From NCBI GenBank assembly GCA_036505355.1, contig DASXTP010000108.1, positions 14,857 through 78,856 on the forward strand: a stretch of 64,000 bases of DNA, written 5' to 3'. A program made the position numbers and the translations under genes. Positions within the stretch are counted from its first letter, which is position 1, and the number at the start of each line of letters is the position of its first letter. This DNA comes from Candidatus Eiseniibacteriota bacterium (GTDB lineage: Bacteria; Eisenbacteria; RBG-16-71-46). Positions 1 to 64,000 of the stretch are shown piece after piece. The notes beneath the pieces are model-generated. The model did not search any database, was not told the origin of the DNA, and saw nothing but the letters and a program-made list of their open reading frames with translations.

Positions 1-248
1 AGACCTTGGAGCGGGCTTTCAACTGCCGAAGGCTCTACCTCGGCGGCGGGAACGCGCGATTGGTTCGGAGCGGCCTGCCGGCCAACGCGCGCGTGGTGGA
101 CAACGTCGCCGGACTGCTGGGCGGCATCCGCCTGTGGGGCTCGTCGGGACGGAACTCGTCGGTTCGGCCCGCGCGGGTATCCCCCGCCGGGCGGGGCGGG
201 CGATCCCGACGTTCGCCCGCCCGAAGATCCCGATCGAAGAAGAAGTAG
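1..248 (+). CDS. ROK-family sugar kinase (polyphosphate-glucokinase-like), C-terminal fragment; 5-prime part lies outside the window
   Basis: The frame of ORF 6..248 reads RLYLGGGNARLVRSGLPANARVVDNVAGLLGGIRLWG, which resembles the C-terminal GGG...AG..G block of ROK/PpgK kinases. The following ~40 aa Arg/Ser/Pro-rich tail is low complexity, so the true stop may differ. Confidence 0.4.
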   Translation, partial: TLERAFNCRRLYLGGGNARLVRSGLPANARVVDNVAGLLGGIRLWGSSGRNSSVRPARVSPAGRGGRSRRSPARRSRSKKK

Positions 249-284
249 CTCCGGGCCCGGACTTGGCCCCGGGTTTTCGGTCCC

Positions 285-818
285 TCAGTTGACGCCGAGC
301 AGCTCGACTTCGAAGACCAGCGTGGCGTTTGGCGGAATCACCGGCGGCCGCCCCTGCGCACCGTAGGCGAGGTCCGGGGGGATGGTCAGCTTGCGCTTGC
401 CGCCAATGCGCATCCCCTTCACTCCTTCGTCCCAGCCGCGGATGACCTCGCCGCCCCCGAGCCGGAACTGGTACGGCTGCCCGCCCACCGAGCTGTCGAA
501 CTTCGTATGATCCGTCAGCCACCCGGTGTAGTGGACCGACACCGTCGACCCAGGTTCCGCGACGGCCCCCGTGCCCACCACCAGATCCTGGACCTTGAGA
601 CCGCTCGGCATGGTGACCTCCTGGGCGGCCCCTGGTGCCGGGGCAGAGTTCGGAGTCGCCGTCGAAGGAGCCGCGGGCGGCGTTGCCTCCGAGGTGGTGG
701 ACGCGGCGTTGTCGGCCGAAGAAGCGGCCTCCTGGCCAGCGCTGGACTTGGAATACTGCTGACAACCGGGCACCGACAGCAGAGCGATCAGCGCCAGCCA
801 TCGTGAGAGCTGCGTCAT
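285..818 (-). CDS. FKBP-type peptidyl-prolyl cis-trans isomerase, lipoprotein
   Basis: ORF 285..905 trimmed to ATG 818, with GGAG just upstream. Signal peptide with lipobox LLSVPGC. C-terminal FKBP domain ([46 protein letters not shown]). Confidence 0.9.
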
Positions 819-963
819 AGGTGTCTCCGTTTCGAGGAAGGAGATCCAGCCACAGGAAGACCGAAAAGAACCGCGACCCTGCCACATCCTTCCCGCGACC
901 GGCAAGCCGGAACTGGACGGCGGCCGAGCCCGGGTCGCACGAGCCGGATCCGGTCGCGTGACT

Positions 964-1413
964 TCACGGCCGCGGCCTCAACGACGATCGAACTTCCGCC
1001 AGAGTGGCGCGTGGAATCGAGTCGCGGGCTCCCGCGAGGGCCACCGCGCTGCGGGCCAGCCACTCGGCCTGATCGAGGTCGCGGCCGAGCCGGAGCAGCG
1101 CCACCGCCAGGTTGTTGCGCGCATCGGCGTCGGCCGGCGCCAACAGCAGCGCGCGCCGATAGCAGCGCTCGGCCGGCCGCCAGCGCTGCCGAGCTGCGAG
1201 GAGATTCCCACGATTCACCCACGCGCGGACGAATCCGGGCTCGCGCTCGAGCGCGCGGCGATACTCACGCTCGGCGGCGGCGGCGTCCCCGGCGGCCTCG
1301 TAGGCCACGCCCAGATCGTTGTGCTCGGCTGCGGTCAGCGCGTCGTGCAACACCACCAATCGAGAACACCCAACCAGCATCGCGGCCAGGCCGAGCGCCA
1401 GGAATCGGCTCAT
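964..1413 (-). CDS. TPR-repeat lipoprotein
   Basis: ATG 1413 overlaps the upstream stop (ATGA). Lipobox MLVGC. TPR-like repeats ([38 protein letters not shown]). Confidence 0.7.
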
Positions 1414-1886
1414 GGTACCCTCCGCTCGACGATCAGCGCCTGGCGCCCTGCCGCTTCCCACCGCCGCAGCAAGTCCCGACGTCCGATTGCCCGCGGCCGA
1501 GGGCTACCGTCGTGCACGCGGTACCGATCGCGATCGGCCTCGAAGCCCACCACCACCGCGTAGTGCCCGCGCGTGACCGGGCCGAGGCCGCGCCGGTAGA
1601 GCAGCACCGGCGGCACCCCGTTTTGCAGCAACGCCTGGAGCGAGTCCTCGGTCAGGGTGGCGACCCGAGCGGCGAAGCCGGCGCGGCGCGCGCACGCCGC
1701 GAGATCGGTGATCAACGAGCCCCTCAGCGCCGGATCGTACGCGGCCTCGGCCGCGGCGGTGTGCGTCGAGTCGGCGCCATAGAAGCGCAGCACCATGGCA
1801 AGCGCGGCCGGGCCGCAGCGCTCCGGCGCTTGCGGGATCACCGGCACCGACAGCTCCACCGAAGCGAGCGCGCCGCTCCACGCCAT
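1410..1886 (-). CDS. C39-like (papain-fold) cysteine peptidase, PA2778-family-like
   Basis: Last 158 codons of ORF 1410..2774, starting at ATG 1886. Q..CGPAALAMVLRFYG fits the nucleophile Cys context and GHYAVVVGF fits the catalytic His context. The upstream part of the ORF is Arg/Pro/Ser-rich and non-coding-like. Confidence 0.65.
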   Translation of the reverse strand: MAWSGALASVELSVPVIPQAPERCGPAALAMVLRFYGADSTHTAAAEAAYDPALRGSLITDLAACARRAGFAARVATLTEDSLQALLQNGVPPVLLYRRGLGPVTRGHYAVVVGFEADRDRYRVHDGSPRPRAIGRRDLLRRWEAAGRQALIVERRVP

Positions 1887-1918
1887 GGCCAGCAGCGAGG
1901 CCCGCAGCGGCAGCCGGA

Positions 1919-2320
1919 TCACTTGATCACGATTTCCTTGTTGAGGAGCTTCAGGATCACGATCACTAGGATGATGATCACGAGCACCGCGACGAGCGTG
2001 CCGAGGCCATCGCTCCCCGACGGCAGGCCGTGTGCGACCGAGGCCAGCTGATGCAGCTCGGCGTCCGAGAGGCCCTGGAGGCGCGCGCGCGCTTCCTCCA
2101 CGGAGACGCCGTAGTCGCGCAGCTTCTGGGCCACGATCTTGTGCTCGAGGGCCCGTTGGATCACGAGCCAGTCGGCGTCGCGGACCAACTCGAGACCGGT
2201 GACCCCCGAGACGCGGGACGGCATCAACCCGGCGGCCGCTGGCGCGGCCTGGAGCGTGGCGAGGTGGGCGACGAGCAGCAAAGCGGTCCAATGACGAAGC
2301 GGACGGGGGAAGAAACGCAT
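1919..2320 (-). CDS. Small signal-peptide protein with C-terminal membrane anchor, PA2779-family-like
   Basis: ATG 2320 is preceded by AGGAGG. N-terminal signal sequence, GLSDAELHQLA motif and C-terminal hydrophobic anchor LVAVLVIIILVIVILKLL. From memory this matches the small partner protein of PA2778-type peptidases. Confidence 0.5.
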   Translation of the reverse strand: MRFFPRPLRHWTALLLVAHLATLQAAPAAAGLMPSRVSGVTGLELVRDADWLVIQRALEHKIVAQKLRDYGVSVEEARARLQGLSDAELHQLASVAHGLPSGSDGLGTLVAVLVIIILVIVILKLLNKEIVIK

Positions 2321-2505
2321 GGCTCCTCCTTGGGCTGGGCGTTCGCCGCGACGAGAAGGCGCGGACGAGGTCGAGCCTAGCGAGGTCCTCGATCCCGGGC
2401 AACCGCTTCCCGGTTCCACCCGTTCGACGTTTCACCCGACGTGGGACCGTCTGTGCTAAGCTTGTGAGTCGAGGACCGTCCGCGCCTCGCTCCAACACCC
2501 AACGC

Positions 2506-4515
2506 ATGATCCGCCTCCGCTCATCGGCCTCCGATCCTCGCCCCCGGCGCCTGCCCGGCAGCCGATCGATCATCGTCCTGCTGATCGAGCTCTCGATCGC
2601 GACCGGAGCCTTGGCGGCCCAGGCCGCGTCCGGTCTCGCGGACTCGGTGGCGACGCCTCCGGTCGAGACGGCTCGAGACTCGGCGGGGACTGCCGGAGCG
2701 GCCGAGCCAGACTCCGCCTTGGCCGGGGCGTTGGTGCGGGAAGGGCTGGAAAACGTTGCCGCGGACCACTCCAACGGTCACGTTCGCGTCGCGCTCGAGA
2801 ACCGCAAGTACCGGCACAGCGCCATTGCGTTCGGCATCGCCTCCCGTCTGGCCGAATCCCCCTCGATCCTGTTCGAGCGCCGGCTGGGGCTCGAGGCCGC
2901 GGCGGTCTACGACAGCGGAATCGATTCGCGTCCCTCGGTCCTTTACCCGAGTGACGGACGGTTCCCGACCCCGCCCACCGCGGAGCGACTGGCCTCGACG
3001 CAACGGAGCCTCGAGCTCGTCGTGCGTCCGCTGCTCACCTACGAGCTAGGCGAGCTCTTTCACCCGGTGCTCACGGAGATCGAGTTGATGCCGGAGCTGC
3101 GCTACAACCCATGGCCCGGCGGGCGACTCCGTGCCGCCATCGCGATTCCGATCCAAAACGATTTCAAGGCCGATTCGCTGCACCCCGACTTCGGGCAGGT
3201 CCGGCCGGGGCCGACTTTGCTCGAGCAGTACGCCTGGGCGCCCGGGACGGCGTTGCTGTCGGCGACGGCGGGCCTGTTCGGCAACAACCGGTACGGATTG
3301 TCGGCCGGCATCGCGCGCCCCCTGGGACACGGCAGCTTCCTGCTCGACGCGCAGGTCGACCTCACGGGGTTCATCGCCTTCCCGGACAGCGGCATCACGT
3401 ATTCCACGCCGTCCTGGTGGACGGGGTTCGCGGGTGTGACCTATCGCCCCCCCGCATTCGACCTGGCGGTGCGCGCCCGCGCGGCGCGCTTCCTGTTCGG
3501 CGACGACGGGGTCGAGCTCGAGGTCAAACGCACGATGGGCGACATCGACGCCGCCCTCTACTTGCAGGGCACCCGCTGGGGGGGCAGCTCCTACACGGTG
3601 GCGGGGATCCGCGTCGCCGTGCCACTGCCTCCCGCCCAGCGTCCGGTCGGGTCGAGGTTCCGGGTCCTGCCCGCCGAGCGTTTTTCCATCACGTACTCCG
3701 AAGAGGCGCTCCCGGTGGGCCGCTATGTCGGCGAAGTGGCCTCACGCGAGAACTACCTGCGCCAGTTGAGCCCGGGATCCCTGAGCGACAACGCCGACCG
3801 CTACCGGCGAGCGCGGGGGGGCGCGGCCCTCACCCGGACGCACCCGGAGGGATCCCCGGTGTCCTTGACCGGGATGACGGGGTTCGTGAACACGCCCTGG
3901 TGCGGGACGATCCAAGACCGACAGCTCGAGCTGGGCTACAACCAGATCCCCAAGCGGGTGGCGTACGCCCATCGTGAAGTAATCCGCAACGACGTGTACT
4001 ATGCAGCGTTAGGGATTCTGCCACACCTGGAGATCGGCGTTCGCTGGACGTACTTCCCGGGGCAGAGCGCCTGGGGGTTCCTCGTGCCCGATTCGCGCCT
4101 GATCGACTCCGACCGCATGCTGAGCGCCCGGATCGAGCTCCTCGAGCCCAAGCTCGGAAGGCCGGGGCTGGCAATCGGGGTCGAGGACGCCCAGGGGACC
4201 CGGCGGTTCCACTCAACCTACGCCGTCATAGGGGTTCCCGTGAATTTTTACCAATTGCAAAACCGCATAAGCCTCGGCTATGCTCCCACCATCTTCACGG
4301 CGGAGCGCCATGTCCTCGATGGGGTTTTTGGCGCCATCGAGGTGAGGCCCTGGCGGTACGGGGCCGTGAGTCTGGAAAACGACACCGAGAAGTGGAACAG
4401 CATGATCGGGGTCGATCTGGGCTTGGGCTTCAGGGTTCGCGTCGCGCTGTTGGAGCTGGATCGTGCCAGCACGGACAGGATCAGCATCGGCGCGGGGTGG
4501 TCGCACTCGCTGTGA
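2506..4515 (+). CDS. Secreted/outer-membrane protein with YjbH-like domain (exopolysaccharide-associated beta-barrel family)
   Basis: ORF 2464..4515 with probable start ATG 2506 (MIRLRSS..signal peptide..ALAAQAASG). The C-terminal third has GMTGFVNTPW..LELGYNQ..YYAALGILPHLEIGVRWTY. This parallels the E. coli YjbH signature GVGLLQTPTARM..LSLNYR..YYSASVQLFPWLETTLRYT. Confidence 0.55.
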   Translation: MIRLRSSASDPRPRRLPGSRSIIVLLIELSIATGALAAQAASGLADSVATPPVETARDSAGTAGAAEPDSALAGALVREGLENVAADHSNGHVRVALENRKYRHSAIAFGIASRLAESPSILFERRLGLEAAAVYDSGIDSRPSVLYPSDGRFPTPPTAERLASTQRSLELVVRPLLTYELGELFHPVLTEIELMPELRYNPWPGGRLRAAIAIPIQNDFKADSLHPDFGQVRPGPTLLEQYAWAPGTALLSATAGLFGNNRYGLSAGIARPLGHGSFLLDAQVDLTGFIAFPDSGITYSTPSWWTGFAGVTYRPPAFDLAVRARAARFLFGDDGVELEVKRTMGDIDAALYLQGTRWGGSSYTVAGIRVAVPLPPAQRPVGSRFRVLPAERFSITYSEEALPVGRYVGEVASRENYLRQLSPGSLSDNADRYRRARGGAALTRTHPEGSPVSLTGMTGFVNTPWCGTIQDRQLELGYNQIPKRVAYAHREVIRNDVYYAALGILPHLEIGVRWTYFPGQSAWGFLVPDSRLIDSDRMLSARIELLEPKLGRPGLAIGVEDAQGTRRFHSTYAVIGVPVNFYQLQNRISLGYAPTIFTAERHVLDGVFGAIEVRPWRYGAVSLENDTEKWNSMIGVDLGLGFRVRVALLELDRASTDRISIGAGWSHSL

Positions 4516-4624
4516 CCGAACGGGTCTAAGGTAGGCCAAGGACGGGCCTGCCCGGTCAGATCAAGGATGGCGGAGAGCGCAGCGCGGAGAGTAGCGTCAC
4601 TCCCTCGCGCATCAGGAGGAAACC

Positions 4625-5002
4625 ATGCAGCATGCCCGACCCAACCGACTTCGCCGCGCTGTCGCCTTTGCTGCGCTCGCGGTGCTGCTCGGCCTCGTCT
4701 CGCTCACTGTCTCACAGTGCACGATGGTGGGAGACAGCCTGACCGGTGTCGGCGTCACGCGTTCGGCACCCACGACCTGCTTGAAGCAGTGCAACGACTA
4801 CTACGCCCTGCTCTTCAAGTTGGAGCAGAAGCGGCACGACGCGGAAAACGACCTCTGCCAGCAATTGCCCACGAACGAGGAGCGGCAGGCGTGCACGGCA
4901 GCGGAGTCGGCTCGGCATCAGGCGGCCAAGGACCTACTGACCGCGGAAAAGAAGGCGTGTCAGGATGGCTGCCACCACCAGGGTACCGGCAGCGCCGGTT
5001 GA
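4625..5002 (+). CDS. Small exported Cys/His-rich protein, paralog 1 of 5 (unrecognised family)
   Basis: ATG 4625 is preceded by AGGAGGAA. 125 aa with signal helix ending SQC-T, CLKQCND, KRH, two single Cys, and terminal CQDGCHHQGTGSAG. Confidence 0.8.
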   Translation: MQHARPNRLRRAVAFAALAVLLGLVSLTVSQCTMVGDSLTGVGVTRSAPTTCLKQCNDYYALLFKLEQKRHDAENDLCQQLPTNEERQACTAAESARHQAAKDLLTAEKKACQDGCHHQGTGSAG

Positions 5003-5118
5003 TCTGCGGTTACGGATATTGTTGTCGAGTAGTGCGCGGCTGACTTCTCGCGGATAGACCACGGAGGCTGCTCTTCAGCCAGTTGAATAGTTCTTGCCTG
5101 CTACGGACGGAGGACATC

Positions 5119-5493
5119 ATGCATCATGCTGGACGCAAGCCACTGGGTCGGGTTGTCTCGCTCGCCCTTCTGGTGGCACTGCTGGGCGTCGCGTCCATGG
5201 CGCTTACGCGGTGTACGCTGACGGGCGACAACCTCACCGGAGTTGGCCTCAACCGGTCGGCCCCGACGACCTGCATCAAGAAGTGCAACGACGATTTCGA
5301 CAAGTTATTCAAAGAGGAGCAGAAGCGGCACATTGCGGCCAAGGACTACTGCCAGACGCTTCCGGCAAACCAGCAGGGCCCGTGTAACGTCGACGAAGAC
5401 GCCCTGCACATCGCCAACAAGGACGCCCTGACGGCGGCCAAGATCGACTGCCAAAATGGGTGCCATCATAGCGGGACCGGCAGCGCAGGTTGA
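5119..5493 (+). CDS. Small exported Cys/His-rich protein, paralog 2 of 5
   Basis: ATG 5119 (GGAGGA upstream) within ORF 5083..5493. 124 aa that aligns end to end with paralog 1 and ends CQNGCHHSGTGSAG. Confidence 0.8.
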   Translation: MHHAGRKPLGRVVSLALLVALLGVASMALTRCTLTGDNLTGVGLNRSAPTTCIKKCNDDFDKLFKEEQKRHIAAKDYCQTLPANQQGPCNVDEDALHIANKDALTAAKIDCQNGCHHSGTGSAG

Positions 5494-5595
5494 TCCGGAC
5501 TCAAGCAAGTAACGGGGCGATCCTCGGACTTCATCATCCGTGGAGGCAGATCTAGACGGTTGAAGACATTCTTGCCCCCAGGGACGGAGACCATC

Positions 5596-5970
5596 ATGGA
5601 CCGTAATGTCCACAAGCCGCTGGGTCGTTTTCCTTCGGCCGGCCTCCTGATGGTGCTGCTCGGCACTGTGACGCTGGTGCTCGAGCAGTGCACGATGACG
5701 AACGATCTGGTCGGGGTTGGGCTTACGCGAGCCGCAACGACCGGGTGTGTGCAGCGGTGCAATGATCAGTACACCGATCTTTTTAAATTGGAGCAGAAGC
5801 GACACCTGGCGGCGCTTGAGGTTTGCCAGCAAATCGAAGACAACAAGTTGCGGAACGACTGCCTGCAGGCTGAGTCGGCGACGCACGAAGCCAACAAGGA
5901 CGACCTGACTGCCAACAAGATTGCCTGCCAGGATGGGTGCCACCATCAGGGGACAGGCAGCGCCGGATAG
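5596..5970 (+). CDS. Small exported Cys/His-rich protein, paralog 3 of 5
   Basis: ATG 5596 (GGAGA upstream) within ORF 5560..5970. 124 aa, ends CQDGCHHQGTGSAG. Confidence 0.8.
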   Translation: MDRNVHKPLGRFPSAGLLMVLLGTVTLVLEQCTMTNDLVGVGLTRAATTGCVQRCNDQYTDLFKLEQKRHLAALEVCQQIEDNKLRNDCLQAESATHEANKDDLTANKIACQDGCHHQGTGSAG

Positions 5971-6071
5971 TCAGAAAAAAAGAAAGGATCTCGCCACGAA
6001 GTAAGAACCCAGGGTCGCGAAAGACGGAGGGAGCCGGCTACCCAACCCCCTGTGGCCGGAAGGTTAGTCTC

Positions 6072-6432
6072 ATGCACCTTGCTCGACTCCGTCGCTTCAT
6101 CGTCCTCTGTGCTCTCGCGGCCCTGACGAGCGTCCTCTCCCTGACGCTCGCGCAGTGCACCCTAGTGAGCGACTCGCTCACCGGTCTGCAGCCGGCGCCC
6201 TTCGCCTCGACCGAGTTGCGCTGGCCAATGCCGAGATGCGTACCGCGACGCGCTCTCCGCCGCGCGCAAGATCCATCAACGGAACCTGTCGGCCTGCAAG
6301 GACCAGCCGGATCCCCAGGCTTGCACGGACGCCGGGAACGCTCGTTGGGATCAGGTCCAGGTCGACCTGATGGCTCAGGAAGACGCCTGCATCGCCAACT
6401 GCCACAAGCAGGGAACAGGTAGCGCCGGCTGA
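6072..6432 (+). pseudogene. Small exported Cys/His-rich protein, paralog 4 of 5, interrupted by a 1-nt insertion
   Basis: The N-terminal part (MHLARLRRFIVLCAL..LAQCTLVSDSLTGLQPAPFAST) is in the frame of ORF 5937..6422. The rest (SCAGQCRDAYRDALSAARKIHQRNLSACKDQPDPQACTD..DACIANCHKQGTGSAG, stop 6430-6432) is in the +1 frame. There are 31 nt between the TG codons and the first CX3C Cys, against 30 nt in paralog 1. Confidence 0.7.
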
Positions 6433-6530
6433 TCCATCCCCGATGTACGCAACGCCCACCCCGCGAGCCAGGCCCCAGACCGAGCTCGCACCGCTCACGC
6501 CCCATTGAAAGGTTGGAGGATCACGTGCAG

Positions 6531-6899
6531 ATGCATCTTCGCCCCCCCCATCGACCCCTCGCGTGGGCCACGTTTGCCCTGTTGCTCGGATTCAGCTCGT
6601 TAGCCCTGGTGAGGTGCACGCAGGTCAGCGACCGTTTGACGGGCGTGGCGCTCGGCCGCCGGAGTCATGCCGACACCTGCATCAAAACGTGCAACGACCA
6701 ATACGCCAAGCTTTTCGACGACGAGCGCATCCGGCACATTGCCGCGGTGAAAGCCTGCCAGGATTTCTCGGATCGGGAGAAGAACCTGTGCTTGAAGGAG
6801 GAGGCCGCGCGGCACGAGGCCAACAAGCAGGCCTTGACGGCGGCCAAGCGGACGTGTCAGGGGAACTGTCACCGTCAGGGCGGGGGCTCGGCCGGATAA
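6531..6899 (+). CDS. Small exported Cys/His-rich protein, paralog 5 of 5
   Basis: ATG 6531 lies 10 nt after GGAGGA (GTG 6525 is also possible) within ORF 6513..6899. 122 aa, ends CQGNCHRQGGGSAG. Confidence 0.8.
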   Translation: MHLRPPHRPLAWATFALLLGFSSLALVRCTQVSDRLTGVALGRRSHADTCIKTCNDQYAKLFDDERIRHIAAVKACQDFSDREKNLCLKEEAARHEANKQALTAAKRTCQGNCHRQGGGSAG

Positions 6900-6915
6900 C
6901 CTAGGTTGGGAATGA

Positions 6916-6944
6916 GGGCCGCTGCTCCGCACGGGCAGCGGCCC
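6916..6944 (+). terminator. GC-rich hairpin after the paralog array
   Basis: Perfect 10-bp inverted repeat GGGCCGCTGC / GCAGCGGCCC starting 17 nt after the stop of paralog 5. There is no clear U-tract (GTTGAC follows). Confidence 0.4.
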
Positions 6945-7125
6945 GTTGACCTCACGGCATGCATCGCCTACGCTGCCGGCCGTGACCTCGTTCAAGCATC
7001 GTCTGCGGCGCAAGCGCGCCAAGCAAGCCGCCCGCAGGAAGGCCGATAAGGCCAAGGCCGTTCGCAAGCGCCGCCGGTAGAGGTGAGCCGGTGACTCGGC
7101 GCCGCGAGTCCGGGTCCCTCGAAGG

Positions 7126-7854
7126 TCAGCCGATCTCCAGGTACCTGAGATCCAGCGGCCCGAACAGACCGCCGCTCTGCCCACCGAAAAGCTCGGCGCC
7201 GCGCCGCAGATCCTCGGCCGAGACATCGATCACCGGAAGCTGGACCTCCTCCACGGCCGCCAGCTTCGAGGTGGTCGGGAGCGAAATCCGCTCGCTGGCC
7301 AGATAATCCTCGAACTCATCCAGCGTCCAGGCGAACAGCGCATCGACCTCCCACACCAGGTGGACCGTCTTGCCCCGCAGCAGTTCGGGCGGATCGTCGG
7401 GCCCGGTCGGCTGGAGCATGCCCACGGCACAGCAGTCGCACCCGAACCAGAAGTCGAGATCGCGGGCGAGCTTTAGGTTGGTGGCCACGCGAGCCTCGGC
7501 GGGGGCATCCTTCCACACGTTGGTGAGCAACTCGCTCAGCGCGAACTGGTAGCGCAGCAACGCCATCGGGTCGTCACTCGCGGCGCCGCGCAGACCCGTC
7601 GCGAGCACGCGCAGGTTCCGGATCGCTTCCAGGCGCACCCAGGGCGAGCGTCGGTTGGCCAGGCCGGTCAGGTTCTTGAGCGTGCCTTCCAGGCGCTCGC
7701 GCACCACCGCCAGCAGCTCGGCGAAGGTGCCGGAGTCCTTTTCGATGAACTCGACCGTGCGGCGCATCGCCTGGTTCAAGGGCAGGTAGGCGGCGCGCAG
7801 GGTGCCCCAGTCTTCGGTCAGGCGCTGCTTGGCGATGACGTCCCAGTGGGCCAC
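7126..7854 (-). CDS. Hypothetical protein
   Basis: ORF 7126..7914. The composition is coding-like throughout. GTG 7854 is preceded by GGGGGGAA, and the alternative start is GTG 7914. No recognisable motif. Confidence 0.6.
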   Translation of the reverse strand: MAHWDVIAKQRLTEDWGTLRAAYLPLNQAMRRTVEFIEKDSGTFAELLAVVRERLEGTLKNLTGLANRRSPWVRLEAIRNLRVLATGLRGAASDDPMALLRYQFALSELLTNVWKDAPAEARVATNLKLARDLDFWFGCDCCAVGMLQPTGPDDPPELLRGKTVHLVWEVDALFAWTLDEFEDYLASERISLPTTSKLAAVEEVQLPVIDVSAEDLRRGAELFGGQSGGLFGPLDLRYLEIG

Positions 7855-8129
7855 GTGTTCCCCCCGAGTGATCGTTGGTCCGGTCGATGCAAGTATAGCG
7901 GAGGGGCGTTTCACCGGTCCAACCGCGCACGTCCGGTGTGCACGTCAGGTGCCGTCGTGGCCGCGCTCCAGAGTCGCCCCTGTACAGACCCGAGGGTCGC
8001 CCATGGCTCCGTCCCTCCTGGCGTCGACGGCCGCCCGCGCGACCGGGGGCCGGGAGGGCTGTGCTATGCTCCCCGGCCTTTACCCCCCGACGGCGACCAC
8101 CATCCGAACGATGGGCACCGGAGAATCCG

Positions 8130-9245
8130 ATGCGCGACCCACGCGGTGCCGAGCTGGCTCGGCTCATCGTGCACCATTCGACGCAGCTCGCCGCCGGTGA
8201 TGCGGTGCTCATCGAAGCCTTCGACGTGGTCGACGGTCTGGTGCTCGACCTGGTGGAAACGGTGCACACCGCCGGGGCGGTTCCCTTGGTGTCCCTGCGC
8301 AGCTACGGCGTAATCCGCAGTCAGCTCGTCGGAGCGACCGAGGCCCAGATGAGGCTCCAGGGAGCCCTCGAGAAGTTCCAGATGGAGCAGGTCCAGGCGT
8401 ACGTCGGCGTGAGGGGCTCGGCGAACGCCTCGGAGCTCTCGGACGTGCCGAGCGAGCGGATGGCCCTCTACATGGAGCACGTGGTCAAGCCGGTCCATCT
8501 GGACTATCGGGTCAACCGGACGCGCTGGGTGGTGCTGCGCTATCCCAACTCGGCCATGGCCCAGCAGGCCGGGATGAGCACGCAGCAGTTCGAGGATTTC
8601 TTCTTCCGAGTCTGCACGCTGGACTACGGGCGCATGGCGGAAGCCATGGAGCCGCTCAAGCGCCGCATGGAGTCCACCGACCAGGTCCGCCTCGTCGGGC
8701 CGGGAACCGACCTCTCCTTCCGCATCCGAGGCATCCCGGCCGTGAAGTGCGAAGGGCGCCGCAACCTGCCGGACGGCGAGTGCTACACGGCTCCCGTGCG
8801 CGACTCCGTGGAGGGCACGATCGCCTACAACGCCCCCTCGCTCTACCTGGGCACCACCTATGAGAGGGTGCGATTCACCTTCGAAGGCGGACGGATCGTG
8901 CGAGCCGAGGGTGAGCCTCAGGAGGCGCTGAATCGGCTCCTCGACACCGACGAAGGGGCGCGCTACGTGGGCGAGTTCTCGCTCGGGTTCCACCCGTACA
9001 TCACGCGCCCGATCAAGGACACCCTGTTCGACGAGAAGATCGCCGGCTCCCTGCACTTCACCCCCGGCCAGGCCTACCAGACGGCCGACAACGGAAACCG
9101 TTCGAAGATCCACTGGGATCTGGTCTTGATCCAGACCCCATCGTGGGGCGGCGGCGAGGTCTGGTTCGACGGCGAGCGGGTTCGCAAAGACGGGCGCTTC
9201 GTGGTCCCCGAGCTCGAAGGCTTGAACCCCGAGCGGCTCGGATAG
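8130..9245 (+). CDS. Aminopeptidase, M29 (AmpS/aminopeptidase T) family
   Basis: ATG 8130 (GGAGAA upstream) within ORF 7938..9245. Motifs GECYTAP, EFSLGFHP, IAGSLHFTPGQAY and IHWDLVL are typical of M29 aminopeptidases. Confidence 0.8.
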   Translation: MRDPRGAELARLIVHHSTQLAAGDAVLIEAFDVVDGLVLDLVETVHTAGAVPLVSLRSYGVIRSQLVGATEAQMRLQGALEKFQMEQVQAYVGVRGSANASELSDVPSERMALYMEHVVKPVHLDYRVNRTRWVVLRYPNSAMAQQAGMSTQQFEDFFFRVCTLDYGRMAEAMEPLKRRMESTDQVRLVGPGTDLSFRIRGIPAVKCEGRRNLPDGECYTAPVRDSVEGTIAYNAPSLYLGTTYERVRFTFEGGRIVRAEGEPQEALNRLLDTDEGARYVGEFSLGFHPYITRPIKDTLFDEKIAGSLHFTPGQAYQTADNGNRSKIHWDLVLIQTPSWGGGEVWFDGERVRKDGRFVVPELEGLNPERLG

Positions 9246-9302
9246 CCGGCGGCCCCGGCGTCAACGGGCCGCACTGGCACCCTTCCCCCTCCGGGGGCTT
9301 CC

Positions 9303-11261
9303 ATGATCCAGTTGCTCGACGTCAAGTACTCGGTCGGCCCGCGGGTGCTGTTCGAGGGCCTGAGCTGGGTGATCGCGCCCGGGGACCGCTGCGCCCTGGT
9401 CGGCCCCAACGGGACCGGCAAGACTACGCTGATCCGGGTGGCGCTGGGCGAGATCGCTCCCGAGGCCGGGACGCGCGTGCTCGCCCGCGGGACCCGCCTC
9501 GGCCACCTTCCCCAGGAGGCGGCCGAGCGCTTCGAGGGTACCGTCCTCGAGCGCGCTCTCGAGGCGCACGGCGCGGTGCGCGCGATGCGCGACGAACTGG
9601 ACGGTCTTCATCAACGGATGGCGACCAGCTCACCCGACGACCCGGACCTGTCTCGGCTCTTGGAACGGGCGGGCGAGCTGCAGCACCGCCTCGATCTGCA
9701 CGGAGAGCACGCACTGGAACCCGAGGCCCGGCGGGTGCTGTCCGGCCTCGGCTTCTCCGAGAGCCACCCGGATCGCCCGCTGGCGGAGTTTTCCGGTGGG
9801 TGGCGCATGCGCGCGGCGCTGGCCGCCCTGCTGCTCGCCGATCCCACGCTGCTGTTCCTGGACGAGCCGACCAACCATCTGGACCTGCCGGCGATCGAAT
9901 GGCTCGAAGACTACTTGCAGGGCTACCACGGCGGGTTGGTCGTGGTGTCCCACGACCGCGTGTTTCTCGATCGCGTCGCCACCGAGGTGCGCGAGCTGGA
10001 GGGCGGCCGGCTTCACGACTACCCCACCACCTTCACCCGGTACCTGGAAGAGCGGGAGGCGCGGCGCGAACAGATCGAGGCCCAAAACGCCCAGCTCGAA
10101 CGACGGATCACGCAGCTGTCGCGCTTCGTCGAACGCTTCGGCGCCAAGAACACCAAGGCGTCGCAGGCGCAGAGCAAGCGAAAGCTGATCGCTCGGCTCC
10201 AGCAGCAGCGCGTGGTGGTGCCCCGGCGCCCCAAGAACATCGGCTTTCAGTTTCCGCCTCCCCCCCACGCCGGACGGACCTTGATCCGGCTCCGGGACGT
10301 AGCCTTCGGGTACGACGCGCGGGACGTGTTCGCCGACGCGCGGTTCGACCTCGAGCGCGGCGACAAGCTGGCGATCGTCGGTGCCAACGGCGCCGGCAAG
10401 ACCACCTTGCTGCGGGTGATCGCCGGACAGCTCGCTCCGCGACAGGGCGGGCGCGAGCTTTTCCCGCTGACCCGCCTGGCCTACTTCGCCCAGCATGCGG
10501 CCGAATCGCTGGACTCCGGCGACACGGTGCTGGCCGCCTTGGAAGCGGTCGCGCCCCCCGATTGGCGACCGCGCTTGCGTTCCCTGCTCGGCAACTTCCT
10601 CTTTTCGGGCGACGACGTGTTCAAGCTCTGCCGCGTGCTTTCGGGCGGCGAACGGCAACGCGTGGCGCTGGCCCGGATCCTGGTCGAGCCGGCCAACCTC
10701 CTGCTGCTCGACGAGCCGACCCACCATCTCGATCTGGGCGGCAAGGAGGTGCTGGAGGACGCCCTCGACCAATACCCGGGCGCGGTGGCGGTGGTGACCC
10801 ACGACCGATCCCTGATGGCGCGGGTCGCGACCCGCATCGTCGAGGTGGAGCACGGCCGCGTGCGCCTCTATCCGGGAGGCTACGAGGACTACGAGGCCGC
10901 ATACCGTACGCGCCAGCCGGAGGCGGGCGGGGCTCCGCGGCCCTTGGGAACGCCGAGTGGAGGCCCGCGATCCGAGGCCCGCTCGGCGGGGACTCGTCCC
11001 CGCCACTCCACCCGAGGGCCTACGGCGGCGGCCGCGGGTTCGGGCTCGCGACCGGCCCGACCACCGAAACGACCGCGCGAGCTGGAGCGGGTCGAACGGG
11101 AGATCGAGGCCCGCGAGACCCGGCTCCAGGAGCTCGAGCGGCGGCTCGCCGACGCGGAGGTGTACCAGGACGGCGCGCGCGCGCGCGCGCTGGTCTCGGA
11201 ATACGAGCGACTGCGGGCCGAGGTGGAATCGCTGTGGCAGCGGCTCGTCGAGCTGGGTTGA
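9303..11261 (+). CDS. ABC-F family ATPase (two ABC domains, no transmembrane domain)
   Basis: Two Walker A sites (GPNGTGKTT, GANGAGKTT), two LSGG signatures (FSGGWRMR, LSGGERQR) and a C-terminal coiled-coil tail. 652 aa. Confidence 0.9.
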   Translation: MIQLLDVKYSVGPRVLFEGLSWVIAPGDRCALVGPNGTGKTTLIRVALGEIAPEAGTRVLARGTRLGHLPQEAAERFEGTVLERALEAHGAVRAMRDELDGLHQRMATSSPDDPDLSRLLERAGELQHRLDLHGEHALEPEARRVLSGLGFSESHPDRPLAEFSGGWRMRAALAALLLADPTLLFLDEPTNHLDLPAIEWLEDYLQGYHGGLVVVSHDRVFLDRVATEVRELEGGRLHDYPTTFTRYLEEREARREQIEAQNAQLERRITQLSRFVERFGAKNTKASQAQSKRKLIARLQQQRVVVPRRPKNIGFQFPPPPHAGRTLIRLRDVAFGYDARDVFADARFDLERGDKLAIVGANGAGKTTLLRVIAGQLAPRQGGRELFPLTRLAYFAQHAAESLDSGDTVLAALEAVAPPDWRPRLRSLLGNFLFSGDDVFKLCRVLSGGERQRVALARILVEPANLLLLDEPTHHLDLGGKEVLEDALDQYPGAVAVVTHDRSLMARVATRIVEVEHGRVRLYPGGYEDYEAAYRTRQPEAGGAPRPLGTPSGGPRSEARSAGTRPRHSTRGPTAAAAGSGSRPARPPKRPRELERVEREIEARETRLQELERRLADAEVYQDGARARALVSEYERLRAEVESLWQRLVELG

Positions 11262-11316
11262 ATGGTTGTTCCCGAATCGGGCATCGGCGGATGCCCGATT
11301 GGGAGAAACACCCGTC

Positions 11317-12114
11317 TCACCAGAGCTCGCGTTGGGCCCAGCGTTCCCGGGGATCCACCGCGACCAGCCCCAACCGGCGCCTCATCTCGTTGGCGCTCGA
11401 CGGCGAGTGTCCGGCCCAGTGGTTGTTGAAGTAGCCGTAGACCTCTCGAACCTGCGGCAAGACCCTTCTCAGATCGGTTTCCCAGGCCCCGAACTCCGGG
11501 CCGCGGTCGATCTGGAGCCGATCGAAGCGCTGGACCGCGTGGCGCTCACCGAGCCAGCGCAGGTACAAGAAGTCCGAGGTGACCTCGGTTACCCGGGGCA
11601 GGTTTCGCCAGTCGGCCCAAACCACCGCCACGTCCCGGTCGCGGAGCAGATCGAAGGTTTCCGCCTGATGCCACGACGGGTGACGTAACTCGACCGCCAT
11701 CTTGATGCCACTTGGCCGCACGGCCAGAAATCGGTCCAGCACGCCGGCGGTCCCAGGGTCCCGCTCGAACTCGGCCGGCATCTGCACCAACAGCGGCCCG
11801 AGCCGCTCCCCCAACGGCTCGAGCGCCCGGGCGAAATCCTGCAGGTGATCCCCCATGCGGGCCAGGCGGGCCTCGTGGGTGATGCGTTGCGGCACCTTGG
11901 CCGCGAATCGAAAATCCGCCTTGGAGTGTTGCAGCCAGGACCGCACGACGCTGGGGCGGGGCGGGTGGTAGAAGGTCGTGTCCAGCTCGACCGTGTCGAA
12001 GACCTCGGCGTAGAAGGACAGGTAGTCCTCTTGCTTGCTGCCCGGCGGATAGAAGACGCCCACCCAGTCCGGGTAGGACCAGCCTTGGGTGCCGAGACGG
12101 ATGGTCGCCGTCAC
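11317..12114 (-). CDS. DUF72 (YecE-like) family protein
   Basis: GTG 12114. IRLGTQGWSYPDWVGVFYPPG..FYAEVFDTVELDTTFY is the typical DUF72 N-terminus. Confidence 0.8.
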   Translation of the reverse strand: MTATIRLGTQGWSYPDWVGVFYPPGSKQEDYLSFYAEVFDTVELDTTFYHPPRPSVVRSWLQHSKADFRFAAKVPQRITHEARLARMGDHLQDFARALEPLGERLGPLLVQMPAEFERDPGTAGVLDRFLAVRPSGIKMAVELRHPSWHQAETFDLLRDRDVAVVWADWRNLPRVTEVTSDFLYLRWLGERHAVQRFDRLQIDRGPEFGAWETDLRRVLPQVREVYGYFNNHWAGHSPSSANEMRRRLGLVAVDPRERWAQRELW

Positions 12115-12745
12115 GATGCGGGCTCGGCGACGGCGCGCCCCGATGAGTCGGCCGTAGTGGGCCCGACCGCGGCGGTCGTGATCTTACCGAACCCGGCCAG
12201 TAGGTGCCGCTCGAAGAAGCGCATCACCCAAGCCTCGTACTGCACTCGGCGCCTCGCCCAGCCTTGATTGTGGCCGGCCTCGGGGACCAGCCACGGCGGG
12301 TGGCGACTTCCGGCAGCCCGCCACAGCGCTCGCCGCGGCGATCGAACCCGGGCTGCTGAGTGAGCCAGGCCAATGCGCCGCGCGCGTCCGGCACTTCGTA
12401 AGAACCCAGGGTGGTGGGCTTGCGGTCCCAAGGTCGCGACAACCGGAAGTCGATGGCGAGTAAGGAATAACCGGCTTGATATGAGAAGCGACCGCAACGC
12501 CAGACGCGCTCGTGGGTGCGCCCGTGTCCGTGCAGCAGCAACACCGCCGCGTCACCGCGACCGCGCAGGAACCAGCCGTCGACCGTGTCTCCGTCGGCCG
12601 TCGGGATGCGCGCGCGGCGAGCCTGTGGATCCAGGGACTCGACTCCGCCCAAATCGCCGGGGAGTGCCGGGAAAAGGGCGAGCCACGGCCGGCCGCTCGA
12701 GAGCAGAAGTGCCGCGCACCCTGTGAGGGCGATCCAGCGTCTCAT
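12111..12745 (-). pseudogene. Alpha/beta-hydrolase-like gene remnant (frameshifted and too short)
   Basis: The N-terminal part from ATG 12745 (signal sequence, VLLLHGHGRTHE, SLLAIDFR, ALAWLTQQPGFDRR) is in the frame of ORF 12224..13213. The C-terminal part (WLVPEAGHNQ..FFERHL, stop 12111) is in the frame of ORF 12111..12497. The two meet near 12335 and no GxSxG nucleophile elbow lies between them. Confidence 0.4.
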
Positions 12746-12804
12746 GGTTTCCGAAAGCCCACCGCGCGGCACCGGCACGTCGTAGGCCCCAAGCCGGGGC
12801 CCCG

Positions 12805-13947
12805 CTACCGTTCGACTTTGAGCCCTCGCGGCCCGATGTACTCCGACTGCGGCCGAATCAGGTGATCCTCGGCGTGCTGCTCGATCACGTGGGCGCACCA
12901 CCCCGCCACGCGGCCACAGGCGAACATCGCCACGAACCCCCGGGGCTTGAGCCCCAGCGACTGGAGCACCAGCGCGGTGTAGAACTCCACGTTGGTGCGG
13001 AGATTGCGGCCGGGCTTCTGCTCGTCGAGCACGCGCAGTGCCGTCTGCTCCACGTTGCGGGCCAGGTCGAACAGCTCGCGATTCTCGAGCTCGGCCCCGG
13101 CCATCTCCTCGGCCACCCGGCTCAGCACCTCGGCGCGCGGATCCCGAACCTTGTAGACCCGATGCCCGAAACCCATGATGCGACGACCGGCCGCGAGCTC
13201 CCGCTTGAGCCATGCCTCGGCCTGGTCGGCCGTCCCGATATTCACCAACATGTCGAGCACCGGCCCCGGGGCCCCACCATGGAGCGGCCCCTTGAGGGCC
13301 CCGATCGCGCCCGTGACCGCACTGACGACATCGGAGCGGGTGCTGGCGATGACGCGGGCAGCGAAGGTGGACGCGTTCATGCCATGATCAATGACCGTGA
13401 CCCAATAGGTGTCCAGGGCGCGTGCCGCCACCGGGTCCGGGTCGCGGCCGTGCACCATGTAGAGGAAATTGGCGGCCAGCGAAAGGTCTTCACGGGGAGT
13501 GATCGCCTCCAAGCCGGCCGAGAATCGCGCGTGAGCCGCGACGATGGTGGGGAACCGCGCGGTGAGCATCTTGGCCTGAGCCAAGTCCGCCGAGGGCGAG
13601 ATGTCGTCGGGATCCGCCACGTCCAACGAGAGCATGGCGCACGCCATCCGCAACGCATCGATCGGAGGAGCGGCCGCGGCATTGCGGATCACGCCCAGGA
13701 CCGGGCTGGGGAGCCGGCGCAAGACCGCCATCTCCCGCCTCAGCATGGCGAGATCGTCACGGCTCGGGAGCACGCCACGCCACAACAGGTGTGCGGCCTC
13801 CTCGAATCCGACGCGCCCGGCGAGGTCCTTGAGCTCGTAGCCGCCGATGACGAGCTGCCCAGCAAGGCCGTCCACGTGGCTCAGGCGGGTCTGGGCAGCA
13901 ACGACCCCCTCGAGACCGCGTGGTGCCGGAGTAGTGGTACCGGACAT
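12805..13947 (-). CDS. gltA: Citrate synthase (short, ~380-aa type)
   Basis: Contains GLEGV, GFGHRVYKVRDPRA and the surrounding citrate/2-methylcitrate synthase signature blocks. 380 aa. Confidence 0.85.
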   Translation of the reverse strand: MSGTTTPAPRGLEGVVAAQTRLSHVDGLAGQLVIGGYELKDLAGRVGFEEAAHLLWRGVLPSRDDLAMLRREMAVLRRLPSPVLGVIRNAAAAPPIDALRMACAMLSLDVADPDDISPSADLAQAKMLTARFPTIVAAHARFSAGLEAITPREDLSLAANFLYMVHGRDPDPVAARALDTYWVTVIDHGMNASTFAARVIASTRSDVVSAVTGAIGALKGPLHGGAPGPVLDMLVNIGTADQAEAWLKRELAAGRRIMGFGHRVYKVRDPRAEVLSRVAEEMAGAELENRELFDLARNVEQTALRVLDEQKPGRNLRTNVEFYTALVLQSLGLKPRGFVAMFACGRVAGWCAHVIEQHAEDHLIRPQSEYIGPRGLKVER

Positions 13948-13990
13948 GCGTCGCTCCTTTCGCGGTTGGCTGGACGCGGCAGGCGGGCGC

Positions 13991-15631
13991 CTAGCTCCGG
14001 CTGGCCAGCTCGTCCACGAACGTGCCGACGTTCAGCGCCTGGCCCGTGGCCTGCCGCAAAGTCTCCCGCCAGTCCGTCGACTTTCCGCTCCGATAGAGTC
14101 GCCCTTTCAGGAATCCGCCCACCAGCGGGCTGGTGACGTACCGCCTCCACACCCCTTCTCCGTCCCCCAACAACTGGCGCAGGATGTGGGCTTGGAGCTG
14201 GGAGGCCATGATTTCGCCCAGCATGTAGTTGTGGTAGTAGACCGGCGCCACGCTGAAGTGGATCTTGCTCGCCCAATCGGGGGCATGCCGCTCGTCGGGT
14301 CGCCGCACCCATTGGAACTCCTCCACCAGGTCCCACCACAGTGAATCGAGATCCTGAGTCGGATTGCGATAGAGGGCGCGTTCCATCTGACTCATCACCA
14401 GACACCACCGGACCTGCACCAGCAGCTGGGACCGGGTGGCGCGCGCCAGCGTCTCCCCGACCACCCTCGCCTCGTCCTCGGGCACCCCGGCGTGTCGAGC
14501 CAGCCAATCCGCATTCTTGGACAGGCGGCCGAACAGCATTGCCGACGCCTCGGTCGTGAGCGTGTGGGCCGGGACCCGAAGCAGGTAGGGCAGCGACGGG
14601 TCGATCGACTGGTCGTACACCGCGTGCCCGTACTCGTGCAGCATGGTCCCCATCCAGTACTCGTTGGGTCTCAGGTTACATAGCACGCGAATGTCCGCCG
14701 CACGATCCATGCACAAGCAGAAGGCGTGCTGGCTCTTCCCGGGCTTCTCGTACAGGTCGGCCCGTTCCAGCAGGTCCCGAATCGAAAACCCCACCGCCCC
14801 GAAGAACCGCTCGGTGAGGGCTTCGAGCGACTGGTGAGCAAAATACCGGTCCAGCCCAACCCCGGCGGCCGGTGCCTCCTGGAAGAACGGGTCGCTGTAA
14901 TGCCACGGTCGAAGCGCCGCCGGCTCGATCCCGAACCGACGTCCGAGCTGCAGGTCCAGCTCTCGCTTGTAGCGCTCGAACAGCGGTCGCGTGCCACGCT
15001 CGAGCTCCTGGAGCAGCGAGAACAGCTCCCCTTCGTCCAGCTCGTCCAGCTCGAGCATCATCGAGTAGTAGTTGGCAAAGTCCAGGTCATTCGCGGCTTG
15101 GTTGCGCAGCCGCACCAGCTCGAGCAGGTCGGCGACCACCTCTGCCCCGATCTGCTTCGACGCCTCCCAGGCCGAGCGACGCTGCTCGGGGTCATCGGAT
15201 CCGGTCAGGATCTCGCGGATCTCGTTGTCGGTCACCCGCCGGCCGTCGAGCTGGGCACGGAAATTGTTGAATTGACTCTCGAGCCCCTTTTCAAGGCGCA
15301 CCAGGCGGTCGATGGTTTCCGGAGGGATCTGATGGGCTCGATGCTCGTGGTGGAGCAGCACGAGCTGCCGCTGAAGGATCGGGTCCGGGATCGCTCCGCC
15401 CTCGAGGAGCCCGCAGAGGAAGCGATAGGGCTCGGGCCGGGCGAAGATCTTGCGGATCGCCGCGTCGAGTCGGGCGCTCTCCTCTTCGTGGCGGGCCTCC
15501 CCGGTGATGTTGGCCATCCACACGGCCTGATTGTGCTGCCGATGGAGCGGCTCCACCTCGGCCACCAGCCGCTGGATGAACTCCGCCAGGGCCGCCCGGC
15601 GTTCCGGCTCCGTGGACTTGGGCGTTTCCAC
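13991..15631 (-). CDS. Zinc metallopeptidase, M2 (ACE-like peptidyl-dipeptidase) family
   Basis: GTG 15631 with GAGGAG upstream. DIRVLCNL..MLHEYGHAVYD..TTEASAMLFG parallels the ACE pattern D.RI..C..HEMGH..Y..HEA.G. The N-terminal WMANITGE block is also ACE-like. Confidence 0.6.
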   Translation of the reverse strand: METPKSTEPERRAALAEFIQRLVAEVEPLHRQHNQAVWMANITGEARHEEESARLDAAIRKIFARPEPYRFLCGLLEGGAIPDPILQRQLVLLHHEHRAHQIPPETIDRLVRLEKGLESQFNNFRAQLDGRRVTDNEIREILTGSDDPEQRRSAWEASKQIGAEVVADLLELVRLRNQAANDLDFANYYSMMLELDELDEGELFSLLQELERGTRPLFERYKRELDLQLGRRFGIEPAALRPWHYSDPFFQEAPAAGVGLDRYFAHQSLEALTERFFGAVGFSIRDLLERADLYEKPGKSQHAFCLCMDRAADIRVLCNLRPNEYWMGTMLHEYGHAVYDQSIDPSLPYLLRVPAHTLTTEASAMLFGRLSKNADWLARHAGVPEDEARVVGETLARATRSQLLVQVRWCLVMSQMERALYRNPTQDLDSLWWDLVEEFQWVRRPDERHAPDWASKIHFSVAPVYYHNYMLGEIMASQLQAHILRQLLGDGEGVWRRYVTSPLVGGFLKGRLYRSGKSTDWRETLRQATGQALNVGTFVDELASRS

Positions 15632-15887
15632 GACGACTCCTCAAGCATCGGCTGGACACCCGAGCGAAGGGGACCCGAGCACGGTGAGGTTCGGTGTCTC
15701 TTGGTGTGCGGGTGCGGAGTTTAGCGGAGGGCAGCCAGGGGCTCAACCTGGCCGCCGTTTCCTGTGGGACGTTCCCCGGCACTCGGGTGCCACGGCTCGC
15801 TGAATGGAGATGTGCCAGGCGATCAGCGACAGCCAATCAGGCTGCCCGTGGCCACCGGAACGGCGAATCCCTTCGCGGCGGGGTGCC

Positions 15888-16406
15888 TCAGGGGGAGTCT
15901 TCTTCGCGCCACGCCGCCGTCAGCGGTGCGCCGGCGCTTTCCGCCAGCCCGATGCCGATTACGGCGGCGGTGTTCACCAGGTGCACCGCGATCGGCGTGA
16001 GCAGCGCGAAGAACTCCCATCCGCACTGGTTCATGAAGTCCGAGATGCGTTGGGTCTCCCGTTGCAGCGGCATCCACACCCGACCGACCAGCGTCGTGCC
16101 ATCGTTCACCAGGATCTCGGCCTCCTCCTCCCGCCAGGGCAGGAAACCGCGCGCGAAGATGTCGCTCTGGATGACCTGCCGCCCGGTGGTGACGCGGGCG
16201 ATCCGATGCTTGTTGAAGAGCTGGATCCGCCCCTCCGGCCCCACCGCCACCGGGAGGAACCGCGCGGACTCGTTGAGCTTTTCCAGCACCGTCTGGTGGC
16301 GATTGCCCGCCGCGTCCAGATCCAGGAACACCGAGCCCTGGAATCCGTGGAGGTCACTCGACCACAGGGTCACGGGGATTCGTCGTTTGGGAATGTAATG
16401 GTCCAT
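15888..16406 (-). CDS. Hypothetical protein
   Basis: Last 172 codons of ORF 15888..16928, from ATG 16406. This part is coding-like, whereas the upstream ORF extension is Arg/Pro/Ser-rich. Confidence 0.6.
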   Translation of the reverse strand: MDHYIPKRRIPVTLWSSDLHGFQGSVFLDLDAAGNRHQTVLEKLNESARFLPVAVGPEGRIQLFNKHRIARVTTGRQVIQSDIFARGFLPWREEEAEILVNDGTTLVGRVWMPLQRETQRISDFMNQCGWEFFALLTPIAVHLVNTAAVIGIGLAESAGAPLTAAWREEDSP

Positions 16407-16764
16407 GGCGAATCCTTCGAGAATGGAGCTCTCGGCTCGGCCCACTCGCCGCGGCCGGCGCCACGCGCGTGGTTCCGGACCCGGTGCCCGGAACGCGCCC
16501 ACGAGCGGCTCGATGCCCATAGCAAGGGACCTGCCGCCGCCGGCCCGCTCGGAAAGACCCATCGTGGAGGACGCCGGGCACGGCCCTGGGGCGTCGCGCT
16601 CTCCAGGGGCCCCGCCCTTTGGCCGTGAGCGGCGTGCGATCTGCACGGCCCGTCGGGCCGAAATGCCCGCCCGTGGCGTGGTCTGTTCGGGCATCGCTGC
16701 CGCGCCTCGACGGCGGCATTTCCCGCGGCCGCTGCATGACCGCGGCGACGGAAGACCCAATCGT

Positions 16765-17415
16765 TCAGCGGGGAACGCGAGGGATGACGCTGGCCACCTT
16801 GAACCGGAACGAGTAGGTGCGTGGCCGGTCCTCCACCAGGAGCACCAGGTCGACGCCGAACGTTCGGTCGGTGTATTGGGGGGCGGTCGAATCTTCGGGC
16901 AGCAGGGGGCGATGGAGCTGTTGATCACTGTCCGGGCTGTCCAGCAAGGAGAGCAAGGGCATCACGTAGTCGCCGTAGCGCTGAAGACCCGCGATCTGCG
17001 TGCTCGCCATGGCTTGAAAGCGATCCTTCCATCGCGTCGTGCTGTGCGCCACCTTTCCGGAGCGGTCGTTGGGATCGTAGAACGTCGAGCGTTCCCAATC
17101 GATCGACACCGGCCGGTTCTGCCGGTTTTCCACTTGGAAATAGAGGGCGTCCGGAGCCGGCCGGAAGTGGAAGGATAGATCCCGGTCCTGGTAGGTGAAC
17201 CGATCGCTCGACGGCTCCGTCTGGCGAAAGCGGTAGACGTAGGGCGCGCCTGGCATCCCGGGAATGGACTCCACCGAATCGCTGGCACCGCTCAAAACCT
17301 TGCTGAGCCCCGGCTGGGGGGCCGGAGGAAGGCCCTCGGGCGCCGGCGCGGACGAGCATCCGAGTAGCAACGCCACCGGCCAGCCCGGAAGGCTCTTCCA
17401 GAGAGACGCGCGCAC
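16765..17415 (-). CDS. Hypothetical lipoprotein
   Basis: GTG 17415. Signal peptide plus lipobox ALLLGCSS. 216 aa. Confidence 0.65.
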   Translation of the reverse strand: MRASLWKSLPGWPVALLLGCSSAPAPEGLPPAPQPGLSKVLSGASDSVESIPGMPGAPYVYRFRQTEPSSDRFTYQDRDLSFHFRPAPDALYFQVENRQNRPVSIDWERSTFYDPNDRSGKVAHSTTRWKDRFQAMASTQIAGLQRYGDYVMPLLSLLDSPDSDQQLHRPLLPEDSTAPQYTDRTFGVDLVLLVEDRPRTYSFRFKVASVIPRVPR

Positions 17416-17484
17416 GAACCGAGACTAGCACGCCGAGGCGCCGTCTTCACGCCTCGGCCAGGGCCCCGCCAAGTCCCGCCTCCC

Positions 17485-18396
17485 TCAGGCGGCCAAGCGT
17501 CGGCGGAGCAGGCCTGCGAGCGCCTCTTCGAGTCGCGGGTGGAGGAACGTGAACCCGCTGTGCTCGAGCCGCCGGGGCACTGCCCGAGTGCTGCCGAGGA
17601 GCATCTCGTCGGCCATCTGGCCGAGCGCCAGCCTCAACGCCCATGCAGGTACCTGGAAGCGCGTCGGACGCCGCAGCACTCGCCCCAACGTCGCTGCGAA
17701 CTCCCGACTGGTGACCGGCTGGGGGGCCACGGCGTTGACCGGTCCGGCGAGCGCTGGGTGGTCCAACAGGATATGAAACGCCGCCAGCAGGTCGTCCACG
17801 GCGATCCAGCTCCAAAACTGACCACCGTCGCCCAGCGGGCCGCCGAGCCCCAAGCGGAACGCGGGAAGCATCCTGGCCAGGGCGCCTCCGTTCCGCGCCA
17901 GCACCAGACCGAGCCTCGGATGCACCACCCGGATGCCGCGCTCCCGGGCCGGATCCGCGGCCCGCTCCCAGGACTCAGCCACGTCGGCGAGGAAACCCTC
18001 GCCGCGGGGGCTCTCCTCGGTCAGCAACTGATCGCCCCGGTGCCCGTAGAATCCGACCGCCGACGCCGACACCAGCACACGGGGCGGCGGGTCCAATCGA
18101 CAGAGGGCTTCGGAAAGCAGCCGCGTGCTCCGGACGCGGCTGTCGCGGATGCGAGCCTTGGTGCCGGACGTCCACCGGCCGCCGGCGAGGCTGGCTCCGG
18201 CGAGGTGAACCGCCGCTTCGACGCCTCGCAGGGCCGTCGGGTCGAGGATTTCCCGCTCGGGGTCCCAGCGGACCTCGTCCGCAGCGGGCCGTGGAGGCCG
18301 TCGCACGAGTCGCATCACGGCGTGCCCAGCGCGCTCCAAGCTCGGCACCAAGGCCGAACCGACAAAACCGCTCGAGCCGGTGACGACGATCTTCAT
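17485..18396 (-). CDS. TIGR01777/YfcH-type epimerase-family NAD-binding protein (SDR39U1-like)
   Basis: MKIVVTGSSGFVGSAL Rossmann motif. The length and the C-terminal DUF1731-like region are typical of this family. Confidence 0.8.
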   Translation of the reverse strand: MKIVVTGSSGFVGSALVPSLERAGHAVMRLVRRPPRPAADEVRWDPEREILDPTALRGVEAAVHLAGASLAGGRWTSGTKARIRDSRVRSTRLLSEALCRLDPPPRVLVSASAVGFYGHRGDQLLTEESPRGEGFLADVAESWERAADPARERGIRVVHPRLGLVLARNGGALARMLPAFRLGLGGPLGDGGQFWSWIAVDDLLAAFHILLDHPALAGPVNAVAPQPVTSREFAATLGRVLRRPTRFQVPAWALRLALGQMADEMLLGSTRAVPRRLEHSGFTFLHPRLEEALAGLLRRRLAA

Positions 18397-18421
18397 GCGG
18401 CGCGGCGACCGTGGACGGACC

Positions 18422-19195
18422 CTATGCCGTCGCCTTTCTCTCGAGCGACGAGGTAAACGCCTTGAGCAGGTCGATGGGCACCGGGAAGATGGTGGTCGAG
18501 TTGTTCTCGGTCGCGATCTCCGCCAGCGTCTGCAGGTAGCGGAGCTGGAGAGCGGCCGGCTCGCGGGCGATCACCGCGGCCGCTTCGGTCAGGCGTGCCG
18601 CGGCCTGGTATTCGCCCTCGGCATTGATGACCTTGGCCCGACGCTCGCGCTCCGCCTCGGCCTGGCGCGCGATCGCCCGCTGCATCTCCTGGGGCAGGTC
18701 CACGTTCTTGACCTCGACCGTGCTCACCTTGACCCCCCACGGCTCGGTCTGCCGATCGATCACCTGCTGGAGCGCCTGGTTCAACTTCTCGCGCTCGGAA
18801 AGGAGCTCGTCGAGCTCAGCCTGGCCCAGGATGGAGCGCAACGTCGTCTGCGCGATCTGCGAGGTGGCGTAGAGGTAGTTCTCGACCTGCACCACCGCCT
18901 CCTGGGAGTTCATGACTCGGAAGTAAATGACGGCGTTCACCTTCACGGTGACGTTGTCGCGCGTGATGATGTCCTGCGGCGGCACGTCCATGGTGACCGT
19001 CCGCAGCCCGACCTTGACGGCGCGGTCGATGACCGGCCACAACAGCACGACGCCGGGCCCCCGCTCGCCGATCAGGCGCCCGAGACGGAATACCACCAGC
19101 CGCTCGTACTCCCGGACGATACGGATCGCGTTGGCGATGACGACCACGAAAATGAAGATCAGAAAGACCAGCAGCGAGCCCGCAAAAGTGATCAT
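18422..19195 (-). CDS. SPFH/band-7 (stomatin-like) membrane protein
   Basis: N-terminal TM helix followed by [49 protein letters not shown]. The start overlaps the nfeD stop (ATGA). Confidence 0.9.
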
Positions 19196-20553
19196 GGTTG
19201 CGCCTCCTTGGCCAGAGGGCGGACGCGCAGCCTGAGCCCGTCCATGCCCGTGATCTCGACTTCCGAACCCACGTCCAGCGGCGAATCCGACCTCGCGCTC
19301 CAGATCTCACCCCCGAGCACCACCCGGCCGTTCGGCAGCCGTTCCACCACCACCGCCCGCGCCCCGATCAGGCCCTGACGTCCGGTGGTGACGCGGCGCT
19401 TCTGGGCGCGCAGCCCGGCCGCCACCAGGAGCAGGAAGAACGCCGAGGTGCTCATGGTGGCGGCCACGATGACCGCCCAGGACAGCCGCAGCCCCGGCCC
19501 CCCACCCTCGAACAAGATCAGCGATCCGAGCAACAACGAGATCACCCCGCCCGCGCCCAACAGTCCGTGGCTCGCGACCTTGATCTCGGCGAGGAAGAAC
19601 ACCACGGCCAGCAAGATCAACGCGATGCCCGCGTAGTTGACCGGCAAGACCGAGAGCGCCAGGAACGCCAGGATGAGACAGATGCCGCCCACCACTCCCG
19701 GCAGGATCGCCCCGGGATTCTGGAGCTCGAACAGCAGCCCGTAGAACCCGAGCATCATGAGGATGTAGGCCACGTTGGGTTCGGCGATCAGCGCCAGCAG
19801 TCGCTGACGAAAACCCGCCTCGATGCGGTCGACCGGCAAGCCACGAACCGCGAGCCGGTGTCTCTGCTCCCCACGGTGCCAGGAACGCCCGTCGGCCTTC
19901 GCCAGCACCTCGTCCAGCGTACCGGCCACGAAGTCGACCACCCCCAACGAGACCGCCTCGGTCTCGCTGGCCGCGACCGCTTCGCGTACCGCGCGCTCCG
20001 CCCATGCCACGCTGCGCCCGCGTTGAGCGGCCACCGTGCGGGCGAAGGCCGCCGCGTCGTTGGTGGCCTTGCGCGCCAGCGTCGAGTCCATGGGGCCCCC
20101 GAGGTTGACCGGAGTGGCCGCGCCGATATTGGTGCCCGGCGACATGGCGGCGACGTCGCCGGCCATCACCACGAAGACCCCGGCCGAGGCGGCGCGCGCT
20201 CCGCTCGGCGTGACCCAGGTGATGACCGGCACTTCGGCGGCGAGCATCCGCTTGACCATGTCGCGCATGCTCGATTCCAGCCCCCCCGGGGTGTCGACCT
20301 CGACCACCAGGGCTCGGTAGGCCTGACGCTCGGCGCGCTCGATCGCCGCACCCAGGGCCCCAGCGGTGACCGGGGAGACCGGACCGTCGAGACGCACCAC
20401 CAGGGCCCGCGCGGGCGGCGCCGCGACCGGAGTCGGTCGGGCCAGAGGCCCCCCCGAAAGCCCGGTCGCGGCGGCCAGGGTCAGAGCGAGGATCCAGCAC
20501 GTGCGGCGCGTCGTCCTCTCCCTTCCTTCCCTCGTCCCGCGATGACGGATCAC
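19192..20553 (-). CDS. nfeD: NfeD-family membrane-bound ClpP-class serine protease
   Basis: C-terminal 453 codons of ORF 19192..21921. GTG 20553 overlaps the thrC stop (GTGA). ClpP-like [17 protein letters not shown], four to five TM helices and a C-terminal NfeD OB-fold domain. Confidence 0.8.
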
Positions 20554-21782
20554 CAGGGGCTCCCCGCCCCGCCGCCGCTCCTGCGGCGCCGGACCTCCGC
20601 CCAGGCCTCGAGGTACTTGAGCCCGGAACCGGTGTTGAACAGTACCACCCGCTGACCTGCTCGCACCTCGCCGCTCGCCCGCAGCTGGCGCAGCGCCGCC
20701 ACGGTCGCCCCGCCCTCGGGGCACGCGAAGCATCCTTCTCGTTCGGCCAACTCGCTCATGCCGTCGAGCAGCTCCTCCTCGCTCACCTCCACCGCGGTGC
20801 CTCCACTCTCGTGCACGGCCTTCAGGATGAGCCGGTCCGCGAACGGCGAGGGTACGCAGAGGCCGCTCGCCAGCGTCCGCGCCTCCTGCCACGCCGTCAC
20901 TCGGGCCGCCCCCTCGCGCACCGCGCGCACCACCGGCGCGCAGCCGCGGGATTGGACCGCGATCAGGCGAGGCATCGGCTCGCGGACCCAGCCCAACCCC
21001 AGCAGTTCGCGGAATGCGCGCCACATCCCCACCAGCCCAGTCCCGCCACCGGTAGGATAGAAGATCGCTTCGGGCAACCGCCAGCCCGATTGCTCCGCGA
21101 TCTCGTAGCCCAGAGTCTTCTTGCCCTCCAAGCGAAACGGCTCTCGGAAGGTGGCCACGTTCCACCACTCGGGAGCCGGCGCCCAGGTGGCCAGCGCCGT
21201 TCCGGCGTCGGTAATAGTCCCGGCCACGAGACGCACTTCGGCCCCCAGGGAGCGGGCCTCGAGCACCAAGGCCTCGGGCGTGTCCTCGGGCATGGCGATG
21301 CGGCAACGCATCCCGCTCGCGGCCGCGTAGGCCGCGGCGGCGCTGCCGGCGTTGCCGGCCGAAGGCAGGGCGATCGCCGAGCGCTCGAACGCCAGGGCCC
21401 CGCTGACCGCCAGCGCCAGCCCTCGGGCCTTGAACGAGTGCGTCGGATTGCCCGACTCGTCCTTGAGCCACAGGCGCTCGAGCCCGAGCTCCGCCCCCAA
21501 GCGGGGCAGCGCTCTCAGCGGCGTGCCGCCCTCCCCCAGCCGGATGACGGGAAACTCGGGCGCGAACGGCAGCACGGCGCGATACCGCCACAGGTCGGAA
21601 CCGAACCGGCCGAGGTCGCCGGGCCGGATCGCGGCGGCGATTCCCTCCAGATCGTAGCGGGCGAGCAGCGGTTGCCCGCAGGCCGGACAGGTCGAGCGTG
21701 GGGCGCGGAGATCGACCTCCTCGCCGCACGCGGAGCAACCGAGGGCGAGCAGCCGGGGGTTGAACGCGCGTTCCGGGCTCAA
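20550..21782 (-). CDS. thrC: Threonine synthase
   Basis: N-terminal zinc ribbon CSACGEE..CPACGQPL, PLP-lysine context NPTHSFKARG, GNAG. TTG 21782 overlaps the rsgA stop (TTGA), and this start is tentative. Confidence 0.8.
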   Translation of the reverse strand: MSPERAFNPRLLALGCSACGEEVDLRAPRSTCPACGQPLLARYDLEGIAAAIRPGDLGRFGSDLWRYRAVLPFAPEFPVIRLGEGGTPLRALPRLGAELGLERLWLKDESGNPTHSFKARGLALAVSGALAFERSAIALPSAGNAGSAAAAYAAASGMRCRIAMPEDTPEALVLEARSLGAEVRLVAGTITDAGTALATWAPAPEWWNVATFREPFRLEGKKTLGYEIAEQSGWRLPEAIFYPTGGGTGLVGMWRAFRELLGLGWVREPMPRLIAVQSRGCAPVVRAVREGAARVTAWQEARTLASGLCVPSPFADRLILKAVHESGGTAVEVSEEELLDGMSELAEREGCFACPEGGATVAALRQLRASGEVRAGQRVVLFNTGSGLKYLEAWAEVRRRRSGGGAGSPW

Positions 21783-22771
21783 CGGGATCCCGGCCGCGCC
21801 AGCTCGGCATTGGCCTCGCGCTCCAGCTCCTGGCGCAGCTTGACGAACGACGCGTAGCGCGGCTCGGCGATCTCGCCCCGCGCGAGCGCCTCCCGCACCG
21901 CGCAACCCGGCTCGCGCGCATGCGAGCAGTCGCGGAACCGGCACGGAGGAAGACTCACGAACTCGCGATAGAACCGGTCCAGATGGCGGGGCCCGATCCC
22001 CCACAATGCGAAAGACTTGAGACCTGGCGTGTCGACGAGTTCAAGATCCGGCTCCGCGCGCACCAGCCAGGCCGCCGTGGTGGTGTGGCGCCCCTTGCCG
22101 GTGGTCGGGTTGACGCGCCCCACCAGCAGGTCGAGTCCGGGTACCATGGCGTTGAGTAGCGTACTCTTGCCCGCTCCCGAGGGCCCCACGAACAGGGTGC
22201 GCCGCCCGCGACAAGCGGCCTTGAGCGCCGGCACTCCCTGGTCGCTCAAGGCGCAAACGGCGTGGCTCGGGTATCCGGCGGACCCATAGGTATCGAGGAT
22301 TTCCTCGGCACGCGCGGCGACATCGCGATCGCGCGCCGCCAGGTCCATCTTGGCGAGCACCAAGCGCGCCGGGAGACCCGCTCGCTCGGCCTGACACAGC
22401 ACGCGATCGGTGAAGCCGGGACGAAAGGTCGGCTCGGCGCAGGACGACACCAGCGCCAGTTGGTCCAGATTGGCGGCGACCACCTGCTCCCCCACCTGGC
22501 GGCCGACGAGGCGGCGCGAGAACGCGTTGCGCCGCGGCTCGACCCCGGTGATGACGGCCGCGGCGTCGCTCGAGGGCCGCGTCGGCGCGGCGGCTCCGTG
22601 TTCGGCTCTCGCGACCGGCTCGAACTGAGCGCGATCCCCGACCACCACGGCATTGCCCAGGGCTTTCCGCGGCCCCATCAAGCGCCCGCGGACCGTGGCC
22701 TTGAGCAACGACCCGTCCTCCAGCATCAGGACGCAGCCGCCGAAATCCACGCGCGCGACCTCGCCGTGCAT
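21779..22771 (-). CDS. rsgA: Ribosome small-subunit-dependent GTPase A
   Basis: From ATG 22771 within ORF 21779..23167. Circularly permuted GTPase motifs (LAKMDL, GPSGAGKSTLLN, DTPG) and a C-terminal zinc knuckle C..C.H..EPGCAV. Confidence 0.9.
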   Translation of the reverse strand: MHGEVARVDFGGCVLMLEDGSLLKATVRGRLMGPRKALGNAVVVGDRAQFEPVARAEHGAAAPTRPSSDAAAVITGVEPRRNAFSRRLVGRQVGEQVVAANLDQLALVSSCAEPTFRPGFTDRVLCQAERAGLPARLVLAKMDLAARDRDVAARAEEILDTYGSAGYPSHAVCALSDQGVPALKAACRGRRTLFVGPSGAGKSTLLNAMVPGLDLLVGRVNPTTGKGRHTTTAAWLVRAEPDLELVDTPGLKSFALWGIGPRHLDRFYREFVSLPPCRFRDCSHAREPGCAVREALARGEIAEPRYASFVKLRQELEREANAELARPGSR

Positions 22772-24198
22772 CAGCTCCAGGCGCCCGGCCCGTCCACCGG
22801 CAGCGTGATCGTGAAGCAGGCCCCCCGACCGGGTGGACTGTCGGCGATGATCGAGCCACCGTGGTTGGCGATGATCCGGTACGAGGTCGAGAGTCCGAAG
22901 CCATGCCCTTCGGGACGGGTCGTGAACTTGGGATCGAACACCTTGGGCAGGACCTGGGCCGGGATGCCCGGGCCGGTGTCGGTCACTTCCAGCCGCAAGC
23001 GGCGGGACCGATCGTCGAAGTCGCTGGTCACGGTAATGGCTTTTCGCGGGGTGCCGTTCTCGGCCATCGCGTCGGCGGCGTTCATGAACAGATTGAGGAA
23101 CACCTGCTGGAGCTGACCGGGGTCGGCTTGGAGGTCCGGCACGTGGCCGGTCAGGCGCAGATCCCATTCGATGCCGTCGAAGCGATTCTGGGGACGCACG
23201 AATTCCACCGAACGCTGGACCAGTGCATTGACGTCCACGCGCTGGATCTTGAGCTCGGCACTCGAGAACTCCATCAGGCCTTTCGACATGGTCTCGACGC
23301 GCTTCGATTGCTCCAGGATGATCTGGGCGTGCCGCGAGACGTGGGCGAACACCTGGCGCTCCGCATCTCGCAGCAGCATCTGAGCCCGTCCGCTGATCGC
23401 CACCAGCTGATTGCGCAGCTCGTGACCGATCTCGGCCGCCATCTCGCCCTTGGCGGCCATGCGCTCGCTGTGGATCAGGAGATTCTGGGCGTTACGAAGC
23501 TCGGCGAAGCGTCGTTGCGACTCGTGGGTGATGCGCAACGGCGCATAGAACAGGAGGACGCCCGGGTACCCGATCGCGCCGTAGGATATCACCACCAGCG
23601 GGCTCAGCAGGAACAACGCCATGTCGTCGAACAGCCGCTCCCGGTAGAACCAATCCTCGCGCAGCACCCGCAGGTAGGAGCGTCCGGTGGACCACGCCAC
23701 TGCCACCGCCACCAGCGCCCGGTTGACCAGCATGTAGGCGCCGATCAGCCCTAGGAACGGAGCCGCGAGGTTCGGCCCCGCGCTCCCCAGCCCCACGCGA
23801 CCCCCGGCCTCGAGCCCGCCGACCGGCCCGCCCAGCCCGATCATGGCGGTGCCGGCCGCCCACATGGCGATGGCAATCTGGGCGGCGTTGAAGAGCGCCC
23901 GCTCCCAGGGCTTGCGCTGCACGAACACGTTGGCCAGCAGGGTGCTGGCCGACACGATCCACATCGAGGCGGATTGCCCCCACAGCACCAGTGCGGCCAG
24001 ATTCGCGGTCGAGGCGGCGCTCACCGTGCCTTCACCGGAGATCGCCGTGAGCCATAGCGTCTCCGACAGCAGGCAGATGAGCGTCCACAGCAAGTAATGG
24101 ATCCAGCGCCGGTCGAGATCGAGCGGAATGTAGAGTCCGAGGAGAATCGCCGCGGTCAGGCCGACCGCCACCAGGTAGATCCGGAGGCGTAAGCTCAC
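22771..24198 (-). CDS. Sensor histidine kinase with multi-pass membrane N-terminal domain
   Basis: GTG 24198 overlaps the upstream stop (GTGA). About 240 aa of hydrophobic helices, then H-box EIGHELRNQL, N-box LNLFMNAADAM, DTGPGI and GHGFGL. Confidence 0.85.
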   Translation of the reverse strand: MSLRLRIYLVAVGLTAAILLGLYIPLDLDRRWIHYLLWTLICLLSETLWLTAISGEGTVSAASTANLAALVLWGQSASMWIVSASTLLANVFVQRKPWERALFNAAQIAIAMWAAGTAMIGLGGPVGGLEAGGRVGLGSAGPNLAAPFLGLIGAYMLVNRALVAVAVAWSTGRSYLRVLREDWFYRERLFDDMALFLLSPLVVISYGAIGYPGVLLFYAPLRITHESQRRFAELRNAQNLLIHSERMAAKGEMAAEIGHELRNQLVAISGRAQMLLRDAERQVFAHVSRHAQIILEQSKRVETMSKGLMEFSSAELKIQRVDVNALVQRSVEFVRPQNRFDGIEWDLRLTGHVPDLQADPGQLQQVFLNLFMNAADAMAENGTPRKAITVTSDFDDRSRRLRLEVTDTGPGIPAQVLPKVFDPKFTTRPEGHGFGLSTSYRIIANHGGSIIADSPPGRGACFTITLPVDGPGAWS

Positions 24199-25220
24199 CG
24201 ACTCACCTCCCCGACCGGCACGGCTCCCAGCCCGGGGCGGTCCGAGAGCACGATGCGTCCCCGCTCCGCGGGGGCGCCGTCGAACGGATCGGCGGCCAGC
24301 AGCCAGTGCCCGTCGAGATCGAGGTGATCGGCGAGCGGCGCCAACTGGGCCGCCGCCGAGAGCGCCAGGCTCGATTCCACCATCGATCCCAGCATCACCT
24401 TCATGCCATGAGCCCGGGCGGCGTGGATCAGGCGGAGCATCGGCCGGATGCCGCCCGACTTCATCAGCTTCAGGTTCACGCCGTCCACCCGGCCGGCCAG
24501 GTTCGCGATGTCGGCCGGATCGTGCACGCTCTCGTCGGCAAACACCGGGATCCCGCTGTGCTCGCGCACCCATTGGAGTCCGGCCAGGTCGGCGCGTGGG
24601 ACCGGCTGCTCCACCAGCTCGATGTCGAGCGGCTCGATCGCGCGCAGCACGCGCACGGCGTCGCTGGCGCTCCAGGCGGTGTTGGCGTCGACCCGGATCC
24701 GCCCCCGGTACGACCCGCGGATGCGACGCAGGTTGTCCACGTCGCCGGGCAATCCCAGCTTCACCTTGAGCACCGGAAAGTCGCGCACCTGGTCGAGCTT
24801 GCGCTCCATCTCCTCGGGCGACGCCATGCCGAGCGTGACCGAGGACAGCGGCACGGCTTCGCGGTCCAAGCCGAGCCATTTCCACACCGGCAACCCCAAC
24901 CGCTTTCCGATCCAGTCGTGCAGCGCCGAGTCGACCGCCGCCCGCGCCGCCCTCTGCCCGCCGAGGACCTGGTCGAGGCGCTGCTCGATCGCCTCGAGGG
25001 CGAACGGGTCCTGGCCGAGAGCGGGCGCCCAGCTCTCCAGCGCGACCTCCACCAGCCGCCGGTTCTCGCCGTAGTAGTGGGAAGGGGCGGCCTCCCCCAG
25101 GCCGTCGATGCCGTCGTGGGCGATCCGCACCAGGGTGTTGGCGTGGGCCTTCGAGCCCCCGACCGAGATACGGAATTCGAAGGCGGTGGTCAGGTCGAGC
25201 GGTTCATGCGAGAGCCGCAC
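24195..25220 (-). CDS. Enolase-superfamily dipeptide epimerase-like protein (MLE subgroup)
   Basis: KVKLG, RVDAN, ELVEQP, ADES and KLMK blocks typical of L-Ala-D/L-Glu epimerase relatives. The start is GTG 25220 or GTG 25244. Confidence 0.8.
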   Translation of the reverse strand: MRLSHEPLDLTTAFEFRISVGGSKAHANTLVRIAHDGIDGLGEAAPSHYYGENRRLVEVALESWAPALGQDPFALEAIEQRLDQVLGGQRAARAAVDSALHDWIGKRLGLPVWKWLGLDREAVPLSSVTLGMASPEEMERKLDQVRDFPVLKVKLGLPGDVDNLRRIRGSYRGRIRVDANTAWSASDAVRVLRAIEPLDIELVEQPVPRADLAGLQWVREHSGIPVFADESVHDPADIANLAGRVDGVNLKLMKSGGIRPMLRLIHAARAHGMKVMLGSMVESSLALSAAAQLAPLADHLDLDGHWLLAADPFDGAPAERGRIVLSDRPGLGAVPVGEVSR

Positions 25221-26325
25221 CGCCCCTCCGCTGCGCCGCCCCACGCGCCACCGCCTCCGCCAGCGGCCCTGCCCCGAAGCGCACCGGATCGGTGACCGGC
25301 AACCCCGTGTCCCGGGCCGCTGCCTGGATCTCGCGTCGGGCCTCGGCCTCTTCCAACGCCCCGGTGTGAAGGGCGATTCCCATCACCCGACCGGGCGAAA
25401 CCCAGCCGGCCGCGGTCTCGTAGGCCCGCACCAGCTCGGGAAGCGGTGGGATCTCGGGCTCGCCCCGTGGTGTCGCGCCCACGGCGCCCGCCGGCGCGGC
25501 GGGCCGAGCCGACGGGGAGCGCATCGTGGCTCGGCCTGGCTGATGGCAGAGTAGCATCGCCTGCGGACACGCCCCGTGCAGGAGCGCCAAAGTCACGCCG
25601 GAATAGCCCGGGTGGTGCAGGGCACCCTGACCCTCGACCAGCACGACCTCGGCCGAGCGGGCGGCCTCGACCACCAAGTCCTCCACCACCCCGGCCACGA
25701 AGTCCCCCGGCACCGCGTCCACGGCCACGCCACGATCCGCCAGGAAGATTCCGGTTTGTCCGGTGGCCACGAATGCGGTCCGAAGCCCCAGCGCCTCGAG
25801 GGCGGGCTGGATCTCGAGGGCCGTCGTCATCTTGCCGACGTTGCAGTCGCTGCCCACCGTGACCACCACCAAGGCGTCCACCTCCGCGGCGCGTCGCGCG
25901 GCCACCGGGTGGCCGGCGGGCGGCCGCCGGACGTCCACGAGCCGCGCCCCACGCGCCGCCGCCAGTCCAACCAGCTCCCGGTCGTCGGCCAGGAAGGCAT
26001 GGAGCCCCGACAGCACGTCCCAGCCCCGCTCGAGCGCTTCGCGCACCACGGAGCGCCACTCCGCCGGCAGCTCGCCCCCCTGGGGGGCGATCCCGATCAT
26101 CAGGCTGTCCGCGCCCGCCGCCGCCGCCGCGGCCAGGTCTTCCACCACCGGCAGGTCGCCGCCCCACCCGACGCATTCTTCGGCGGTTCGCCCGGCTCTG
26201 GTCGAGTCGATCACCGCTGCCACCTCGCGCCGCCGGTACCGCAATACGCCCGCTGCGGTCTTGGCGTCGAGCGCCGTAAACCGTCCTTCGGCCAGCAGCG
26301 CCAATCGTCGGGTCTTGCCGAGCAT
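25204..26325 (-). CDS. DUF1611-family protein (DgcN-like)
   Basis: From ATG 26325 within ORF 25204..26664. LAEG..DAKTA.GVLRY, VGSDCNVGKMTT and EGQGAL.HPGYSGVTL are typical DUF1611 blocks. Confidence 0.75.
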   Translation of the reverse strand: MLGKTRRLALLAEGRFTALDAKTAAGVLRYRRREVAAVIDSTRAGRTAEECVGWGGDLPVVEDLAAAAAAGADSLMIGIAPQGGELPAEWRSVVREALERGWDVLSGLHAFLADDRELVGLAAARGARLVDVRRPPAGHPVAARRAAEVDALVVVTVGSDCNVGKMTTALEIQPALEALGLRTAFVATGQTGIFLADRGVAVDAVPGDFVAGVVEDLVVEAARSAEVVLVEGQGALHHPGYSGVTLALLHGACPQAMLLCHQPGRATMRSPSARPAAPAGAVGATPRGEPEIPPLPELVRAYETAAGWVSPGRVMGIALHTGALEEAEARREIQAAARDTGLPVTDPVRFGAGPLAEAVARGAAQRRGGAALA

Positions 26326-26330
26326 GGCCC

Positions 26331-27536
26331 TCAGCGCAGCGATCCGTACACCCGCAGGTATCGCTCCACCATCTCGTCCACGCTGAACCGCTCGCGCGCC
26401 ACGCGACGCGCGTTGCGCCCCAGGGTGCGGCGGAGGTCTTCGTCGGTCAACAGGTGGAGGACCGCGGAGACGAACCCCGCCGTATCCCCGGGGTCGTGCA
26501 GGAAGCCCGTCACGCCGTGTTCGATCACCTCGGGCAAGCCGCCGATATTGGACGCCACCACCGGCACCTCCGCGCTCATCGCTTCGAGCGCGACCAGACC
26601 GAAGCTCTCGGAAGAGCTGGGCAATAAGAAGACATCGGCAAGCGGCAGCAATTCCTCCATGCAATCCTGGTTGCCCAGGAAAAGCACGTCGCGTTGCAAC
26701 CCGAGCTCGCGCGCCAACTGCTCGGCCCCGGCTTTCTCTGGGCCGTCCCCGATCATGACCAGCTTGGCCCGCAGCCGCTTGCGGACTTCGGCGAATACCT
26801 GAATCACCACCGGGATATTCTTGACCGGTCTGAAGTTGGAGGCATGCATCAGGACGCGCGCCGAGGCCGGGGCGAGGCGCAGCGTGGTCCGTCTGCGAGG
26901 CGCGAACACCCGGGAGTCGACGAAGTTGTAGATCACGTCGATTGGACGAGTGATGCCGAAGCTTTCCTCGGCGCGCTCCTTGAGGAAGCGGCTGACCGCC
27001 GTGACCCGGTCGCTGGACTGGATGCTGAACTGGGTGACGCGGAAGAACGCCGGTTCCATCCCGACCACTGTGATGTCGGTGCCGTGGAGGGTGGTGACCA
27101 CGCCCAACTGGCGCGGCCGCAGGAGCTGGCGCGCCAGATAGGCGCTGGCCGCGAACGGCATGGCATAGTGCACGTGGAGCAAGTCGAGGCCGTAGTTCTC
27201 GGCGACTTCCACCATCTTCGTGGTGAGGGCCAGGTTGTAGGGGGTTTGCTCGAACACCGGGTAGGACGCGGGCGTGGCCTCGTGGAAGTAGAGGTTCGAG
27301 GCGAACGTGCGCAGGCGGAAGGGCAGCCGGTGCGCGATGAAGTGCACCTGGTATCCGCGTTTCGCCAACGCCAGGCCCAGCTCGGTGGCCACCACCCCGC
27401 TACCACCGAAGTGCGAATAACAGGTGATCCCGATGCGCCTGGGGCGCTTCCGGCTCCTTGGCCGGCCGCTCCCCTGCCGGCGGGTTCCACCGCGACCGGG
27501 GGCCGGGGGGTCGCGTCGCCGCGGCCGCCGTGTCAT
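26331..27536 (-). CDS. bshA: N-acetyl-alpha-D-glucosaminyl L-malate synthase (GT4)
   Basis: IGITCYSHFGGSGVVATELGLALAKRGYQVHFI is the hallmark BshA N-terminus, and the C-terminal part is GT4-like. The only in-frame start is ATG 27536, which overlaps the bshB1 stop (ATGA). Confidence 0.8.
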   Translation of the reverse strand: MTRRPRRRDPPAPGRGGTRRQGSGRPRSRKRPRRIGITCYSHFGGSGVVATELGLALAKRGYQVHFIAHRLPFRLRTFASNLYFHEATPASYPVFEQTPYNLALTTKMVEVAENYGLDLLHVHYAMPFAASAYLARQLLRPRQLGVVTTLHGTDITVVGMEPAFFRVTQFSIQSSDRVTAVSRFLKERAEESFGITRPIDVIYNFVDSRVFAPRRRTTLRLAPASARVLMHASNFRPVKNIPVVIQVFAEVRKRLRAKLVMIGDGPEKAGAEQLARELGLQRDVLFLGNQDCMEELLPLADVFLLPSSSESFGLVALEAMSAEVPVVASNIGGLPEVIEHGVTGFLHDPGDTAGFVSAVLHLLTDEDLRRTLGRNARRVARERFSVDEMVERYLRVYGSLR

Positions 27537-28255
27537 GCCGGCTCTCTCGTGGACCCCGGCAGCAAGACCCGAGCGTCTTCGACCAGAAACGGGACCGGCG
27601 AGCGATACCCTTCGCCGTAACGGACGCCGATCGCAGCGCCGAAGCCGCGGGCGCGTGATTCCACCTCTTCCACGAACTCGGGGCGGGTCAGGTAGGTGGC
27701 CGGGCCGGGCCCGGAACCGAGCTGGCTCTGGTGCGCGCGGAGTGCCTGAAGGCGCCGGCTCCACACCGAGGTGATATCGACCACCAGGTGAGGTCGGCGC
27801 ATCGAGCGGTAGAGCGCGAACAGCAGCCGGCCCGGCCGGAAGCGCTCGCCACCGGCCTGGAATCGGGCCAGCCCGGCCAGATAGCAGGCCCGAGCCACCA
27901 GCCGTGAGGCCTCGACGTGATCCGGATGGACGTCCTCGGCCTCCGGGGCCACCACCAGCCGAGGACGCTCCGACCGGAGGCACTCGACGAGCGCCACTTG
28001 CTGGGAACGATCCCGAGCGTCGAGCCCGAGGTCCGGCAGACGGAGGTTGAGCCGCCGCGCGATCCCCAGCGCGCGCGCTGCCTCCTCGGACTCCCGCGCA
28101 CGTTCCTCGACGGTTCCGCGGCTGGCCGCCTCGCCGCGGGTCAGGTCCACGACCCCCACGCCGTGGCCGTGCGCGGCGAGCAGCGCCGCCAGGCCCCCTG
28201 AGGTCAGCTCCACGTCGTCGGGGTGGGCCCCGAAGAACAGGGCGTCGAGCGCCAT
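27533..28255 (-). CDS. bshB1: N-acetyl-alpha-D-glucosaminyl L-malate deacetylase (PIG-L/LmbE family)
   Basis: From ATG 28255. AHPDDVE, HPDH and the LmbE-type layout. Flanked by bshC and bshA. Confidence 0.8.
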   Translation of the reverse strand: MALDALFFGAHPDDVELTSGGLAALLAAHGHGVGVVDLTRGEAASRGTVEERARESEEAARALGIARRLNLRLPDLGLDARDRSQQVALVECLRSERPRLVVAPEAEDVHPDHVEASRLVARACYLAGLARFQAGGERFRPGRLLFALYRSMRRPHLVVDITSVWSRRLQALRAHQSQLGSGPGPATYLTRPEFVEEVESRARGFGAAIGVRYGEGYRSPVPFLVEDARVLLPGSTREPA

Positions 28256-29883
28256 CACAGCTCCAGCAGATAGTGGGAATGAGCGCCGTGCTCGAGTCCT
28301 TCGGCGTGCGACTCCGCCAAGTCGCACAACTCGGCCACCAGCGCCACCCCCCGGTAGGCGACCGGCTCGAGCGACGCCAGCCGCCGCTCCTGCAGCTTGT
28401 CGCCCGGCAGCAGGTAGTAGCGCAGCCTCGGCCATTCCGGATGCTCCCGCTCCAGGCGGTGCCGGGATTTTCCGACCAGCCCCTCGGCGAGCCGCGCGAA
28501 TTGGTAATCGATCTTGCCGCGCGCCGACTCGACCAGCTGCGGCAGGCTGGCGTCGAGACGCGCGCTCAGGGTCGAGAAGCGTTCGAGCCCGGTCAGCGCA
28601 TCGGCGCGGATCCGCTCGAGCTCGGCGCGCACGCCACGCGGCAACAGCCGCTCGGCCTCGCGCCGCAGCACCGTGTCGGTCGTCGCCACCAGCTCCCAGG
28701 GATCGACCCCCGACTGCACCAGCAGTTGCACGGCCGCCGGCGGCACCCACGTGGCTCCGAACCGCGGCACCGGGCACGCAGGCCGGACGTCGAGGATCTG
28801 ATAGGCTTCCTTGAGCTGGGCCAAGTACGCCAGCTCCCCTGGCCCGCAGGCCATGGCCACGGTCGGCAACACGCCGTCTTGGACCACCGGGCGAAGGGCG
28901 ACTCCCGGACTCAACAACACTCCTGGGCCTCGGGCCCGCGCTTCGGCCACGGCCACCTTGCGGCGCGTGCCATCCTCCAGCGCGAATACCAGCGACTCGA
29001 GGGACGCATCGGCCAGCGGTCGACGGCCCAGCGCCGGCTCCAGCTCGGCACCGGCTTGCCGCACCGCTTGTGAGCATTCTTCCGCCCGCAAGAGATAGCG
29101 ATCGATCACGCTCCGTGCCGCGGCCCGGAACGCGGGAAGCCGCGGATCCACCACGACCAGACCTTGCTCGGCGAACAAACGCAACATGAGAGCGCTGTGC
29201 AGCTCGCCCAAATCCCGCGCCGCGGCGAGGCAGCCCTGCCACAGGCGGGCCACCTCGGCATGGCCGGGAAGTCCCAACCAGCGCGCCAGCGCCTCCTCGC
29301 CGAGCACCTGCAGCGGCTCGATCGCGATGTTGCCGACCAGGCTCCCCGCCCGGTGCGCGTGATCCGGCAGGGTGAGATCGCGGAGCGCCAGCGTGGCGTC
29401 GGCCGCGGCGATGGAACGGATTTCGTCGAAGTCGGAGTCGTCGACGTGGGTCCAGAAGAGGGGCACGCAGGGCACGCCGCTGCGCGTGGCCACCCGGCGC
29501 GCGATTCCGACCGCCGCCGCCGTCTTGTGCAGCGCGTACAGCGGTCCCCCCAGCGGGGCAGGTTGCTGCCCCGCCACCGAGCACACCGCCTCGCCCCGGA
29601 TCAGCCGCTCGAGCGCCGCCTTCGAGGCATGAGACGCACCGAGTCGCTGGTGATAGTCGAGCAGCGCCTCGGCGAGATCGGTCGGCAGGGGCATCCGCTT
29701 CGCCGCCACCAGCCCCGCCAGACGGTCGCGTTCGGACCACGACACCGGGAAGCGGACCCGAGCCAACGCGCCGTGGCTCACGATTTCGTGGGTGAGGAAG
29801 TCGAACAGGCGGTCGAAGGGCGGCTCCGGACGGCCCACTACCTGCGCGCGCACGATGGAGGCGCGCGTCACCACAAGGGCCAA
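28255..29883 (-). CDS. bshC: Bacillithiol biosynthesis cysteine-adding enzyme
   Basis: 542 aa. GQQPAPLGGPLYALHKT and the length are typical of BshC. The start (TTG 29883) is tentative. Confidence 0.75.
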   Translation of the reverse strand: MALVVTRASIVRAQVVGRPEPPFDRLFDFLTHEIVSHGALARVRFPVSWSERDRLAGLVAAKRMPLPTDLAEALLDYHQRLGASHASKAALERLIRGEAVCSVAGQQPAPLGGPLYALHKTAAAVGIARRVATRSGVPCVPLFWTHVDDSDFDEIRSIAAADATLALRDLTLPDHAHRAGSLVGNIAIEPLQVLGEEALARWLGLPGHAEVARLWQGCLAAARDLGELHSALMLRLFAEQGLVVVDPRLPAFRAAARSVIDRYLLRAEECSQAVRQAGAELEPALGRRPLADASLESLVFALEDGTRRKVAVAEARARGPGVLLSPGVALRPVVQDGVLPTVAMACGPGELAYLAQLKEAYQILDVRPACPVPRFGATWVPPAAVQLLVQSGVDPWELVATTDTVLRREAERLLPRGVRAELERIRADALTGLERFSTLSARLDASLPQLVESARGKIDYQFARLAEGLVGKSRHRLEREHPEWPRLRYYLLPGDKLQERRLASLEPVAYRGVALVAELCDLAESHAEGLEHGAHSHYLLEL

Positions 29884-30111
29884 CCGAGGGACAGCTTCGG
29901 TGCGGGGCGCGGCCGGCAGGCGGGCGAGGGGTCCGGGGAAGGCATGGATCAGGGCATCTTAGGAAGGCCCTGCCGAGAGGTCAACGTGTCGACAACCGCG
30001 TCCGCGCTCGTCCGGTGGCGGTGGAGAAGACGCAAACCCCTTGACGGTCCCGGGCGACCTTGGACAGTATCCACGCCCTGCGCCGCCCTTCGAGACCTCC
30101 GGAGCCCCGAC

Positions 30112-30750
30112 GTGAACGCCGTTACCGACCGTGCCCTCAACGCCGCCCAGCTCGCCGGGGCCAGCTACGCCGACGTGCGGGTCGTCGAGTCGCGCGCTCA
30201 GTTCGTCGAGGTCAAGAACCGCAAGGTCCGGCGCCGATCCTGCCGATCGAGCGCGGCGTCGAGGCCACGGCCACCTGTACGCCCGAGGAGCGAGCGGGTG
30301 CCGTGGGGCCCGTAATCGAGGCCGTGCTGGCGCGCGGCATGAACGCGACGGGCGCACTGACCACGGCCGCGACCTCCTTCGCCCTGGCCAGCAGCGAGGG
30401 CATCTTCGCGTGCCATCCCGACACCTACGCCAACTTCACTTGCACGGTACGGACCGGCGATTGGAGCGGGTGGTGCGACCGCCATCGGCGGGACTGGCGC
30501 GAGCTGGATCCGCCGGCCCTCGGAGCCTCGGCGACCACGCTCATCGAGCGCGGCGTGGCGCGAGCGGTGGTCCATGACCGGCGCACCGCCCGGATCGCCG
30601 GCGTCGAGAGCACCGGACATGCGGGCCCGCCGCCGTCGGTTGAGGGGCCCATCCCCTACGACCCTGATCCTCGGCACCGGAGATGCCTGCGTCGTCGCCC
30701 CGGCGCTCAAGGTGCAGGATTTCCAATTCACCGGTGTGGCCCCGTTCTGA
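30112..30750 (+). pseudogene. TldD/PmbA-family metalloprotease remnant (multiple frames, large internal losses)
   Basis: N-terminus from GTG 30112 (AVTDRALNAAQLAGASYADVRVVESRAQFVEVKNRKV) is in frame 1. The middle part (ALASSEGIFACHPDTYANFTCTV..LIERGVARAVVHDRRTARIAGVESTGHAG) is in the frame of ORF 30060..30761. The tail (TLILGTGDA..LKVQDFQFTGVAPF, stop 30748-30750) is back in frame 1. Confidence 0.55.
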
Positions 30751-30757
30751 AGCCCTC

Positions 30758-31927
30758 GTGATCGGCGGGCAGATCTCACCCGAAGAGGCCCAGCGGACCG
30801 CCACCCACGCGATCTGGACGTTCCCGGCCATTCTGGCCAGCGCGTTCGTCGTCGCCTGGGGCGCCGAGGCGGCGCAGTTCTACATCTCCCAAGGCCTCGC
30901 CTTGGCCCTCTTGGCCTGGATCCAAGTGTTGCCGGAGTTCGCGGTGGAGGCGGTGATTTCTTGGCGCCGCGACGTGCCACTGATGACCGCCAACTTCACG
31001 GGCGCGCTGCGACTCCTGACCGGCCTCGGCTGGCCCATGATCTGGATCGTCCATGCGGTCTCGCGCCGGCGGCGCGGCCTGCGCGACGTCTGGCCCCCCA
31101 TCCATCTCGAGGAGGAACATGCCGCCGAGGTCGTCGGTCTGATCCCGCCGCTCGTGTACTTCGCCTGGATCATTTTCAAAGGCACGCTCGACTGCTGGGA
31201 CGCCGCCGTGTTGCTCGCCTTCTATGCCGGCTACCTAATGGTCTTGAACCGCATCCCCCCCAAGGAGCACGAGGAGATCGAGGACGTCGCGGCGGTAGCC
31301 CGCGCGGTGGTCCGGTTGGACTCGCGACGCCGGCGGCTCGCCCTCGTCGGCCTGTTTCTCGCTGGCGGGGCGGGGATCTACCTCACGGCTCGGCCATTCC
31401 TGGAAAGCATGGTCGGGCTGGCGACCGTGCTCGGGGTTTCGCAATTCGTCTTCATCCAATGGGTGGCGCCGTTCCTTTCGGAGTTCCCCGAATTCGTCAG
31501 CACCTCCTATTGGGCGCGCAGTCGGGGCAAGGCGGGCATGGCCCTCATGAACATGGTGTCCTCGAACATCAACCAGTGGACCGTGCTGGCGGCGATGATC
31601 CCCATCGTCTACTCCCTGTCGCTCGGACACCCGGCCGCCGTCCCGCTCCAGGAACATCGGGTCGAGTTGATGCTGACGCTGCTCCAGGGCGCACTCGGGC
31701 TGGTCCTGCTCGCCAACTTCACGTTCCATGCCTACGAAGCGCTCGGCCTGTTCGCGCTTTGGTTCGCTCAGTTCTGCGTGCCTCACTGGCGCGAGGAGAT
31801 CTCGATCGTCTATGCGGTCTGGTTGGTGTTCGAGCTCGGCTCGGCCGCCTGGCGGCCCGGCCGCCTGAGGGCGTTCCTCGTGTTCCCTAGCTTGTGGTCG
31901 GCGGGTCGGCGCCGCGGTCGCGCCTGA
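30758..31927 (+). CDS. Sodium/calcium exchanger (CaCA) family membrane protein
   Basis: About 10 hydrophobic helices. Two alpha-repeat-like segments (GAEAAQF..LPEFAVE and FLSEFPEFV). Start GTG 30758 is tentative (ORF 30683..31927). Confidence 0.6.
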   Translation: MIGGQISPEEAQRTATHAIWTFPAILASAFVVAWGAEAAQFYISQGLALALLAWIQVLPEFAVEAVISWRRDVPLMTANFTGALRLLTGLGWPMIWIVHAVSRRRRGLRDVWPPIHLEEEHAAEVVGLIPPLVYFAWIIFKGTLDCWDAAVLLAFYAGYLMVLNRIPPKEHEEIEDVAAVARAVVRLDSRRRRLALVGLFLAGGAGIYLTARPFLESMVGLATVLGVSQFVFIQWVAPFLSEFPEFVSTSYWARSRGKAGMALMNMVSSNINQWTVLAAMIPIVYSLSLGHPAAVPLQEHRVELMLTLLQGALGLVLLANFTFHAYEALGLFALWFAQFCVPHWREEISIVYAVWLVFELGSAAWRPGRLRAFLVFPSLWSAGRRRGRA

Positions 31928-33536
31928 GCGCTCGGCGCCCCAGCATCCGTCGCGTGCCCGCGCGGACCAGGGCCTCGACGGTGTCGAGCTCGGCGACCCG
32001 GAGTCTTTTCATCGCCAGGTAACCAATCACGATGGCGATCCCGAGGCCGGCGCTCACGACCGCGAGCTCGGCGATGATCCGGCCATGCCACGAATCCCCG
32101 AGCAGCCGGAGGCCGACGAAGCCGGGAAGGGCGCCGATCCCGGCCGCGAGCAGCACGCGGGCCAGCGTATCGAGCATGCGGCGCGCTTCCATCGGGCCGA
32201 TGCGCCGGCGCAGGTAGAACCCCAGCTGCAGCAGGTTGGCGATCGAGGTCACCGAGGTGGCGAGCGCCAGCCCCAGGTGGCCCAGTCCCAGGAAACGAAG
32301 CGGGCCGACGAACAGCAGGTTGAGCGCCAGATTGAGAGCCACCGCCACGAAGCTGGCTTTCAACGGCGTACCGGTGTCTCCGAGTGCGTAGAAGGTCCGG
32401 GTCAGCACGCCAACCGCGGCGAACGCCGGGAGCCCGAGGCAGTACATCACCAGGGCATCCCCGGTGCGGATCGTATCGGTCGGGCCGAAGCGGCCGTGCT
32501 CGTAGAGCAAGGCCACCACCGGTCGCGCCATCACGGCCAGCCACACCGCCGCCGGCGCGGTGAGCAGGAACACCAGCCGCAACGTCGCCGAGAGCGTGGT
32601 CTTGAGGGCTCCCAGATCCCGGCCGACAGCCGCGCGCGAAAGCGCCGGAAGGCTCACGGTCGCCAGCGCGACCCCGAACACGCCGATCGGTAACTGCATG
32701 AGCCGGAACGCGTACCACAGCCACGACACGCTGCCCTGCTCGAGCAGGCTCGCGATCAGGGTGCTGACGAAGAGGTTGAGCTGAGTGGCCGCCAACCCCA
32801 CCGTCGCCGGCAACATCAGCCGCGCGACCCGGGCCACGCCCGGATCCCAGAGCGGCCGCTGGAAGCGGGGCCGGAATCCCTCGGCCCACAGGGCCGGCAG
32901 CTGGAAGGCGAGCTGTCCGGCGCCCCCGATCACCACGCCGAGGGCCATGGCCAGGATGGCGGGCTGCCCATACCGCCGAAACATCGGGATCAGCGCCACC
33001 CCTCCCACCACCATGCCCACATTGAGCATGGCCGGGGCGAGCCCGGGCACCGCGAAGCGGCCGCGCGCGTTCAGCATGCCCATGACCGCTGCCGCCACGG
33101 CGACCAGAGGAAGGAACGGCAGCATCACCCGCGTCAGCAGGACCGTCAGCTCGAGCTTGCCGGGAATCGAGCCGAAGCCCGGCGCGAAGATCCGCACCAG
33201 CCAAGGAGCCACGACGTAGCCGAGCGTGCAGACCACGAGCAAGACCGCCGAGAGGGCGACGATGAGCCGTAATCCCAGCTTCCAGGCCTCGGCGTCGCCT
33301 CGGGTGGATTGAACCTCGGTGAAGGTCGGCACGAAGGCCGACGACATGGCGCCCTCGGCGAAGAGATCGCGGAGCAGATTGGGGATGCGAAACGCCACGT
33401 TGAAGGCGTCGGTGGCGAAGCCGGCCCCGAACAGCACCGCCATGACCTGCTCCCGCACCAGCCCCAGCAGACGCGACAGCAAGGTGGCGGCTCCCACCGC
33501 CCCGGCGTGCCGCGCGACCCGGAGCTCTTCGCTCAT
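31887..33536 (-). CDS. murJ: Lipid II flippase MurJ
   Basis: LSRLLGLVREQVMAVLFGAGFATDAFNVAFRIPNLLRDLFAEGAMSSAFVP is the canonical MurJ/MviN N-terminus. 549 aa, polytopic. Confidence 0.9.
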   Translation of the reverse strand: MSEELRVARHAGAVGAATLLSRLLGLVREQVMAVLFGAGFATDAFNVAFRIPNLLRDLFAEGAMSSAFVPTFTEVQSTRGDAEAWKLGLRLIVALSAVLLVVCTLGYVVAPWLVRIFAPGFGSIPGKLELTVLLTRVMLPFLPLVAVAAAVMGMLNARGRFAVPGLAPAMLNVGMVVGGVALIPMFRRYGQPAILAMALGVVIGGAGQLAFQLPALWAEGFRPRFQRPLWDPGVARVARLMLPATVGLAATQLNLFVSTLIASLLEQGSVSWLWYAFRLMQLPIGVFGVALATVSLPALSRAAVGRDLGALKTTLSATLRLVFLLTAPAAVWLAVMARPVVALLYEHGRFGPTDTIRTGDALVMYCLGLPAFAAVGVLTRTFYALGDTGTPLKASFVAVALNLALNLLFVGPLRFLGLGHLGLALATSVTSIANLLQLGFYLRRRIGPMEARRMLDTLARVLLAAGIGALPGFVGLRLLGDSWHGRIIAELAVVSAGLGIAIVIGYLAMKRLRVAELDTVEALVRAGTRRMLGRRALRRDRGADPPTTS

Positions 33537-33590
33537 CGCCGGGTCCGTACGCGTGACGGACCGCTGGAGCCCGTGCTAGGTTGCCGGGCC

Positions 33591-34376
33591 ATGTCTCCTT
33601 TCCAGGCGGCGGTGTTGGGGACCATTCAGGGACTCACCGAGTTCCTGCCGATCTCGAGCAGCGCGCACCTGTACGTCGTGCCCACCCTGCTGCGTTGGTC
33701 GTACGCCGGAGTCGCCTTCGACGTGGCCCTCCATTGGGGGACGCTGCTGGCGCTGGTGGCGGCGTTCCACCGAGACTGGTGGGAGCTCGGCCGTGGGGCC
33801 TTCAGTCGCGACCGGGCGACCCGGGTCGAGAGCCGGCGGGTGTGGCTCAAGCTGGCGGCGGCTTCGGTGCCGGCCGCCGTGGTCGGCCTGGCGGTGGAAG
33901 GATGGGCCGACACGGTGCTTCGCTCCCTGCCGCTGCAGGCGACGACCCTGTTCGTGTTCGGTTTCCTGCTGTGGTGGGTGGACCGGACGCGAGCCGAGGC
34001 GCGCGACGAGGTGGTGCCGGGATGGGGAACCTGTCTGGTGGTTGGCTGGGCGCAGACCCTGGCGCTGGTTCCGGGCGTCTCGCGCTCGGGAATCACGATC
34101 ACGGCGGGCCGGGCGATGGGACTCTCGCGGATCTCGGCGGCGCGGTTTTCGTTCTTGCTCGCGACGCCGATCACCTTCGGGGCCGGGCTGCTCGAGCTGA
34201 GAAAGCTGACGCCCGGACTGCCGCCGTCGACGCTCGCGATCGGAGTCGGCACCGCCTCGCTCACCGGCTTCCTCGCCATCCGTGGCCTCATTCGCTGGCT
34301 GGAACGTGGGGGCTTCGGGGCGTTCTTCGCCTACCGCGCGCTGCTCGCGTTGGGCATCCTCATCTTCATGAGGTAG
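33591..34376 (+). CDS. uppP: Undecaprenyl-diphosphate phosphatase
   Basis: ATG 33591 within ORF 33309..34376. GLTEFLPISSSAHL and SRSGITI motifs. Confidence 0.9.
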   Translation: MSPFQAAVLGTIQGLTEFLPISSSAHLYVVPTLLRWSYAGVAFDVALHWGTLLALVAAFHRDWWELGRGAFSRDRATRVESRRVWLKLAAASVPAAVVGLAVEGWADTVLRSLPLQATTLFVFGFLLWWVDRTRAEARDEVVPGWGTCLVVGWAQTLALVPGVSRSGITITAGRAMGLSRISAARFSFLLATPITFGAGLLELRKLTPGLPPSTLAIGVGTASLTGFLAIRGLIRWLERGGFGAFFAYRALLALGILIFMR

Positions 34377-34989
34377 GGCTGGCCCGGTCGCGGCGCGTCA
34401 TCTTGTCCTTGAAGTAGCGGTTCAGCCGGTCGCGCAGGCTGATTCGGGCCCGATGCAGGCGCGATTTGACGGCCGCCACCGAGATGTCGAGCACCTCGGC
34501 CACCTCGGCGTTCGAGAGCCCCTCGACGTCGCGCAACACGAAGACCGTGCGCAGGTCCTCGGGCAGGCGAGCGATGCCCTCCTCCATGACCTCTCGGGTC
34601 TCGGCGTCCAACAGCTCTTCCAGCGGCTCGGCGGACCAGTCGGGCAAGGCCAGCGGCTCGGCATCCTCATACGGACTCTGGGACTGCTCGAGCGAAACAT
34701 GACGGTCGCGGCGCTTGCGGTACTTCATCAGCGCCGCGTTGGTCGCGACCCGGTAGAGCCAGGTGGAAAACGTCGACGCCGCCTTGAAGTTCTTGAGTCC
34801 CCGGTAGGCGGAGAGGAACGCGTCCTGAAGCGTCTCCGCGGCATCCTCCTCATGGCGCAGGATCTTGTAAGCGAGCCGGTAGACTTTCTCCTTGTACCGG
34901 TGGACCAGCTCGTCAAACGCGCGATTATCGCCGGCCTGGGCGATCCGGACCAGGTCTTCGTCTCGCCGCTCGCGATAGGTTTCAGCCAT
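34366..34989 (-). CDS. ECF-type RNA polymerase sigma-70 family factor
   Basis: From ATG 34989. Region 2 (FDELVHRYKEKVYRLAYKIL..DAFLSAYR..FSTWLYRVATN) and region 4 (LSNAEVAEVLDISVAAVKSRLHRAR). Confidence 0.9.
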   Translation of the reverse strand: MAETYRERRDEDLVRIAQAGDNRAFDELVHRYKEKVYRLAYKILRHEEDAAETLQDAFLSAYRGLKNFKAASTFSTWLYRVATNAALMKYRKRRDRHVSLEQSQSPYEDAEPLALPDWSAEPLEELLDAETREVMEEGIARLPEDLRTVFVLRDVEGLSNAEVAEVLDISVAAVKSRLHRARISLRDRLNRYFKDKMTRRDRASPTS

Positions 34990-35046
34990 CCGCAGCCCAC
35001 CGCGACCCGGAGCCGGCATCGCCCCTTCCTATGCACGCCACCTGCC

Positions 35047-35823
35047 TCATGCGAAGGCCTCCACCCGATTCTCGAGCACGCCGATGCCTTCCACCTCGAC
35101 CTCGATCCGATCCCCGATCTCGACCGGGGCGATCCCGGCCGGCGTCCCGGTCGCGATCACGTCGCCTGGTTCCAGCGTCATGACGTGCGAGATGAAGCTG
35201 ACCAGGGTTTCGACCGGAAAGAGGAGGTCGGACGTGTGGCCGCGCTGGCGGACGCGGCCGTTCACCCGGCACTCGATTCCCAAAGCGTCGGAAGGAAGGC
35301 CCACCGCCACCCACGGACCCAGGGGAGCGAAGGTATCGAAGCCTTTCGCCCTTGTCCATTGCCCGTCCCGCTTCTGGTAGTTGCGCGCGGTGACGTCGTT
35401 CATGCAGGTGAGCCCCGCAACGTGACCTAGCGCCTGGCCGGGTGCGACGCGGCGTGCCCGGGTCCCGATGACCACGCCCAGCTCGGCCTCGGGATCGAGT
35501 CGGGTAACACCCGGGGGATAGCGGATCGGCTGCCGGCTCGCGATCACGCTGCTCGGGGGCTTCAGGAACAGCAAGGGTTCTTCGGGAAGGTGGCTTCCCG
35601 GGGCGACGCTCAAGCTCTCGGCGAAATGTTCGCGGTAGTTGAGCCCCACGCAGACGATCTTGCTGGGGGTGACGGGAGCCAGCAGGATGACGCGGTCCAT
35701 CGGATCGCGGACCTTCGTCTCGCGGCCTCCCTCCCACGGGGCGGCGGTCCAGCGCACGAAGCCGTCGCCTTCGAGCCGTCCGACGTGGGGGGTCCCGTCG
35801 CGCTCGTAGCGGCCGATCTTCAT
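35047..35823 (-). CDS. Fumarylacetoacetate hydrolase (FAH) family protein
   Basis: From ATG 35823. GLNYREH, EAELGVVIG, NDVTAR, KGFDTF and GDVIATGTPAG blocks. Confidence 0.85.
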   Translation of the reverse strand: MKIGRYERDGTPHVGRLEGDGFVRWTAAPWEGGRETKVRDPMDRVILLAPVTPSKIVCVGLNYREHFAESLSVAPGSHLPEEPLLFLKPPSSVIASRQPIRYPPGVTRLDPEAELGVVIGTRARRVAPGQALGHVAGLTCMNDVTARNYQKRDGQWTRAKGFDTFAPLGPWVAVGLPSDALGIECRVNGRVRQRGHTSDLLFPVETLVSFISHVMTLEPGDVIATGTPAGIAPVEIGDRIEVEVEGIGVLENRVEAFA

Positions 35824-36112
35824 CCTGTCGAGACGGGGCATTCGGCCGGATCCGGGAGAGCCACAAAAAGAGGAGGCTCTCCGTCGCACACCGTGGTTCA
35901 ACCCCGGCGACACCCGGAAACGATGGCACGTCCGCTTCGCTTTCTAAGGTGTCGAAGGTCGAGGAACACGCGTCGGACAGGGAACCTCGCTCCGCAGGTC
36001 AGAGTCTCGAAGGACCCAGGCCGCAGGGTCAAGCGGAAAATGGATGGATCGCTCGGCGCAACGGGTCCTGGTTTGACCCTCGGTCGACGGCTCTGCTAGC
36101 TTCCCCCCCTGT

Positions 36113-37447
36113 ATGTCTCGACGTCGCGGCTCCAGGCCCCGTCAGGCCGCGGCCGAGTTGCTCTCCCGCATCGAGCACCGCACTGCCCGCCTTGGGGTCA
36201 TCGGACTCGGGTATGTCGGCTTGCCGCTGGCGGTCGAGTTTGGTCGTGCCGGCTTTGAGGTGGTCGGCCTCGACGTGGACCCGAAGCGGGTGGCCGAGCT
36301 GCGCAAGGGACGCTCGTACATCCAGGACGTGTCGAGCCGCGACGTTCGCGAGCTCGTGCGTTCCGGCAAGCTCGACCCCGCCACGGATTTCCGCCGCCTT
36401 CGGCAGGTCGACGTGGTTAACGTCTGCGTGCCCACGCCGCTGTCCAAGCAGCGCGATCCGGATGTTTCCTACATCGTCGCCGCGTCCCGGGAAGTGGCGC
36501 GCCACCTGCATCGCGGCATGCTGGTCATCCTCGAGAGCACGACCTACCCGGGGACGACCGAAGAGCTGATCCTCCCCCTGCTGCAGCACGACGGGATGAA
36601 AGTGGGCCGCGATTTCTTCCTGGCCTTCTCACCCGAGCGCGTCGACCCCGGCAACCCCCAATTCAACACCCGCAACATCCCGAAGATCGTCGGGGGGATG
36701 ACGCCGACCTGCACCCGCGTGGCAACTCGGCTCTACGAGCAGCGCTTGGAGCGGGTGGTGCCGGTCTCGTCCACGCAGGTCGCCGAGATGGTCAAGCTGC
36801 TCGAAAACACGTTCCGCAGCGTGAACGTCGGGCTGGTCAACGAGTTGGCGCTCATGTGCGCGCGGCTCAAGATCGACGTCTGGGAGGTCATCGAGGCGGC
36901 GGCGACCAAGCCGTTCGGATTCATGCCGTTCTTTCCCGGCCCCGGGCTGGGCGGCCACTGCATCCCGGTCGATCCGTTCTACCTCTCGTGGAAGGCCCGC
37001 GCCAGCGGTTTCGAAGCACGCTTCATCGAGCTGGCCGGCCATGTCAACGGCCACATGCCGGAGCACGTCGTCGACCTCGCCGCGCAAAGTCTCAACGGGC
37101 AGGGCAAGGCGGTGCGGGGATCCCGGGTGCTGGTGCTCGGCGTCGCCTACAAGGCCGACGTCGACGACACCCGGGAGAGCCCTTCCCTGGACATCATGGC
37201 CACGTTGCAGGGCCGCGGCGCGCGGGTGGACTACAGCGATCCCTTCGTGCCGGTGCTCGACTTCGCGGGTCGGCGAATGAAGACCGTGACGCTGACTCCG
37301 GCCCGCCTGCGACGATACGACTGCGTGGTGATCGCAACCGCGCACCGGGACTTCCCCTACGCAGACATCGTCCGCCACGCCCGCGGCATCGTGGACACTC
37401 GCAACGCCCTGCGCGGCCGGCGCTCGAAGAAGATCATCCGCCTCTAG
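36113..37447 (+). CDS. Nucleotide-sugar dehydrogenase (UDP-glucose/GDP-mannose dehydrogenase family, WecC/TviB-like)
   Basis: GVIGLGYVGLPLAVEF Rossmann motif, catalytic GGHCIPVDP and a C-terminal UDP-binding domain. Confidence 0.85.
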   Translation: MSRRRGSRPRQAAAELLSRIEHRTARLGVIGLGYVGLPLAVEFGRAGFEVVGLDVDPKRVAELRKGRSYIQDVSSRDVRELVRSGKLDPATDFRRLRQVDVVNVCVPTPLSKQRDPDVSYIVAASREVARHLHRGMLVILESTTYPGTTEELILPLLQHDGMKVGRDFFLAFSPERVDPGNPQFNTRNIPKIVGGMTPTCTRVATRLYEQRLERVVPVSSTQVAEMVKLLENTFRSVNVGLVNELALMCARLKIDVWEVIEAAATKPFGFMPFFPGPGLGGHCIPVDPFYLSWKARASGFEARFIELAGHVNGHMPEHVVDLAAQSLNGQGKAVRGSRVLVLGVAYKADVDDTRESPSLDIMATLQGRGARVDYSDPFVPVLDFAGRRMKTVTLTPARLRRYDCVVIATAHRDFPYADIVRHARGIVDTRNALRGRRSKKIIRL

Positions 37448-38999
37448 CGGTCCCCAGGCGACAACGCCGGCCGAGGCTCGACCGCATCGACTCGGTGCCC
37501 ACGTAGAGGAACCCGGCGAGCAGGAACATCAGGAACGGTACCGTCCGATAGTGCCCCCCGCACCCGGCGAACACCGTGACGGCCGCCAGGTAGGCCGCCA
37601 GCGCGATCTCCGCGCGCCCCGACAGTCCGCGTCCCGAATCGTAGCGCGCCAGGTCGATCGTCCGAAGGGATCCATCGCCGGTCTTTGGCGTGCGCTCCCA
37701 GTTGCCCACGCGGCCCCTCATCCCCTCGATCACGGCGCGGGCGTTATTGAGCGAGAGCCCCACCCCAAGAACCAGGGCCGCCGGAACGTCGCAGATCAAC
37801 TGCAGCGGACCACCGCCCGAAGCACGTCGCGCCACCGCCAGGAACAGGGCGACCTGGAGAACTCCCAGCAAGCTGACGCCCATCTGGAGGATGCCGGCGA
37901 ATGCGGGAGAATCCATCCGGGTGCCGAGCAGGACCGGCCACAGCAGCAGGGCCACCGCCAGCACCAATGGATACGCGGCGTTGCCGGTGAGGTGGAAGAA
38001 CGCCTCGAGCTTGACCCGGGCCGGCAGCCGCGCCGACAGTAGACTCGGCAGGACCTTCCGGGCGGTCTGGATCGAGCCCTTGGCCCAGCGCCGCTGCTGC
38101 GACTTGAGGGCCTCGATGTCGCCAGGCAACTCGGCGGCGGAGTGTACGTTTGGGTCGAACACGAAGCGCCATCCCCGGAGCTGAGCGCGGTAGCTGAGGT
38201 CGAGATCCTCGGTGAGCGTGTCGTGCGACCAACCTCCGGCATCCTCGATGCAGGCGCGGCGCCAAAGGCCCGCCGCGCCGTTGAAATTGATGAACAGGCC
38301 ACTCGCCATCCGGGCCCGATGCTCCACCAGGAAGTGGGCATCCAGCATGGCGGCCTGGGCGGCGGTCAGTAGGGAGCGATCCCGATTGAGGTGCTCCCAG
38401 CGTGCTTGCACCATGCCCACCGCCGGATCGTCGAAGTGCGGCACCAGCCGGCGCAGGAAGCCGCTTGGCGGCACGAAGTCGGCGTCGAACACCGCCACAA
38501 GCTCTCCCTTCGCCTCGGCCAGACCGGCCGCGAGGGCGCCGGCTTTGTAGCCGCTCCGCTGGGTGCGGTGGAGGTGCCGGATGTCGGTTCCTCGCGCCCG
38601 ATGACGCGCCACGGCCGCGGCGGCACGGAGGCGAGTCTCGTCCGTCGAATCGTCGAGCACCTGAATCTCGAGCCGATCGGCGGGGTAATCGAGCGCCGCG
38701 ACGGAGTCGAGCAGGCGGTCGACGACCAGCCGTTCGTTGTAGATCGGAAGCTGGACCGTGATCCGGGACCAGTCCCGGCAACCCGGCTTCGTCCGGAAGC
38801 GGAACGAGGGGGCAGGCGGCACGCTCTTGCGCGACACGCTGCGCCACCAACGCCACAACACCAGCGTACGATGGGAGGAGTAGAGGCCGAGCAGCAGCTC
38901 GGCCAAGACGAATGCCGTCAGCAGCACCGCCTGGATCCCTGCCAGCACCGCGTGGGGTCCAGGCACGTGGAAGCCAAACGGGGTCGAAGTCAAGACCAA
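37434..38999 (-). CDS. Processive family-2 glycosyltransferase (cellulose-synthase-like)
   Basis: QLPIYNE, LDDSTD, FDADF, TEDLDLS and QQRRW (QxxRW) motifs, flanked by N- and C-terminal TM helices. Start TTG 38999 is tentative. Confidence 0.8.
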   Translation of the reverse strand: MVLTSTPFGFHVPGPHAVLAGIQAVLLTAFVLAELLLGLYSSHRTLVLWRWWRSVSRKSVPPAPSFRFRTKPGCRDWSRITVQLPIYNERLVVDRLLDSVAALDYPADRLEIQVLDDSTDETRLRAAAAVARHRARGTDIRHLHRTQRSGYKAGALAAGLAEAKGELVAVFDADFVPPSGFLRRLVPHFDDPAVGMVQARWEHLNRDRSLLTAAQAAMLDAHFLVEHRARMASGLFINFNGAAGLWRRACIEDAGGWSHDTLTEDLDLSYRAQLRGWRFVFDPNVHSAAELPGDIEALKSQQRRWAKGSIQTARKVLPSLLSARLPARVKLEAFFHLTGNAAYPLVLAVALLLWPVLLGTRMDSPAFAGILQMGVSLLGVLQVALFLAVARRASGGGPLQLICDVPAALVLGVGLSLNNARAVIEGMRGRVGNWERTPKTGDGSLRTIDLARYDSGRGLSGRAEIALAAYLAAVTVFAGCGGHYRTVPFLMFLLAGFLYVGTESMRSSLGRRCRLGTARGG

Positions 39000-39098
39000 C
39001 CCACCCTAGGGTGTCCCGACGCTCACCGTCAATTCGGAACCGGCCCCCGGCGGGGGTTGGTGCGGAGGCCCGGGACGGACGATCCGGACCTCCTCGGC

Positions 39099-41009
39099 TC
39101 AGTTCACGACTTCGAAATCTGCATCCACCGCGCCGTCGCCCGGCTTCTTCTTGGCGCTGCCCTCGGTCGCGGCGCTGGCCGGCTCTTCCGTTGCCGCGGC
39201 GGGCTGCCCCGCAGCGCCCTGGTAGAGCGCCGCCGCCGCTTGATGCCAGACCCGCTGGAGGGCTTCGGAGGCCGCGGTGATTTTCGCCGCATCTTCGGAC
39301 TTCAGCGCTTCGCGAACCTGCGACAGCTCGCTCTCGATGCTGCCGCGCAACGTCGCGTCCAGCTTGCTGCCATGCTCCTTGAGGTTTTTCTCGACCTCGT
39401 AGGCCAGCTGATCCGCCCGGTTGCGGGCCTCGACCGATTCCTTGCGCTTGCGATCCTCGCCGGCGTGCGATTCCGCCTCCCGCACCATGTCCCGGATCTC
39501 CGCTTCCGACAATCCGCTCGACGCCTCGATGCGGATGCTCTGCTCCTTGCTGGTCGCACGGTCCTTGGCGGACACGTGCAAGATCCCGTTGGCGTCGATG
39601 TCGAACGAGACCTCGATCTGCGGGATGCCGCGCGGCGCGAGCGGGATGCCGTCGAGGTGGAAGCGCCCGATGGTCTTGTTGTCGCGGGCCATCGGCCGCT
39701 CCCCTTGCAGCACGTGGACCTCGACCGTGGTCTGGCTGTCGGCCGCGGTCGAGAACACCTCGCTCTTGCGGGTGGGAATGGTGGTGTTCCGGGCGATCAA
39801 GGTCGTCATCACGCCCCCCAGGGTCTCGATGCCGAGCGAAAGCGGCGTGACGTCGAGCAACACCACGTCGCGAACTTCGCCGGCCAGCACCGCCCCCTGG
39901 ATGGCGGCCCCGATGGCCACCACCTCGTCCGGGTTGACGCCCTTGTGCGGCTCCCTGCCGAAGATCTCCTTGACCAGCTCCTGCACCTTGGGCATCCGGG
40001 TGGCTCCACCGACGAGCACGACCTCGTCGATCTGCGAGGCGCCGAGCCCGGCATCCTTGAGCGCCTGCTGAACCGGCCCGCGGCAACGCTCGATCAGATC
40101 CGCCACGAGCTGCTCGAGCTTGGAGCGGGACAAACGGATCGCCAAGTGCTTGGGTCCGTTCTGGTCGGCGGTGATGAACGGCAGGTTGACCTCGGTCTCC
40201 AGCGTCCCCGAGAGCTCGCATTTGGCCTTCTCGGCCGCCTCCTTGAGCCGCTGCAGGGCCATCGGATCCTTGCGCAGGTCGATGCCCTCCTGCTTCTTGA
40301 ATTCGTCGGCCAGGAAGTCGATCACGCGCTGGTCGAAGTCGTCGCCGCCCAGGTGGGTGTCCCCGTTCGTCGAGCGCACCTCGAACACGCCGTCCCCAAT
40401 CTCCAGGATCGAGATGTCGAAGGTGCCGCCTCCGAGATCGAAGACAGCGATCTTCTCGTCTTTCTTCTTGTCGAGCCCGTAGGCGAGCGAGGCGGCGGTC
40501 GGCTCGTTGATGATGCGCTTGACGTCGAGCCCGGCGATGCGGCCGGCGTCCTTGGTCGCCTGGCGCTGGCTGTCGTTGAAGTACGCGGGCACCGTGACGA
40601 CGGCCTCGATGACCTGCTCACCGAGATACTCCTCCGCGGTCTGGCGCATCTTCTGCAGGATCATCGCCGAGATCTCGGGTGGCGAGTACTCGCGATCTCC
40701 GGCGCGGACCTTGGCCTCGCCGTTCTCGCCGCGCACGACCTCATAGGGAGCCAGCTTGATCTCGCTGCCCACTTCGTCGTACCGGCGGCCCATGAAGCGC
40801 TTGATGGAGTAGACGGTGTTCTTGGGGTTGGTCACCGCCTGGCGGCGGGCCACCAGGCCCACCAACCGCTCCCCGCTCTTGGAAAACGCGACCACCGAGG
40901 GCGTGGTGCGGAAGCCCTCCGCGTTGGCGATCACCTTGGGCTCGCCGCCCTCCATGACCGCTACGCACGAATTGGTGGTACCCAGATCGATGCCGATGAC
41001 CTTACCCAT
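39099..41009 (-). CDS. dnaK: Molecular chaperone DnaK (Hsp70)
   Basis: [21 protein letters not shown] and [10 protein letters not shown] signatures. 636 aa. Confidence 0.97.
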
Positions 41010-41091
41010 GGATTCCCTGCTTTCTGGACCGGGACCGCGCCGGCCCGGCGGGAGCCGGACCGGCGAGGATCCATCGCTTGTTGGCTGAAGG

Positions 41092-41559
41092 TCAGGACGC
41101 GATATCGACCGCGATCTCGCGCACCCGGGCTTCCTCGGCCTTCGGAACGCGGACCTCGAGCACCCCGTCCCGATACTGGGCCGTCACGCCGTCGCCGCGC
41201 ACCGGGGTCCCGAAGGTGAACGAACGCTCGAACGTGCCGTAGACACGCTCGGCGCGGTGCAAGCTCTTGCCGTTCTTCTGCACGTCCTCGCGCTTCCGCT
41301 CACCGCGAATCGTCAGGGTGTCCCCCATCAGGTTGACCTTCACGTCCTTCTGCGTCATCCCGGGGAGATCGGCCCGGACCACGAACGCATCGGCGGTCTC
41401 TTCGATGTCGACCGCCGGCGTCGACAGCGGCGCGACATCGCCGCGGATCACGCCACGGTCGAAGAAGCTCTCGAACAGACGATCCATCTCGTCGTTCAGG
41501 CTCGTTCGCTCACGGAACGGGCCCAGGACGGTCGGATTCCAGCGCATCAGCGTCATCAT
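41092..41559 (-). CDS. Hsp20/alpha-crystallin small heat-shock protein
   Basis: Alpha-crystallin domain ([39 protein letters not shown]....[14 protein letters not shown]). Lies directly upstream of dnaK on the same strand. Confidence 0.9.
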
Positions 41560-41856
41560 GTACCCCTTTTCTCCAAGATCTCTTGGCAGATTCTCTGGTC
41601 GGTCGACTCATTCGCTCTGCCGGTTGTCGGCATCGCAGTCACGGGGGGTGCACGCAGGGCTTGTGCCATGGTTGAGGTGATCGCATAATGTAATGCAGTG
41701 GTTCGCGTTGGGCGATTCACCTTCGATCCAAGATCCAGCGGCGAAACGGATCGACGTCCCAGGACGAAACAGCTTTGGTTCATCCCGGCACGGGTCGCGC
41801 CGCGGGTCGCGGCGCCGCTGTCCGATCGAGCCGCCCCGCGCCCACGCTGGAGGGCC

Positions 41857-42303
41857 TCAGCGCTCGGGGAGATAGCCGCTCTTCTCGGACCCCACCAGCA
41901 GCTCGTCCTTGGTGTAGATGAAGGACTCCCGGCGGTAGTCCGCCAGCTCGTATTTCTTCTCGAGGAAGATGGCGTCCTCGGGACAGGCCTCTTCGCACAT
42001 GCCGCAGAAGATGCAGCGCAGCATGTTGATCTCGTAACGTTTCGCGTAGCGCTCGCCGTGGGAGCTCGGGCGCTCCGGATCGTTCTCGGCGGCCTCGACG
42101 TAGATCGCGTCGGCCGGGCACGCAACCGCACAGAGCTCACATCCGACGCACCGCTCGAGCCCGTCCTCGTGGCGGGTGAGGATGTGCAGGCCCCGGAAGC
42201 GCGGGAACATCGTGAGCTGCTCTTCCGGGTACTGAACGGTGAACGGTTTCTTGAACAGATTCTCGAGCGTGACGCCGAGTCCCTTGCCCAGCTCCTTGAA
42301 CAT
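41857..42303 (-). CDS. nuoI: NuoI-like 2x[4Fe-4S] ferredoxin subunit
   Basis: From ATG 42303. [23 protein letters not shown] and [12 protein letters not shown]. No other nuo gene is present in the window. Confidence 0.7.
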
Positions 42304-42447
42304 CCGAGTCCCCTTCGATCCGCGATCCGCGGCCTGCCTGAACGCCCCGCAGGGTACTGGCGAACTCCGCCCCAAGCAAGACACCGGCGCGACAGCCGCC
42401 GGCGCGACCTTCCTCCACGACGGGGCCGCCGCTCTCGTCCTCCGGGC

Positions 42448-43002
42448 TCAGATTCGCGGCAGCGTGATGCCGCGCTGGGCCTGATACTTGCCCGCCTTGT
42501 CCTTGTAGGACGTCTCGCAGGGCTGGTCGCTCTCGAAGAACAGCACCTGCGCGATGCCCTCGTTGGCGTAGATCCTCGCCGGCAACGGCGTCGTGTTGCT
42601 GATCTCGAGCGTGACGTGCCCTTCCCATTCGGGCTCGAAGGGCGTCACGTTGGTGATGATTCCGCAGCGCGCGTAGGTAGACTTCCCGAGACAGATGGTG
42701 AGCACGTTGCGCGGGATGCGGAAATACTCGATCGTGCGACCGAGCGCGAACGAGTTGGGCGGGATGATCGCGACCGCGCCCTTGAAGTCCACCATCGACC
42801 CCGGGTCCATGTGCTTCGGATCCACGATGGTCGAGTTCACGTTGGTGAAGATCTTGAACTCGTCCGCGATGCGGATGTCGTATCCGTAGGAAGAGACTCC
42901 GTAGGAAATGACCCCCTGACGCACTTGCTTCTCTTCGAACGGCTCGATCATGCCGTGGGCGCGACACATTTCACGGATCCAACGATCCGGTCGAATGGAC
43001 AT
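42448..43002 (-). CDS. dcd: dCTP deaminase
   Basis: From ATG 43002. [17 protein letters not shown] and [10 protein letters not shown] blocks. Confidence 0.9.
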
Positions 43003-43003
43003 C

Positions 43004-43531
43004 TCAGGCTCCTCGTTTGAGTCGACCAAGGAGCCGTGCCGCATGGCCCAGCTCCGGAATCAGCAACCGCTTCGTCGTCAGCGCGACCGCATCGGGCGAG
43101 CCCGGCAGGGCTACCAACAGCCGACCCCGCGCCACGGCCGCGAACGTCCGTGACAGCCAGGCCGCGCCGCCGACCTGCCCGAAGGCGAGCCACCGCGAGA
43201 GCTCCCCGAAGCCCGGTAGCTCCCGGTCGACCAGCGGCCGCAGCGCCTCGGGCGTGCGGTCCCGGGGCGCGATCCCGGTCCCCCCCGTGAGGGCTACCAG
43301 GTCCACGCCGCGCCGCGCCAGGGCACCCCGCGCGGCTCGTCGAATCGCCGCCACTTCGTCCGGCACCCAGGCCCGACCCACCACCGCGTGGCCGGCCTGC
43401 TCGAGCAGGCGAGCCAGCAGGTCCCCGCTCGCGTCGTCGACGGCGGTCCGCGTGTCGCTCACCGTGATCACCACGCAGCCCAGGGCGCGCCGGGCAGGCG
43501 CGGCATGGAGCGGCCGCCTCGCGCGCTTCAT
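43004..43531 (-). CDS. moaB: MoaB/MogA-family molybdenum cofactor biosynthesis protein
   Basis: From ATG 43531, which overlaps the upstream stop (ATGA). [19 protein letters not shown] and ALPGSP motifs. Confidence 0.8.
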
Positions 43532-44208
43532 GCCGCCCACTCGGCCGCCCGCTCGATCAACGGCCGCGCCTCGAGCTGGAAGTGCGAGAGCCAGCGGTCG
43601 GGCTCGGCCAGCCGGTGCTCGTCGAGTTCCGCCAGCGGCGGCTCCCACGCCCCCGACCCTCGCGGCAGCCGCGGCCCGGCCCGCAACGCAAGCTCGCCCA
43701 GCTCGGCGAGGCTCCATACCTCGCGCCCCGCGAGCTCGTACCAACCCCGCCATTCGGCGTGCCCCTGGGCCGCCCGTTTCAGCGTCTCGATCGCGTCAGC
43801 CTCCGCCAGCGGATTCAGCAAAGCCCGGCCGGCGTGCGGCAGACGCGGCGCCGAGCGAAGCCGCAGCCACAAGGGGCTCCGCGGCCCCACCAGGGGGCCG
43901 AGCCGCAGCGTCAGCAGCGGTGCCCCAGTCTCCCGGGCTCGTTCCTCGAGCTGCCACAGCCTCCGGAGCCGGGGGGCCCGGGCGTCCGGATGGACGCCCA
44001 GCGCGCTCAGCACCAGGATCCGCCCGCCGGCGACCCGCCACCGACCCAGCCGATCGTCCAACCCCGGCGGAGGGGTGCCGGAACCCAACACTAGGATGGC
44101 GCCGGCGGCCGTCGGGGCCGCCTCCGCGCTCACCGGGTGCCCGCCGGCCGCCAGCGCCCCGATCAGTCGTGGGATGGGAGGGTCCCACTGGCCGACGGTG
44201 TGGATCAT
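43528..44208 (-). CDS. Hypothetical protein (possibly a degenerate NmrA/SDR-like fold)
   Basis: ORF with overlapping junctions on both sides (ATGA). No intact GxxGxxG motif, so the function is not assignable. Confidence 0.5.
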   Translation of the reverse strand: MIHTVGQWDPPIPRLIGALAAGGHPVSAEAAPTAAGAILVLGSGTPPPGLDDRLGRWRVAGGRILVLSALGVHPDARAPRLRRLWQLEERARETGAPLLTLRLGPLVGPRSPLWLRLRSAPRLPHAGRALLNPLAEADAIETLKRAAQGHAEWRGWYELAGREVWSLAELGELALRAGPRLPRGSGAWEPPLAELDEHRLAEPDRWLSHFQLEARPLIERAAEWAA

Positions 44209-45248
44209 GCGCGATCTTCGAACGCCGCCGCCATCAGTCGGCGCTGCGCCAAGTCGTGCTCGACCCAGTCGCGCACCATCTGGCCGAGCGACAGTGGCCC
44301 GCGAACCGGATCAGTCGCGGTCCTCGCCCACTCGGGCGGCCCCAGAGGCGAGAGCCGCCCCAGCAACGTTGCCCGGGTGGTCCGCCACATCGCCAGCACC
44401 CGCCCGATGTCCCGGGGGCGATCGCCGCGGCGAGTCCGCGCCCGGGCCTCCACGTCGCGCAGCCTCGGGTTCTCCTCGGTGAGCACGCGCTGCGTGCGCG
44501 GCAAGTAGACCTGGCGCTCCCGATCACGGAGATGGCAGAGGACCTGGAGCGGGTTCCACCGGCCCGACCCGAGCGCGATGCCCCATGAGAGCGGATCCTG
44601 GTCCTCGACCTGCTGCCCGACCCACGATGGGCTCTCCGCCAGGACGGCCAGGAGTTGCCCCCATTCCCGAAAGGTCATGGGGCCGGGCTCGGCAGACGCC
44701 AGCCCCAAGCCAGGCAGCGGGAACGGCCGGCCGAAGCCCCGTCGCAGGTAGGTTTGCGACAGCTCCACGTAGTGTGCCGCCCCGCGTCGGATCGAGGTGC
44801 GGCGGGCCGCCGAGAGCACGCCCACCACCCGCGCCGGCACGCCCAGGACCAGGCTCCGCGGAGGGAGCCTCTGGCCCTCGCGGACCAGCGAGCCCGCCCC
44901 CACCAGGGAGCCGCCGCCGACCCGAGCACCGGAAAGGATCACGGACCCCATGCCGATTAGGCACTCGTCCTCGACCACGCAGCCGTGAACCACCGAACCA
45001 TGGCCGATCGTGACTCGGGCCCCGATGCGCGCCGGTTGTCCTTCGTCGACATGGACCACCGAGCCGTCCTGGATGTTGGTCTCCTCTCCCACCACGATCG
45101 GGGCGGTATCGCCACGGAGGACGCTGTGGAACCAGACGCTCGAGCGCGCCCCGAGGGTGACGTCGCCCACCACCACGGCTCCCGGCGCCACGAACGAGGT
45201 CGCGTCGAGCCTGAGACCGGCCGGCCCGCCACGGGGGCGGCGTCTCAT
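44205..45248 (-). CDS. Fusion protein: gamma-carbonic-anhydrase-like left-handed beta-helix domain plus DinB-like domain
   Basis: The N-terminal ~170 aa carry hexapeptide repeats (VWFHSVLRGD..IQDGSVVH..IGHGSVVHGC). The C-terminal ~170 aa carry VLCHLRDRE..R and WVEHDLAQRR, resembling DinB-family His ligands. Confidence 0.7.
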   Translation of the reverse strand: MRRRPRGGPAGLRLDATSFVAPGAVVVGDVTLGARSSVWFHSVLRGDTAPIVVGEETNIQDGSVVHVDEGQPARIGARVTIGHGSVVHGCVVEDECLIGMGSVILSGARVGGGSLVGAGSLVREGQRLPPRSLVLGVPARVVGVLSAARRTSIRRGAAHYVELSQTYLRRGFGRPFPLPGLGLASAEPGPMTFREWGQLLAVLAESPSWVGQQVEDQDPLSWGIALGSGRWNPLQVLCHLRDRERQVYLPRTQRVLTEENPRLRDVEARARTRRGDRPRDIGRVLAMWRTTRATLLGRLSPLGPPEWARTATDPVRGPLSLGQMVRDWVEHDLAQRRLMAAAFEDRA

Positions 45249-45889
45249 GATGGCCCCACGGCGTCCCCAACGAAAGGGTTCCCTCGGCGTTCGGCTCCCA
45301 GGGTGGTTTCGGGACCGTGTCCCGGCAGGACACGCAGGTCGTCGCCGAGCGGAAACAATCGACTACGAACAGAATGCGAGAGCGCCTCGAAGGAGCCGCC
45401 TGGCAGGTCGGTTCGCCCCACCGATCTGGCAAACAGCAGGTCGCCCACCCAGAGGATCGAACCCCAACGGAAGGTCACGCTGCCTGGAGAATGGCCTGGG
45501 GTGTGGATCACCGAGAGGACCTCGGCGCCGAGCGGGAGCTGTTGTCCGTCGTCGAGCCACAGCAGGTCTTCCGGGGGTTCGGCGGGCGGCAGGCCGAAGG
45601 GCTCGCCCTGCCGCTCCAGGGCCTCCAGCAGCGGTCGATCTTCGGGGTGAAGCCAGCAAGCCACCCCCAGCTCCCGCTGGATGTCGCGCATGGCCGCGAC
45701 GTGATCGTAGTGCGCATGGGTCAGGAGCAGATGCCTGACGCGGAGGTTGTCGTCGTGGATCGCGCGCAGGACGCGCTGGGGCTCGAATCCCACGTCCATC
45801 ACCGCGGCCTCCCCGGTCCGGGTGCAGCGGACCAGGTAGGCGTTGGTTTCGAAGGGTCCGACCACGAACGCGCGGAAGGCCAGCCCCAT
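45245..45889 (-). CDS. MBL-fold metallo-hydrolase (glyoxalase II-like)
   Basis: From ATG 45889. THAHYDH, HTPGHSPG, GDLLF and PGHG motifs. Confidence 0.85.
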   Translation of the reverse strand: MGLAFRAFVVGPFETNAYLVRCTRTGEAAVMDVGFEPQRVLRAIHDDNLRVRHLLLTHAHYDHVAAMRDIQRELGVACWLHPEDRPLLEALERQGEPFGLPPAEPPEDLLWLDDGQQLPLGAEVLSVIHTPGHSPGSVTFRWGSILWVGDLLFARSVGRTDLPGGSFEALSHSVRSRLFPLGDDLRVLPGHGPETTLGAERRGNPFVGDAVGPS

Positions 45890-46007
45890 CAGCACGCCCC
45901 GGCCAGCCGGGTCGGCCGGGCTCCGGGACGCGAGCGGGATGCACGAAGCGAGGACGACTCCAGGCCGCACCCCAGCTCGGGTGGAGACCGGTCCGCCGCC
46001 GGTCGGC

Positions 46008-46490
46008 TCACCGTTTGTACCCGATCCGGTGCAGGAACTCGCGACGCTGTGCGAGGGCCGCCTCGTCCTCGACCCCGCGCGGCGTCGAGCCGTCGACCAC
46101 CCCCACCACGCCACGCCCCTGATCGGTCGCCGCGACCAGGATCTGCAAGGGATTGGCCGTGGCGCAGAACACGCGGCAGACCTCCGGACATTGCTTCACG
46201 GCGTTCAGCAGGTTGATCGGGTAGGCACCGCGCAGCGCCAGGACGAACACGTGCCCGGCCCCGATGCGTTGGGCCGCGCGGACGGCTGCTTCCGTCAGCT
46301 CGGGATCGTTGCCTTCGGTGCGGATCAGGCATAGGCCCGACGCTTCGCAAAACGCGAGCCCGAACCGTGCGCCGGGGATCGTGGTGACGACGATCTCGGC
46401 CAAGTCCTCGACCGTCTTGATGAAATGCGCCTGCCCGACCACCAGATTACCATCGGCGGGAATCTCGATCGGGACCGTGACCAGCTCCAT
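46008..46490 (-). CDS. Adenosine-specific kinase family protein (PF04008-like)
   Basis: From ATG 46490. GQAHFIKTVEDL, FCEASG, GAGH, PINLLNA.K..PEVC..FCATANP and GRG..GV.DG, ending in GYK(R). Confidence 0.75.
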   Translation of the reverse strand: MELVTVPIEIPADGNLVVGQAHFIKTVEDLAEIVVTTIPGARFGLAFCEASGLCLIRTEGNDPELTEAAVRAAQRIGAGHVFVLALRGAYPINLLNAVKQCPEVCRVFCATANPLQILVAATDQGRGVVGVVDGSTPRGVEDEAALAQRREFLHRIGYKR

Positions 46491-46614
46491 CGCCCTCGTT
46501 CCCCCCCGGGACTCGCCAGCTCCGGTTACGGTGCGTCCCTGCCCCCTTGGACCCGCCATGTTTCCCGGGACTCCACGGCTTCGTGCGGGAGACGAAGCCG
46601 GGGGTCCCAGACGG

Positions 46615-47388
46615 TCAGCGACGTCGCGAGCCGCCGAGCCGCTCACGCGCGAGCTGCGCCTCCCCGGAGTTGGGGAAGCGCTTCATCAGGTCCTCGAAGG
46701 TGTGACTCGACTCCGATCGGCGACCCAGGCGCTCCTGGCACAGGGCCAGCTTGTACAGCGCGGCCGGGAGCTTGTCGCCCTTGGGATAGAGGGATTCGAC
46801 CCGGGCGTACTCGGCGGCCGCGCTGTCGAACGACGCCTGGGCGAAGAAGCACTCGCCGACGCCATAGAGGGCGTTGTCGGAGAGCTCGGTGTCGGGATAG
46901 CGGCGCAGGAAGTCCCGGAACCCCTGGAGCGCCAGGGCGTAGCGGCCCTGGGTGAGATCTTGGGAAGCCTGGTCGTAGAGCTGACTGGGATCGCCCCCCG
47001 AGGAAGCCGCTGGAGGCGGTCGCTGGCTGATCTGTTGGAAGCGGCCCATGGCCTCGTCCAGTTTGCCTCCCAGGCGTTCCATTTGCTCGAACAGCTCCTT
47101 GGTGGTGGTGCCGGCGGTCGCGCGCGTGCTGAGCAGGATCTCCCGTTGCTCGCCGACCTCGCGGCGAGTGTCTTGGAGAACCCGCAGCGCGACCGAGTCC
47201 CGGACCGTCAGCGTGTCCACCGCGGTCCGCAGGCTGTCGAGCCCCGATTTGAGCAGCGTGAGCTGCGGCGCGTAGCAGCCCGGCAGGGGTGCCACGGCCA
47301 GGGCCAACCCAAGCGCCGCCCACGCCGTCACCGCGAAACGGGGCGCGACGCCGTCACGATCGGTCCCGGGATCGACGCAGGGTCTCAT
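46615..47388 (-). CDS. cpoB: Tol-Pal system protein CpoB/YbgF
   Basis: From ATG 47388. Signal sequence/lipobox LPGC, a coiled-coil region, then TPR-like YbgF C-terminus (LYGVGECFF, ALYKLALCQERLG). Lies downstream of pal. Confidence 0.8.
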   Translation of the reverse strand: MRPCVDPGTDRDGVAPRFAVTAWAALGLALAVAPLPGCYAPQLTLLKSGLDSLRTAVDTLTVRDSVALRVLQDTRREVGEQREILLSTRATAGTTTKELFEQMERLGGKLDEAMGRFQQISQRPPPAASSGGDPSQLYDQASQDLTQGRYALALQGFRDFLRRYPDTELSDNALYGVGECFFAQASFDSAAAEYARVESLYPKGDKLPAALYKLALCQERLGRRSESSHTFEDLMKRFPNSGEAQLARERLGGSRRR

Positions 47389-47915
47389 CAGCGGAGCGCG
47401 AATTGGGCCCGGCGATTCTTCTGCCAGGCAGTCTCGTCGTGCCCGGCGTCGAAGGGACGCTCTTTCCCGTAGGACACGACCTCGAGACGGGTTGCGGGAA
47501 TCCCCGCCGCCACCAAGTAGTCGCGCGCCGCCTGCGCCCGCTTCTCGCCCAGGGCCTGGTTGTACTCCACGGTCCCGCGCTCGTCGCAGTGCCCCTCGAT
47601 CGTGATCTGGAGGCTGCCGTTGTCTCTCAGCAGCTTGGCATCCTTGTCCAGCGCCGCTCGCGCGTCGTCTCGTAGGGTGTAGGAGTCGAAATCGAAGTAG
47701 GCCGGATCGAAGTCCCCGGCGCCGACCGCAGGCGCGGGCGGATTCTCCGCCGGCGGAGGAGGAGGAGGCGGCGGCGTTGGAGGAGTCTCCGCCGCCTGCG
47801 GCGTCGGCGGCGGCACTGCCGGTTCCGGAGCCTTCTTCGCGGCACATCCGCCCAGTCCGAAGATCGACGCGGACAGCACGAGGATCAGCGGCCAACGCGA
47901 GCTCTTCCACTTCAT
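47388..47915 (-). CDS. pal: Peptidoglycan-associated lipoprotein Pal (OmpA-C domain)
   Basis: Lipobox FGLGGC, a Pro-rich linker, then FDFDSY.L..DA...L, IEGHCDERGT.EYN.ALGE.RA and NRR motifs. Confidence 0.9.
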   Translation of the reverse strand: MKWKSSRWPLILVLSASIFGLGGCAAKKAPEPAVPPPTPQAAETPPTPPPPPPPPAENPPAPAVGAGDFDPAYFDFDSYTLRDDARAALDKDAKLLRDNGSLQITIEGHCDERGTVEYNQALGEKRAQAARDYLVAAGIPATRLEVVSYGKERPFDAGHDETAWQKNRRAQFALR

Positions 47916-49228
47916 GGCCTACCTCCCGAGTCAGGTTTGAGGTGATTCAGATTGAGCGCCGAACTGCCTTCCGGAGGCCGCGGACCCCAGGCGGGCGATA
48001 GCGCGATGCGTCCGCCGGTCTCCAGTTTGCGGGGCGGCGTGTCGTCGAGATCGGTCACGTAGAGCCGGAACGACCCCTCACGGTTCGAGGCGAAGATCAG
48101 ATGACGCCCGTCGGGCGACCACCGCGGGTTCTCGTTGCTTCCCCCGCTCACCACCAGTCGCGCACCGGTCCCGTCGGGTCGGCACACGTAGACGTCGAAG
48201 CCGGCCGCGGTGCGCGCCACGAACGCGATCCGATCGCCTTTCGGCGACCAGGAGGGGGAGTCCGTGTAGTCCACCTCGTAGGTGAGCCGCCGGACGTTAC
48301 CACCCTCGTGATCCATCACATAGACCTGCGGCGTGCCACCCCGAGCGGAGGTGAACGCGATCTCCCGGCCGGTCGGCGACCAGGTCGGCGACGTGTCGAT
48401 CGCGCCGTGGCTGGTGAGCCGCCGCGCCGAGCCCCCGCGCGCGTCCAGCAGGTAGATTTCCGCGTTGCCGTCCTGGCTGAGGGTGCAGAGGATCTCCTGC
48501 CCGTCCGGCGAGTACGAGGCGCTGGTGTTCAGCCCCCGACGGCCGGAAACCAGGTAGGGACGACCGCCTTCGGCGCGGATCACGAACACCCGGGGCCCGG
48601 CACCCCCCCGGTACGAGGTGAAGAGGAGCAGGGACCCATCGGGTGCCCAAGCCGGCGACAAGGCGATGGACCGGTCGTTGGTGAGCGCCCGGAGATTCGC
48701 CCCGTCGTAGTCCATCACGCACAGCTCCTTGGTGGAGCCGCTCTGGGTCACGAAGGCAATCGGGGTCCGCGACACCCCCGATTCGCCCGTGAACTGCAGC
48801 ACGATGTCGTCGGCGAATCGATGGACCAGGCTGCGCCAGTCACGGAGCGCCCCGCGGTATTCCTTGGCCAGGATCGGGCGACGCGCCGGCAAGTCCCGCA
48901 CCTCGCCGGTCAGGCGGATCTGGCCCCCGTTGATCGTGAGCTTCCCTCCCACCACCGCCTGAGGCTCGAGGCCCTGGGCCCCCGGAGCCCAAGCCCTAGC
49001 CACCGTGAAGACCGCCGACCATTCCAGGTCATGGGCCAGGACTTCGTCCGCCTGGGTGCTCCACGAGCGTGCATCCCGTCCCCCGGATGGGGCGAAAGGC
49101 TCACAGAGGATGCGGATGCGCTGACCCGCCCCGCTGATGTCGATCCGGACCTCGCTGGGAGACTGGGGAGATGCGGGTCGCGGGATTCCACTGATCAACG
49201 CCAGCACCAAACAGGTTCGCCAGTTCAT
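47912..49228 (-). CDS. tolB: Tol-Pal system beta-propeller protein TolB
   Basis: From ATG 49228 (ATGA overlap with tolA-like). Repeated SP.WSPDG beta-propeller blades. Confidence 0.9.
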   Translation of the reverse strand: MNWRTCLVLALISGIPRPASPQSPSEVRIDISGAGQRIRILCEPFAPSGGRDARSWSTQADEVLAHDLEWSAVFTVARAWAPGAQGLEPQAVVGGKLTINGGQIRLTGEVRDLPARRPILAKEYRGALRDWRSLVHRFADDIVLQFTGESGVSRTPIAFVTQSGSTKELCVMDYDGANLRALTNDRSIALSPAWAPDGSLLLFTSYRGGAGPRVFVIRAEGGRPYLVSGRRGLNTSASYSPDGQEILCTLSQDGNAEIYLLDARGGSARRLTSHGAIDTSPTWSPTGREIAFTSARGGTPQVYVMDHEGGNVRRLTYEVDYTDSPSWSPKGDRIAFVARTAAGFDVYVCRPDGTGARLVVSGGSNENPRWSPDGRHLIFASNREGSFRLYVTDLDDTPPRKLETGGRIALSPAWGPRPPEGSSALNLNHLKPDSGGRP

Positions 49229-49875
49229 GGGGACTCCCATTCGAAGCCGAAGTGAACGCCCAGCTCTCCCCCGGCATACCCGAACGGCAAAGGGGGCATC
49301 GGATCGCTGATCACGACCGCGCGCAGCGCCGCGCGGTCGAAGAAGTCCGCCCCACTGCCGGTCTCGAGGCGTGCACCCGCCAGCTCGCCGTCTCGCCCGA
49401 TTCGAAAGTACACCACCGCCCGCACCGTCTTCCCGCCGGCGGCCAACCCCGCCGGCGGAGCCCAATTGGAGGCGATCTTGTTGCGCACCAGCACCAGGTA
49501 GTACGTGAACTCGAAGGTAGCCGCGTCGACCGCCAGATCGCCGCGCAGCCCGGTGGGCCCGATCCGGGCCGAAGGGAGGGCCGCCGGCGCTTCGGCGGGC
49601 CGCTCCTCGCGCCGCGGCTCCTTTACCTTCTTCTCGGGCTTTTGCGGCTTGAGCTTCACACCCTTCTCTTCGACCGGCTTGATCTCCTCCGGCTTGGGCT
49701 CGGGGGGCGCCTGGACCGCCGGCGGCGGCGGGGTGGCCGCCGCCGCGGCGTCGATCAGGGCCACCTGTACCACCTCCGGACCGGGAACGATGCTCGCGAT
49801 CGGACCCCGGACCAGGAACACGCCCACCAGCAGCAGCAGATGCGCGATCCCCGAGCCCAAGACCGAACCCCGCAC
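49225..49875 (-). CDS. tolA: TolA/TonB-family energy-transducer protein
   Basis: GTG 49875. N-terminal TM helix, a Pro/Lys/Glu-rich spacer and a TonB-C-like domain. Sits between tolR and tolB. Confidence 0.7.
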   Translation of the reverse strand: MRGSVLGSGIAHLLLLVGVFLVRGPIASIVPGPEVVQVALIDAAAAATPPPPAVQAPPEPKPEEIKPVEEKGVKLKPQKPEKKVKEPRREERPAEAPAALPSARIGPTGLRGDLAVDAATFEFTYYLVLVRNKIASNWAPPAGLAAGGKTVRAVVYFRIGRDGELAGARLETGSGADFFDRAALRAVVISDPMPPLPFGYAGGELGVHFGFEWESP

Positions 49876-49876
49876 G

Positions 49877-50254
49877 CTATCGTCTCCCCACCGCCGGTGG
49901 TTGCGTGACCAACCCCAGCGAGGCCACGCCCGAGCGCCGCATGCGCGCGATCAGGTCGACCACCACCCCATACGACACGCGCTGGTCCGCCTTGAGGAAC
50001 ACCGGCCGGCGCGCGGCTCCGGCGCGTTCCAAGGCCGCTTCGAACCCCGCCAGGGGCACGACCGAATTGCCCACCGCCACCGTGCGATCCGAGCGCACGC
50101 TCACGATCAGCCCTTCTCGCACGTCCAGCCCTCGTGTCGCGACCTTCGGCAGATCGATCTCCAAGCCGCCCTGCAGGAACGGCGCGGTGACCATGAAGAT
50201 GATGAGCAGCACGAGCACCACGTCCACCAGCGGAGTGACGTTAATCTCGGCCAT
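49877..50254 (-). CDS. tolR: Biopolymer transport protein TolR/ExbD
   Basis: From ATG 50254. INVTPLVDVVLVLLIIFMVTAP is the canonical ExbD/TolR N-terminus. Confidence 0.9.
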   Translation of the reverse strand: MAEINVTPLVDVVLVLLIIFMVTAPFLQGGLEIDLPKVATRGLDVREGLIVSVRSDRTVAVGNSVVPLAGFEAALERAGAARRPVFLKADQRVSYGVVVDLIARMRRSGVASLGLVTQPPAVGRR

Positions 50255-50277
50255 CGGGCGTCTCGAGGCTGAGGCGA

Positions 50278-50979
50278 TCATTCGGTCCGCCCACCGATCC
50301 GTTGGTCGAGGAACTCGTTCGCGAACTGCCCCGTCGCGTTGGTGAAGTCGCGAAGTCGGCCCAGCAGATGGTTGTATCCCACCACCGCCGGGATGGCGGC
50401 AGCCAGGCCCGCCACCGTTGCGATCAGCGCCTCCGCGATCCCGGGCGCGACCACCACCAAGGACGCCGAGCCTTGGGCTCCGATGTTGAGGAACGCCGTC
50501 ATCACGCCCCACACGGTGCCCATCAGGCCGATGAACGGGGACACGCTGCCCGTGGTGGCGAGAAACCCGACGTGCCGCTCGAGCAGCGCCGTTTCCTCGC
50601 TGGCACAGCGGTCCATCGCTCGCTGGGCGATTTCGTAACGCAACGCGGGTGAGCCACCAGACTCCCGAGGGTGCTGCTCCACGGCGCGCTGGCCGATCTG
50701 CGCCACCCGCGCCAGCAGGCTGTGCGGGTGCTGCTCGCAGACCAGCCGGAAGTCGGCGTTGCGCGGCAGCCGACGGAAGGCCCCGAGGAACGTCCGGTCT
50801 GCCTTCTCGACCCTGGAGTAGAGCCGGGTCCGATTCCAGATCACGGCCCACGAGTACACCGACATGATGAGCAGGATGATCAGGACCCCCTTCGCGAAGG
50901 GGCCGGACTGCGCGACCAGCGCCGGAACGGAAGAGCGGACACCGCCGCCCAGTTGGAGCAAGGAAAGACCCACGTTCAT
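50278..50979 (-). CDS. tolQ: MotA/TolQ/ExbB proton-channel protein
   Basis: From ATG 50979 (GGAAGG upstream). LATTGSVSPFIGLMGTVWGVM and APGIAEALIATVAGL blocks. Confidence 0.9.
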   Translation of the reverse strand: MNVGLSLLQLGGGVRSSVPALVAQSGPFAKGVLIILLIMSVYSWAVIWNRTRLYSRVEKADRTFLGAFRRLPRNADFRLVCEQHPHSLLARVAQIGQRAVEQHPRESGGSPALRYEIAQRAMDRCASEETALLERHVGFLATTGSVSPFIGLMGTVWGVMTAFLNIGAQGSASLVVVAPGIAEALIATVAGLAAAIPAVVGYNHLLGRLRDFTNATGQFANEFLDQRIGGRTE

Positions 50980-51393
50980 TGGCTTCACCTTCCTTGTGAA
51001 GTCAGGCCACGCTGGGAACCGGGTGCCGATGACGGTCGACGCGTCTTGTCGTGAGAGCGGATGCACGCTAGCACAGGGCTCGCGAAGCCCTCAAGGAAAA
51101 CAGCCTGCCGTCAGCGCCCGGCGCCCACCGTCGCCTCGACGGGCCGACCGGCCCAGAGTCCCCGCAAGATCGTTAGGCCGCGCCCTTCGTGCGACCGGGC
51201 CTCGCGCACTGTGCCCAGACGACAGGCCGCGCATCTGCGGCGGTCGGGCGATCCGACCCAGACACCTGACCGGACGAGTACAGGGGGTCGTCAATCTGCT
51301 GCAAAGAACCAGGACGAGGCTCGTCGGGGCCACATCAAACCGGTATTCTTCTGGGTGCCGGACGCGCACCCACCGGCCGAGGAGACAGGATCC

Positions 51394-51882
51394 ATGCGCA
51401 CCCGCCCGACCACCGTGCTCTTTGCCCTTCTCACGGTTGGTGCCTGCCACGCCGCAACTTGCTTCGGTGAACCTCGACTGGCGCCACCCTTCTCGGTCAA
51501 GGGCCTGGATGGGAGGATCATCCGACTCTCCGACTTCCGTGGCCGCCCGGTGGTGGTGGATTTTTGGGCGACCTGGTGCGGGCCTTGCCGCGCGAGCATG
51601 CCGCATTTGGACGCGCTTCAGCGCCGATACGATCCGCGGGGGCTGGTGGTGATCGGCTTGTCGGTGGATGAAGGCAGCGCGCAGGGAGTCCGGCAGTTCG
51701 CCGCCCGCATGGGGGTCGGCTTCCGGCTGGCGATGGCCGACGAGGGGCTGCTGGACCGCTATGGCCCCATCCGGTACCTGCCGACGACGTTCTTCATCAG
51801 CCGGACCGGAGAGATCGTCCGTCGAGTCAGAGGCTACATCGACCCAGAGACGATGGAGGCCTATATCCAGGAGCTGTTCTAG
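51394..51882 (+). CDS. TlpA/ResA-like periplasmic thiol-disulfide oxidoreductase
   Basis: ATG 51394 (GAGGAGA upstream) within ORF 51061..51882. Signal peptide and WATWCGPC active site. Confidence 0.85.
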   Translation: MRTRPTTVLFALLTVGACHAATCFGEPRLAPPFSVKGLDGRIIRLSDFRGRPVVVDFWATWCGPCRASMPHLDALQRRYDPRGLVVIGLSVDEGSAQGVRQFAARMGVGFRLAMADEGLLDRYGPIRYLPTTFFISRTGEIVRRVRGYIDPETMEAYIQELF

Positions 51883-51930
51883 GCGGGCCGGACGACCGCC
51901 GTACGGCGGGTCGCCCCACGACCCAAGATC

Positions 51931-51960
51931 GAGGCCACGCCGGCGAGCCAGCGTGGCCTC
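51931..51960. terminator. Hairpin between tlpA-like gene and the left att copy (probable original bidirectional terminator of the tRNA locus)
   Basis: Perfect 10-bp inverted repeat GAGGCCACGC / GCGTGGCCTC with a 10-nt loop. The last 6 nt of its 3-prime arm belong to the 35-bp att repeat. Confidence 0.4.
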
Positions 51961-51989
51961 GTGTCGTGGTGCCCGGGGCGAGATTTGAA
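51955..51989. repeat. Left copy of the 35-bp att direct repeat (contains a duplicated 23-nt tRNA-Leu 3-prime end)
   Basis: GGCCTCGTGTCGTGGTGCCCGGGGCGAGATTTGAA is identical to 62040..62074. Confidence 0.85.
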
Positions 51990-52092
51990 TACGGCTCACG
52001 GCTGCGCCTATTTTGTGTGACGTGAGCCGATGTCGGCGTAGCAAGGACTTGCGACGCCGAGTCGCGAAGGTCCGCGACGCAAAACGCCACAG

Positions 52093-52114
52093 CGACGGCA
52101 CAACGACGGCACAA
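52093..52114 (+). repeat. Two tandem copies of the 11-mer CGACGGCACAA (arm-type site candidate, left arm)
   Basis: Copies at 52093-52103 and 52104-52114. Related triplet at 61938-61970. Confidence 0.6.
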
Positions 52115-52130
52115 GGCAGGGAGGCGCTCG

Positions 52131-52469
52131 ATGAACGAAGCACCCGGCAAGGATGGACGGCAGGAGACGATCCTGCGCAAGGCGATGTTGGAAGCGGTGC
52201 GGTTTGGGTACGACGGACCTGGAAAAGACTGGCCTGGGCTCCCGGCCCAGGATCTCAGGGAACGCATCTCCCGAGGTGAGCATGTAGCGATCTTGCGAGA
52301 TGAGGTGGTCGTCAGGACTCTCTGCGGCCAGCGGTTCGTCCGGGGCATTGGCGCGGTGGTAACGGTCATCAATCCCGTCACCCGTACAAGCCAAGATCAA
52401 TGGAAGCAACACCACGACGCGATCCAGAACGCCGACCCCCTGGAATACTTGGCCCCCTTCATCCAGTAG
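52131..52469 (+). CDS. Hypothetical protein (element)
   Basis: ATG 52131 preceded by GGGAGG. 112 aa with coding-like composition. Confidence 0.6.
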   Translation: MNEAPGKDGRQETILRKAMLEAVRFGYDGPGKDWPGLPAQDLRERISRGEHVAILRDEVVVRTLCGQRFVRGIGAVVTVINPVTRTSQDQWKQHHDAIQNADPLEYLAPFIQ

Positions 52470-52481
52470 CCGGAGCCACGC

Positions 52482-53246
52482 ATGAGCGGGAGCAGGAAGG
52501 CAGCGGTCCCCGCAGCGCTCGCCACCGAGCCTCCGCGCGCGCGTGGATCGCGCAGCCTGGGCAAGAACAGCGGGCAAGTCGATGCGATCCTGGAGCTGAT
52601 GTACCACCTGCAGCTCGACGAAGGCGGGCTCCGCGATGAACGGAAGCGGCAGGCCTACCGCGCGGCGTACCTGGAGGTCTGGGCGAGCATGTTCCGAGGG
52701 GGCGCCGCTGCCCAGCGGACCCTATTCGGCGGGGCGCCGCCGCCCTCGAGCTGGGAGCAGCTCGACCCTGGGGACCTGTTCGACTACGTGAAGGGCACCG
52801 TCAACGATCGGGCCCAGCGTATTCTGAAAGAGGCGGACGAGGTGCGTGGGCCGAGTGCCCGGGACGCCGAGGCCTACGAGTTCGTGCAAGCGCGGCCCAG
52901 GGGACGGCAACGAGCGCCAGAGTGGTGGGACGCCTTGCTCGAGGAATGGAAGGCGAGGCACCCCGGCTCGCGCCTCCGCAGCGTGCGAGGCCTCCAAGCC
53001 GCCTTTCTCCGCGGCCGCAAGCTTGCCGCCGAACAGCACGACGAGGCCCATTACGTGGCCGCGCTCGAGCAGCGAGCCGAGGTCCAGCGGAAAGCCAGCG
53101 AGGAGCTGGAGGACCTGGCCGCCCGGGCCGGCCTGACGCCCGCGATGCGCGACACGCTGGCCGCCGAGCGGCTTGGCGAGCCCGTACAGCGCTGGCAGCG
53201 GCAGGACCTCGTCGACAAACTGAAGGCCACCCCAAAAAAAGCCTAA
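52482..53246 (+). CDS. Hypothetical protein (element)
   Basis: ATG 52482. 254 aa, helical and charged. No recognisable motif. Confidence 0.6.
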   Translation: MSGSRKAAVPAALATEPPRARGSRSLGKNSGQVDAILELMYHLQLDEGGLRDERKRQAYRAAYLEVWASMFRGGAAAQRTLFGGAPPPSSWEQLDPGDLFDYVKGTVNDRAQRILKEADEVRGPSARDAEAYEFVQARPRGRQRAPEWWDALLEEWKARHPGSRLRSVRGLQAAFLRGRKLAAEQHDEAHYVAALEQRAEVQRKASEELEDLAARAGLTPAMRDTLAAERLGEPVQRWQRQDLVDKLKATPKKA

Positions 53247-53324
53247 CGCGCCGGCTACGCCCCAGGCGTTTTCGCACCTTCTCCTAGGTGAAGGGGCCAC
53301 GAGGCCCCCCCACCGGAGGCGAAG

Positions 53325-53603
53325 ATGTCTTGGCAGCTCGAAGCCCTGTTGGTTGCGACCGGACCGGACGGGCGCGACGTACCGATCGCACGAACGCGCG
53401 CGACCGGGGCAGTGCGGATCCTCGGGAACGTTTTGGTGGGCGAGGCCCGGGCCGAGGCCGCGGCCTTGCGCCGACTCGATCCCCTACTCGGCCGCATCGG
53501 GAGCGCCGAAGCCCGCCGCTTGGCCACGGTGCTGGAGTCCGTCGCCGACGGCCGCGATCCGGGCCCCGCCTTGGGACTCGTGCAAGGCGGAAGCGAGCGG
53601 TGA
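53325..53603 (+). CDS. Hypothetical protein (element)
   Basis: ATG 53325 preceded by GGAGG. 92 aa. The stop overlaps the next start (GTGA). Confidence 0.5.
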   Translation: MSWQLEALLVATGPDGRDVPIARTRATGAVRILGNVLVGEARAEAAALRRLDPLLGRIGSAEARRLATVLESVADGRDPGPALGLVQGGSER

Positions 53604-53935
53604 GCCCCACTCTCGCCGAGCTGCTCGCCCACCCCGAGCGCGTGGCCGACCTCGAGCCCTCCCAAGTGCCGGCGCTGCTCGCACAGCTCGCGGCCCTTTC
53701 GCTTGCCCTGAGCGCCCGCCTCGCTGCGACGTCCGAGCGCGAGCCGTCCGCGAATGGCCACATGCTCTCGCCCGACGAGGTCGGCGCGCTCCTCGGGATC
53801 CCTCGCGAGCAGGTCTGGCGATACAGCCGCAGGCGTTCGTGGCAGAAGTTCACGCGGCGCGTCAGTAGGAAATGCGTGCGTTTCGACGAGGCAGGCCTGC
53901 GCGCCTGGCTCGCAACCCAGGGGACCGTGCGATGA
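53600..53935 (+). CDS. Helix-turn-helix DNA-binding protein (AlpA/excisionase-like)
   Basis: GTG 53600. The C-terminal MLSPDEVGALLGIPREQVWRYSRR..KCVRFDEAGLRAWL resembles HTH_17/Xis-type domains. Confidence 0.6.
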   Translation: MSPTLAELLAHPERVADLEPSQVPALLAQLAALSLALSARLAATSEREPSANGHMLSPDEVGALLGIPREQVWRYSRRRSWQKFTRRVSRKCVRFDEAGLRAWLATQGTVR

Positions 53936-54701
53936 CCGAAATCCCAGTCGACCGCATCAGGGTGGGCCCCCGCTTCCGGCGCGAGCTCGGGGACCTAGGG
54001 GAGCTGAAGCGCAGCATTGAGGCCGTCGGTCTGCTCCATCCCGTTGTGGTCGATCCAGCCGGGAACCTCTTGGCTGGTGCCCGGCGCCTCGCGGCCTGCG
54101 TCGAGCTGGGCTGGACCCAGATTCCGGCGACCATCGTTGATGCCGATGCCCTGCTGGTCGAGGCGCACGAGAACATCGTGCGCCAGGACTTTTTGCCCAG
54201 CGAGGCCGTCGCGATTGCCGACGCAGTCGAGGCACGGGACAGGGGAAGGCCCGCGAGCGCATGCTGGCCGGCAGACCCTGCGTTGAATCAGCGCAGGGTG
54301 AAACGCGCGTCCGCGTAGCCCGGGCAGTCAACACCGGCTGGCAACGCCTGGAACGTGCCCGCGCTGTGGTCCGCGCCGCTGAGCGGGATCCCTACTTGCG
54401 CCCGCTCGTCGCCGAAATGGACCGCGACGGCAACGTCGCCGCAGCGTACCGGAAGCTCCAGGCCGTGCTCGGTAAACAACGCGACGACCCTCAGGCCGAC
54501 CACGGCATCAAGACCAAGCTGGCCTTTTCGCTCTGCGAAGCCTGTCACGGTGCCGCCCACATCACGCTCACTGTAGTCGGGGGCGAGCGCGACGGCCTGC
54601 GTTTGGCGCACTGCTTGGATCAGTCCGAACGCGACCGGCTCGCGGCCTTCCTCAACCGGAGCGATGCCCTCTCCACTTTGGCGCATGCCGAGGAGGCCTA
54701 A
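53932..54701 (+). pseudogene. ParB-like nuclease-domain protein, interrupted by a 1-nt deletion at a homopolymer
   Basis: The N-terminal ParB/Srx block (IPVDRIRVGPRFRRELGDL.EL..SI...GLLHPVVV, HENIVR) is in the frame of ORF 53872..54318. The continuation KARERMLAGRP..GETR..VARAV is in the frame of ORF 54261..54701. The frames meet at AGGGGAAGG (54241-54249). Confidence 0.6.
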
Positions 54702-54706
54702 CCGCG

Positions 54707-54949
54707 ATGATCGGACTGGCCAGGGAGGGCCGACGTTGGCGACCGCTCGCGGAGCGCTTAATCGCCCCGCCGGCCGGGCCCGATGAGCGCTGGTTTTGCA
54801 CGGACATCGACGCCTTGGACGATGCCGCCCTGCGCGCGGAGGTCCGGCGCCTGCGCGCTGGCCTGCTGCTCGCCGAACACCCCGACGCCTGGGCCCAGCA
54901 ACGCTTGGGCCTGCTGCTCGCCGAGCTCGAGGCCCGCGGTGCACATTGA
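54707..54949 (+). CDS. Hypothetical protein (element)
   Basis: ATG 54707 lies 10 nt after GAGGAGG. 80 aa. Confidence 0.5.
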   Translation: MIGLAREGRRWRPLAERLIAPPAGPDERWFCTDIDALDDAALRAEVRRLRAGLLLAEHPDAWAQQRLGLLLAELEARGAH

Positions 54950-56255
54950 CCCGAGAGTCGCCCGCGACGGCGAGCGCGTCGGCGATTTGGTGTGGAACGA
55001 CCGCGACGCGCGGTGGGATCCCGTGAACGAGCCCGCCCGAGCCATCCGGCGATCGGATGATTGCCCCGGCTGGGTGCTCGAGGCCGATGTCGCGCTCAAT
55101 GCGCAGCTCGTGGCCGAGGCGCCGCCGAACGGATCCGCTCCCGCTCGAATGCCCCACCTAGCCGCGCCGAACGGCGAGTCCGGAGCCCGTCCACTCGTAG
55201 GCCTCGACCTTGACCACGACTTGGAGCCGCTGCCGGTGCTGCTCGACGGCCTGTTCTTGGAGCGCGACCTGGGGCTGTTCTGCGGCACGACGGGCGAGGG
55301 GAAGACCACCATGCTCGCCGCGGTGGCCCTGGGGCTGGCCAGCAGGCGGGCCCCCTGGGTGGGCGGCCCAGTGCCCGAGCGCGTCGCGCCCGTGATCTAC
55401 CTGGATGCCGAGATGGGCCCGCACGCGACCACGCGCACCTTCAAGCGGCTCATGGTGGCTATGGGGCTCGACCGCAAGCCGGAGGCGCTGCTCGTGGTCT
55501 CCGCTCCGGGTGAGGTGTCGCTCGTATCGCCCGAGGGCGTGCAGCGCATCGAGGCCACGTTGCTCGACTGGACGCAGCGCCATCAAGGACTCGGCCCTCC
55601 CGTTCTGTTCCTCGACACGCTGAGCGCGGTGCTCGCGGGGCTTGAGTCGTTCAACGACGCTGCGCTCGTCGAGCCGGTCTATCGCAGGTTGTTCGGCTGG
55701 CGTGACCGCCTGGCCTGCACCATCGCACTCTCCCACCACCCTCGGAAGCGCGGCCGCTGGGAAAGCGGCGCGCCGACGCTCGACCAGGTGCGGGATACGA
55801 GCACGCACGTCGGCAAGGCCAGCGTCGTCTGGTTCGCCGAGAAGCCGGCGCGGGGCGCGAGCTGCCTCGACATCCACACGCTCAAGCATCGGGGCCGCGA
55901 CGCGATCCCCGTGCAGCGGATCGCATACCGCAGTGAGGGAAACGACGCGGCCATCCACCTGTCCGGTGAGGAAGCGCCCCAACCGGAGATCGAGGGCGAG
56001 CTGGAACGCGCCGAGAAGTCACTCGCCGACTTCGTTCGGCTTCGCGGTGCCGGCGGGGCCCGCCGAGCGGAGCTGCTGGCCTTCGCCGATGCCGAGCGCA
56101 TCAGGGAGCGGACCGCCAAGCGTGCCTTGGCTGCCCTGCTCGGGCTCGGGGTGGTGACTCAGAAGACCGGGGACGGGAAGACCCACCGCGGCCAGTGCTG
56201 GCTCACGAGGCCGCGCTCTGACCTGTTCGAGGAGGGGACCGATGATGGCCTTTGA
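54939..56255 (+). CDS. RecA-fold AAA ATPase, RepA/AAA_25-like (replication-associated)
   Basis: In ORF 54783..56255, with probable start GTG 54939. Walker A GTTGEGKTT and Walker B-like VLFLDTLS. The C-terminal winged-helix-like segment is followed by an iteron-like repeat field. Confidence 0.65.
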   Translation: MHIDPRVARDGERVGDLVWNDRDARWDPVNEPARAIRRSDDCPGWVLEADVALNAQLVAEAPPNGSAPARMPHLAAPNGESGARPLVGLDLDHDLEPLPVLLDGLFLERDLGLFCGTTGEGKTTMLAAVALGLASRRAPWVGGPVPERVAPVIYLDAEMGPHATTRTFKRLMVAMGLDRKPEALLVVSAPGEVSLVSPEGVQRIEATLLDWTQRHQGLGPPVLFLDTLSAVLAGLESFNDAALVEPVYRRLFGWRDRLACTIALSHHPRKRGRWESGAPTLDQVRDTSTHVGKASVVWFAEKPARGASCLDIHTLKHRGRDAIPVQRIAYRSEGNDAAIHLSGEEAPQPEIEGELERAEKSLADFVRLRGAGGARRAELLAFADAERIRERTAKRALAALLGLGVVTQKTGDGKTHRGQCWLTRPRSDLFEEGTDDGL

Positions 56256-56261
56256 GCGCTC

Positions 56262-56479
56262 GGGCCAACGGGCCAACCCCCCTATATACCCCCGACCTCT
56301 TGGCCCAAACCCCCGACGGGCCAACCCCGTGCCAGCGAGGGCCGCTGCCCTTGGGCGGCAGCGGCCTTGCCTCGCTTGGCACTACACGGGCGCCACCAGG
56401 CTTCGGGCCACGGTTGGGCCACCGAAGGGCCAGGTTCGGGACGGGCCAAGCGAGTGCTCGGCGTGCAGACGTTTGGCCC
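56262..56479. repeat. Iteron-like field: nine GGGCCA/TGGCCC hexamers plus a 10-bp hairpin and a TATATA box (candidate replication origin)
   Basis: GGGCCA at 56262, 56270, 56318, 56405, 56416, 56427 and 56443. TGGCCC at 56301 and 56474. The 12-mer CGGGCCAACCCC occurs twice (56269-56280, 56317-56328). Hairpin GGCCGCTGCC/GGCAGCGGCC at 56340-56366. CCTATATACC at 56281-56290. Confidence 0.55.
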
Positions 56480-56873
56480 GTCGGAAAAGGTACTGGCTCA
56501 GGGTCCGCCACGAGGGTCCCGGCGGCCGCGGGGCTAGCGAAGTGAGCCTCGAAACGGGGTGGCAGGGTGGCATCGAGTAGGCGCTCGGGTGGCATGAGCC
56601 TGGCGGCCTGGTGCCGGTCACGGGGGATCCCGTGGGCGACAGGGCAAGAAAGCGCGCGGCCAGGGACGCCTGGCAGCCGGGGCCGGATTCGCGACCTGGG
56701 ACGCGGAGTGGGCCGCCACGCACCCGGACTGGCAGCCGCCGAGCTCACAGGGCGGCCCAGGCGGGGCGATCGGGCGAAAGCATGGCCCGCGGGCCCCGGT
56801 TCCCGGCGATGCGCGCCCACGGGCGGGCAACGGCCAGGCTCCGAGCGAATACGCGGCGAGTCGGACGCGGTTC

Positions 56874-57233
56874 ATGTCGGCGCGGGCCACGCTCGAGGAG
56901 TTGAAGGCTGCGGAGGCGGTCCGCGCCGCAGACAGCCTTCCTCGAGATGCGGTCCACCGGCTGGTCGAAGTGGCCATCCATGCCGCCGCGAACGCCGCGG
57001 TCCACCAAGGCGTCGAACGCGCGGGCGCGATCCTCGAGAAGTTATTCCCCGGGTACGACCCCGCGCCGCTGCTCAGGTTCGGGATCCAGATCCGCGAGGC
57101 GGTCTTGGCCGAGCTCCCGCTGATGCGGCAGAAGGTCACCGATGAGCTCGCGCTTGCTGCGGGGATTGACCCTGCGACCGGGAAGCTGCTGCGGGGGCGA
57201 GCTGGGATTGAACGTGAACCAGGGAGGGCATGA
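56874..57233 (+). CDS. Hypothetical protein (element)
   Basis: ATG 56874. 119 aa, helical. The frame stays open upstream to 56598 with no start codon, so the gene may be 5-prime truncated. Confidence 0.5.
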   Translation: MSARATLEELKAAEAVRAADSLPRDAVHRLVEVAIHAAANAAVHQGVERAGAILEKLFPGYDPAPLLRFGIQIREAVLAELPLMRQKVTDELALAAGIDPATGKLLRGRAGIEREPGRA

Positions 57234-57469
57234 CCGTGGCCAATCGGCCCAAATGGACGAGTCCATTCGGACGTTGGCTCATGAACTACGGCACGGAGCG
57301 GCTGCGAGCTGAGTTCGCGCGCCGCGGCACCCCGGTATCTCGGCAATGTCTTTACCACTGGGGCAGCGGCCGCCGGCGTCCGCGGGTCCAGCACGCGGCT
57401 GTACTGATCGAGGTGTCGCGTGGCCGTCTGCGTCTCGGCGATTTTCGCCGAAAGGAGGATGCGTCGTGA
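57230..57469 (+). CDS. Cro/YdaS-like helix-turn-helix regulator
   Basis: ATGA overlap with the upstream gene. GTPVSRQCLYHWGSGRRRP..HAAVLIEVSRGRL resembles Cro/YdaS-type single-HTH proteins. Confidence 0.5.
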   Translation: MTVANRPKWTSPFGRWLMNYGTERLRAEFARRGTPVSRQCLYHWGSGRRRPRVQHAAVLIEVSRGRLRLGDFRRKEDAS

Positions 57470-57663
57470 AGTTGCTCTATCCCGCGAGCGCGGAGCATTT
57501 GGCTCAGATGCTGGCCGCTCGCGTGAAGTTTCACCTGTCGCGTGGCGTTGGGTTGAGCGCCGCGAAGAAGCTTGCGGCCGCCGAGGCCGAGCAGTTTTCG
57601 CGTCACTCGCTGTTGAAACACGGCGTCCTCGTCGGGCCGCCGGGCGCGGTGAAGATTGTCTGA
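57466..57663 (+). CDS. Hypothetical small protein (element)
   Basis: GTG 57466 lies 6 nt after AAAGGAGGA and overlaps the upstream stop (GTGA). 65 aa. Confidence 0.5.
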   Translation: MKLLYPASAEHLAQMLAARVKFHLSRGVGLSAAKKLAAAEAEQFSRHSLLKHGVLVGPPGAVKIV

Positions 57664-57688
57664 CACGTTCAAGCCAAAGGAGGAGCAG

Positions 57689-58198
57689 ATGAAGAATGAC
57701 CAAACGCCGATGCGCGCGATCGGCTGGGTGCCGGGCACCGGGTCGCTGGTACTCGAGGTCCGTGGGCCGAAGCTCGCGATTCTCTCGACTCAACGTCTGA
57801 TCGAAGTCGATCTGCCAGGCGAGGCTGTCGCCGTTGGCGTCGGGCAAGGTCCCACGGTCGTGCTGGCCGATGGCCGCGCCCTTCGCTGGGATCTCGACCG
57901 GCGCGAATGGAAGGCAGTCGGCAACCTGCGCATGGATCCGGTCGCCGTCGCGCCTCGGCGCTCCGAGCCGCGCGTCGAGATCGTCCGCAACGTGCCGAAG
58001 CAGGCGATTGTGATGGGCACGTATAGGGCGTTGAGAACGTTCCAGCTCGGCCGCGGCGAAATACTCAGAGAGGATGAAACGATCTCGCTCCCGCGGGACG
58101 ATTCGGAAACCCGATACCGGGTTCGCTCGGGTCTGCTTGAGCTCGTGGTCGAGCCCGTTGAGGAGTCGGAGGTCGAAGCGAAGGGAGACCGCAAGTGA
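57689..58198 (+). CDS. Hypothetical protein (element)
   Basis: ATG 57689 preceded by AAAGGAGGAG. 169 aa. Confidence 0.6.
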   Translation: MKNDQTPMRAIGWVPGTGSLVLEVRGPKLAILSTQRLIEVDLPGEAVAVGVGQGPTVVLADGRALRWDLDRREWKAVGNLRMDPVAVAPRRSEPRVEIVRNVPKQAIVMGTYRALRTFQLGRGEILREDETISLPRDDSETRYRVRSGLLELVVEPVEESEVEAKGDRK

Positions 58199-58476
58199 TT
58201 CAGGGGTGGGAACGACACTTGGAGGTCTCAGAGATGGCGCGGACCGGGCCGCGGGTGAAGTGTGTGGCGTTGAAAACGTTCAGTCGCGGGCGCGAAGACA
58301 GGTTTGAACCCGACGGTCGCATCGTATCCAGTCCGCTCGAGGCGGCCCGGCCGGGCGACGTTCTTTGGCTGCCATTGGTACACGCGGGGACGTTGGAGCT
58401 GTCGGGCCACATCGCCCGCTTGAATCCGGGCGACAAGATTTTCATCGACGGCGTCGAGGCCGTCGAAGCGAAGTGA
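58195..58476 (+). CDS. Hypothetical protein (element)
   Basis: GTG 58195 overlaps the upstream stop (GTGA). 93 aa. Confidence 0.5.
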   Translation: MIQGWERHLEVSEMARTGPRVKCVALKTFSRGREDRFEPDGRIVSSPLEAARPGDVLWLPLVHAGTLELSGHIARLNPGDKIFIDGVEAVEAK

Positions 58477-58561
58477 CGTAGCGCCGAGGATCCGGCTCGC
58501 CGTGCGGCGTACTCCCATTCGCCCACGGTGGGCCGCCCTCGGTCAACACACAGGAGGAGTT

Positions 58562-58669
58562 ATGCCGAAAGTTTCAGCTCCACCGCGTCCGGCGCTGGTG
58601 CCGAATCCGCCATCGCCTCGACCGGAGGCTCGCCGTCGCAGCCGCAGAATCCCGCGCCGGTCAACGTGA
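58562..58669 (+). CDS. Candidate 35-aa Pro/Arg-rich micro-protein
   Basis: ATG 58562 lies 2-3 nt after the very strong RBS AGGAGGAG (58552-58559). Translation: MPKVSAPPRPALVPNPPSPRPEARRRSRRIPRRST. The composition is low complexity, so coding status is uncertain. Confidence 0.3.
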   Translation: MPKVSAPPRPALVPNPPSPRPEARRRSRRIPRRST

Positions 58670-58904
58670 CCGACGGGGAGGCCGATCGGAAGCGCTAGAT
58701 CATCGTCGCGCGCCGGCCGGGTTTTTTCTCCTTTCCCCGGTGGGCGTCGGGCGCAGCCGCTCGACGACCGGTGCGCGTCCCCGGGCCCGGCTGCCGCACC
58801 CGCGGGTGGCCCGGGGCAACACTGTAGGGGGCCGGTAGCCGGGGCAACACGGCACCCTGGCGCACCCCTTCACGGCGGGGCCGGCCCATTCTAGGAGGTG
58901 ACGC

Positions 58905-59594
58905 ATGGCGAGTTTTGAGGCGAACGTCGATTCGGTTCGCGCGTTGCGTTTTCTTCGGGACGCTCCCCGAAAGATGAGCTTCGCCATCGCCAACAGCATC
59001 AACGCAACCGCGCGAAAAGTTCAGGCCGCCGAGCGCGAGCAGCTCGCTTCGCGGTTCACGCTGCGCCCTGGGACGCGGGAATTTCTCCTACGGCAAGCCA
59101 GCATCATCAAGCCTTTCGCCGATCCGCGGGAAGGTCGTTTCGAGGCCAAAGTTGCCGTCGGCCAGCGTCCGCGGCTGTTGTTGCCGAAATATGAAAGCGG
59201 CTTCACGCGTGAGTCGTTCCGCTCCAGCTCGAGCAAGGTCGCGGTTCCGGCCGGTGCGCGTCCGAGCCGGACCGCGTCGATCCCGTCGGAGCTGTACCTC
59301 CGGAACCTCGCCTTGAAGAAGGTGCGGGCTCGGGGCCGAGTCGGTGCTCGACGGCGCAAGACAGGTGCTCGGCCGGCGATCGCGGGTCGGTTGGGCAGTT
59401 ACCTGGCAGGATCGGTGATCTTTCAGCGAGTCGGCCGCGGCGTGAGCAAAGCGCTCTACGTTCTCGCACGGCCCTTCAGAGTCAGTGCGCGCCTCGGCTG
59501 GATCGCAACCGCCAGGCGCACCGCCGAGCGCACTTTCCCCGGCGAGCTAAAGCGCCAGGTCGAGGACGCGCTCGAGCACGCCTTGAAGGGATAG
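58905..59594 (+). CDS. Hypothetical protein (element; possibly phage-derived)
   Basis: ATG 58905 preceded by TAGGAGGTGA. 229 aa. No motif I can name with confidence. Confidence 0.6.
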   Translation: MASFEANVDSVRALRFLRDAPRKMSFAIANSINATARKVQAAEREQLASRFTLRPGTREFLLRQASIIKPFADPREGRFEAKVAVGQRPRLLLPKYESGFTRESFRSSSSKVAVPAGARPSRTASIPSELYLRNLALKKVRARGRVGARRRKTGARPAIAGRLGSYLAGSVIFQRVGRGVSKALYVLARPFRVSARLGWIATARRTAERTFPGELKRQVEDALEHALKG

Positions 59595-59733
59595 AGCATG
59601 AACGACGCCGCGCCCTCGCTCCCGCCTCTCGGCTCGACGCCCTCGTGCCCCGCCTGCGGGTGGTGATGACTCGCAATAATCCTCCTGTACGCTAGGCGTA
59701 CATCATGCTAGACTGCCGCTGGAGGGAGTCTCG

Positions 59734-60054
59734 TTGACGCGCACGGAGGCGGAAGCGCTCATCCAGAGCATCTTGGAAGGGACCATGCCCTGCTTACGTC
59801 CCCGGCACTTTTGGGAGAGTTGCGCAGAGGAGGGCTTCACGGCCCAAGACATCCATCCCATTCTCCGCTCCCATGAGATGAGGGGGGCTCCAGAGTGGCG
59901 AGCGCAAAACCACGCCGACCGAGTGCGGCTCGTCGGGAAGTGCTGCGAGGGCCGCTCGACGGTGCTGGTGATCGATCTTCGGACCGCGGGGCCCTGTGCC
60001 TTGGTGAGCATCATGGTAGACAAGGCGTCGCCTAGGAAGCGGAGGGCAACATGA
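59734..60054 (+). CDS. Putative type II toxin (DUF4258/MqsR-like position and size)
   Basis: TTG 59734 after GGAGGGAG. 106 aa. The stop overlaps the start of the MqsA-like gene (ATGA). The layout H..E.CAEEGFTAQDI..IL....GR..VLVID resembles DUF4258 proteins. Confidence 0.45.
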   Translation: MTRTEAEALIQSILEGTMPCLRPRHFWESCAEEGFTAQDIHPILRSHEMRGAPEWRAQNHADRVRLVGKCCEGRSTVLVIDLRTAGPCALVSIMVDKASPRKRRAT

Positions 60055-60629
60055 GCCACGTCACTTGTCCGGGCTGTGGCAAGCCGGCCGCGACTGCCCG
60101 AGCTATTGCTACGTACCACTACACGGAGTCTGGGCTCGATAACGTCTGGCTGGTCGGCGGGGTTACTGAGACCGAGTGCTCGGAATGCGGCGAGAAGTTT
60201 CTACGGGTCACGAGAGAGCCCCAGTTGCTTCAGGTCATCGCGCTGGATCTCCTCATGCGGCCTTCCTACCGGACCGGCGCCGAGCTGCGTTTTCTTCGTC
60301 GAGCGTGTGGGTTGAGCCAAGAACAGCTTGCCGCGTTGCTCCAGTGCCCACGTCGAGCCACGATCGCCGAGCGAGAGGCGAAGGATCATCCAGGGCTAAG
60401 TTTCCCGGAGGAAGTCGGGTATCGGTGGGTCTTGTTGAAGGCGTTCCAGGAGTTCGTAACGACGCCCGGGAACAATGCCCTGGAGGCGAGTCATCTGCAG
60501 AAGTTTTGGAGCTTCGCGGGATTCTTTCGTGACTTTGCGATCAAGGTTGACTCGCATCATCGCAGGATCACGGCTCGCGTGCGGCAGAACGCTTGGACCG
60601 TGGACGAGCATCGGGGCAAGGCCGCCTAG
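60051..60629 (+). CDS. MqsA-family antitoxin (YgiT-type zinc ribbon plus XRE-type HTH) with C-terminal extension
   Basis: Zinc ribbon CPGCG..(33 aa)..CSECGE, then the HTH GAELRFLRRACGLSQEQLAALLQCPRRATIAEREA, then ~80 extra residues. Confidence 0.7.
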   Translation: MSHVTCPGCGKPAATARAIATYHYTESGLDNVWLVGGVTETECSECGEKFLRVTREPQLLQVIALDLLMRPSYRTGAELRFLRRACGLSQEQLAALLQCPRRATIAEREAKDHPGLSFPEEVGYRWVLLKAFQEFVTTPGNNALEASHLQKFWSFAGFFRDFAIKVDSHHRRITARVRQNAWTVDEHRGKAA

Positions 60630-60639
60630 GGAGGAAGCC

Positions 60640-60858
60640 ATGACAGACGAACAAGCGCGGATGCTTTGGGCAATTGTCACCGCTGAGGGCGAGACCCCGA
60701 AGGTGTTTCGGGACGCCGGCGTGGCGTCACGCAAAGAGGCCGCCGACCTCTTGCGAGGGGCGATTCTCTCTAGCAAGAAAGCCTCGGAATCGTGGACGGG
60801 CCTGACCGCAACGCCCTGGGCGCGGGGCCTGATGGCCTGGGCGGAGGACCAGCGATGA
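60640..60858 (+). CDS. Hypothetical small protein directly upstream of the integrase
   Basis: ATG 60640 after GGGAGGAAG. 72 aa. The stop overlaps the integrase start (ATGA). Confidence 0.55.
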   Translation: MTDEQARMLWAIVTAEGETPKVFRDAGVASRKEAADLLRGAILSSKKASESWTGLTATPWARGLMAWAEDQR

Positions 60859-62004
60859 GCGACCAAGTGAAGTCCCAGAAGAAGGCCCGCCCGCGCTACC
60901 TCGGGCGCGTGTATCTGCGCGGCAGCGTGTGGTGGGTAGACTTCCAAGTGGACAAGCAACGCCACCGCAGGGCGGCGGAGGACGTCAAGACGGAGCGGCA
61001 AGCGTGGGACTATCTGGCGGCCGAGCGCGCCCGCGTCAAGCAGGGGGCGCGTGTTGACCTGGAGCACGCTCGCTTTGACGACCTCGCCACGCGGTTGCGG
61101 GCGCACCACGAGGCGAAAGGGACGCGCCCAAAGACCCGCGCGCGGTACGACCAGCACCTGGCGCACCTCGAGGCCTTCTTCGGCAATGCGCGCGCGAAGC
61201 ACATCGCAGGACGGGTGGAGGCGTACATCGCGGTCCGACGGCGTGGCGAGCCGGAGGCCCGGCCGCCGGTGGCACCCCCGCGGCCTGCTACGATCCACGG
61301 CGAGGTCGCGCTCCTGGCCCAGATGTTCCGCGTGGCCGGGCTCCCCCGCCCGCCCCTACCCAGCATCACGATTCGCAACGTGCGCACCGGGTTCTTCGAG
61401 GAGCGGGACGTGCAAGCCGTGACTGCCCACCTACCGCCCCCGCTGCGCCCCGCCCCATGGTTCGCCTACTTCACGGGCTGGCGCAAGGGCGAGGTGCTCG
61501 GGCTCCGGTGGAAGGCTGTGGACTTCACTGCGGGCACCGTGCGCCTCGAGCCCGGCGAGACCAAGAACGGCCGTGGGCGCACCTTCCCCCTTTGCCGTCT
61601 ATCCGGCCTTGGCCTCCCTGCTGGAGACGCAGCGCGAGGGTACGAGGGCCCTGGAGCGCACCACGGGGCAGATCGTGCCCTGGGTGTTCCACCGCGGAGG
61701 TGTCGAGATCCGCGACATGGACGACGCCTGGCGGACGGCGTGCAAGGCTGCGGGACTGCCCGGGCGCCTGTTCCACGACCTGCGGCGCTCCGCCGCTCTG
61801 GCTCTCCGGCGCCTCGGGCTCTCGGAGACGGACATCATGGAGCTCGCCGGGTGGGAGACGCCGAGCATGTTCCGGCGCTACTGCGTCAAGGACGAGACCG
61901 GGCTGGCCGAGCGGCTACAGCGCGCCTTGAACGCGGGCGACGGCACAGCGACGGCACAAACGCGGCACAAGGCCCCGGAAGGGACGAGCGGCGAGGCGCC
62001 GTAA
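60855..62004 (+). pseudogene. int: Tyrosine recombinase/integrase interrupted by a 1-nt insertion in a C-run
   Basis: The N-terminal and core-binding part from ATG 60855 (..FTGWRKGEVLGLRW..LEPGETKNGRGRTFP) is in the frame of ORF 60792..62012. The catalytic C-terminus (FAVYPAL..LFHDLRRSAA..AGWETPSMFRRYCV) is in the frame of ORF 61573..62004. The frames switch at CCCCCTTT (61586-61593). Confidence 0.8.
61938..61970 (+). repeat. Three tandem copies of CG(A/C)CGGCACA(A/G) (arm-type site candidate, right arm, inside the int 3-prime end)
   Basis: CGACGGCACAG at 61938-61948, CGACGGCACAA at 61949-61959 and CGCGGCACAA at 61961-70. Related to 52093-52114. Confidence 0.6.
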
Positions 62005-62051
62005 TCCCTTGAACGACAGAGGCCTCGCCGATTGCACGAGGCCTCGTGTCG

Positions 62052-62136
<85 letters not shown>

Positions 62137-62212
62137 AACCATGAAGTGGAGCGGGCTCGTGGCTCCGCTGAAAATGCCTGGCAGCGTGGGCTGGGGCACC
62201 TTCAATCGCTGC

Positions 62213-62674
62213 CTAGGGGCCGCCGGCCGGCGGCGACGCGGGCTTTTGGCCTGGCGCGGGAGCCGGCGTGGTCGCCGGCTTCTGCCCGGGTCCGGCCACT
62301 GGCTGCGTTCCAGGCGCCGGCGCTTGTCCCGGTGAAGCCTGACTCGGGGCCGCTTGCGAAAGCGGCGGCCGATTCGGCGCAGGCGCCGACGTGGCCGAGG
62401 AGCGCCGCGCCTCCTCTTGGAGCAGGCTGCGCCCCGGCCCGCTCGTCCCGCTCGACAGCAGCGCCAGCAAGAGCGACATCACGAAGAACGCCCCGCCCAG
62501 CACCATCGTCGCGCGGGTGATGAAATCCGTGGCGCCCCGGCCACCCAGCACGGTCTGCGCTGTGCCCCCGAAGGCTCCGGACGCCAAGCCGCCTCCTTTG
62601 CCCGACTGCAGCAACACCACCGCGATCAGTCCCAGGCAGACCAGGATGTGGATCGTCAGCAGAACACCGTACAC
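62213..62674 (-). CDS. secG: Preprotein translocase subunit SecG with long Pro/Ala-rich C-terminal tail
   Basis: LLTIHILVCLGLIAVVLLQSGKGGGL and a second TM helix are canonical SecG features. Position after tpiA is typical. An ~80-aa PA-rich tail follows. Confidence 0.85.
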   Translation of the reverse strand: MYGVLLTIHILVCLGLIAVVLLQSGKGGGLASGAFGGTAQTVLGGRGATDFITRATMVLGGAFFVMSLLLALLSSGTSGPGRSLLQEEARRSSATSAPAPNRPPLSQAAPSQASPGQAPAPGTQPVAGPGQKPATTPAPAPGQKPASPPAGGP

Positions 62675-62852
62675 AACCCCTCCAGCGGTTCGAGACGGCG
62701 ATCATCGAACGTCGAACGGCCGAGAACCTTAGCAGCCCGGCGCGATTGGGTCAACGCACGCGAGCCGCGTGTGGGACGCGGCCGCGCCGCGGGCCGCCGG
62801 GCCCGCGCCCGACCCCCGCCTCTCTCAAGACGACGCGGGAAAGGAAGCGATC

Positions 62853-63632
62853 TCACGCTTCCCGTGCCGCGGCGACGATCTTCGCGAAGCCCGCAGCTTC
62901 GAGCGACGCCCCACCGACTAACGCGCCGTCCACTTGGGACTGGGCGAACAGCCCGGCCGCATTGCCGGCGGTGACGCTGCCACCGTAGAGCACCGCCACC
63001 TGCTCCCCGACGCCAACACCGATCACGCGATCGAGCACGCCGCGCACCGCGACGTGCGCCTCGCGCGCTTGCTCGGGCGTGGCCACCCGACCGGTCCCGA
63101 TCGCCCATACGGGCTCGTACGCCACGGTGGTCGCTCGGGCTTCCTCGGCGGTGACCCCTCCGTAGGCCGCGGCCACTTGGCGCGCCAGCACGTTGGACGT
63201 GCGACCGGCCTCGCGCTCGGCCAGGGTCTCCCCCACGCACACAATGGGGACGAGACCGTCCCGCAGGGCGGCCCGAAGCTTGCGCCCCACCAGGGCATCG
63301 TCCTCGCCCAAGCCATGGCGGCGCTCGGAGTGGCCCACGATCACGAACCGGCAGCCGAGGTCCGCCAGCATGGTCCCCGAGATCTCACCGGTATAGGCGC
63401 CGGAGGGCTCGGGATGGAGGTCTTGCCCCCCCCAGTGAAGCGCCGTGCCGCGCAGCACCCCCGCGACCGATTCGAGGCCTGTGAAGGGCGGGCAGAGCGC
63501 GACCTCGCATCCCGGCGTGCCGTCCAGCAGGGCAGCGATTTGTCGGGCCAGCGCCGCCCCCTGCCGCGCGGTGCCGTTCATCTTCCAGTTCCCGGCGACC
63601 AAGCGCGGGCGCCGCGGCCAGGCGGCACTCAT
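62853..63632 (-). CDS. tpiA: Triosephosphate isomerase
   Basis: From ATG 63632 (ATGA overlap with pgk). AGNWKMNG, VGHSERR, AYEPVWAIGTG and LYGGSV motifs. Confidence 0.95.
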   Translation of the reverse strand: MSAAWPRRPRLVAGNWKMNGTARQGAALARQIAALLDGTPGCEVALCPPFTGLESVAGVLRGTALHWGGQDLHPEPSGAYTGEISGTMLADLGCRFVIVGHSERRHGLGEDDALVGRKLRAALRDGLVPIVCVGETLAEREAGRTSNVLARQVAAAYGGVTAEEARATTVAYEPVWAIGTGRVATPEQAREAHVAVRGVLDRVIGVGVGEQVAVLYGGSVTAGNAAGLFAQSQVDGALVGGASLEAAGFAKIVAAAREA

Positions 63633-64000
63633 CAGGCGTCGTCGAGTGCGGCGACGCCAGGCAGCACGCGTCCTTCCAGAAACTCGAGCGACGCGCCCCC
63701 ACCGGTCGAGAGATGGCTGACCCGCTCGGCCAGCCCCGCCTGCTGGAGCGCGGCCACGGAATCGCCGCCGCCGACCACGGTCGTGGCTCCCCGCCCGGTC
63801 GCCTCCGCCAGGGCGCGAGCCACGGCGAGCGTGCCTTCGGCAAACGCGTCGACCTCGAAGATCCCCATCGGACCGTTCCACAGCACGGTCCGCGCGTCAC
63901 TCAGTCGCGCCGCGAATCCCCGCACGGTCTCGGGTCCGATGTCGACGCCCCGGTCCTGCTCCCCAATGTGGTCGACCGGGACCGTCCGCGCCGGCGCGCT
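63632..64000 (-). CDS. pgk: Phosphoglycerate kinase, C-terminal part (5-prime end outside the window)
   Basis: [16 protein letters not shown] and [13 protein letters not shown] motifs. The frame is open to the window edge. Confidence 0.9.

Follow-up and report, generated by a model that had tools for sequence, protein, structure and literature searches.

The small Tim/CHCH proteins and the plant α-hairpinins, or vicilin-buried peptides, are built from two antiparallel helices, each carrying a C-x3-C motif, with the two motifs pairing as two disulfides; proteins of the Tim/CHCH class are oxidized in the mitochondrial intermembrane space, an extracytoplasmic compartment. Saposins also have helices cross-linked by three disulfides, but their helices number four or five and their cysteine topology is another one. 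Braun lipoprotein (Lpp) represents another type of small envelope protein, being an almost entirely helical lipoprotein whose genes can occur in tandem, as for lppA and lppB of Salmonella. In the group 4 capsule operons of E. coli, the small envelope lipoproteins GfcB/YjbF are encoded beside a YjbH-family gene. GfcD binds GfcB together with GfcC (PMC8592465), and a lateral gate serving lipid-anchored molecules has been modelled in it (PMC11494523).

Here, we analysed a window of 64,000 nucleotides, i.e. the whole stretch of DNA under study, from Candidatus Eisenbacteria, which contains a tandem array of five small genes at positions 4625–6899. We favour, with moderate confidence, the reading that these genes encode small cell-envelope proteins consisting of a disulfide-stapled helical hairpin, probably lipid-anchored, and that they act next to an outer-membrane barrel. 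Compared with the Tim/CHCH proteins and α-hairpinins, the hairpin has a predicted third rung that closes the loop (C78–C90), helices of ~30 residues and a fixed 21-residue arm, and the proteins are bacterial, with a signal peptide, a probably lipidated cysteine, a tail rich in glycine and a linker that is conserved. In contrast to Lpp, they would form a disulfide-stapled hairpin and not a trimeric coiled coil, they lack the C-terminal lysine, and their sequences are unrelated. The sequences are likewise unrelated to GfcB/YjbF, with no YjbF or GfcB match among the four intact copies in Pfam and NCBIfam at E-values up to 1. Moreover, the barrel gene is followed by the hairpin genes, whereas GfcB is encoded upstream of it, and the hairpin genes occur as tandem paralogues, and genes of the GfcA, GfcC and Wza types are absent from the locus.

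The array and its family

The five genes are found on the same, forward strand and are paralogous in pairwise comparison, with identities of 34–57% for the proteins and 53–67% for the DNA. A repeat search of the window picked up each of the five copies, spaced with a period of 462–494 nt, which together with the reading frames and the identities bears out the description in the earlier note of five tandem paralogous small exported proteins. Copy 1 (4625–5002; 125 residues) is a conserved "c1-type" member and comprises a signal helix (residues 8–30), Cys32, a linker (33–47), the hairpin (48–119) and the Gly-rich tail (120–125). Copy 2 (5119–5493; 124 residues) equals P0001 of the public record and copy 3 (5596–5970; 124 residues) corresponds to P0003, while copy 5 (6531–6899; 122 residues) has an alternative GTG start at 6525 and is represented by P0121, an identical fragment. 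The reading frame of copy 4 (6072–6432) is broken, and the frameshift reported earlier was pinned to a single extra base at ~6213 (acc-g-agt). With this base removed, the repaired product of 119 residues agrees across the junction with P0120 and P0132, two orthologues that are intact.

Relatives were retrieved mostly from soil metagenomes and form 275 clusters at 50% identity. A scan of a genome collection yielded two family loci, both within one Eisenbacteria MAG, and every named relative belongs to Candidatus Eisenbacteria. One distant member was placed taxonomically through the adjoining gene, which encodes a Lon protease 76% identical to Eisenbacteria Lon. The family is apparently specific to this phylum. 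Searches of the intact copies against Pfam, NCBIfam, PADLOC and PHROGs gave matches at chance level only (OATP, with an E-value of 0.01; DUF2570; Vicilin_N; and one PHROG with no assigned function, with an E-value of 0.022), a profile search of the PDB returned nothing significant, and Foldseek found no PDB match at E ≤ 0.001. A literature search for C-x3-C helical hairpins in periplasmic lipoproteins retrieved only unrelated papers. The family, which the earlier note had not recognised, is thus new, previously undescribed and absent from the curated libraries searched. For many "hypothetical proteins" (the 275 clusters) of an uncultured phylum whose cell envelope is unstudied, the analysis provides a structural and cellular assignment as exported stapled α-hairpins that are probably lipid-anchored; this is a gain in annotation, not a new mechanism.

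Conserved cysteines and predicted fold

Conservation was derived from an alignment of 145 diverse members, each a cluster representative, and cysteine spacing from 265 members. The seven cysteines (C32, C52, C56, C78, C90, C112 and C116) are the only invariant columns of the alignment. The five window copies share, in addition to these, H71, H117 and the C-terminal G-x-G-S-A-G; H98 is kept in four of them, as noted before, and is replaced by tryptophan in copy 4. The spacing C-x3-C-x21-C ... C-x21-C-x3-C is preserved in both arms of 246 of the 265 members. Extra cysteines, where present, always come as mirror pairs (63 with 105, and 67 with 101; i + j = 168), the pattern expected of rungs that connect antiparallel helices.

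Beyond the cysteines, G41, E67, E94, G120 and G122 are conserved in at least 90% of the 145 members (E67 in 93% and E94 in 90%). H71 and H98 are found in 83% and 81%, respectively, the replacements being Y, F, L or N, and the losses at the two sites are independent of each other. Co-variation of the two histidines as the sign of a joint ligand site was considered and dropped, as it was not significant (Fisher p 0.16–0.28). Accordingly, of the Cys/His scaffold previously suggested to be under selection, the cysteine part stands and the histidine part does not. The distance from the last cysteine to the end of the protein is fixed in ~89% of the representatives, and the tail follows the pattern [H/Y]-x-[Q/E]-G-x-G-x-x-G and then the stop, with a protein end of S-A-G or of G-G plus a variable residue. 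Across the 265 members, the last cysteine is followed by histidine in 193 and by tyrosine in 41.

AlphaFold2 predicted an N-terminal helix spanning residues 8–30 and an antiparallel helical hairpin formed by helices 48–78 and 84–119, with block pLDDT values of 90–98 and a pLDDT exceeding 97 for the hairpin; this result held with both the 5-sequence and the 145-sequence alignment. The interface between the helices of the hairpin is rich in alanine and tightly packed, leaving no pocket. Both helices contain the motif A-E-x-x-R-H-x-A-A-[LV], 27 residues apart, and a comparison of the helices as a pseudo-repeat scored 0.88 at offset 27 versus −0.55 to 0.42 at other offsets. The topology is thus that of the twin C-x3-C class, namely helix-loop-helix with one C-x3-C per helix placed to pair. 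Most likely, the hairpin is locked by three inter-helix disulfides, C52–C116, C56–C112 and C78–C90, a pairing deduced from the cysteine spacing and the model that would explain the cysteine pattern. Of the three options left by the earlier note, namely heme attachment at C-x3-C-H, three disulfides and a Cu/Zn site, the disulfides are therefore favoured.

Matches to a Tim10-family subunit (E-value of 0.23), a vicilin-like peptide (5.2) and Pfam Vicilin_N (0.51) were weak and non-significant, and can be attributed to the common twin C-x3-C pattern; hhalign detected no homology to yeast Tim10 (probability of 1.4%). The best structural match by Foldseek, saposin A (4ddj; probability of 0.92, E-value of 0.39, TM-scores of 0.38/0.54), was not significant either. 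The twin C-x3-C hairpin of mitochondrial intermembrane-space proteins and plant defence peptides is present also in a bacterial envelope family, with a predicted third disulfide rung, as a case of convergent design.

In the proposed arrangement, the three disulfides would form after export and staple the hairpin into a rigid rod of ~5 nm in length. The invariant N-terminal cysteine would be followed by a flexible conserved linker (x-V-x-D-x-L-T-G-V) and then by the antiparallel hairpin of ~70 residues, so that the open end of the rod would hold the membrane anchor as well as the linker and the C-terminal tail with its glycines. By helical-wheel reasoning, the conserved positions I53, Y60, L64, H71 and L75 of the first helix and L91, H98, L102 and I105 of the second lie, together with E67 and E94, on one face. 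This conserved face is likely where the protein makes contact, either with itself in self-association or with a partner.

N-terminal processing and alternative readings

A basic n-region and a hydrophobic h-region end at a cysteine in 100% of the representatives that have their N-terminus. This cysteine is probably the lipidation site, an assignment that is putative, as the position before it (−1) is occupied by Q, R, Q, Q and R in copies 1–5 (SQC, TRC, EQC, AQC and VRC). The atypical lipobox described earlier was thus found in all five copies: neither residue fits the consensus [LVI][ASTVI][GAS]C, and across the representatives Q accounts for 70% at position −1, compared with 9% for G, 7% for R and 5% for S. 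Processing of the window copies is uncertain owing to this Q or R. Many downstream copies of other arrays read LAG|C, FAG|C, LVG|C or LSG|C and continue with T-M-V-G-D-x-L-T-G; canonical boxes are used by unrelated lipoproteins of these loci as well. Members with such a canonical lipobox would be lipidated at the invariant cysteine ending the signal sequence. Export through the Tat pathway was considered and discarded, as copies 2, 3 and 5 lack a twin arginine.

The alternative that survives best, and that we regard as a minor yet serious possibility, is that the members with Q at −1, the five window copies among them, do not become lipoproteins. Cleavage by signal peptidase I after [TSA] would release a soluble protein with N-terminal Gln-Cys, the seventh cysteine of which would engage in an intermolecular disulfide to a further copy or to a partner. 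Positions −4 to −2 ([TAGS]-L-[TSA]) indeed also fit a signal peptidase I site just before Q, with small residues at −4 and −2 in 83% and 77% of the representatives and L between them, in keeping with a site of the A-x-A type. Q at −1 lies outside the known lipobox, the other lipoproteins of these genomes carry canonical boxes, and the odd number of cysteines leaves one of them free. Against this, sister copies possess canonical lipoboxes at orthologous positions followed by the same downstream motif, L at −3 and S/T/A at −2 fit a lipobox equally, and the cysteine is invariant across the family. A site that otherwise resembles a lipobox but keeps a conserved Gln at −1 constitutes a lead in its own right.

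Rather unlikely is a periplasmic metal-binding or metal-stress protein for Cu, Zn or Ni, similar to ZraP or CnrX, in which E67/H71 and E94/H98 would cluster, together with the C-H-H tail and perhaps within a dimeric four-helix bundle. This would account for the near-invariance of E67 and E94, for the placement of H71 and H98, each a turn further along the conserved face, and for the frequent tail H-H-Q-G-G-G; in addition, CnrXs appeared among the Foldseek matches, with non-significant E-values of 2.6–3.6. Yet at least one of H71 and H98 is absent from 24% of the members; both are missing from seven members and all three histidines from one, and the substitutes Y, F, L and N are those typically seen for a packing residue. 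Genes for metal resistance or transport are not conserved in the vicinity, and sequence and profile searches found no match to metal-binding families.

Very unlikely is a tether resembling Braun lipoprotein, i.e. a helical lipoprotein, abundant in the outer membrane, that is joined to peptidoglycan through its conserved C-terminal tail. The proteins are small helical putative lipoproteins that end at a fixed distance after the last cysteine, and the genes of distant members are monocistronic and preceded by long upstream regions. However, they have no conserved C-terminal lysine, the anchor shares one end of the hairpin with the tail, which prevents the rod from spanning the periplasm, and hhalign against E. 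coli Lpp gave a probability of 1.7%.

We consider it more improbable still that the array encodes secreted antimicrobial or inhibitor peptides of the α-hairpinin type, or immunity proteins against an envelope toxin. The C-x3-C hairpin does resemble plant α-hairpinins and vicilin leader peptides, and the tandem copies of the array are variable and diverging, but the neighbourhood has no conserved gene for a toxin, a transporter or an effector and is of a housekeeping, syntenic kind, PADLOC and PHROGs gave no matches beyond chance level, and the vicilin and Tim matches are far from significant.

Finally, a variant c-type cytochrome, with heme bound covalently at the terminal C-x3-C-H and the internal histidine as distal ligand, is barely tenable: every window copy has C-x3-C-H and H71, and heme-biosynthesis genes are located, on the opposite strand, within a few kb of one related array, but the proximal histidine, obligatory for heme c, follows the last cysteine in only 62% of the 145 representatives (Y in 22%; T, R, Q, E, S and others in the remaining 16%), the cysteines of the motif mirror a His-less C-x3-C with exact 22/22 arms in 246 of the 265 members, H71 and H98 are each lost independently in ~17–19% of the representatives, and the tightly packed Ala-rich interface leaves no pocket, so that the rare heme motif raised by the earlier note, an attractive but wrong reading, was removed.

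Gene neighbourhood and small elements

Upstream of the array, on the same strand, lies a gene for a YjbH/GfcD-like outer-membrane protein of 683 residues (2464–4515), which ends 109 nt before copy 1. Its match to Pfam PF06082 (YjbH) is significant (E-value of 2.2e-13; 50.4 bits versus a cut-off of 24) and confined to residues 470–593, i.e. ~120 residues. The order FKBP, YjbH(GfcD)-like barrel, one to five family copies and DUF6982 was observed at ~43 of 93 related loci; a YjbH homologue is found directly upstream of the first copy in 31 of the 93, and DUF6982 downstream in 12 further loci without upstream sequence. For DUF6982, a literature search found no paper. Two to five same-strand copies are present at 57 of the 93 loci, tandem arrays thus being the rule, and the first copy after the YjbH gene was c1-like in every array examined, with 39–72% identity to copy 1; even a single-copy member only 39% identical to copy 1 has the YjbH-first order. 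The link to the barrel is not obligatory, since other family loci have no YjbH gene nearby: there, arrays adjoin AtuA, and single copies adjoin PEBP, a sigma-54 activator, HSP20-Lon, or malate synthase and a SPOR-domain gene.

The shared gene order suggests that the hairpin proteins are outer-membrane partners or cargo, and at the outer membrane they would most likely serve the barrel as accessory lipoproteins or be its lipid-anchored cargo. The conserved pairing with a GfcD/YjbH-type barrel is a lead as well. In a speculative extension, to which we assign a low likelihood, the hairpins would be lipid-anchored clients or partners inserted into or flipped to the cell surface by the barrel, as an Eisenbacteria-specific module for surface-lipoprotein display. 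The linker T-M-V-G-D-x-L-T-G-V and the Gly-rich tail, both membrane-proximal, might then be the recognition signal, the unusual L-S-Q-C box of the first copy might reflect non-standard processing, and the downstream copies, which diverge rapidly, might be surface variants.

The GC content of the array is 0.58–0.65 versus 0.68–0.73 in the flanks, which upholds the lower GC content reported earlier as a matter of composition. The dip stems mostly from a low GC2 (0.40–0.53) and from AT-richer spacers (GC of 0.55–0.57). GC3 stays high, at 0.74–0.83 compared with 0.86 in neighbouring genes, and a foreign origin of the block, at which the lower GC had hinted, was dropped. Each copy is preceded by its own GGAGG-like site, and the A7 run at 5975–5981 is present, both as described before. 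The spacer motif TTGAA...TTCTTGCC shared by copies 2 and 3 is real (two matches versus zero expected), covering 16 nt at 5083–5098 and 17 nt at 5560–5576 with a 1-nt indel between them. It had been taken for a repeated promoter; no sigma-70-like promoter was found in 4300–7300, and the motif looks like an ordinary paralogous leader sequence.

Copy 1 has a conserved 5′ leader with two hairpins (4530–4624, forward strand), the sequence of which is kept in 26 distinct loci. Folds of the single sequence were no better than shuffles (z of −0.4 to −1.0), and Rfam contained no match to the leader. Minimum-free-energy folds gave no support to the idea of a leader that masks the ribosome-binding site.

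Directly after the array, a terminator-like element without a T run was read from the sequence at 6916–6944 (forward strand), as a perfect 10-bp inverted repeat, GGGCCGCTGC / GCAGCGGCCC, with a 9-nt loop. The consensus terminator scan, which found no terminator tied to the array genes in 4300–7300 and a sole terminator-like site on the minus strand, did not report this repeat owing to the missing T tail. Further downstream on the forward strand, a small reading frame (6982–7080) that matched no model in Pfam or NCBIfam encodes a very basic peptide of 32 residues (VTSFKHRLRRKRAKQAARRKADKAKAVRKRRR), which is conserved as homologous reading frames at the same position in two related loci (L006 and L014).

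The tandem array and its family

The array at 4625–6899 (+) comprises four intact open reading frames of 122–125 codons and an interrupted one. All five units were recovered by a repeat search, with a start-to-start spacing of 462–494 nt and, in each of them, a 36-nt segment coding for C-H-x-Q-G-x-G-S-A-G plus the stop. The copies are old paralogues, with pairwise identities of 34–57% for protein and 53–67% for DNA. The residue-level description of the five copies in an earlier note held, and the A7 run and ribosome-binding sites it had reported were present. Copies 1–3 correspond to VGK93_07950, VGK93_07955 and VGK93_07960 in public records, on an 82-kb MAG contig. The frame of copy 4 is interrupted by a single extra base at ~6213, removal of which yields a 119-aa protein colinear with intact orthologues on other contigs, such as the public proteins P0132 (...LVSDSLTGVESAPFASTSCAGKCRDAY...) and full-length P0120. 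The extra base reflects either a MAG assembly error or a (recent) pseudogene.

The lower GC content that had been noticed in the array was real (0.58–0.65 vs about 0.70) and arises because second-position GC is low and the spacers are AT-richer. Horizontal transfer was not adopted as a reading of this dip, given that third-position GC stays at 0.74–0.83, compared with 0.86 in adjacent genes. As to the repeated promoter proposed within the array, the shared motif TTGAA...TTCTTGCC was confirmed, with exactly two occurrences vs zero expected and a 1-nt indel between them, but its reading as a promoter was not, as a scan of the motif region for sigma-70-like promoters found none.

The family had been described as unrecognised and is indeed absent from every curated library searched, with chance-level matches at most in Pfam, NCBIfam, PADLOC and PHROGs. 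A profile of 145 aligned cluster representatives matched no solved structure, and Foldseek with the predicted model returned nothing at E up to 0.001. The weak matches of the profile, at E 0.23 for a Tim10-family subunit and E 5.2 for a vicilin-like peptide, reflect only the common C-x3-C pattern. A word-indexed search retrieved 228 family clusters at 90% identity, and an exhaustive search of 1.84 billion representatives retrieved 275 at 50% identity, of which 168 had E ≤ 1e-10; most members from the latter search were 115–135 aa long. The organism on every named match was 'Candidatus Eisenbacteria bacterium'. The most distant subgroup, with the tail form C-Y-N-E-G-G-G-x-G-G-R, carries no organism names, and one of its genes adjoins a Lon protease gene whose product is 76% identical to Eisenbacteria Lon. 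The family therefore appears to be specific to the uncultured Eisenbacteria phylum; most of its contigs came from soil-type metagenomes. It is a new family of previously unnamed, phylum-restricted, small exported proteins, which falls within known kinds, namely small envelope lipoproteins and C-x3-C hairpins. Its likeness to Lpp is limited to being a small helical lipoprotein, and the mitochondrial and plant twin C-x3-C hairpins are alike in architecture but unrelated.

Predicted hairpin, cysteine register and cofactors

AlphaFold2 was run with 5 or 145 aligned sequences, with identical outcome. The model (copy 1 numbering) comprised an N-terminal hydrophobic helix (residues 8–30), a low-confidence linker (31–47), two long antiparallel helices (48–78 and 84–119; block pLDDT 90–98) and a disordered tail (120–125). 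In the alignment of 145 diverse members, no column was invariant apart from the seven Cys, with G41, E67, E94, G120 and G122 kept at ≥90%. In the mature protein, the six Cys conformed exactly to C-x3-C-x21-C in one arm and C-x21-C-x3-C in the other in 246 of the 265 members measured. The extra Cys of some members stood in mirror positions (63/105 and 67/101), and the positions of paired Cys always summed to 168. This geometry would be the signature of disulfide rungs C52–C116, C56–C112 and C78–C90 between antiparallel helices, and the family core, as modelled, is a triple-disulfide α-hairpin. Eight homologues (P0161, P0179, P0188, P0189, P0205, P0206, P0224 and P0238) carry extremely acidic, Asp/Glu/Gly-rich inserts of 30–80 residues in the hairpin loop and retain the Cys register of both arms.

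The motif A-E-x-x-R-H-x-A-A-[LV]-x-A recurs in both helices as a direct pseudo-repeat at an offset of 27 residues, and this offset scored 0.88 vs −0.55 to 0.42 for every other helix–helix offset. From helical wheels, we infer that E67/R70/H71 and E94/R97/H98 lie around a local dyad, and that the conserved semi-hydrophobic positions 53, 60, 64, 71, 75, 91, 98, 102 and 105 share one face of the hairpin. In the model, this face would be the obvious place for the hairpin to self-associate or to bind a partner.

The earlier note had also suggested a Cu/Zn site or a variant heme c attachment motif. The residue after the last Cys was His in 62% of representatives, Tyr in 22% and another residue in 16%, and H71 and H98 were each present in 81–83%, with Y, F, L and N as substitutes. 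Losses of H71 and H98 were independent (Fisher p 0.16–0.28); both were absent in seven members, and all three His in one. A metal site in most, not all, members is a minority possibility. Heme c attachment is intolerant of a non-His residue after the last Cys, and the modelled inter-helix interface, Ala-rich and covalently clamped, would leave no pocket; this, together with the variability and independent losses of the His residues, led us to reject the cytochrome reading.

Processing at the first cysteine

The first Cys was invariant among the representatives, preceded by L at −3 in 78%, T/S/A at −2 in 77% and Q at −1 in 70%; all five window copies have Q or R at −1. Many downstream copies of other arrays carry canonical boxes (such as LAG/CTLIGDN, FAG/CTFVGDN, LVG/CTMVGDN and LSG/CTMVGDG) directly preceding the conserved family motif T-M-V-G-D-x-L-T-G-V. 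Unrelated lipoproteins of the same loci have canonical boxes as well (such as LAG/C, ATS/C, LAA/C and VPG/C), so the lipobox is not generally relaxed in the phylum. The canonical boxes of the paralogues and the unrelaxed lipobox of the phylum argue for the first Cys as the lipidation site in the family. The Q(−1) form, typical of the first and most conserved copy, may be an unusual substrate of LspA. A serious though less probable alternative for Q(−1) members is a signal peptidase I site, [TAGS]-L-[TSA] just before Q-C, in which case the seventh Cys would be free. Overall, the exported proteins are probably lipid-anchored.

Genomic settings and flanking elements

When neighbourhoods were tabulated for 93 loci from public assemblies (not de-duplicated), the tandem arrangement recurred in 57, with 2–5 copies always on the same strand. 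Setting A consists of FKBP (−), the YjbH-like barrel gene, 1–5 copies, DUF6982, a 242–262-aa protein (−) and an M29 peptidase. It accounts for ~43 loci, 31 with YjbH directly upstream and 12 with DUF6982 downstream and the upstream sequence absent, and takes in a single-copy member at only 39% identity to copy 1. The other settings are an array followed by AtuA (B), PEBP with one copy and a coiled-coil protein (C), and a sigma-54 activator with one copy and an fn3 lipoprotein (D).

The window belongs to setting A, with its YjbH-like gene at 2464–4515 (+) and, between FKBP and YjbH, added DUF6627/PA2779-family (1919–2419 (−); NCBIfam NF033919, E 2.4e-22) and TPR (964–1461 (−)) genes. This pair is probably a local insertion beside the barrel gene, because both are missing from syntenic loci such as L004. 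In most setting-A loci, the array is followed by DUF6982, whose product lacks a signal peptide and is presumably cytoplasmic; this gene is missing from the window (6900–7125, compared with L004 6165–6614).

The first copy after YjbH is always similar to copy 1 (c1-like), and later copies diverge faster. Distant members are monocistronic in unrelated neighbourhoods. In view of these and of settings B–D, adjacency to YjbH is conserved, not obligatory. GfcD, the family prototype in E. coli, binds the lipoprotein GfcB together with GfcC (PMC8592465), and a lateral gate for lipid-anchored molecules has been modelled in it (PMC11494523). By analogy, an accessory or cargo role of the hairpin proteins at the YjbH-like barrel is a reasonable hypothesis, and our best guess at function is a structural or accessory one at the outer membrane, tied to this barrel.

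The ~95 nt 5' of the c1-type copy (window 4530–4624) are conserved at the nucleotide level in loci whose proteins are only 48–72% identical (L004 4005–4103, L007 7904–8000, L026 469–568 and 22 others). The consensus reads ...GGCAGGyC-CAAGGACG-GrCCTGCC...GGAyGG.. in its 5' part and GAGCGCrGCGCrGAGAG..(loop)..CTCyTCGCGCGTAAGGAGGAA..ATG in its 3' part. Two hairpins recur in it, with co-variation at a few pairs; folds of single sequences were no better than shuffles, and Rfam gave no match. Candidate roles for the element are a leader RNA, a protein-binding site, and a hairpin for processing or termination of the YjbH gene.

Directly after either the array or DUF6982 comes a conserved, extremely basic small ORF of 32–33 aa (window 6982–7080 (+); L006 5275–5373; L014 4130–4231), of the form M/V-T-S-F-K-H-R-L-R-R-K-R-A-K...R-K-x-R-R. 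It matched no Pfam or NCBIfam model and is reminiscent of tiny ribosome-associated proteins. In setting-B arrays (L007, at about 7391–7483, L036, L040, L042 and L062), the first gene is preceded by a 21-codon ORF, MQHARPERVHRAVADSLLLAP plus stop, which resembles the family N-terminus. Its TAA stop and the TAAGGAGG ribosome-binding site of the genuine first gene overlap, and a remnant of duplication or a leader peptide are candidate explanations for this ORF.

What the first reader, a model, noticed from the sequence alone, without database searches (positions are those of the whole stretch)
51955..62074. 10.1-kb integrative element in tRNA-Leu(GAG) with replication, partition-like and TA modules but no recognisable virion genes
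A perfect 35-bp direct repeat (51955-51989 and 62040-62074) includes the last 23 nt of tRNA-Leu(GAG). It brackets 20 plus-strand genes inside an otherwise minus-strand neighbourhood (tol-pal on the left, tRNA-secG-tpiA-pgk on the right). The integrase lies at the tRNA-proximal end.

Recognisable cargo is an AlpA/Xis-like HTH, a ParB-like protein, a RepA/AAA_25-like ATPase with an adjacent iteron field, a Cro-like HTH and a DUF4258/MqsA-like TA pair. The remaining ~11 genes (52131-53603, 54707-54949, 56874-59594, 60640-60858) match nothing I can name.

I saw no capsid, portal, terminase or tail genes. The architecture therefore resembles a phage satellite, an integrative plasmid-like island or a heavily reduced prophage.
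Basis: partly seen in the sequence, partly recalled or inferred. Interest (0 to 1): 0.7.

Follow-up and report, generated by a model that had tools for sequence, protein, structure and literature searches.

The report
Small tRNA-Leu island, satellite-like, decaying
This is a real 10.1-kb mobile element inserted into a leucine tRNA gene of an uncultured soil-type bacterium (Candidatus Eiseniibacteriota); it belongs to the common integrase–excisionase–replicase type of island, carries two genes borrowed from tailed phages, and has frameshifts in its integrase and ParB genes, so it is probably no longer able to move on its own.

Summary
A perfect 35-bp direct repeat (51955-51989 / 62040-62074) contains the last 23 nt of tRNA-Leu(GAG). 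It brackets about 17 plus-strand genes between tol-pal/tlpA and secG-tpiA.

- The integrase is split by a +1 frameshift at a C5 run (61586-61590). This separates R210/K237 from H307/R310/W333/Y342.
- The "ParB-like protein" and the next ORF are one ParB-family gene split by a second frameshift (about 54236-54246).
- The 229-aa ORF (58905-59594) belongs to a phage family (PHROG 1924, "minor tail protein"). Its relatives sit beside a homologue of the 79-aa HTH gene (57230-57469), at the end of the tail operon or directly upstream of terS-terL, in at least 15 viral contigs.

No capsid, portal or terminase gene was detected. DUF4258 was not confirmed. MqsA-like similarity is supported only at domain level.

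Int, Xis, RepA and ORFs 2-3 have their nearest relatives in other small tRNA-Leu islands, not in phages. The best reading is a PICI-type-C-like or tycheposon-like int–xis–rep island, and a candidate satellite, that picked up a phage late-region gene pair and is now decaying. It is a new member of a known kind. Mobility and helper dependence are untested.

The parts
51955..51989 (.). attL core: 35-bp copy of the tRNA-Leu 3' end (23 nt) plus 12 nt downstream
   Evidence: Perfect direct repeat with 62040-62074.
52084..52128 (+). Candidate arm-type integrase sites (P' arm): (A/G)CG(G/C)CACA repeated at 11-bp phasing
   Evidence: the repeat finder family D1. Four of the five exact ACGGCACA copies in the 64-kb window lie at 52095, 52106, 61940 and 61951. 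Binding by Int is inferred.
52131..52469 (+). ORF1, 112 aa, unknown
   Evidence: Called in both other assemblies. No Pfam, PHROG or PADLOC hit.
52482..53246 (+). ORF2, 254 aa, conserved island gene of unknown function
   Evidence: 46-50% identical homologues P0158 and P0159. P0159 sits at the left end of sibling element L107. No family hit.
53325..53603 (+). ORF3, 92 aa, conserved island gene of unknown function
   Evidence: 77% identical to the ORF that follows the ORF2 homologue in L107.
53600..53935 (+). Xis/AlpA-type HTH_17 protein, 111 aa
   Evidence: Pfam HTH_17 5.7e-5 (below the curated cutoff) and phrog_66 excisionase/regulator 6.4e-6. Homologues lie next to the integrases in L083, L104 and L107.
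53932..54701 (+). ParB/Noc-family (ParB_N + HTH) gene split by a frameshift near 54236-54246. The N-terminal part is 53932-54318 and the C-terminal part is in the frame of 54261-54701.
   Evidence: ParB_N 9e-9 and phrog_12047 3e-21. The coding frame changes here. The fused translation aligns continuously over residues 9-152 with the phage phiAH14a ParBc-like nuclease (39% identity, E 4e-26) and over 10-203 with Noc 7ng0. The stretch is identical in the Logan and JGI assemblies.
54707..54949 (+). ORF7, 80 aa, unknown
   Evidence: High GC3. Called in both other assemblies. No family hit.
54939..56255 (+). RepA-like AAA_25 (RecA/DnaB-fold) replicative ATPase, 438 aa, with no primase domain
   Evidence: AAA_25 8e-25 and phrog_239 primase/helicase 4e-12. 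Homologues at 50-61% identity carry or adjoin Prim-Pol or DnaG-type primases.
56256..56873 (.). Non-coding candidate origin: 9 copies of GGGCCA within 56262-56479, plus a 19-bp-arm imperfect inverted repeat at 56331-56375
   Evidence: No coding frame signal. This is the densest GGGCCA cluster of any 235-bp window in the 64 kb. Origin function is inferred from its position next to repA.
56874..57233 (+). ORF9, 119 aa, unknown
   Evidence: Called in both other assemblies. No family hit.
57230..57469 (+). Cro/YdaS-like small HTH protein, 79 aa (g10), of phage origin
   Evidence: No HMM hit. Homologues (29-48% identity) lie within about 2 kb of the g14 homologue in most of the 15 (of 17) IMG/VR loci that have one; L103's is about 4.6 kb away. 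In phage contig L112 the homologue is 42% identical. The profile's best PDB hit is the N15 Cro-like repressor, E 0.094, which is weak.
57466..57663 (+). ORF11, 65 aa, unknown
   Evidence: Called in both other assemblies. No hit.
57689..58198 (+). ORF12, 169 aa, beta-rich, unknown
   Evidence: No hit in Pfam, PHROGs, NCBIfam, PADLOC, INPHARED or IMG/VR. The single-sequence AF2 model has pLDDT 50 and is unusable.
58195..58476 (+). ORF13, 80-93 aa, unknown
   Evidence: Frame signal present. No hit.
58477..58904 (.). Intergenic region with a GC stem + T6 (about 58703-58725), two GGGGCAACAC copies (58813, 58841) and a strong RBS before g14
   Evidence: Read directly from sequence. No Rfam hit. No motif shared with the phage loci.
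58905..59594 (+). g14, 229 aa: phage late-operon protein of PHROG 1924 ("minor tail protein"; remote links to tail-completion/Neck1/HK97-gp10-like proteins)
   Evidence: phrog_1924 2.4e-11 over the full length. The family has 351 representative clusters. All 80 members tested hit phrog_1924; 10 hit phrog_27, 6 hit DUF6441 and 1 hits Minor_tail_Z. The AF2 model has pLDDT 93.9. BFVD matches are viral proteins at E 6.5e-9 to 1.8e-6, followed by weak "tail component" and "HK97 gp10" hits. There is no PDB match.
59734..60054 (+). ORF15, 106 aa, possible toxin partner. Its stop overlaps the start of ORF16.
   Evidence: No Pfam or NCBIfam hit, including DUF4258. The resemblance to the DUF4258 pattern is by eye only.
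60051..60629 (+). ORF16, 192 aa, zinc-ribbon + HTH, MqsA-family-like regulator or antitoxin
   Evidence: TIGR03830 1.4e-9 (37.8 bits, cutoff 61.8), Pfam MqsA 0.016, HTH_31 9e-5 and phrog_5119 5e-15.
60640..60858 (+). ORF17, 72 aa, unknown
   Evidence: Called in both other assemblies. Only one sub-threshold, implausible Pfam hit.
60855..62004 (+). Tyrosine integrase, 382 aa if one C of the C5 run at 61586-61590 is removed. As it stands it is frameshifted (+1) after P245.
   Evidence: The frame switch shows in the translations and the GC3 plot. The repaired protein scores PF00589 4e-17 and phrog_1 1.5e-38. R210 and K237 lie before the shift; H307, R310, W333 and Y342 lie after it. The same sequence is in the JGI assembly. 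It is 44% identical to the intact Int beside tRNA-Leu(CAA) in L083.
61929..61973 (+). Candidate arm-type integrase sites (P arm), inside the 3' end of int
   Evidence: Same repeat family as 52084-52128.
62040..62074 (.). attR core
62052..62136 (-). tRNA-Leu(GAG), intact; the integration target
   Evidence: ARAGORN. Rfam RF00005, 49.7 bits.

Best explanation
The region is a 10.1-kb site-specifically integrated mobile element of the integrase–excisionase–replicase type. That architecture is shared by P4-like elements, PICI "type C" elements, PICMIs and tycheposons.

**Integration (sequence shown, action inferred).** A lambda-type tyrosine integrase recombined a 35-bp core with the 3' end of tRNA-Leu(GAG). 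This regenerated the tRNA at attR and left a 23-nt tRNA fragment at attL. Phased (A/G)CGGCACA repeats lie 70-125 bp inside each end and are the likely arm-type Int sites.

**Excision and replication (inferred).** Excision would need Int plus the HTH_17 Xis/AlpA protein. The excised circle would be replicated by the RepA (AAA_25) ATPase acting on the GGGCCA iteron cluster directly downstream of repA. Priming would come from a host or helper primase, because RepA has no primase domain.

**Phage-derived genes.** The right half carries a gene pair acquired from a tailed temperate phage. One is a Cro-like HTH (g10). The other is a PHROG-1924 late-operon or "minor tail" protein (g14). The right half also carries an MqsA-like module.

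**Transfer (not shown).** The most likely route when the element was active is hitch-hiking in virions of a helper phage of the lineage that donated g10 and g14.

**Present state.** In the sampled population the element carries frameshifts in int and in the ParB-family gene. It is therefore probably immobilised and decaying.
For: **Boundaries and target**
- The att repeat and the tRNA are confirmed.
- The arm repeats are non-random: 4 of the 5 exact octamer copies in the window lie at the two ends.

**Core functions**
- Int, Xis, ParB and RepA are assigned by Pfam and PHROG.
- The iteron cluster is the densest of its kind in the window.

**Backbone relatives are islands, not phages**
- RepA (50%), Xis and Int (44%) recur together beside tRNA-Leu(CAA) in L083-85, which carry McrBC/DUF499 cargo, and in L104.
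- ORF2 (46%), ORF3 (77%), Xis and Int recur in L107. That element has a different replicase (Prim-Pol/DUF3631), a tRNA-Leu fragment as attL, and no phage genes.
- RepA has no PLSDB hit and no IMG/VR relative.

**g10 and g14 are phage genes acquired as a block**
- They co-occur in 15 of 17 viral loci.
- They show similar divergence (42% and 43%) in the closest phage contig, L112.

**Foreign origin**
- GC3 of element genes is 0.70-0.86, against 0.81-0.92 for host genes.

**Decay**
- The int frameshift is shown, and the parB frameshift.
- Both are identical in the other assemblies.
Against: - No excised form, empty site or second copy was found, so mobility is inferred from anatomy only.
- No small terminase, capsid-remodelling gene or other recognised hijacking gene is present. 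About nine ORFs remain without any annotation.
- SatelliteFinder treats tail profiles as forbidden for PICI (PMC10085698). If g14 is a tail protein, it argues against a PICI.
- The order ParB…g14/g10…int–att is colinear with group-B prophages. A prophage remnant is therefore not excluded.
- The three assemblies may derive from one read set, so independent confirmation of the frameshifts is limited.
Confidence: 0.55

Rival explanations
1. Defective prophage. A temperate phage of the group-B type (…ParB…replication…structural genes…tail–g14–lysis–g10…int–att) lost its roughly 25-30 kb morphogenesis and lysis block by internal deletion. Only the early genes, g10, g14 and int remained between intact att sites.
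For: - g14 and g10 are bona fide phage late-region genes.
- The overall order ParB…g10/g14…int–attR is colinear with L089, L095 and L100.
- Two frameshifted genes show ongoing decay.
Against: - Int, Xis, RepA, ORF2 and ORF3 have no detectable relatives in any of the 17+ phage loci. ParB shares only weak ParB_N-domain matches with them (E 2e-6 or weaker).
- Int, Xis, RepA, ORF2 and ORF3 do have 44-77% relatives in small non-phage tRNA-Leu islands.
- No fragments of capsid, portal, terminase, tape-measure or lysin genes remain.
- g10 and g14 are separated by three ORFs that are absent from the phages.
- Sibling L107 is about 7.5 kb and has no phage gene at all.
Confidence: 0.2
2. Currently functional phage satellite. 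The int interruption is bypassed by +1 slippage on CCC-CCU or complemented in trans. On helper infection the element excises, replicates and is packaged. g10 and g14 act as the helper-interface genes.
For: - The size, unidirectional layout and int–xis–rep core match known satellites. PICMIs show that capsid-remodelling genes are dispensable (PMC10803314).
- The att repeats are perfect, which suggests recent integration.
- CCC_C is a plausible +1 slippery site. This is inference only.
- g10 and g14 homologues sit immediately upstream of terS-terL in group-A phages.
Against: - There are two independent frameshifts, and the parB one has no such rescue rationale.
- The related L104 int is frameshifted at a different site and in the opposite sense. 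This argues for mutation rather than a programmed event.
- No helper, no packaged form and no terS were found.
- The element is absent from IMG/VR.
Confidence: 0.15
3. Integrated plasmid-like or mobilisable element (IME/AICE-like) that moves by conjugation or vesicles and has no link to phage particles. On this reading g10 and g14 are incidental cargo.
For: - RepA + iterons + ParB is a plasmid-style maintenance set.
- Cargo-type tycheposons with the same core are not phage-dependent (10.1101/2020.12.28.424599).
Against: - No relaxase, T4CP, T4SS or FtsK/Tra gene was detected.
- RepA has no PLSDB relative at 1e-5.
- There is no ParA partner, and the ParB is of the phage nuclease-domain type (best match is the phage phiAH14a ParBc).
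Confidence: 0.08

Closest known systems
PICI, specifically the "Type C" class of SatelliteFinder (integrase + AlpA-type regulator + primase/replicase only)
   Same: - The size is about 10 kb.
- Integration is site-specific.
- Int, an AlpA/HTH_17 protein and a replication ATPase with an adjacent origin are present.
- The gene layout is largely unidirectional (definition in PMC10085698).
   Different: - No TerS and no capsid-morphogenesis gene.
- No divergent Stl-like repressor.
- No primase domain.
- It carries a PHROG "tail"-category gene, which the PICI model forbids.
- The host is a candidate phylum far outside Proteobacteria and Firmicutes.
Tycheposons (Hackl et al.; tRNA-targeting tyrosine-recombinase elements with replication modules in Prochlorococcus)
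   Same: - The element is flanked by a full and a partial tRNA.
- It has a YR integrase, an excisionase and a helicase-type replicase.
- The replicase module is swapped between siblings (AAA_25 versus Prim-Pol/DUF3631).
- Tandem tRNA fragments occur at the locus in L107 (10.1101/2020.12.28.424599).
   Different: - No sequence relationship to tycheposon hallmark profiles was tested.
- The phylum differs.
- PICI-like tycheposons carry terS or MCP, and this element carries neither.
PICMI (minimalist satellites of Vibrionaceae)
   Same: The gene set is reduced and has no capsid-remodelling genes. The excision and replication core is Int/AlpA/replicase (PMC10803314).
   Different: - PICMIs integrate next to fis, not in a tRNA.
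- No homology was shown.
- This element is larger and carries extra modules.
P4-like satellites
   Same: Median size of 10 kb, tRNA-Leu-type integration, and Int + AlpA + a replicative ATPase.
   Different: - Psu, Delta, Sid and Ash (epsilon) were not detected.
- RepA lacks the primase half of P4 alpha.
PHROG 1924 / HK97-gp10-like tail-completion proteins (for g14 only)
   Same: - The HMM match covers the full length.
- All 80 family members tested hit phrog_1924, and some hit phrog_27 and Minor_tail_Z.
- The predicted fold matches viral proteins in BFVD.
   Different: - No solved-structure match.
- The gene sits after the distal tail genes or before terS, not between head and tail genes where tail-completion genes usually lie.
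- Virion association has never been shown for the family.

Membership tests
tRNA-integrated tyrosine-recombinase genomic island (generic) | Direct repeats that duplicate the 3' part of a tRNA gene, with an integrase gene adjacent to the intact tRNA | tested here: met
   The same Int–tRNA-Leu geometry occurs in L083 and L104.
tRNA-integrated tyrosine-recombinase genomic island (generic) | Intact integrase ORF carrying the catalytic residues | tested here: not met
   A +1 frameshift at 61586-61590 separates R210/K237 from H307/R310/W333/Y342.
tRNA-integrated tyrosine-recombinase genomic island (generic) | Variable presence: an empty site in relatives, or an excised circle | tested here: inconclusive
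   The genome-contig scan found no syntenic relatives. Exact look-ups of TlpA and SecG gave only the same locus. No reads were available.
PICI (SatelliteFinder definition, PMC10085698) | Integrase + regulator (AlpA/MerR/Stl) + primase-replicase | tested here: met
   Int (frameshifted), HTH_17/phrog_66, and AAA_25/phrog_239. SatelliteFinder's own profiles were not run.
PICI (SatelliteFinder definition, PMC10085698) | Small terminase subunit and/or a capsid-morphogenesis gene | tested here: not met
   No terS or capsid family hit for any ORF in Pfam or PHROGs.
PICI (SatelliteFinder definition, PMC10085698) | Absence of the forbidden tail and holin components | tested here: inconclusive
   g14 hits PHROG 1924, which is in the "tail" category. 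Whether it would hit SatelliteFinder's tail profiles was not tested. No holin or lysin was found.
cfPICI | Capsid, portal, head-tail adaptor/connector, terL, terS | tested here: not met
   None detected.
P4-like satellite | Psu, Delta, Sid and Ash together with Int, AlpA and alpha | tested here: not met
   Only analogues of Int, AlpA and the helicase half of alpha are present. No PHROG or Pfam hit corresponds to Psu, Sid, Delta or Ash.
PLE | V. cholerae-specific marker set (capR, nixI, lidI and others) | not tested
   No PLE profiles were available. The host phylum and gene content make membership implausible.
PICMI | Integration next to fis; three core proteins homologous to the PICMI Int, AlpA and primase | tested here: not met
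   Integration is in tRNA-Leu, not beside fis. Homology to PICMI proteins was not tested.
Tycheposon | Shared hallmark gene profiles (YR, xis, pri/hel) forming one gene-sharing cluster; tRNA target with partial-tRNA flanks | tested here: inconclusive
   The architectural features are met. Hallmark-profile membership could not be tested with these tools.
Temperate tailed prophage (intact or defective) | Terminase, portal, major capsid, tail and lysis genes, or recognisable fragments of them | tested here: not met
   Only g14 (PHROG 1924) matches. There are no fragments of the others.
ICE / IME / AICE | Relaxase/oriT, coupling protein, or FtsK-like Tra | tested here: not met
   No such hit in Pfam, PHROGs or NCBIfam.
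MqsRA-like type II toxin-antitoxin | MqsA-family Zn-ribbon+HTH antitoxin above the family threshold | tested here: inconclusive
   TIGR03830 scores 1.4e-9 but only 37.8 bits against a cutoff of 61.8. Pfam MqsA scores 0.016.
MqsRA-like type II toxin-antitoxin | Recognisable toxin (MqsR or DUF4258) encoded immediately upstream | tested here: not met
   ORF15 has no Pfam hit even at E ≤ 10, and no NCBIfam toxin hit. Only the overlapping stop/start arrangement fits.
ParABS partition system | ParA ATPase partner plus an intact ParB | tested here: not met
   There is no ParA. The ParB-family gene is frameshifted and is closest to a phage ParBc-like nuclease.

The most novel reading that the evidence does not exclude
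The element represents a new family of phage satellites in the candidate phylum Eiseniibacteriota and neighbouring soil lineages. On this reading the family has no terminase or capsid genes. It exploits its helper through a co-opted pair taken from the helper's own late-operon boundary: a Cro-like regulator (g10) and a PHROG-1924 tail-completion-like protein (g14). In group-A phages that pair lies immediately upstream of terS-terL. The pair would give the satellite a regulatory or virion-assembly handle on phages of that lineage.
Probability: 0.15. Interest if true: 0.6.

Novelty: new member of a known kind. Interest (0 to 1): 0.33.

Why it matters
Nothing is known about mobile elements or phages of Candidatus Eiseniibacteriota, a soil candidate phylum with no cultured members.

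This locus offers several things:
- A cleanly delimited example of the int–xis–rep "hitcher" architecture in that phylum.
- A small set of sibling islands with swapped replicases and defence cargo.
- A linked phage gene pair (g10/g14) of unknown function. The pair marks a lineage of high-GC temperate phages and could point to the helper.

The element itself looks like a decaying copy, and it fits a well-described general class. Its value is mainly as a catalogue entry and as a lead for satellite discovery outside Proteobacteria and Firmicutes.

Tried and rejected
**Empty-site test**
- A genome-contig scan with the TlpA-like protein returned only generic redoxins at ≤47% identity. None had a neighbouring tRNA-Leu.
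- An exact-protein look-up of TlpA found only the same JGI contig, and SecG was not on record.
- The test could therefore not be done.

**Related elements**
- The RepA profile scan of metagenome contigs gave only 2 loci.
- IMG/VR scans with RepA, ORF2 and ORF12 found nothing.
- INPHARED tblastn with g14, ORF2 and ORF12 found nothing.
- RepA against PLSDB found nothing.

**g14 function**
- There was no PDB sequence hit and no PDB fold hit.
- A literature search for DUF6441 returned nothing.
- I looked for a cos- or pac-like motif shared between the intergenic region upstream of g14 and the phage loci. Only random GC-rich 11-mers turned up.

**Other ORFs**
- The ORF12 single-sequence AF2 model had pLDDT 50, so it was not used for fold search.
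- ORF12 and ORF13 are not paralogues.
- PADLOC found no defence system. Its only hit was ParB_N cross-matching a methyltransferase model.
- Rfam found only the tRNA.
- The promoter and terminator scan was no better than shuffles.

**Readings rejected**
- A programmed frameshift in int. The related L104 integrase is broken at another site and in the opposite sense, and L083's is intact.
- DUF4258 as a tested assignment.
- ParABS partition. There is no ParA and the ParB is broken.

Full report

Yes. ARAGORN finds a single tRNA in the window, tRNA-Leu(GAG) at 62052-62136 on the minus strand, and Rfam agrees.

The repeat finder returns 51952-51989 versus 62037-62074, 38 nt with one mismatch. That is a perfect 35-bp repeat at exactly the coordinates given (read directly). 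Positions 62052-62074 are the 3'-terminal 23 nt of the tRNA. A 35-bp exact repeat is not a chance event in 64 kb.

A GC3 frame plot shows plus-strand coding throughout the interval. Two non-coding gaps interrupt it, at 56256-56873 and 58477-58904.

The flanks are as described:
- Left: TolQ, TolA-like, TolB and Pal on the minus strand, then a plus-strand TlpA-like redoxin.
- Right: tRNA, SecG, TIM, then PGK and GAPDH.

**2. Source and reproducibility**

The 229-aa protein is recorded at NCBI as HEY3216471.1, locus tag VGK93_08255, from a TPA MAG of "Candidatus Eisenbacteria bacterium". That places it in the candidate phylum Eiseniibacteriota.

The same locus appears in two other assemblies:
- JGI metagenome 3300036864. 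Window 48905-64000 is matched with three substitutions and no gaps. All three substitutions are in tolQ.
- A Logan contig of SRR11743100, which matches 52187-61061 at 100%.

These may come from one read set, so they are independent assemblies but not necessarily independent samples.

**3. Gene content**

The recognised functions are as follows.

| Feature | Coordinates | Evidence |
|---|---|---|
| Xis/AlpA-type protein | 53600-53935 | HTH_17 5.7e-5; phrog_66 6.4e-6 |
| ParB_N protein | 53932-54318 | Pfam 9e-9; phrog_12047 3e-21 |
| RepA-like ATPase, 438 aa | 54939-56255 | AAA_25 8e-25; phrog_239 4e-12 |
| Zn-ribbon + HTH protein | 60051-60629 | TIGR03830 MqsA family 1.4e-9, below cutoff; phrog_5119 5e-15 |

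Other points on gene content:
- The 79-aa "Cro-like" ORF has no HMM hit. Its family alignment nevertheless has the look of a YdaS/Cro-type HTH, and its best PDB match, a weak one, is an N15 Cro-like repressor.
- No ORF hits a capsid, portal, terminase, lysin, relaxase or defence model.

**4. Origin-like region**

Directly after repA, nine GGGCCA copies lie within 56262-56479. Six of them are GGGCCAA, out of 15 GGGCCAA in the whole window. This is the densest such cluster in the 64 kb. An imperfect inverted repeat (19-nt arms, 79% complementary) lies at 56331-56375. Origin function is inferred from position only.

**5. Arm-type sites**

Four of the five exact ACGGCACA copies in the window lie at 52095, 52106, 61940 and 61951. 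Degenerate neighbours sit at 11-bp phasing, 70-125 bp inside each att core. This is the layout expected of arm-type sites for a lambda-like integrase. Binding is inferred.

**6.

*Integrase.* The integrase reads in one frame up to ...ETKNGRGRTFP. It continues in the +1 frame as FAVYPALASLLE...HDLRR...RRY.
- Removing one C from the C5 run at 61586-61590 restores a 382-aa recombinase.
- As it stands, R210 and K237 are separated from H307, R310, W333 and Y342.

*ParB.* The ParB_N ORF and the following 146-aa ORF are two halves of one gene.
- The coding frame changes near 54236-54246, in a run of G3/G4 tracts.
- The fused translation aligns without a break over residues 9-152 with the ParBc-like nuclease of Pseudomonas phage phiAH14a (39% identity, E 4e-26).
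- It also aligns over residues 10-203 with Noc, PDB 7ng0.

Both lesions are present in the other assemblies that cover them.

A related integrase in L104 is also frameshifted, but at a different site and in the opposite direction. The L083 orthologue is intact. I therefore read these as mutations, not programmed events.

**7. The 229-aa ORF (g14) is a phage gene**

- It matches PHROG 1924 ("minor tail protein") end to end, at 2.4e-11.
- An exhaustive HMMER search found 351 representative clusters, all about 210-260 aa.
- All 80 members tested hit phrog_1924. Ten also hit phrog_27 ("tail completion or Neck1"), six hit DUF6441 and one hits Minor_tail_Z.
- An AF2 model built on that alignment is confident (pLDDT 93.9).
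- The model has no PDB match. It does match three unnamed viral proteins in BFVD (E 6.5e-9 to 1.8e-6, TM about 0.6), followed by weak "tail component" and "HK97 gp10 family" entries.

**8. Where g14 relatives live**

Seventeen IMG/VR contigs carry a homologue. They fall into two groups.
- *Group A* (L087, 88, 92, 93, 94, 96, 101, plus three Bordetella phages): the gene follows the J-like tail protein (phrog_1101) and precedes terS (phrog_57) and terL (phrog_15). A ParB-like gene sometimes lies in between.
- *Group B* (L089, 90, 91, 95, 97, 98, 100, 103): the gene is translationally coupled to a roughly 1000-aa tail-region protein. An endolysin, an integrase and a ParB-like gene follow it.

A homologue of the window's 79-aa ORF (g10) is present in 15 of the 17 loci. 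In most it lies just upstream of g14 or within about 2 kb downstream; in L103 it is about 4.6 kb away.

The closest g14 relatives, P0008 and P0009, are also in phage contexts. In L112, g10 and g14 are 42% and 43% identical to the window's copies. g10 and g14 are therefore a linked phage pair that this element acquired together. What the pair does is unknown. "Minor tail" is an annotation, not a demonstrated function, and the gene position is atypical for a tail-completion protein.

**9. Where the backbone relatives live**

- RepA homologues at 50-61% identity are rare.
- One set (L083-85) lies in an island with the order McrBC, DUF499/DUF1156, DnaG-type primase, RepA, HTH_17, Int. That Int is 44% identical and intact, and it directly abuts tRNA-Leu(CAA).
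- L104 has RepA–Xis–Int–tRNA-Leu(CAA).
- L086 has a Prim-Pol–RepA fusion beside a type I restriction-modification system and an HTH_17 gene.
- ORF2 and ORF3 (46% and 77% identical) recur in L107. That element runs: tRNA-Leu(CAA) 3' fragment, 184-aa ORF, ORF2 homologue, ORF3 homologue, two small ORFs, Prim-Pol/DUF3631 replicase, 148-aa ORF, HTH_17, Int. It has no phage-type gene.

Int, Xis, RepA, ORF2 and ORF3 have no relative in the phage loci, and ParB shares only weak ParB_N-domain matches with them. RepA has no relative in PLSDB.

The backbone therefore belongs to a loose family of small tRNA-Leu islands with exchangeable replicases and cargo. That is the pattern described for PICI-like elements, P4-like elements and tycheposons (PMC10085698; 10.1101/2020.12.28.424599).

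**10. Interpretation**

Shown:
- The boundaries, the tRNA target and the gene families.
- The two frameshifts.
- The phage origin of g10 and g14.
- The island affiliation of the backbone.

Inferred:
- Int and Xis carry out integration and excision through the 35-bp core and the arm sites.
- RepA drives iteron-based replication, using a foreign primase.
- Transfer in helper-phage particles.

The last point is the weakest. There is no terS and no capsid-remodelling gene, no helper was found, and no excised or packaged form was seen. PICMIs do show that satellites need not encode capsid-remodelling genes (PMC10803314).

The prophage-remnant alternative cannot be excluded. The order ParB…g10/g14…int–att is colinear with group-B prophages, and the element is visibly decaying. 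It is less likely, because the backbone genes are island genes rather than phage genes, and because no structural-gene fragments remain.

**11. Comparison and verdict**

The element fails the tested definitions of P4-like, PICI types A and B, cfPICI and PICMI. It meets only the three-component "Type C" PICI pattern, which the authors themselves regard as ambiguous. It resembles tycheposons architecturally.

I classify it as a new member of a known kind: a tRNA-integrated int–xis–rep hitcher island and candidate satellite, from an unexplored phylum, and probably an inactivated copy. Interest is modest. The most useful lead is the g10/g14 pair as a marker for a possible helper lineage.

Noticed in passing
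L104 (JACXTT010047640.1), about 3815-3827: The related integrase beside tRNA-Leu(CAA) is also frameshifted. The shift is -1 at a C run, about 30 codons downstream of the window's site and in the opposite direction. So two of the three full-length Int genes seen in this island family are broken (L083's is intact; L107's is cut off by the contig end).
   Followed up: partly
L107 (GCA_046716125.1, JBKJXJ010000310.1), 1-35 and 1561-1595: Two tRNA-Leu(CAA) 3' fragments, 80% alike, bracket a Laminin_G_3/Por_Secre_tail gene just left of the sibling element. This suggests serial accretion of inserts at one tRNA locus.
   Followed up: partly
window 54939-55200 (RepA N-terminus): RepA keeps a short motif (ARAIRRSDDCPGW) that aligns with the PriCT-like RLFRRSxLC motif of homologues carrying an N-terminal Prim-Pol domain. 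This RepA may therefore descend from a primase-helicase fusion that lost its primase part.
   Followed up: partly
L106 / L110 (Bordetella phages PBb002, PBb001, PY223): These are the only cultured phages with a g14-family gene. In them it is the first annotated gene before terS-terL, and a 1.3-kb stretch with no annotated gene precedes it.
   Followed up: no
L112 (JGI 3300050232), 9497-10675 and 13513-16440: In the closest phage relative, an 80-aa ORF with a CsrA Pfam hit sits between the g10 and g14 homologues. The GpA-type large terminase of that phage carries LAGLIDADG (intein-like) hits.
   Followed up: no
window 50650, 50659, 50674 (tolQ): These are the only three differences between the window and the JGI contig over 15.1 kb. 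The element itself is 100% identical, so strain-level variation exists in the host gene but not in the element.
   Followed up: yes
window 52187 and 61061: The Logan contig of SRR11743100 starts and ends inside the element (56 nt into ORF1 and 206 nt into int), not at the att cores. The cause is unknown. It could be graph branching from a variant or a coverage drop.
   Followed up: no
window 58562-58669: A 35-aa Pro/Arg-rich ORF with a strong AGGAGG ribosome-binding site lies in the intergenic region upstream of g14. Neither external gene caller called it, and its coding status is unclear.
   Followed up: no
window 62035-62048: A perfect 14-bp palindrome, CACGAGGCCTCGTG, lies immediately 3' of the tRNA and straddles the left edge of the attR core. 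The attL copy has one change (CGTGG…). This accounts for the single mismatch in the 38-nt version of the repeat.
   Followed up: partly
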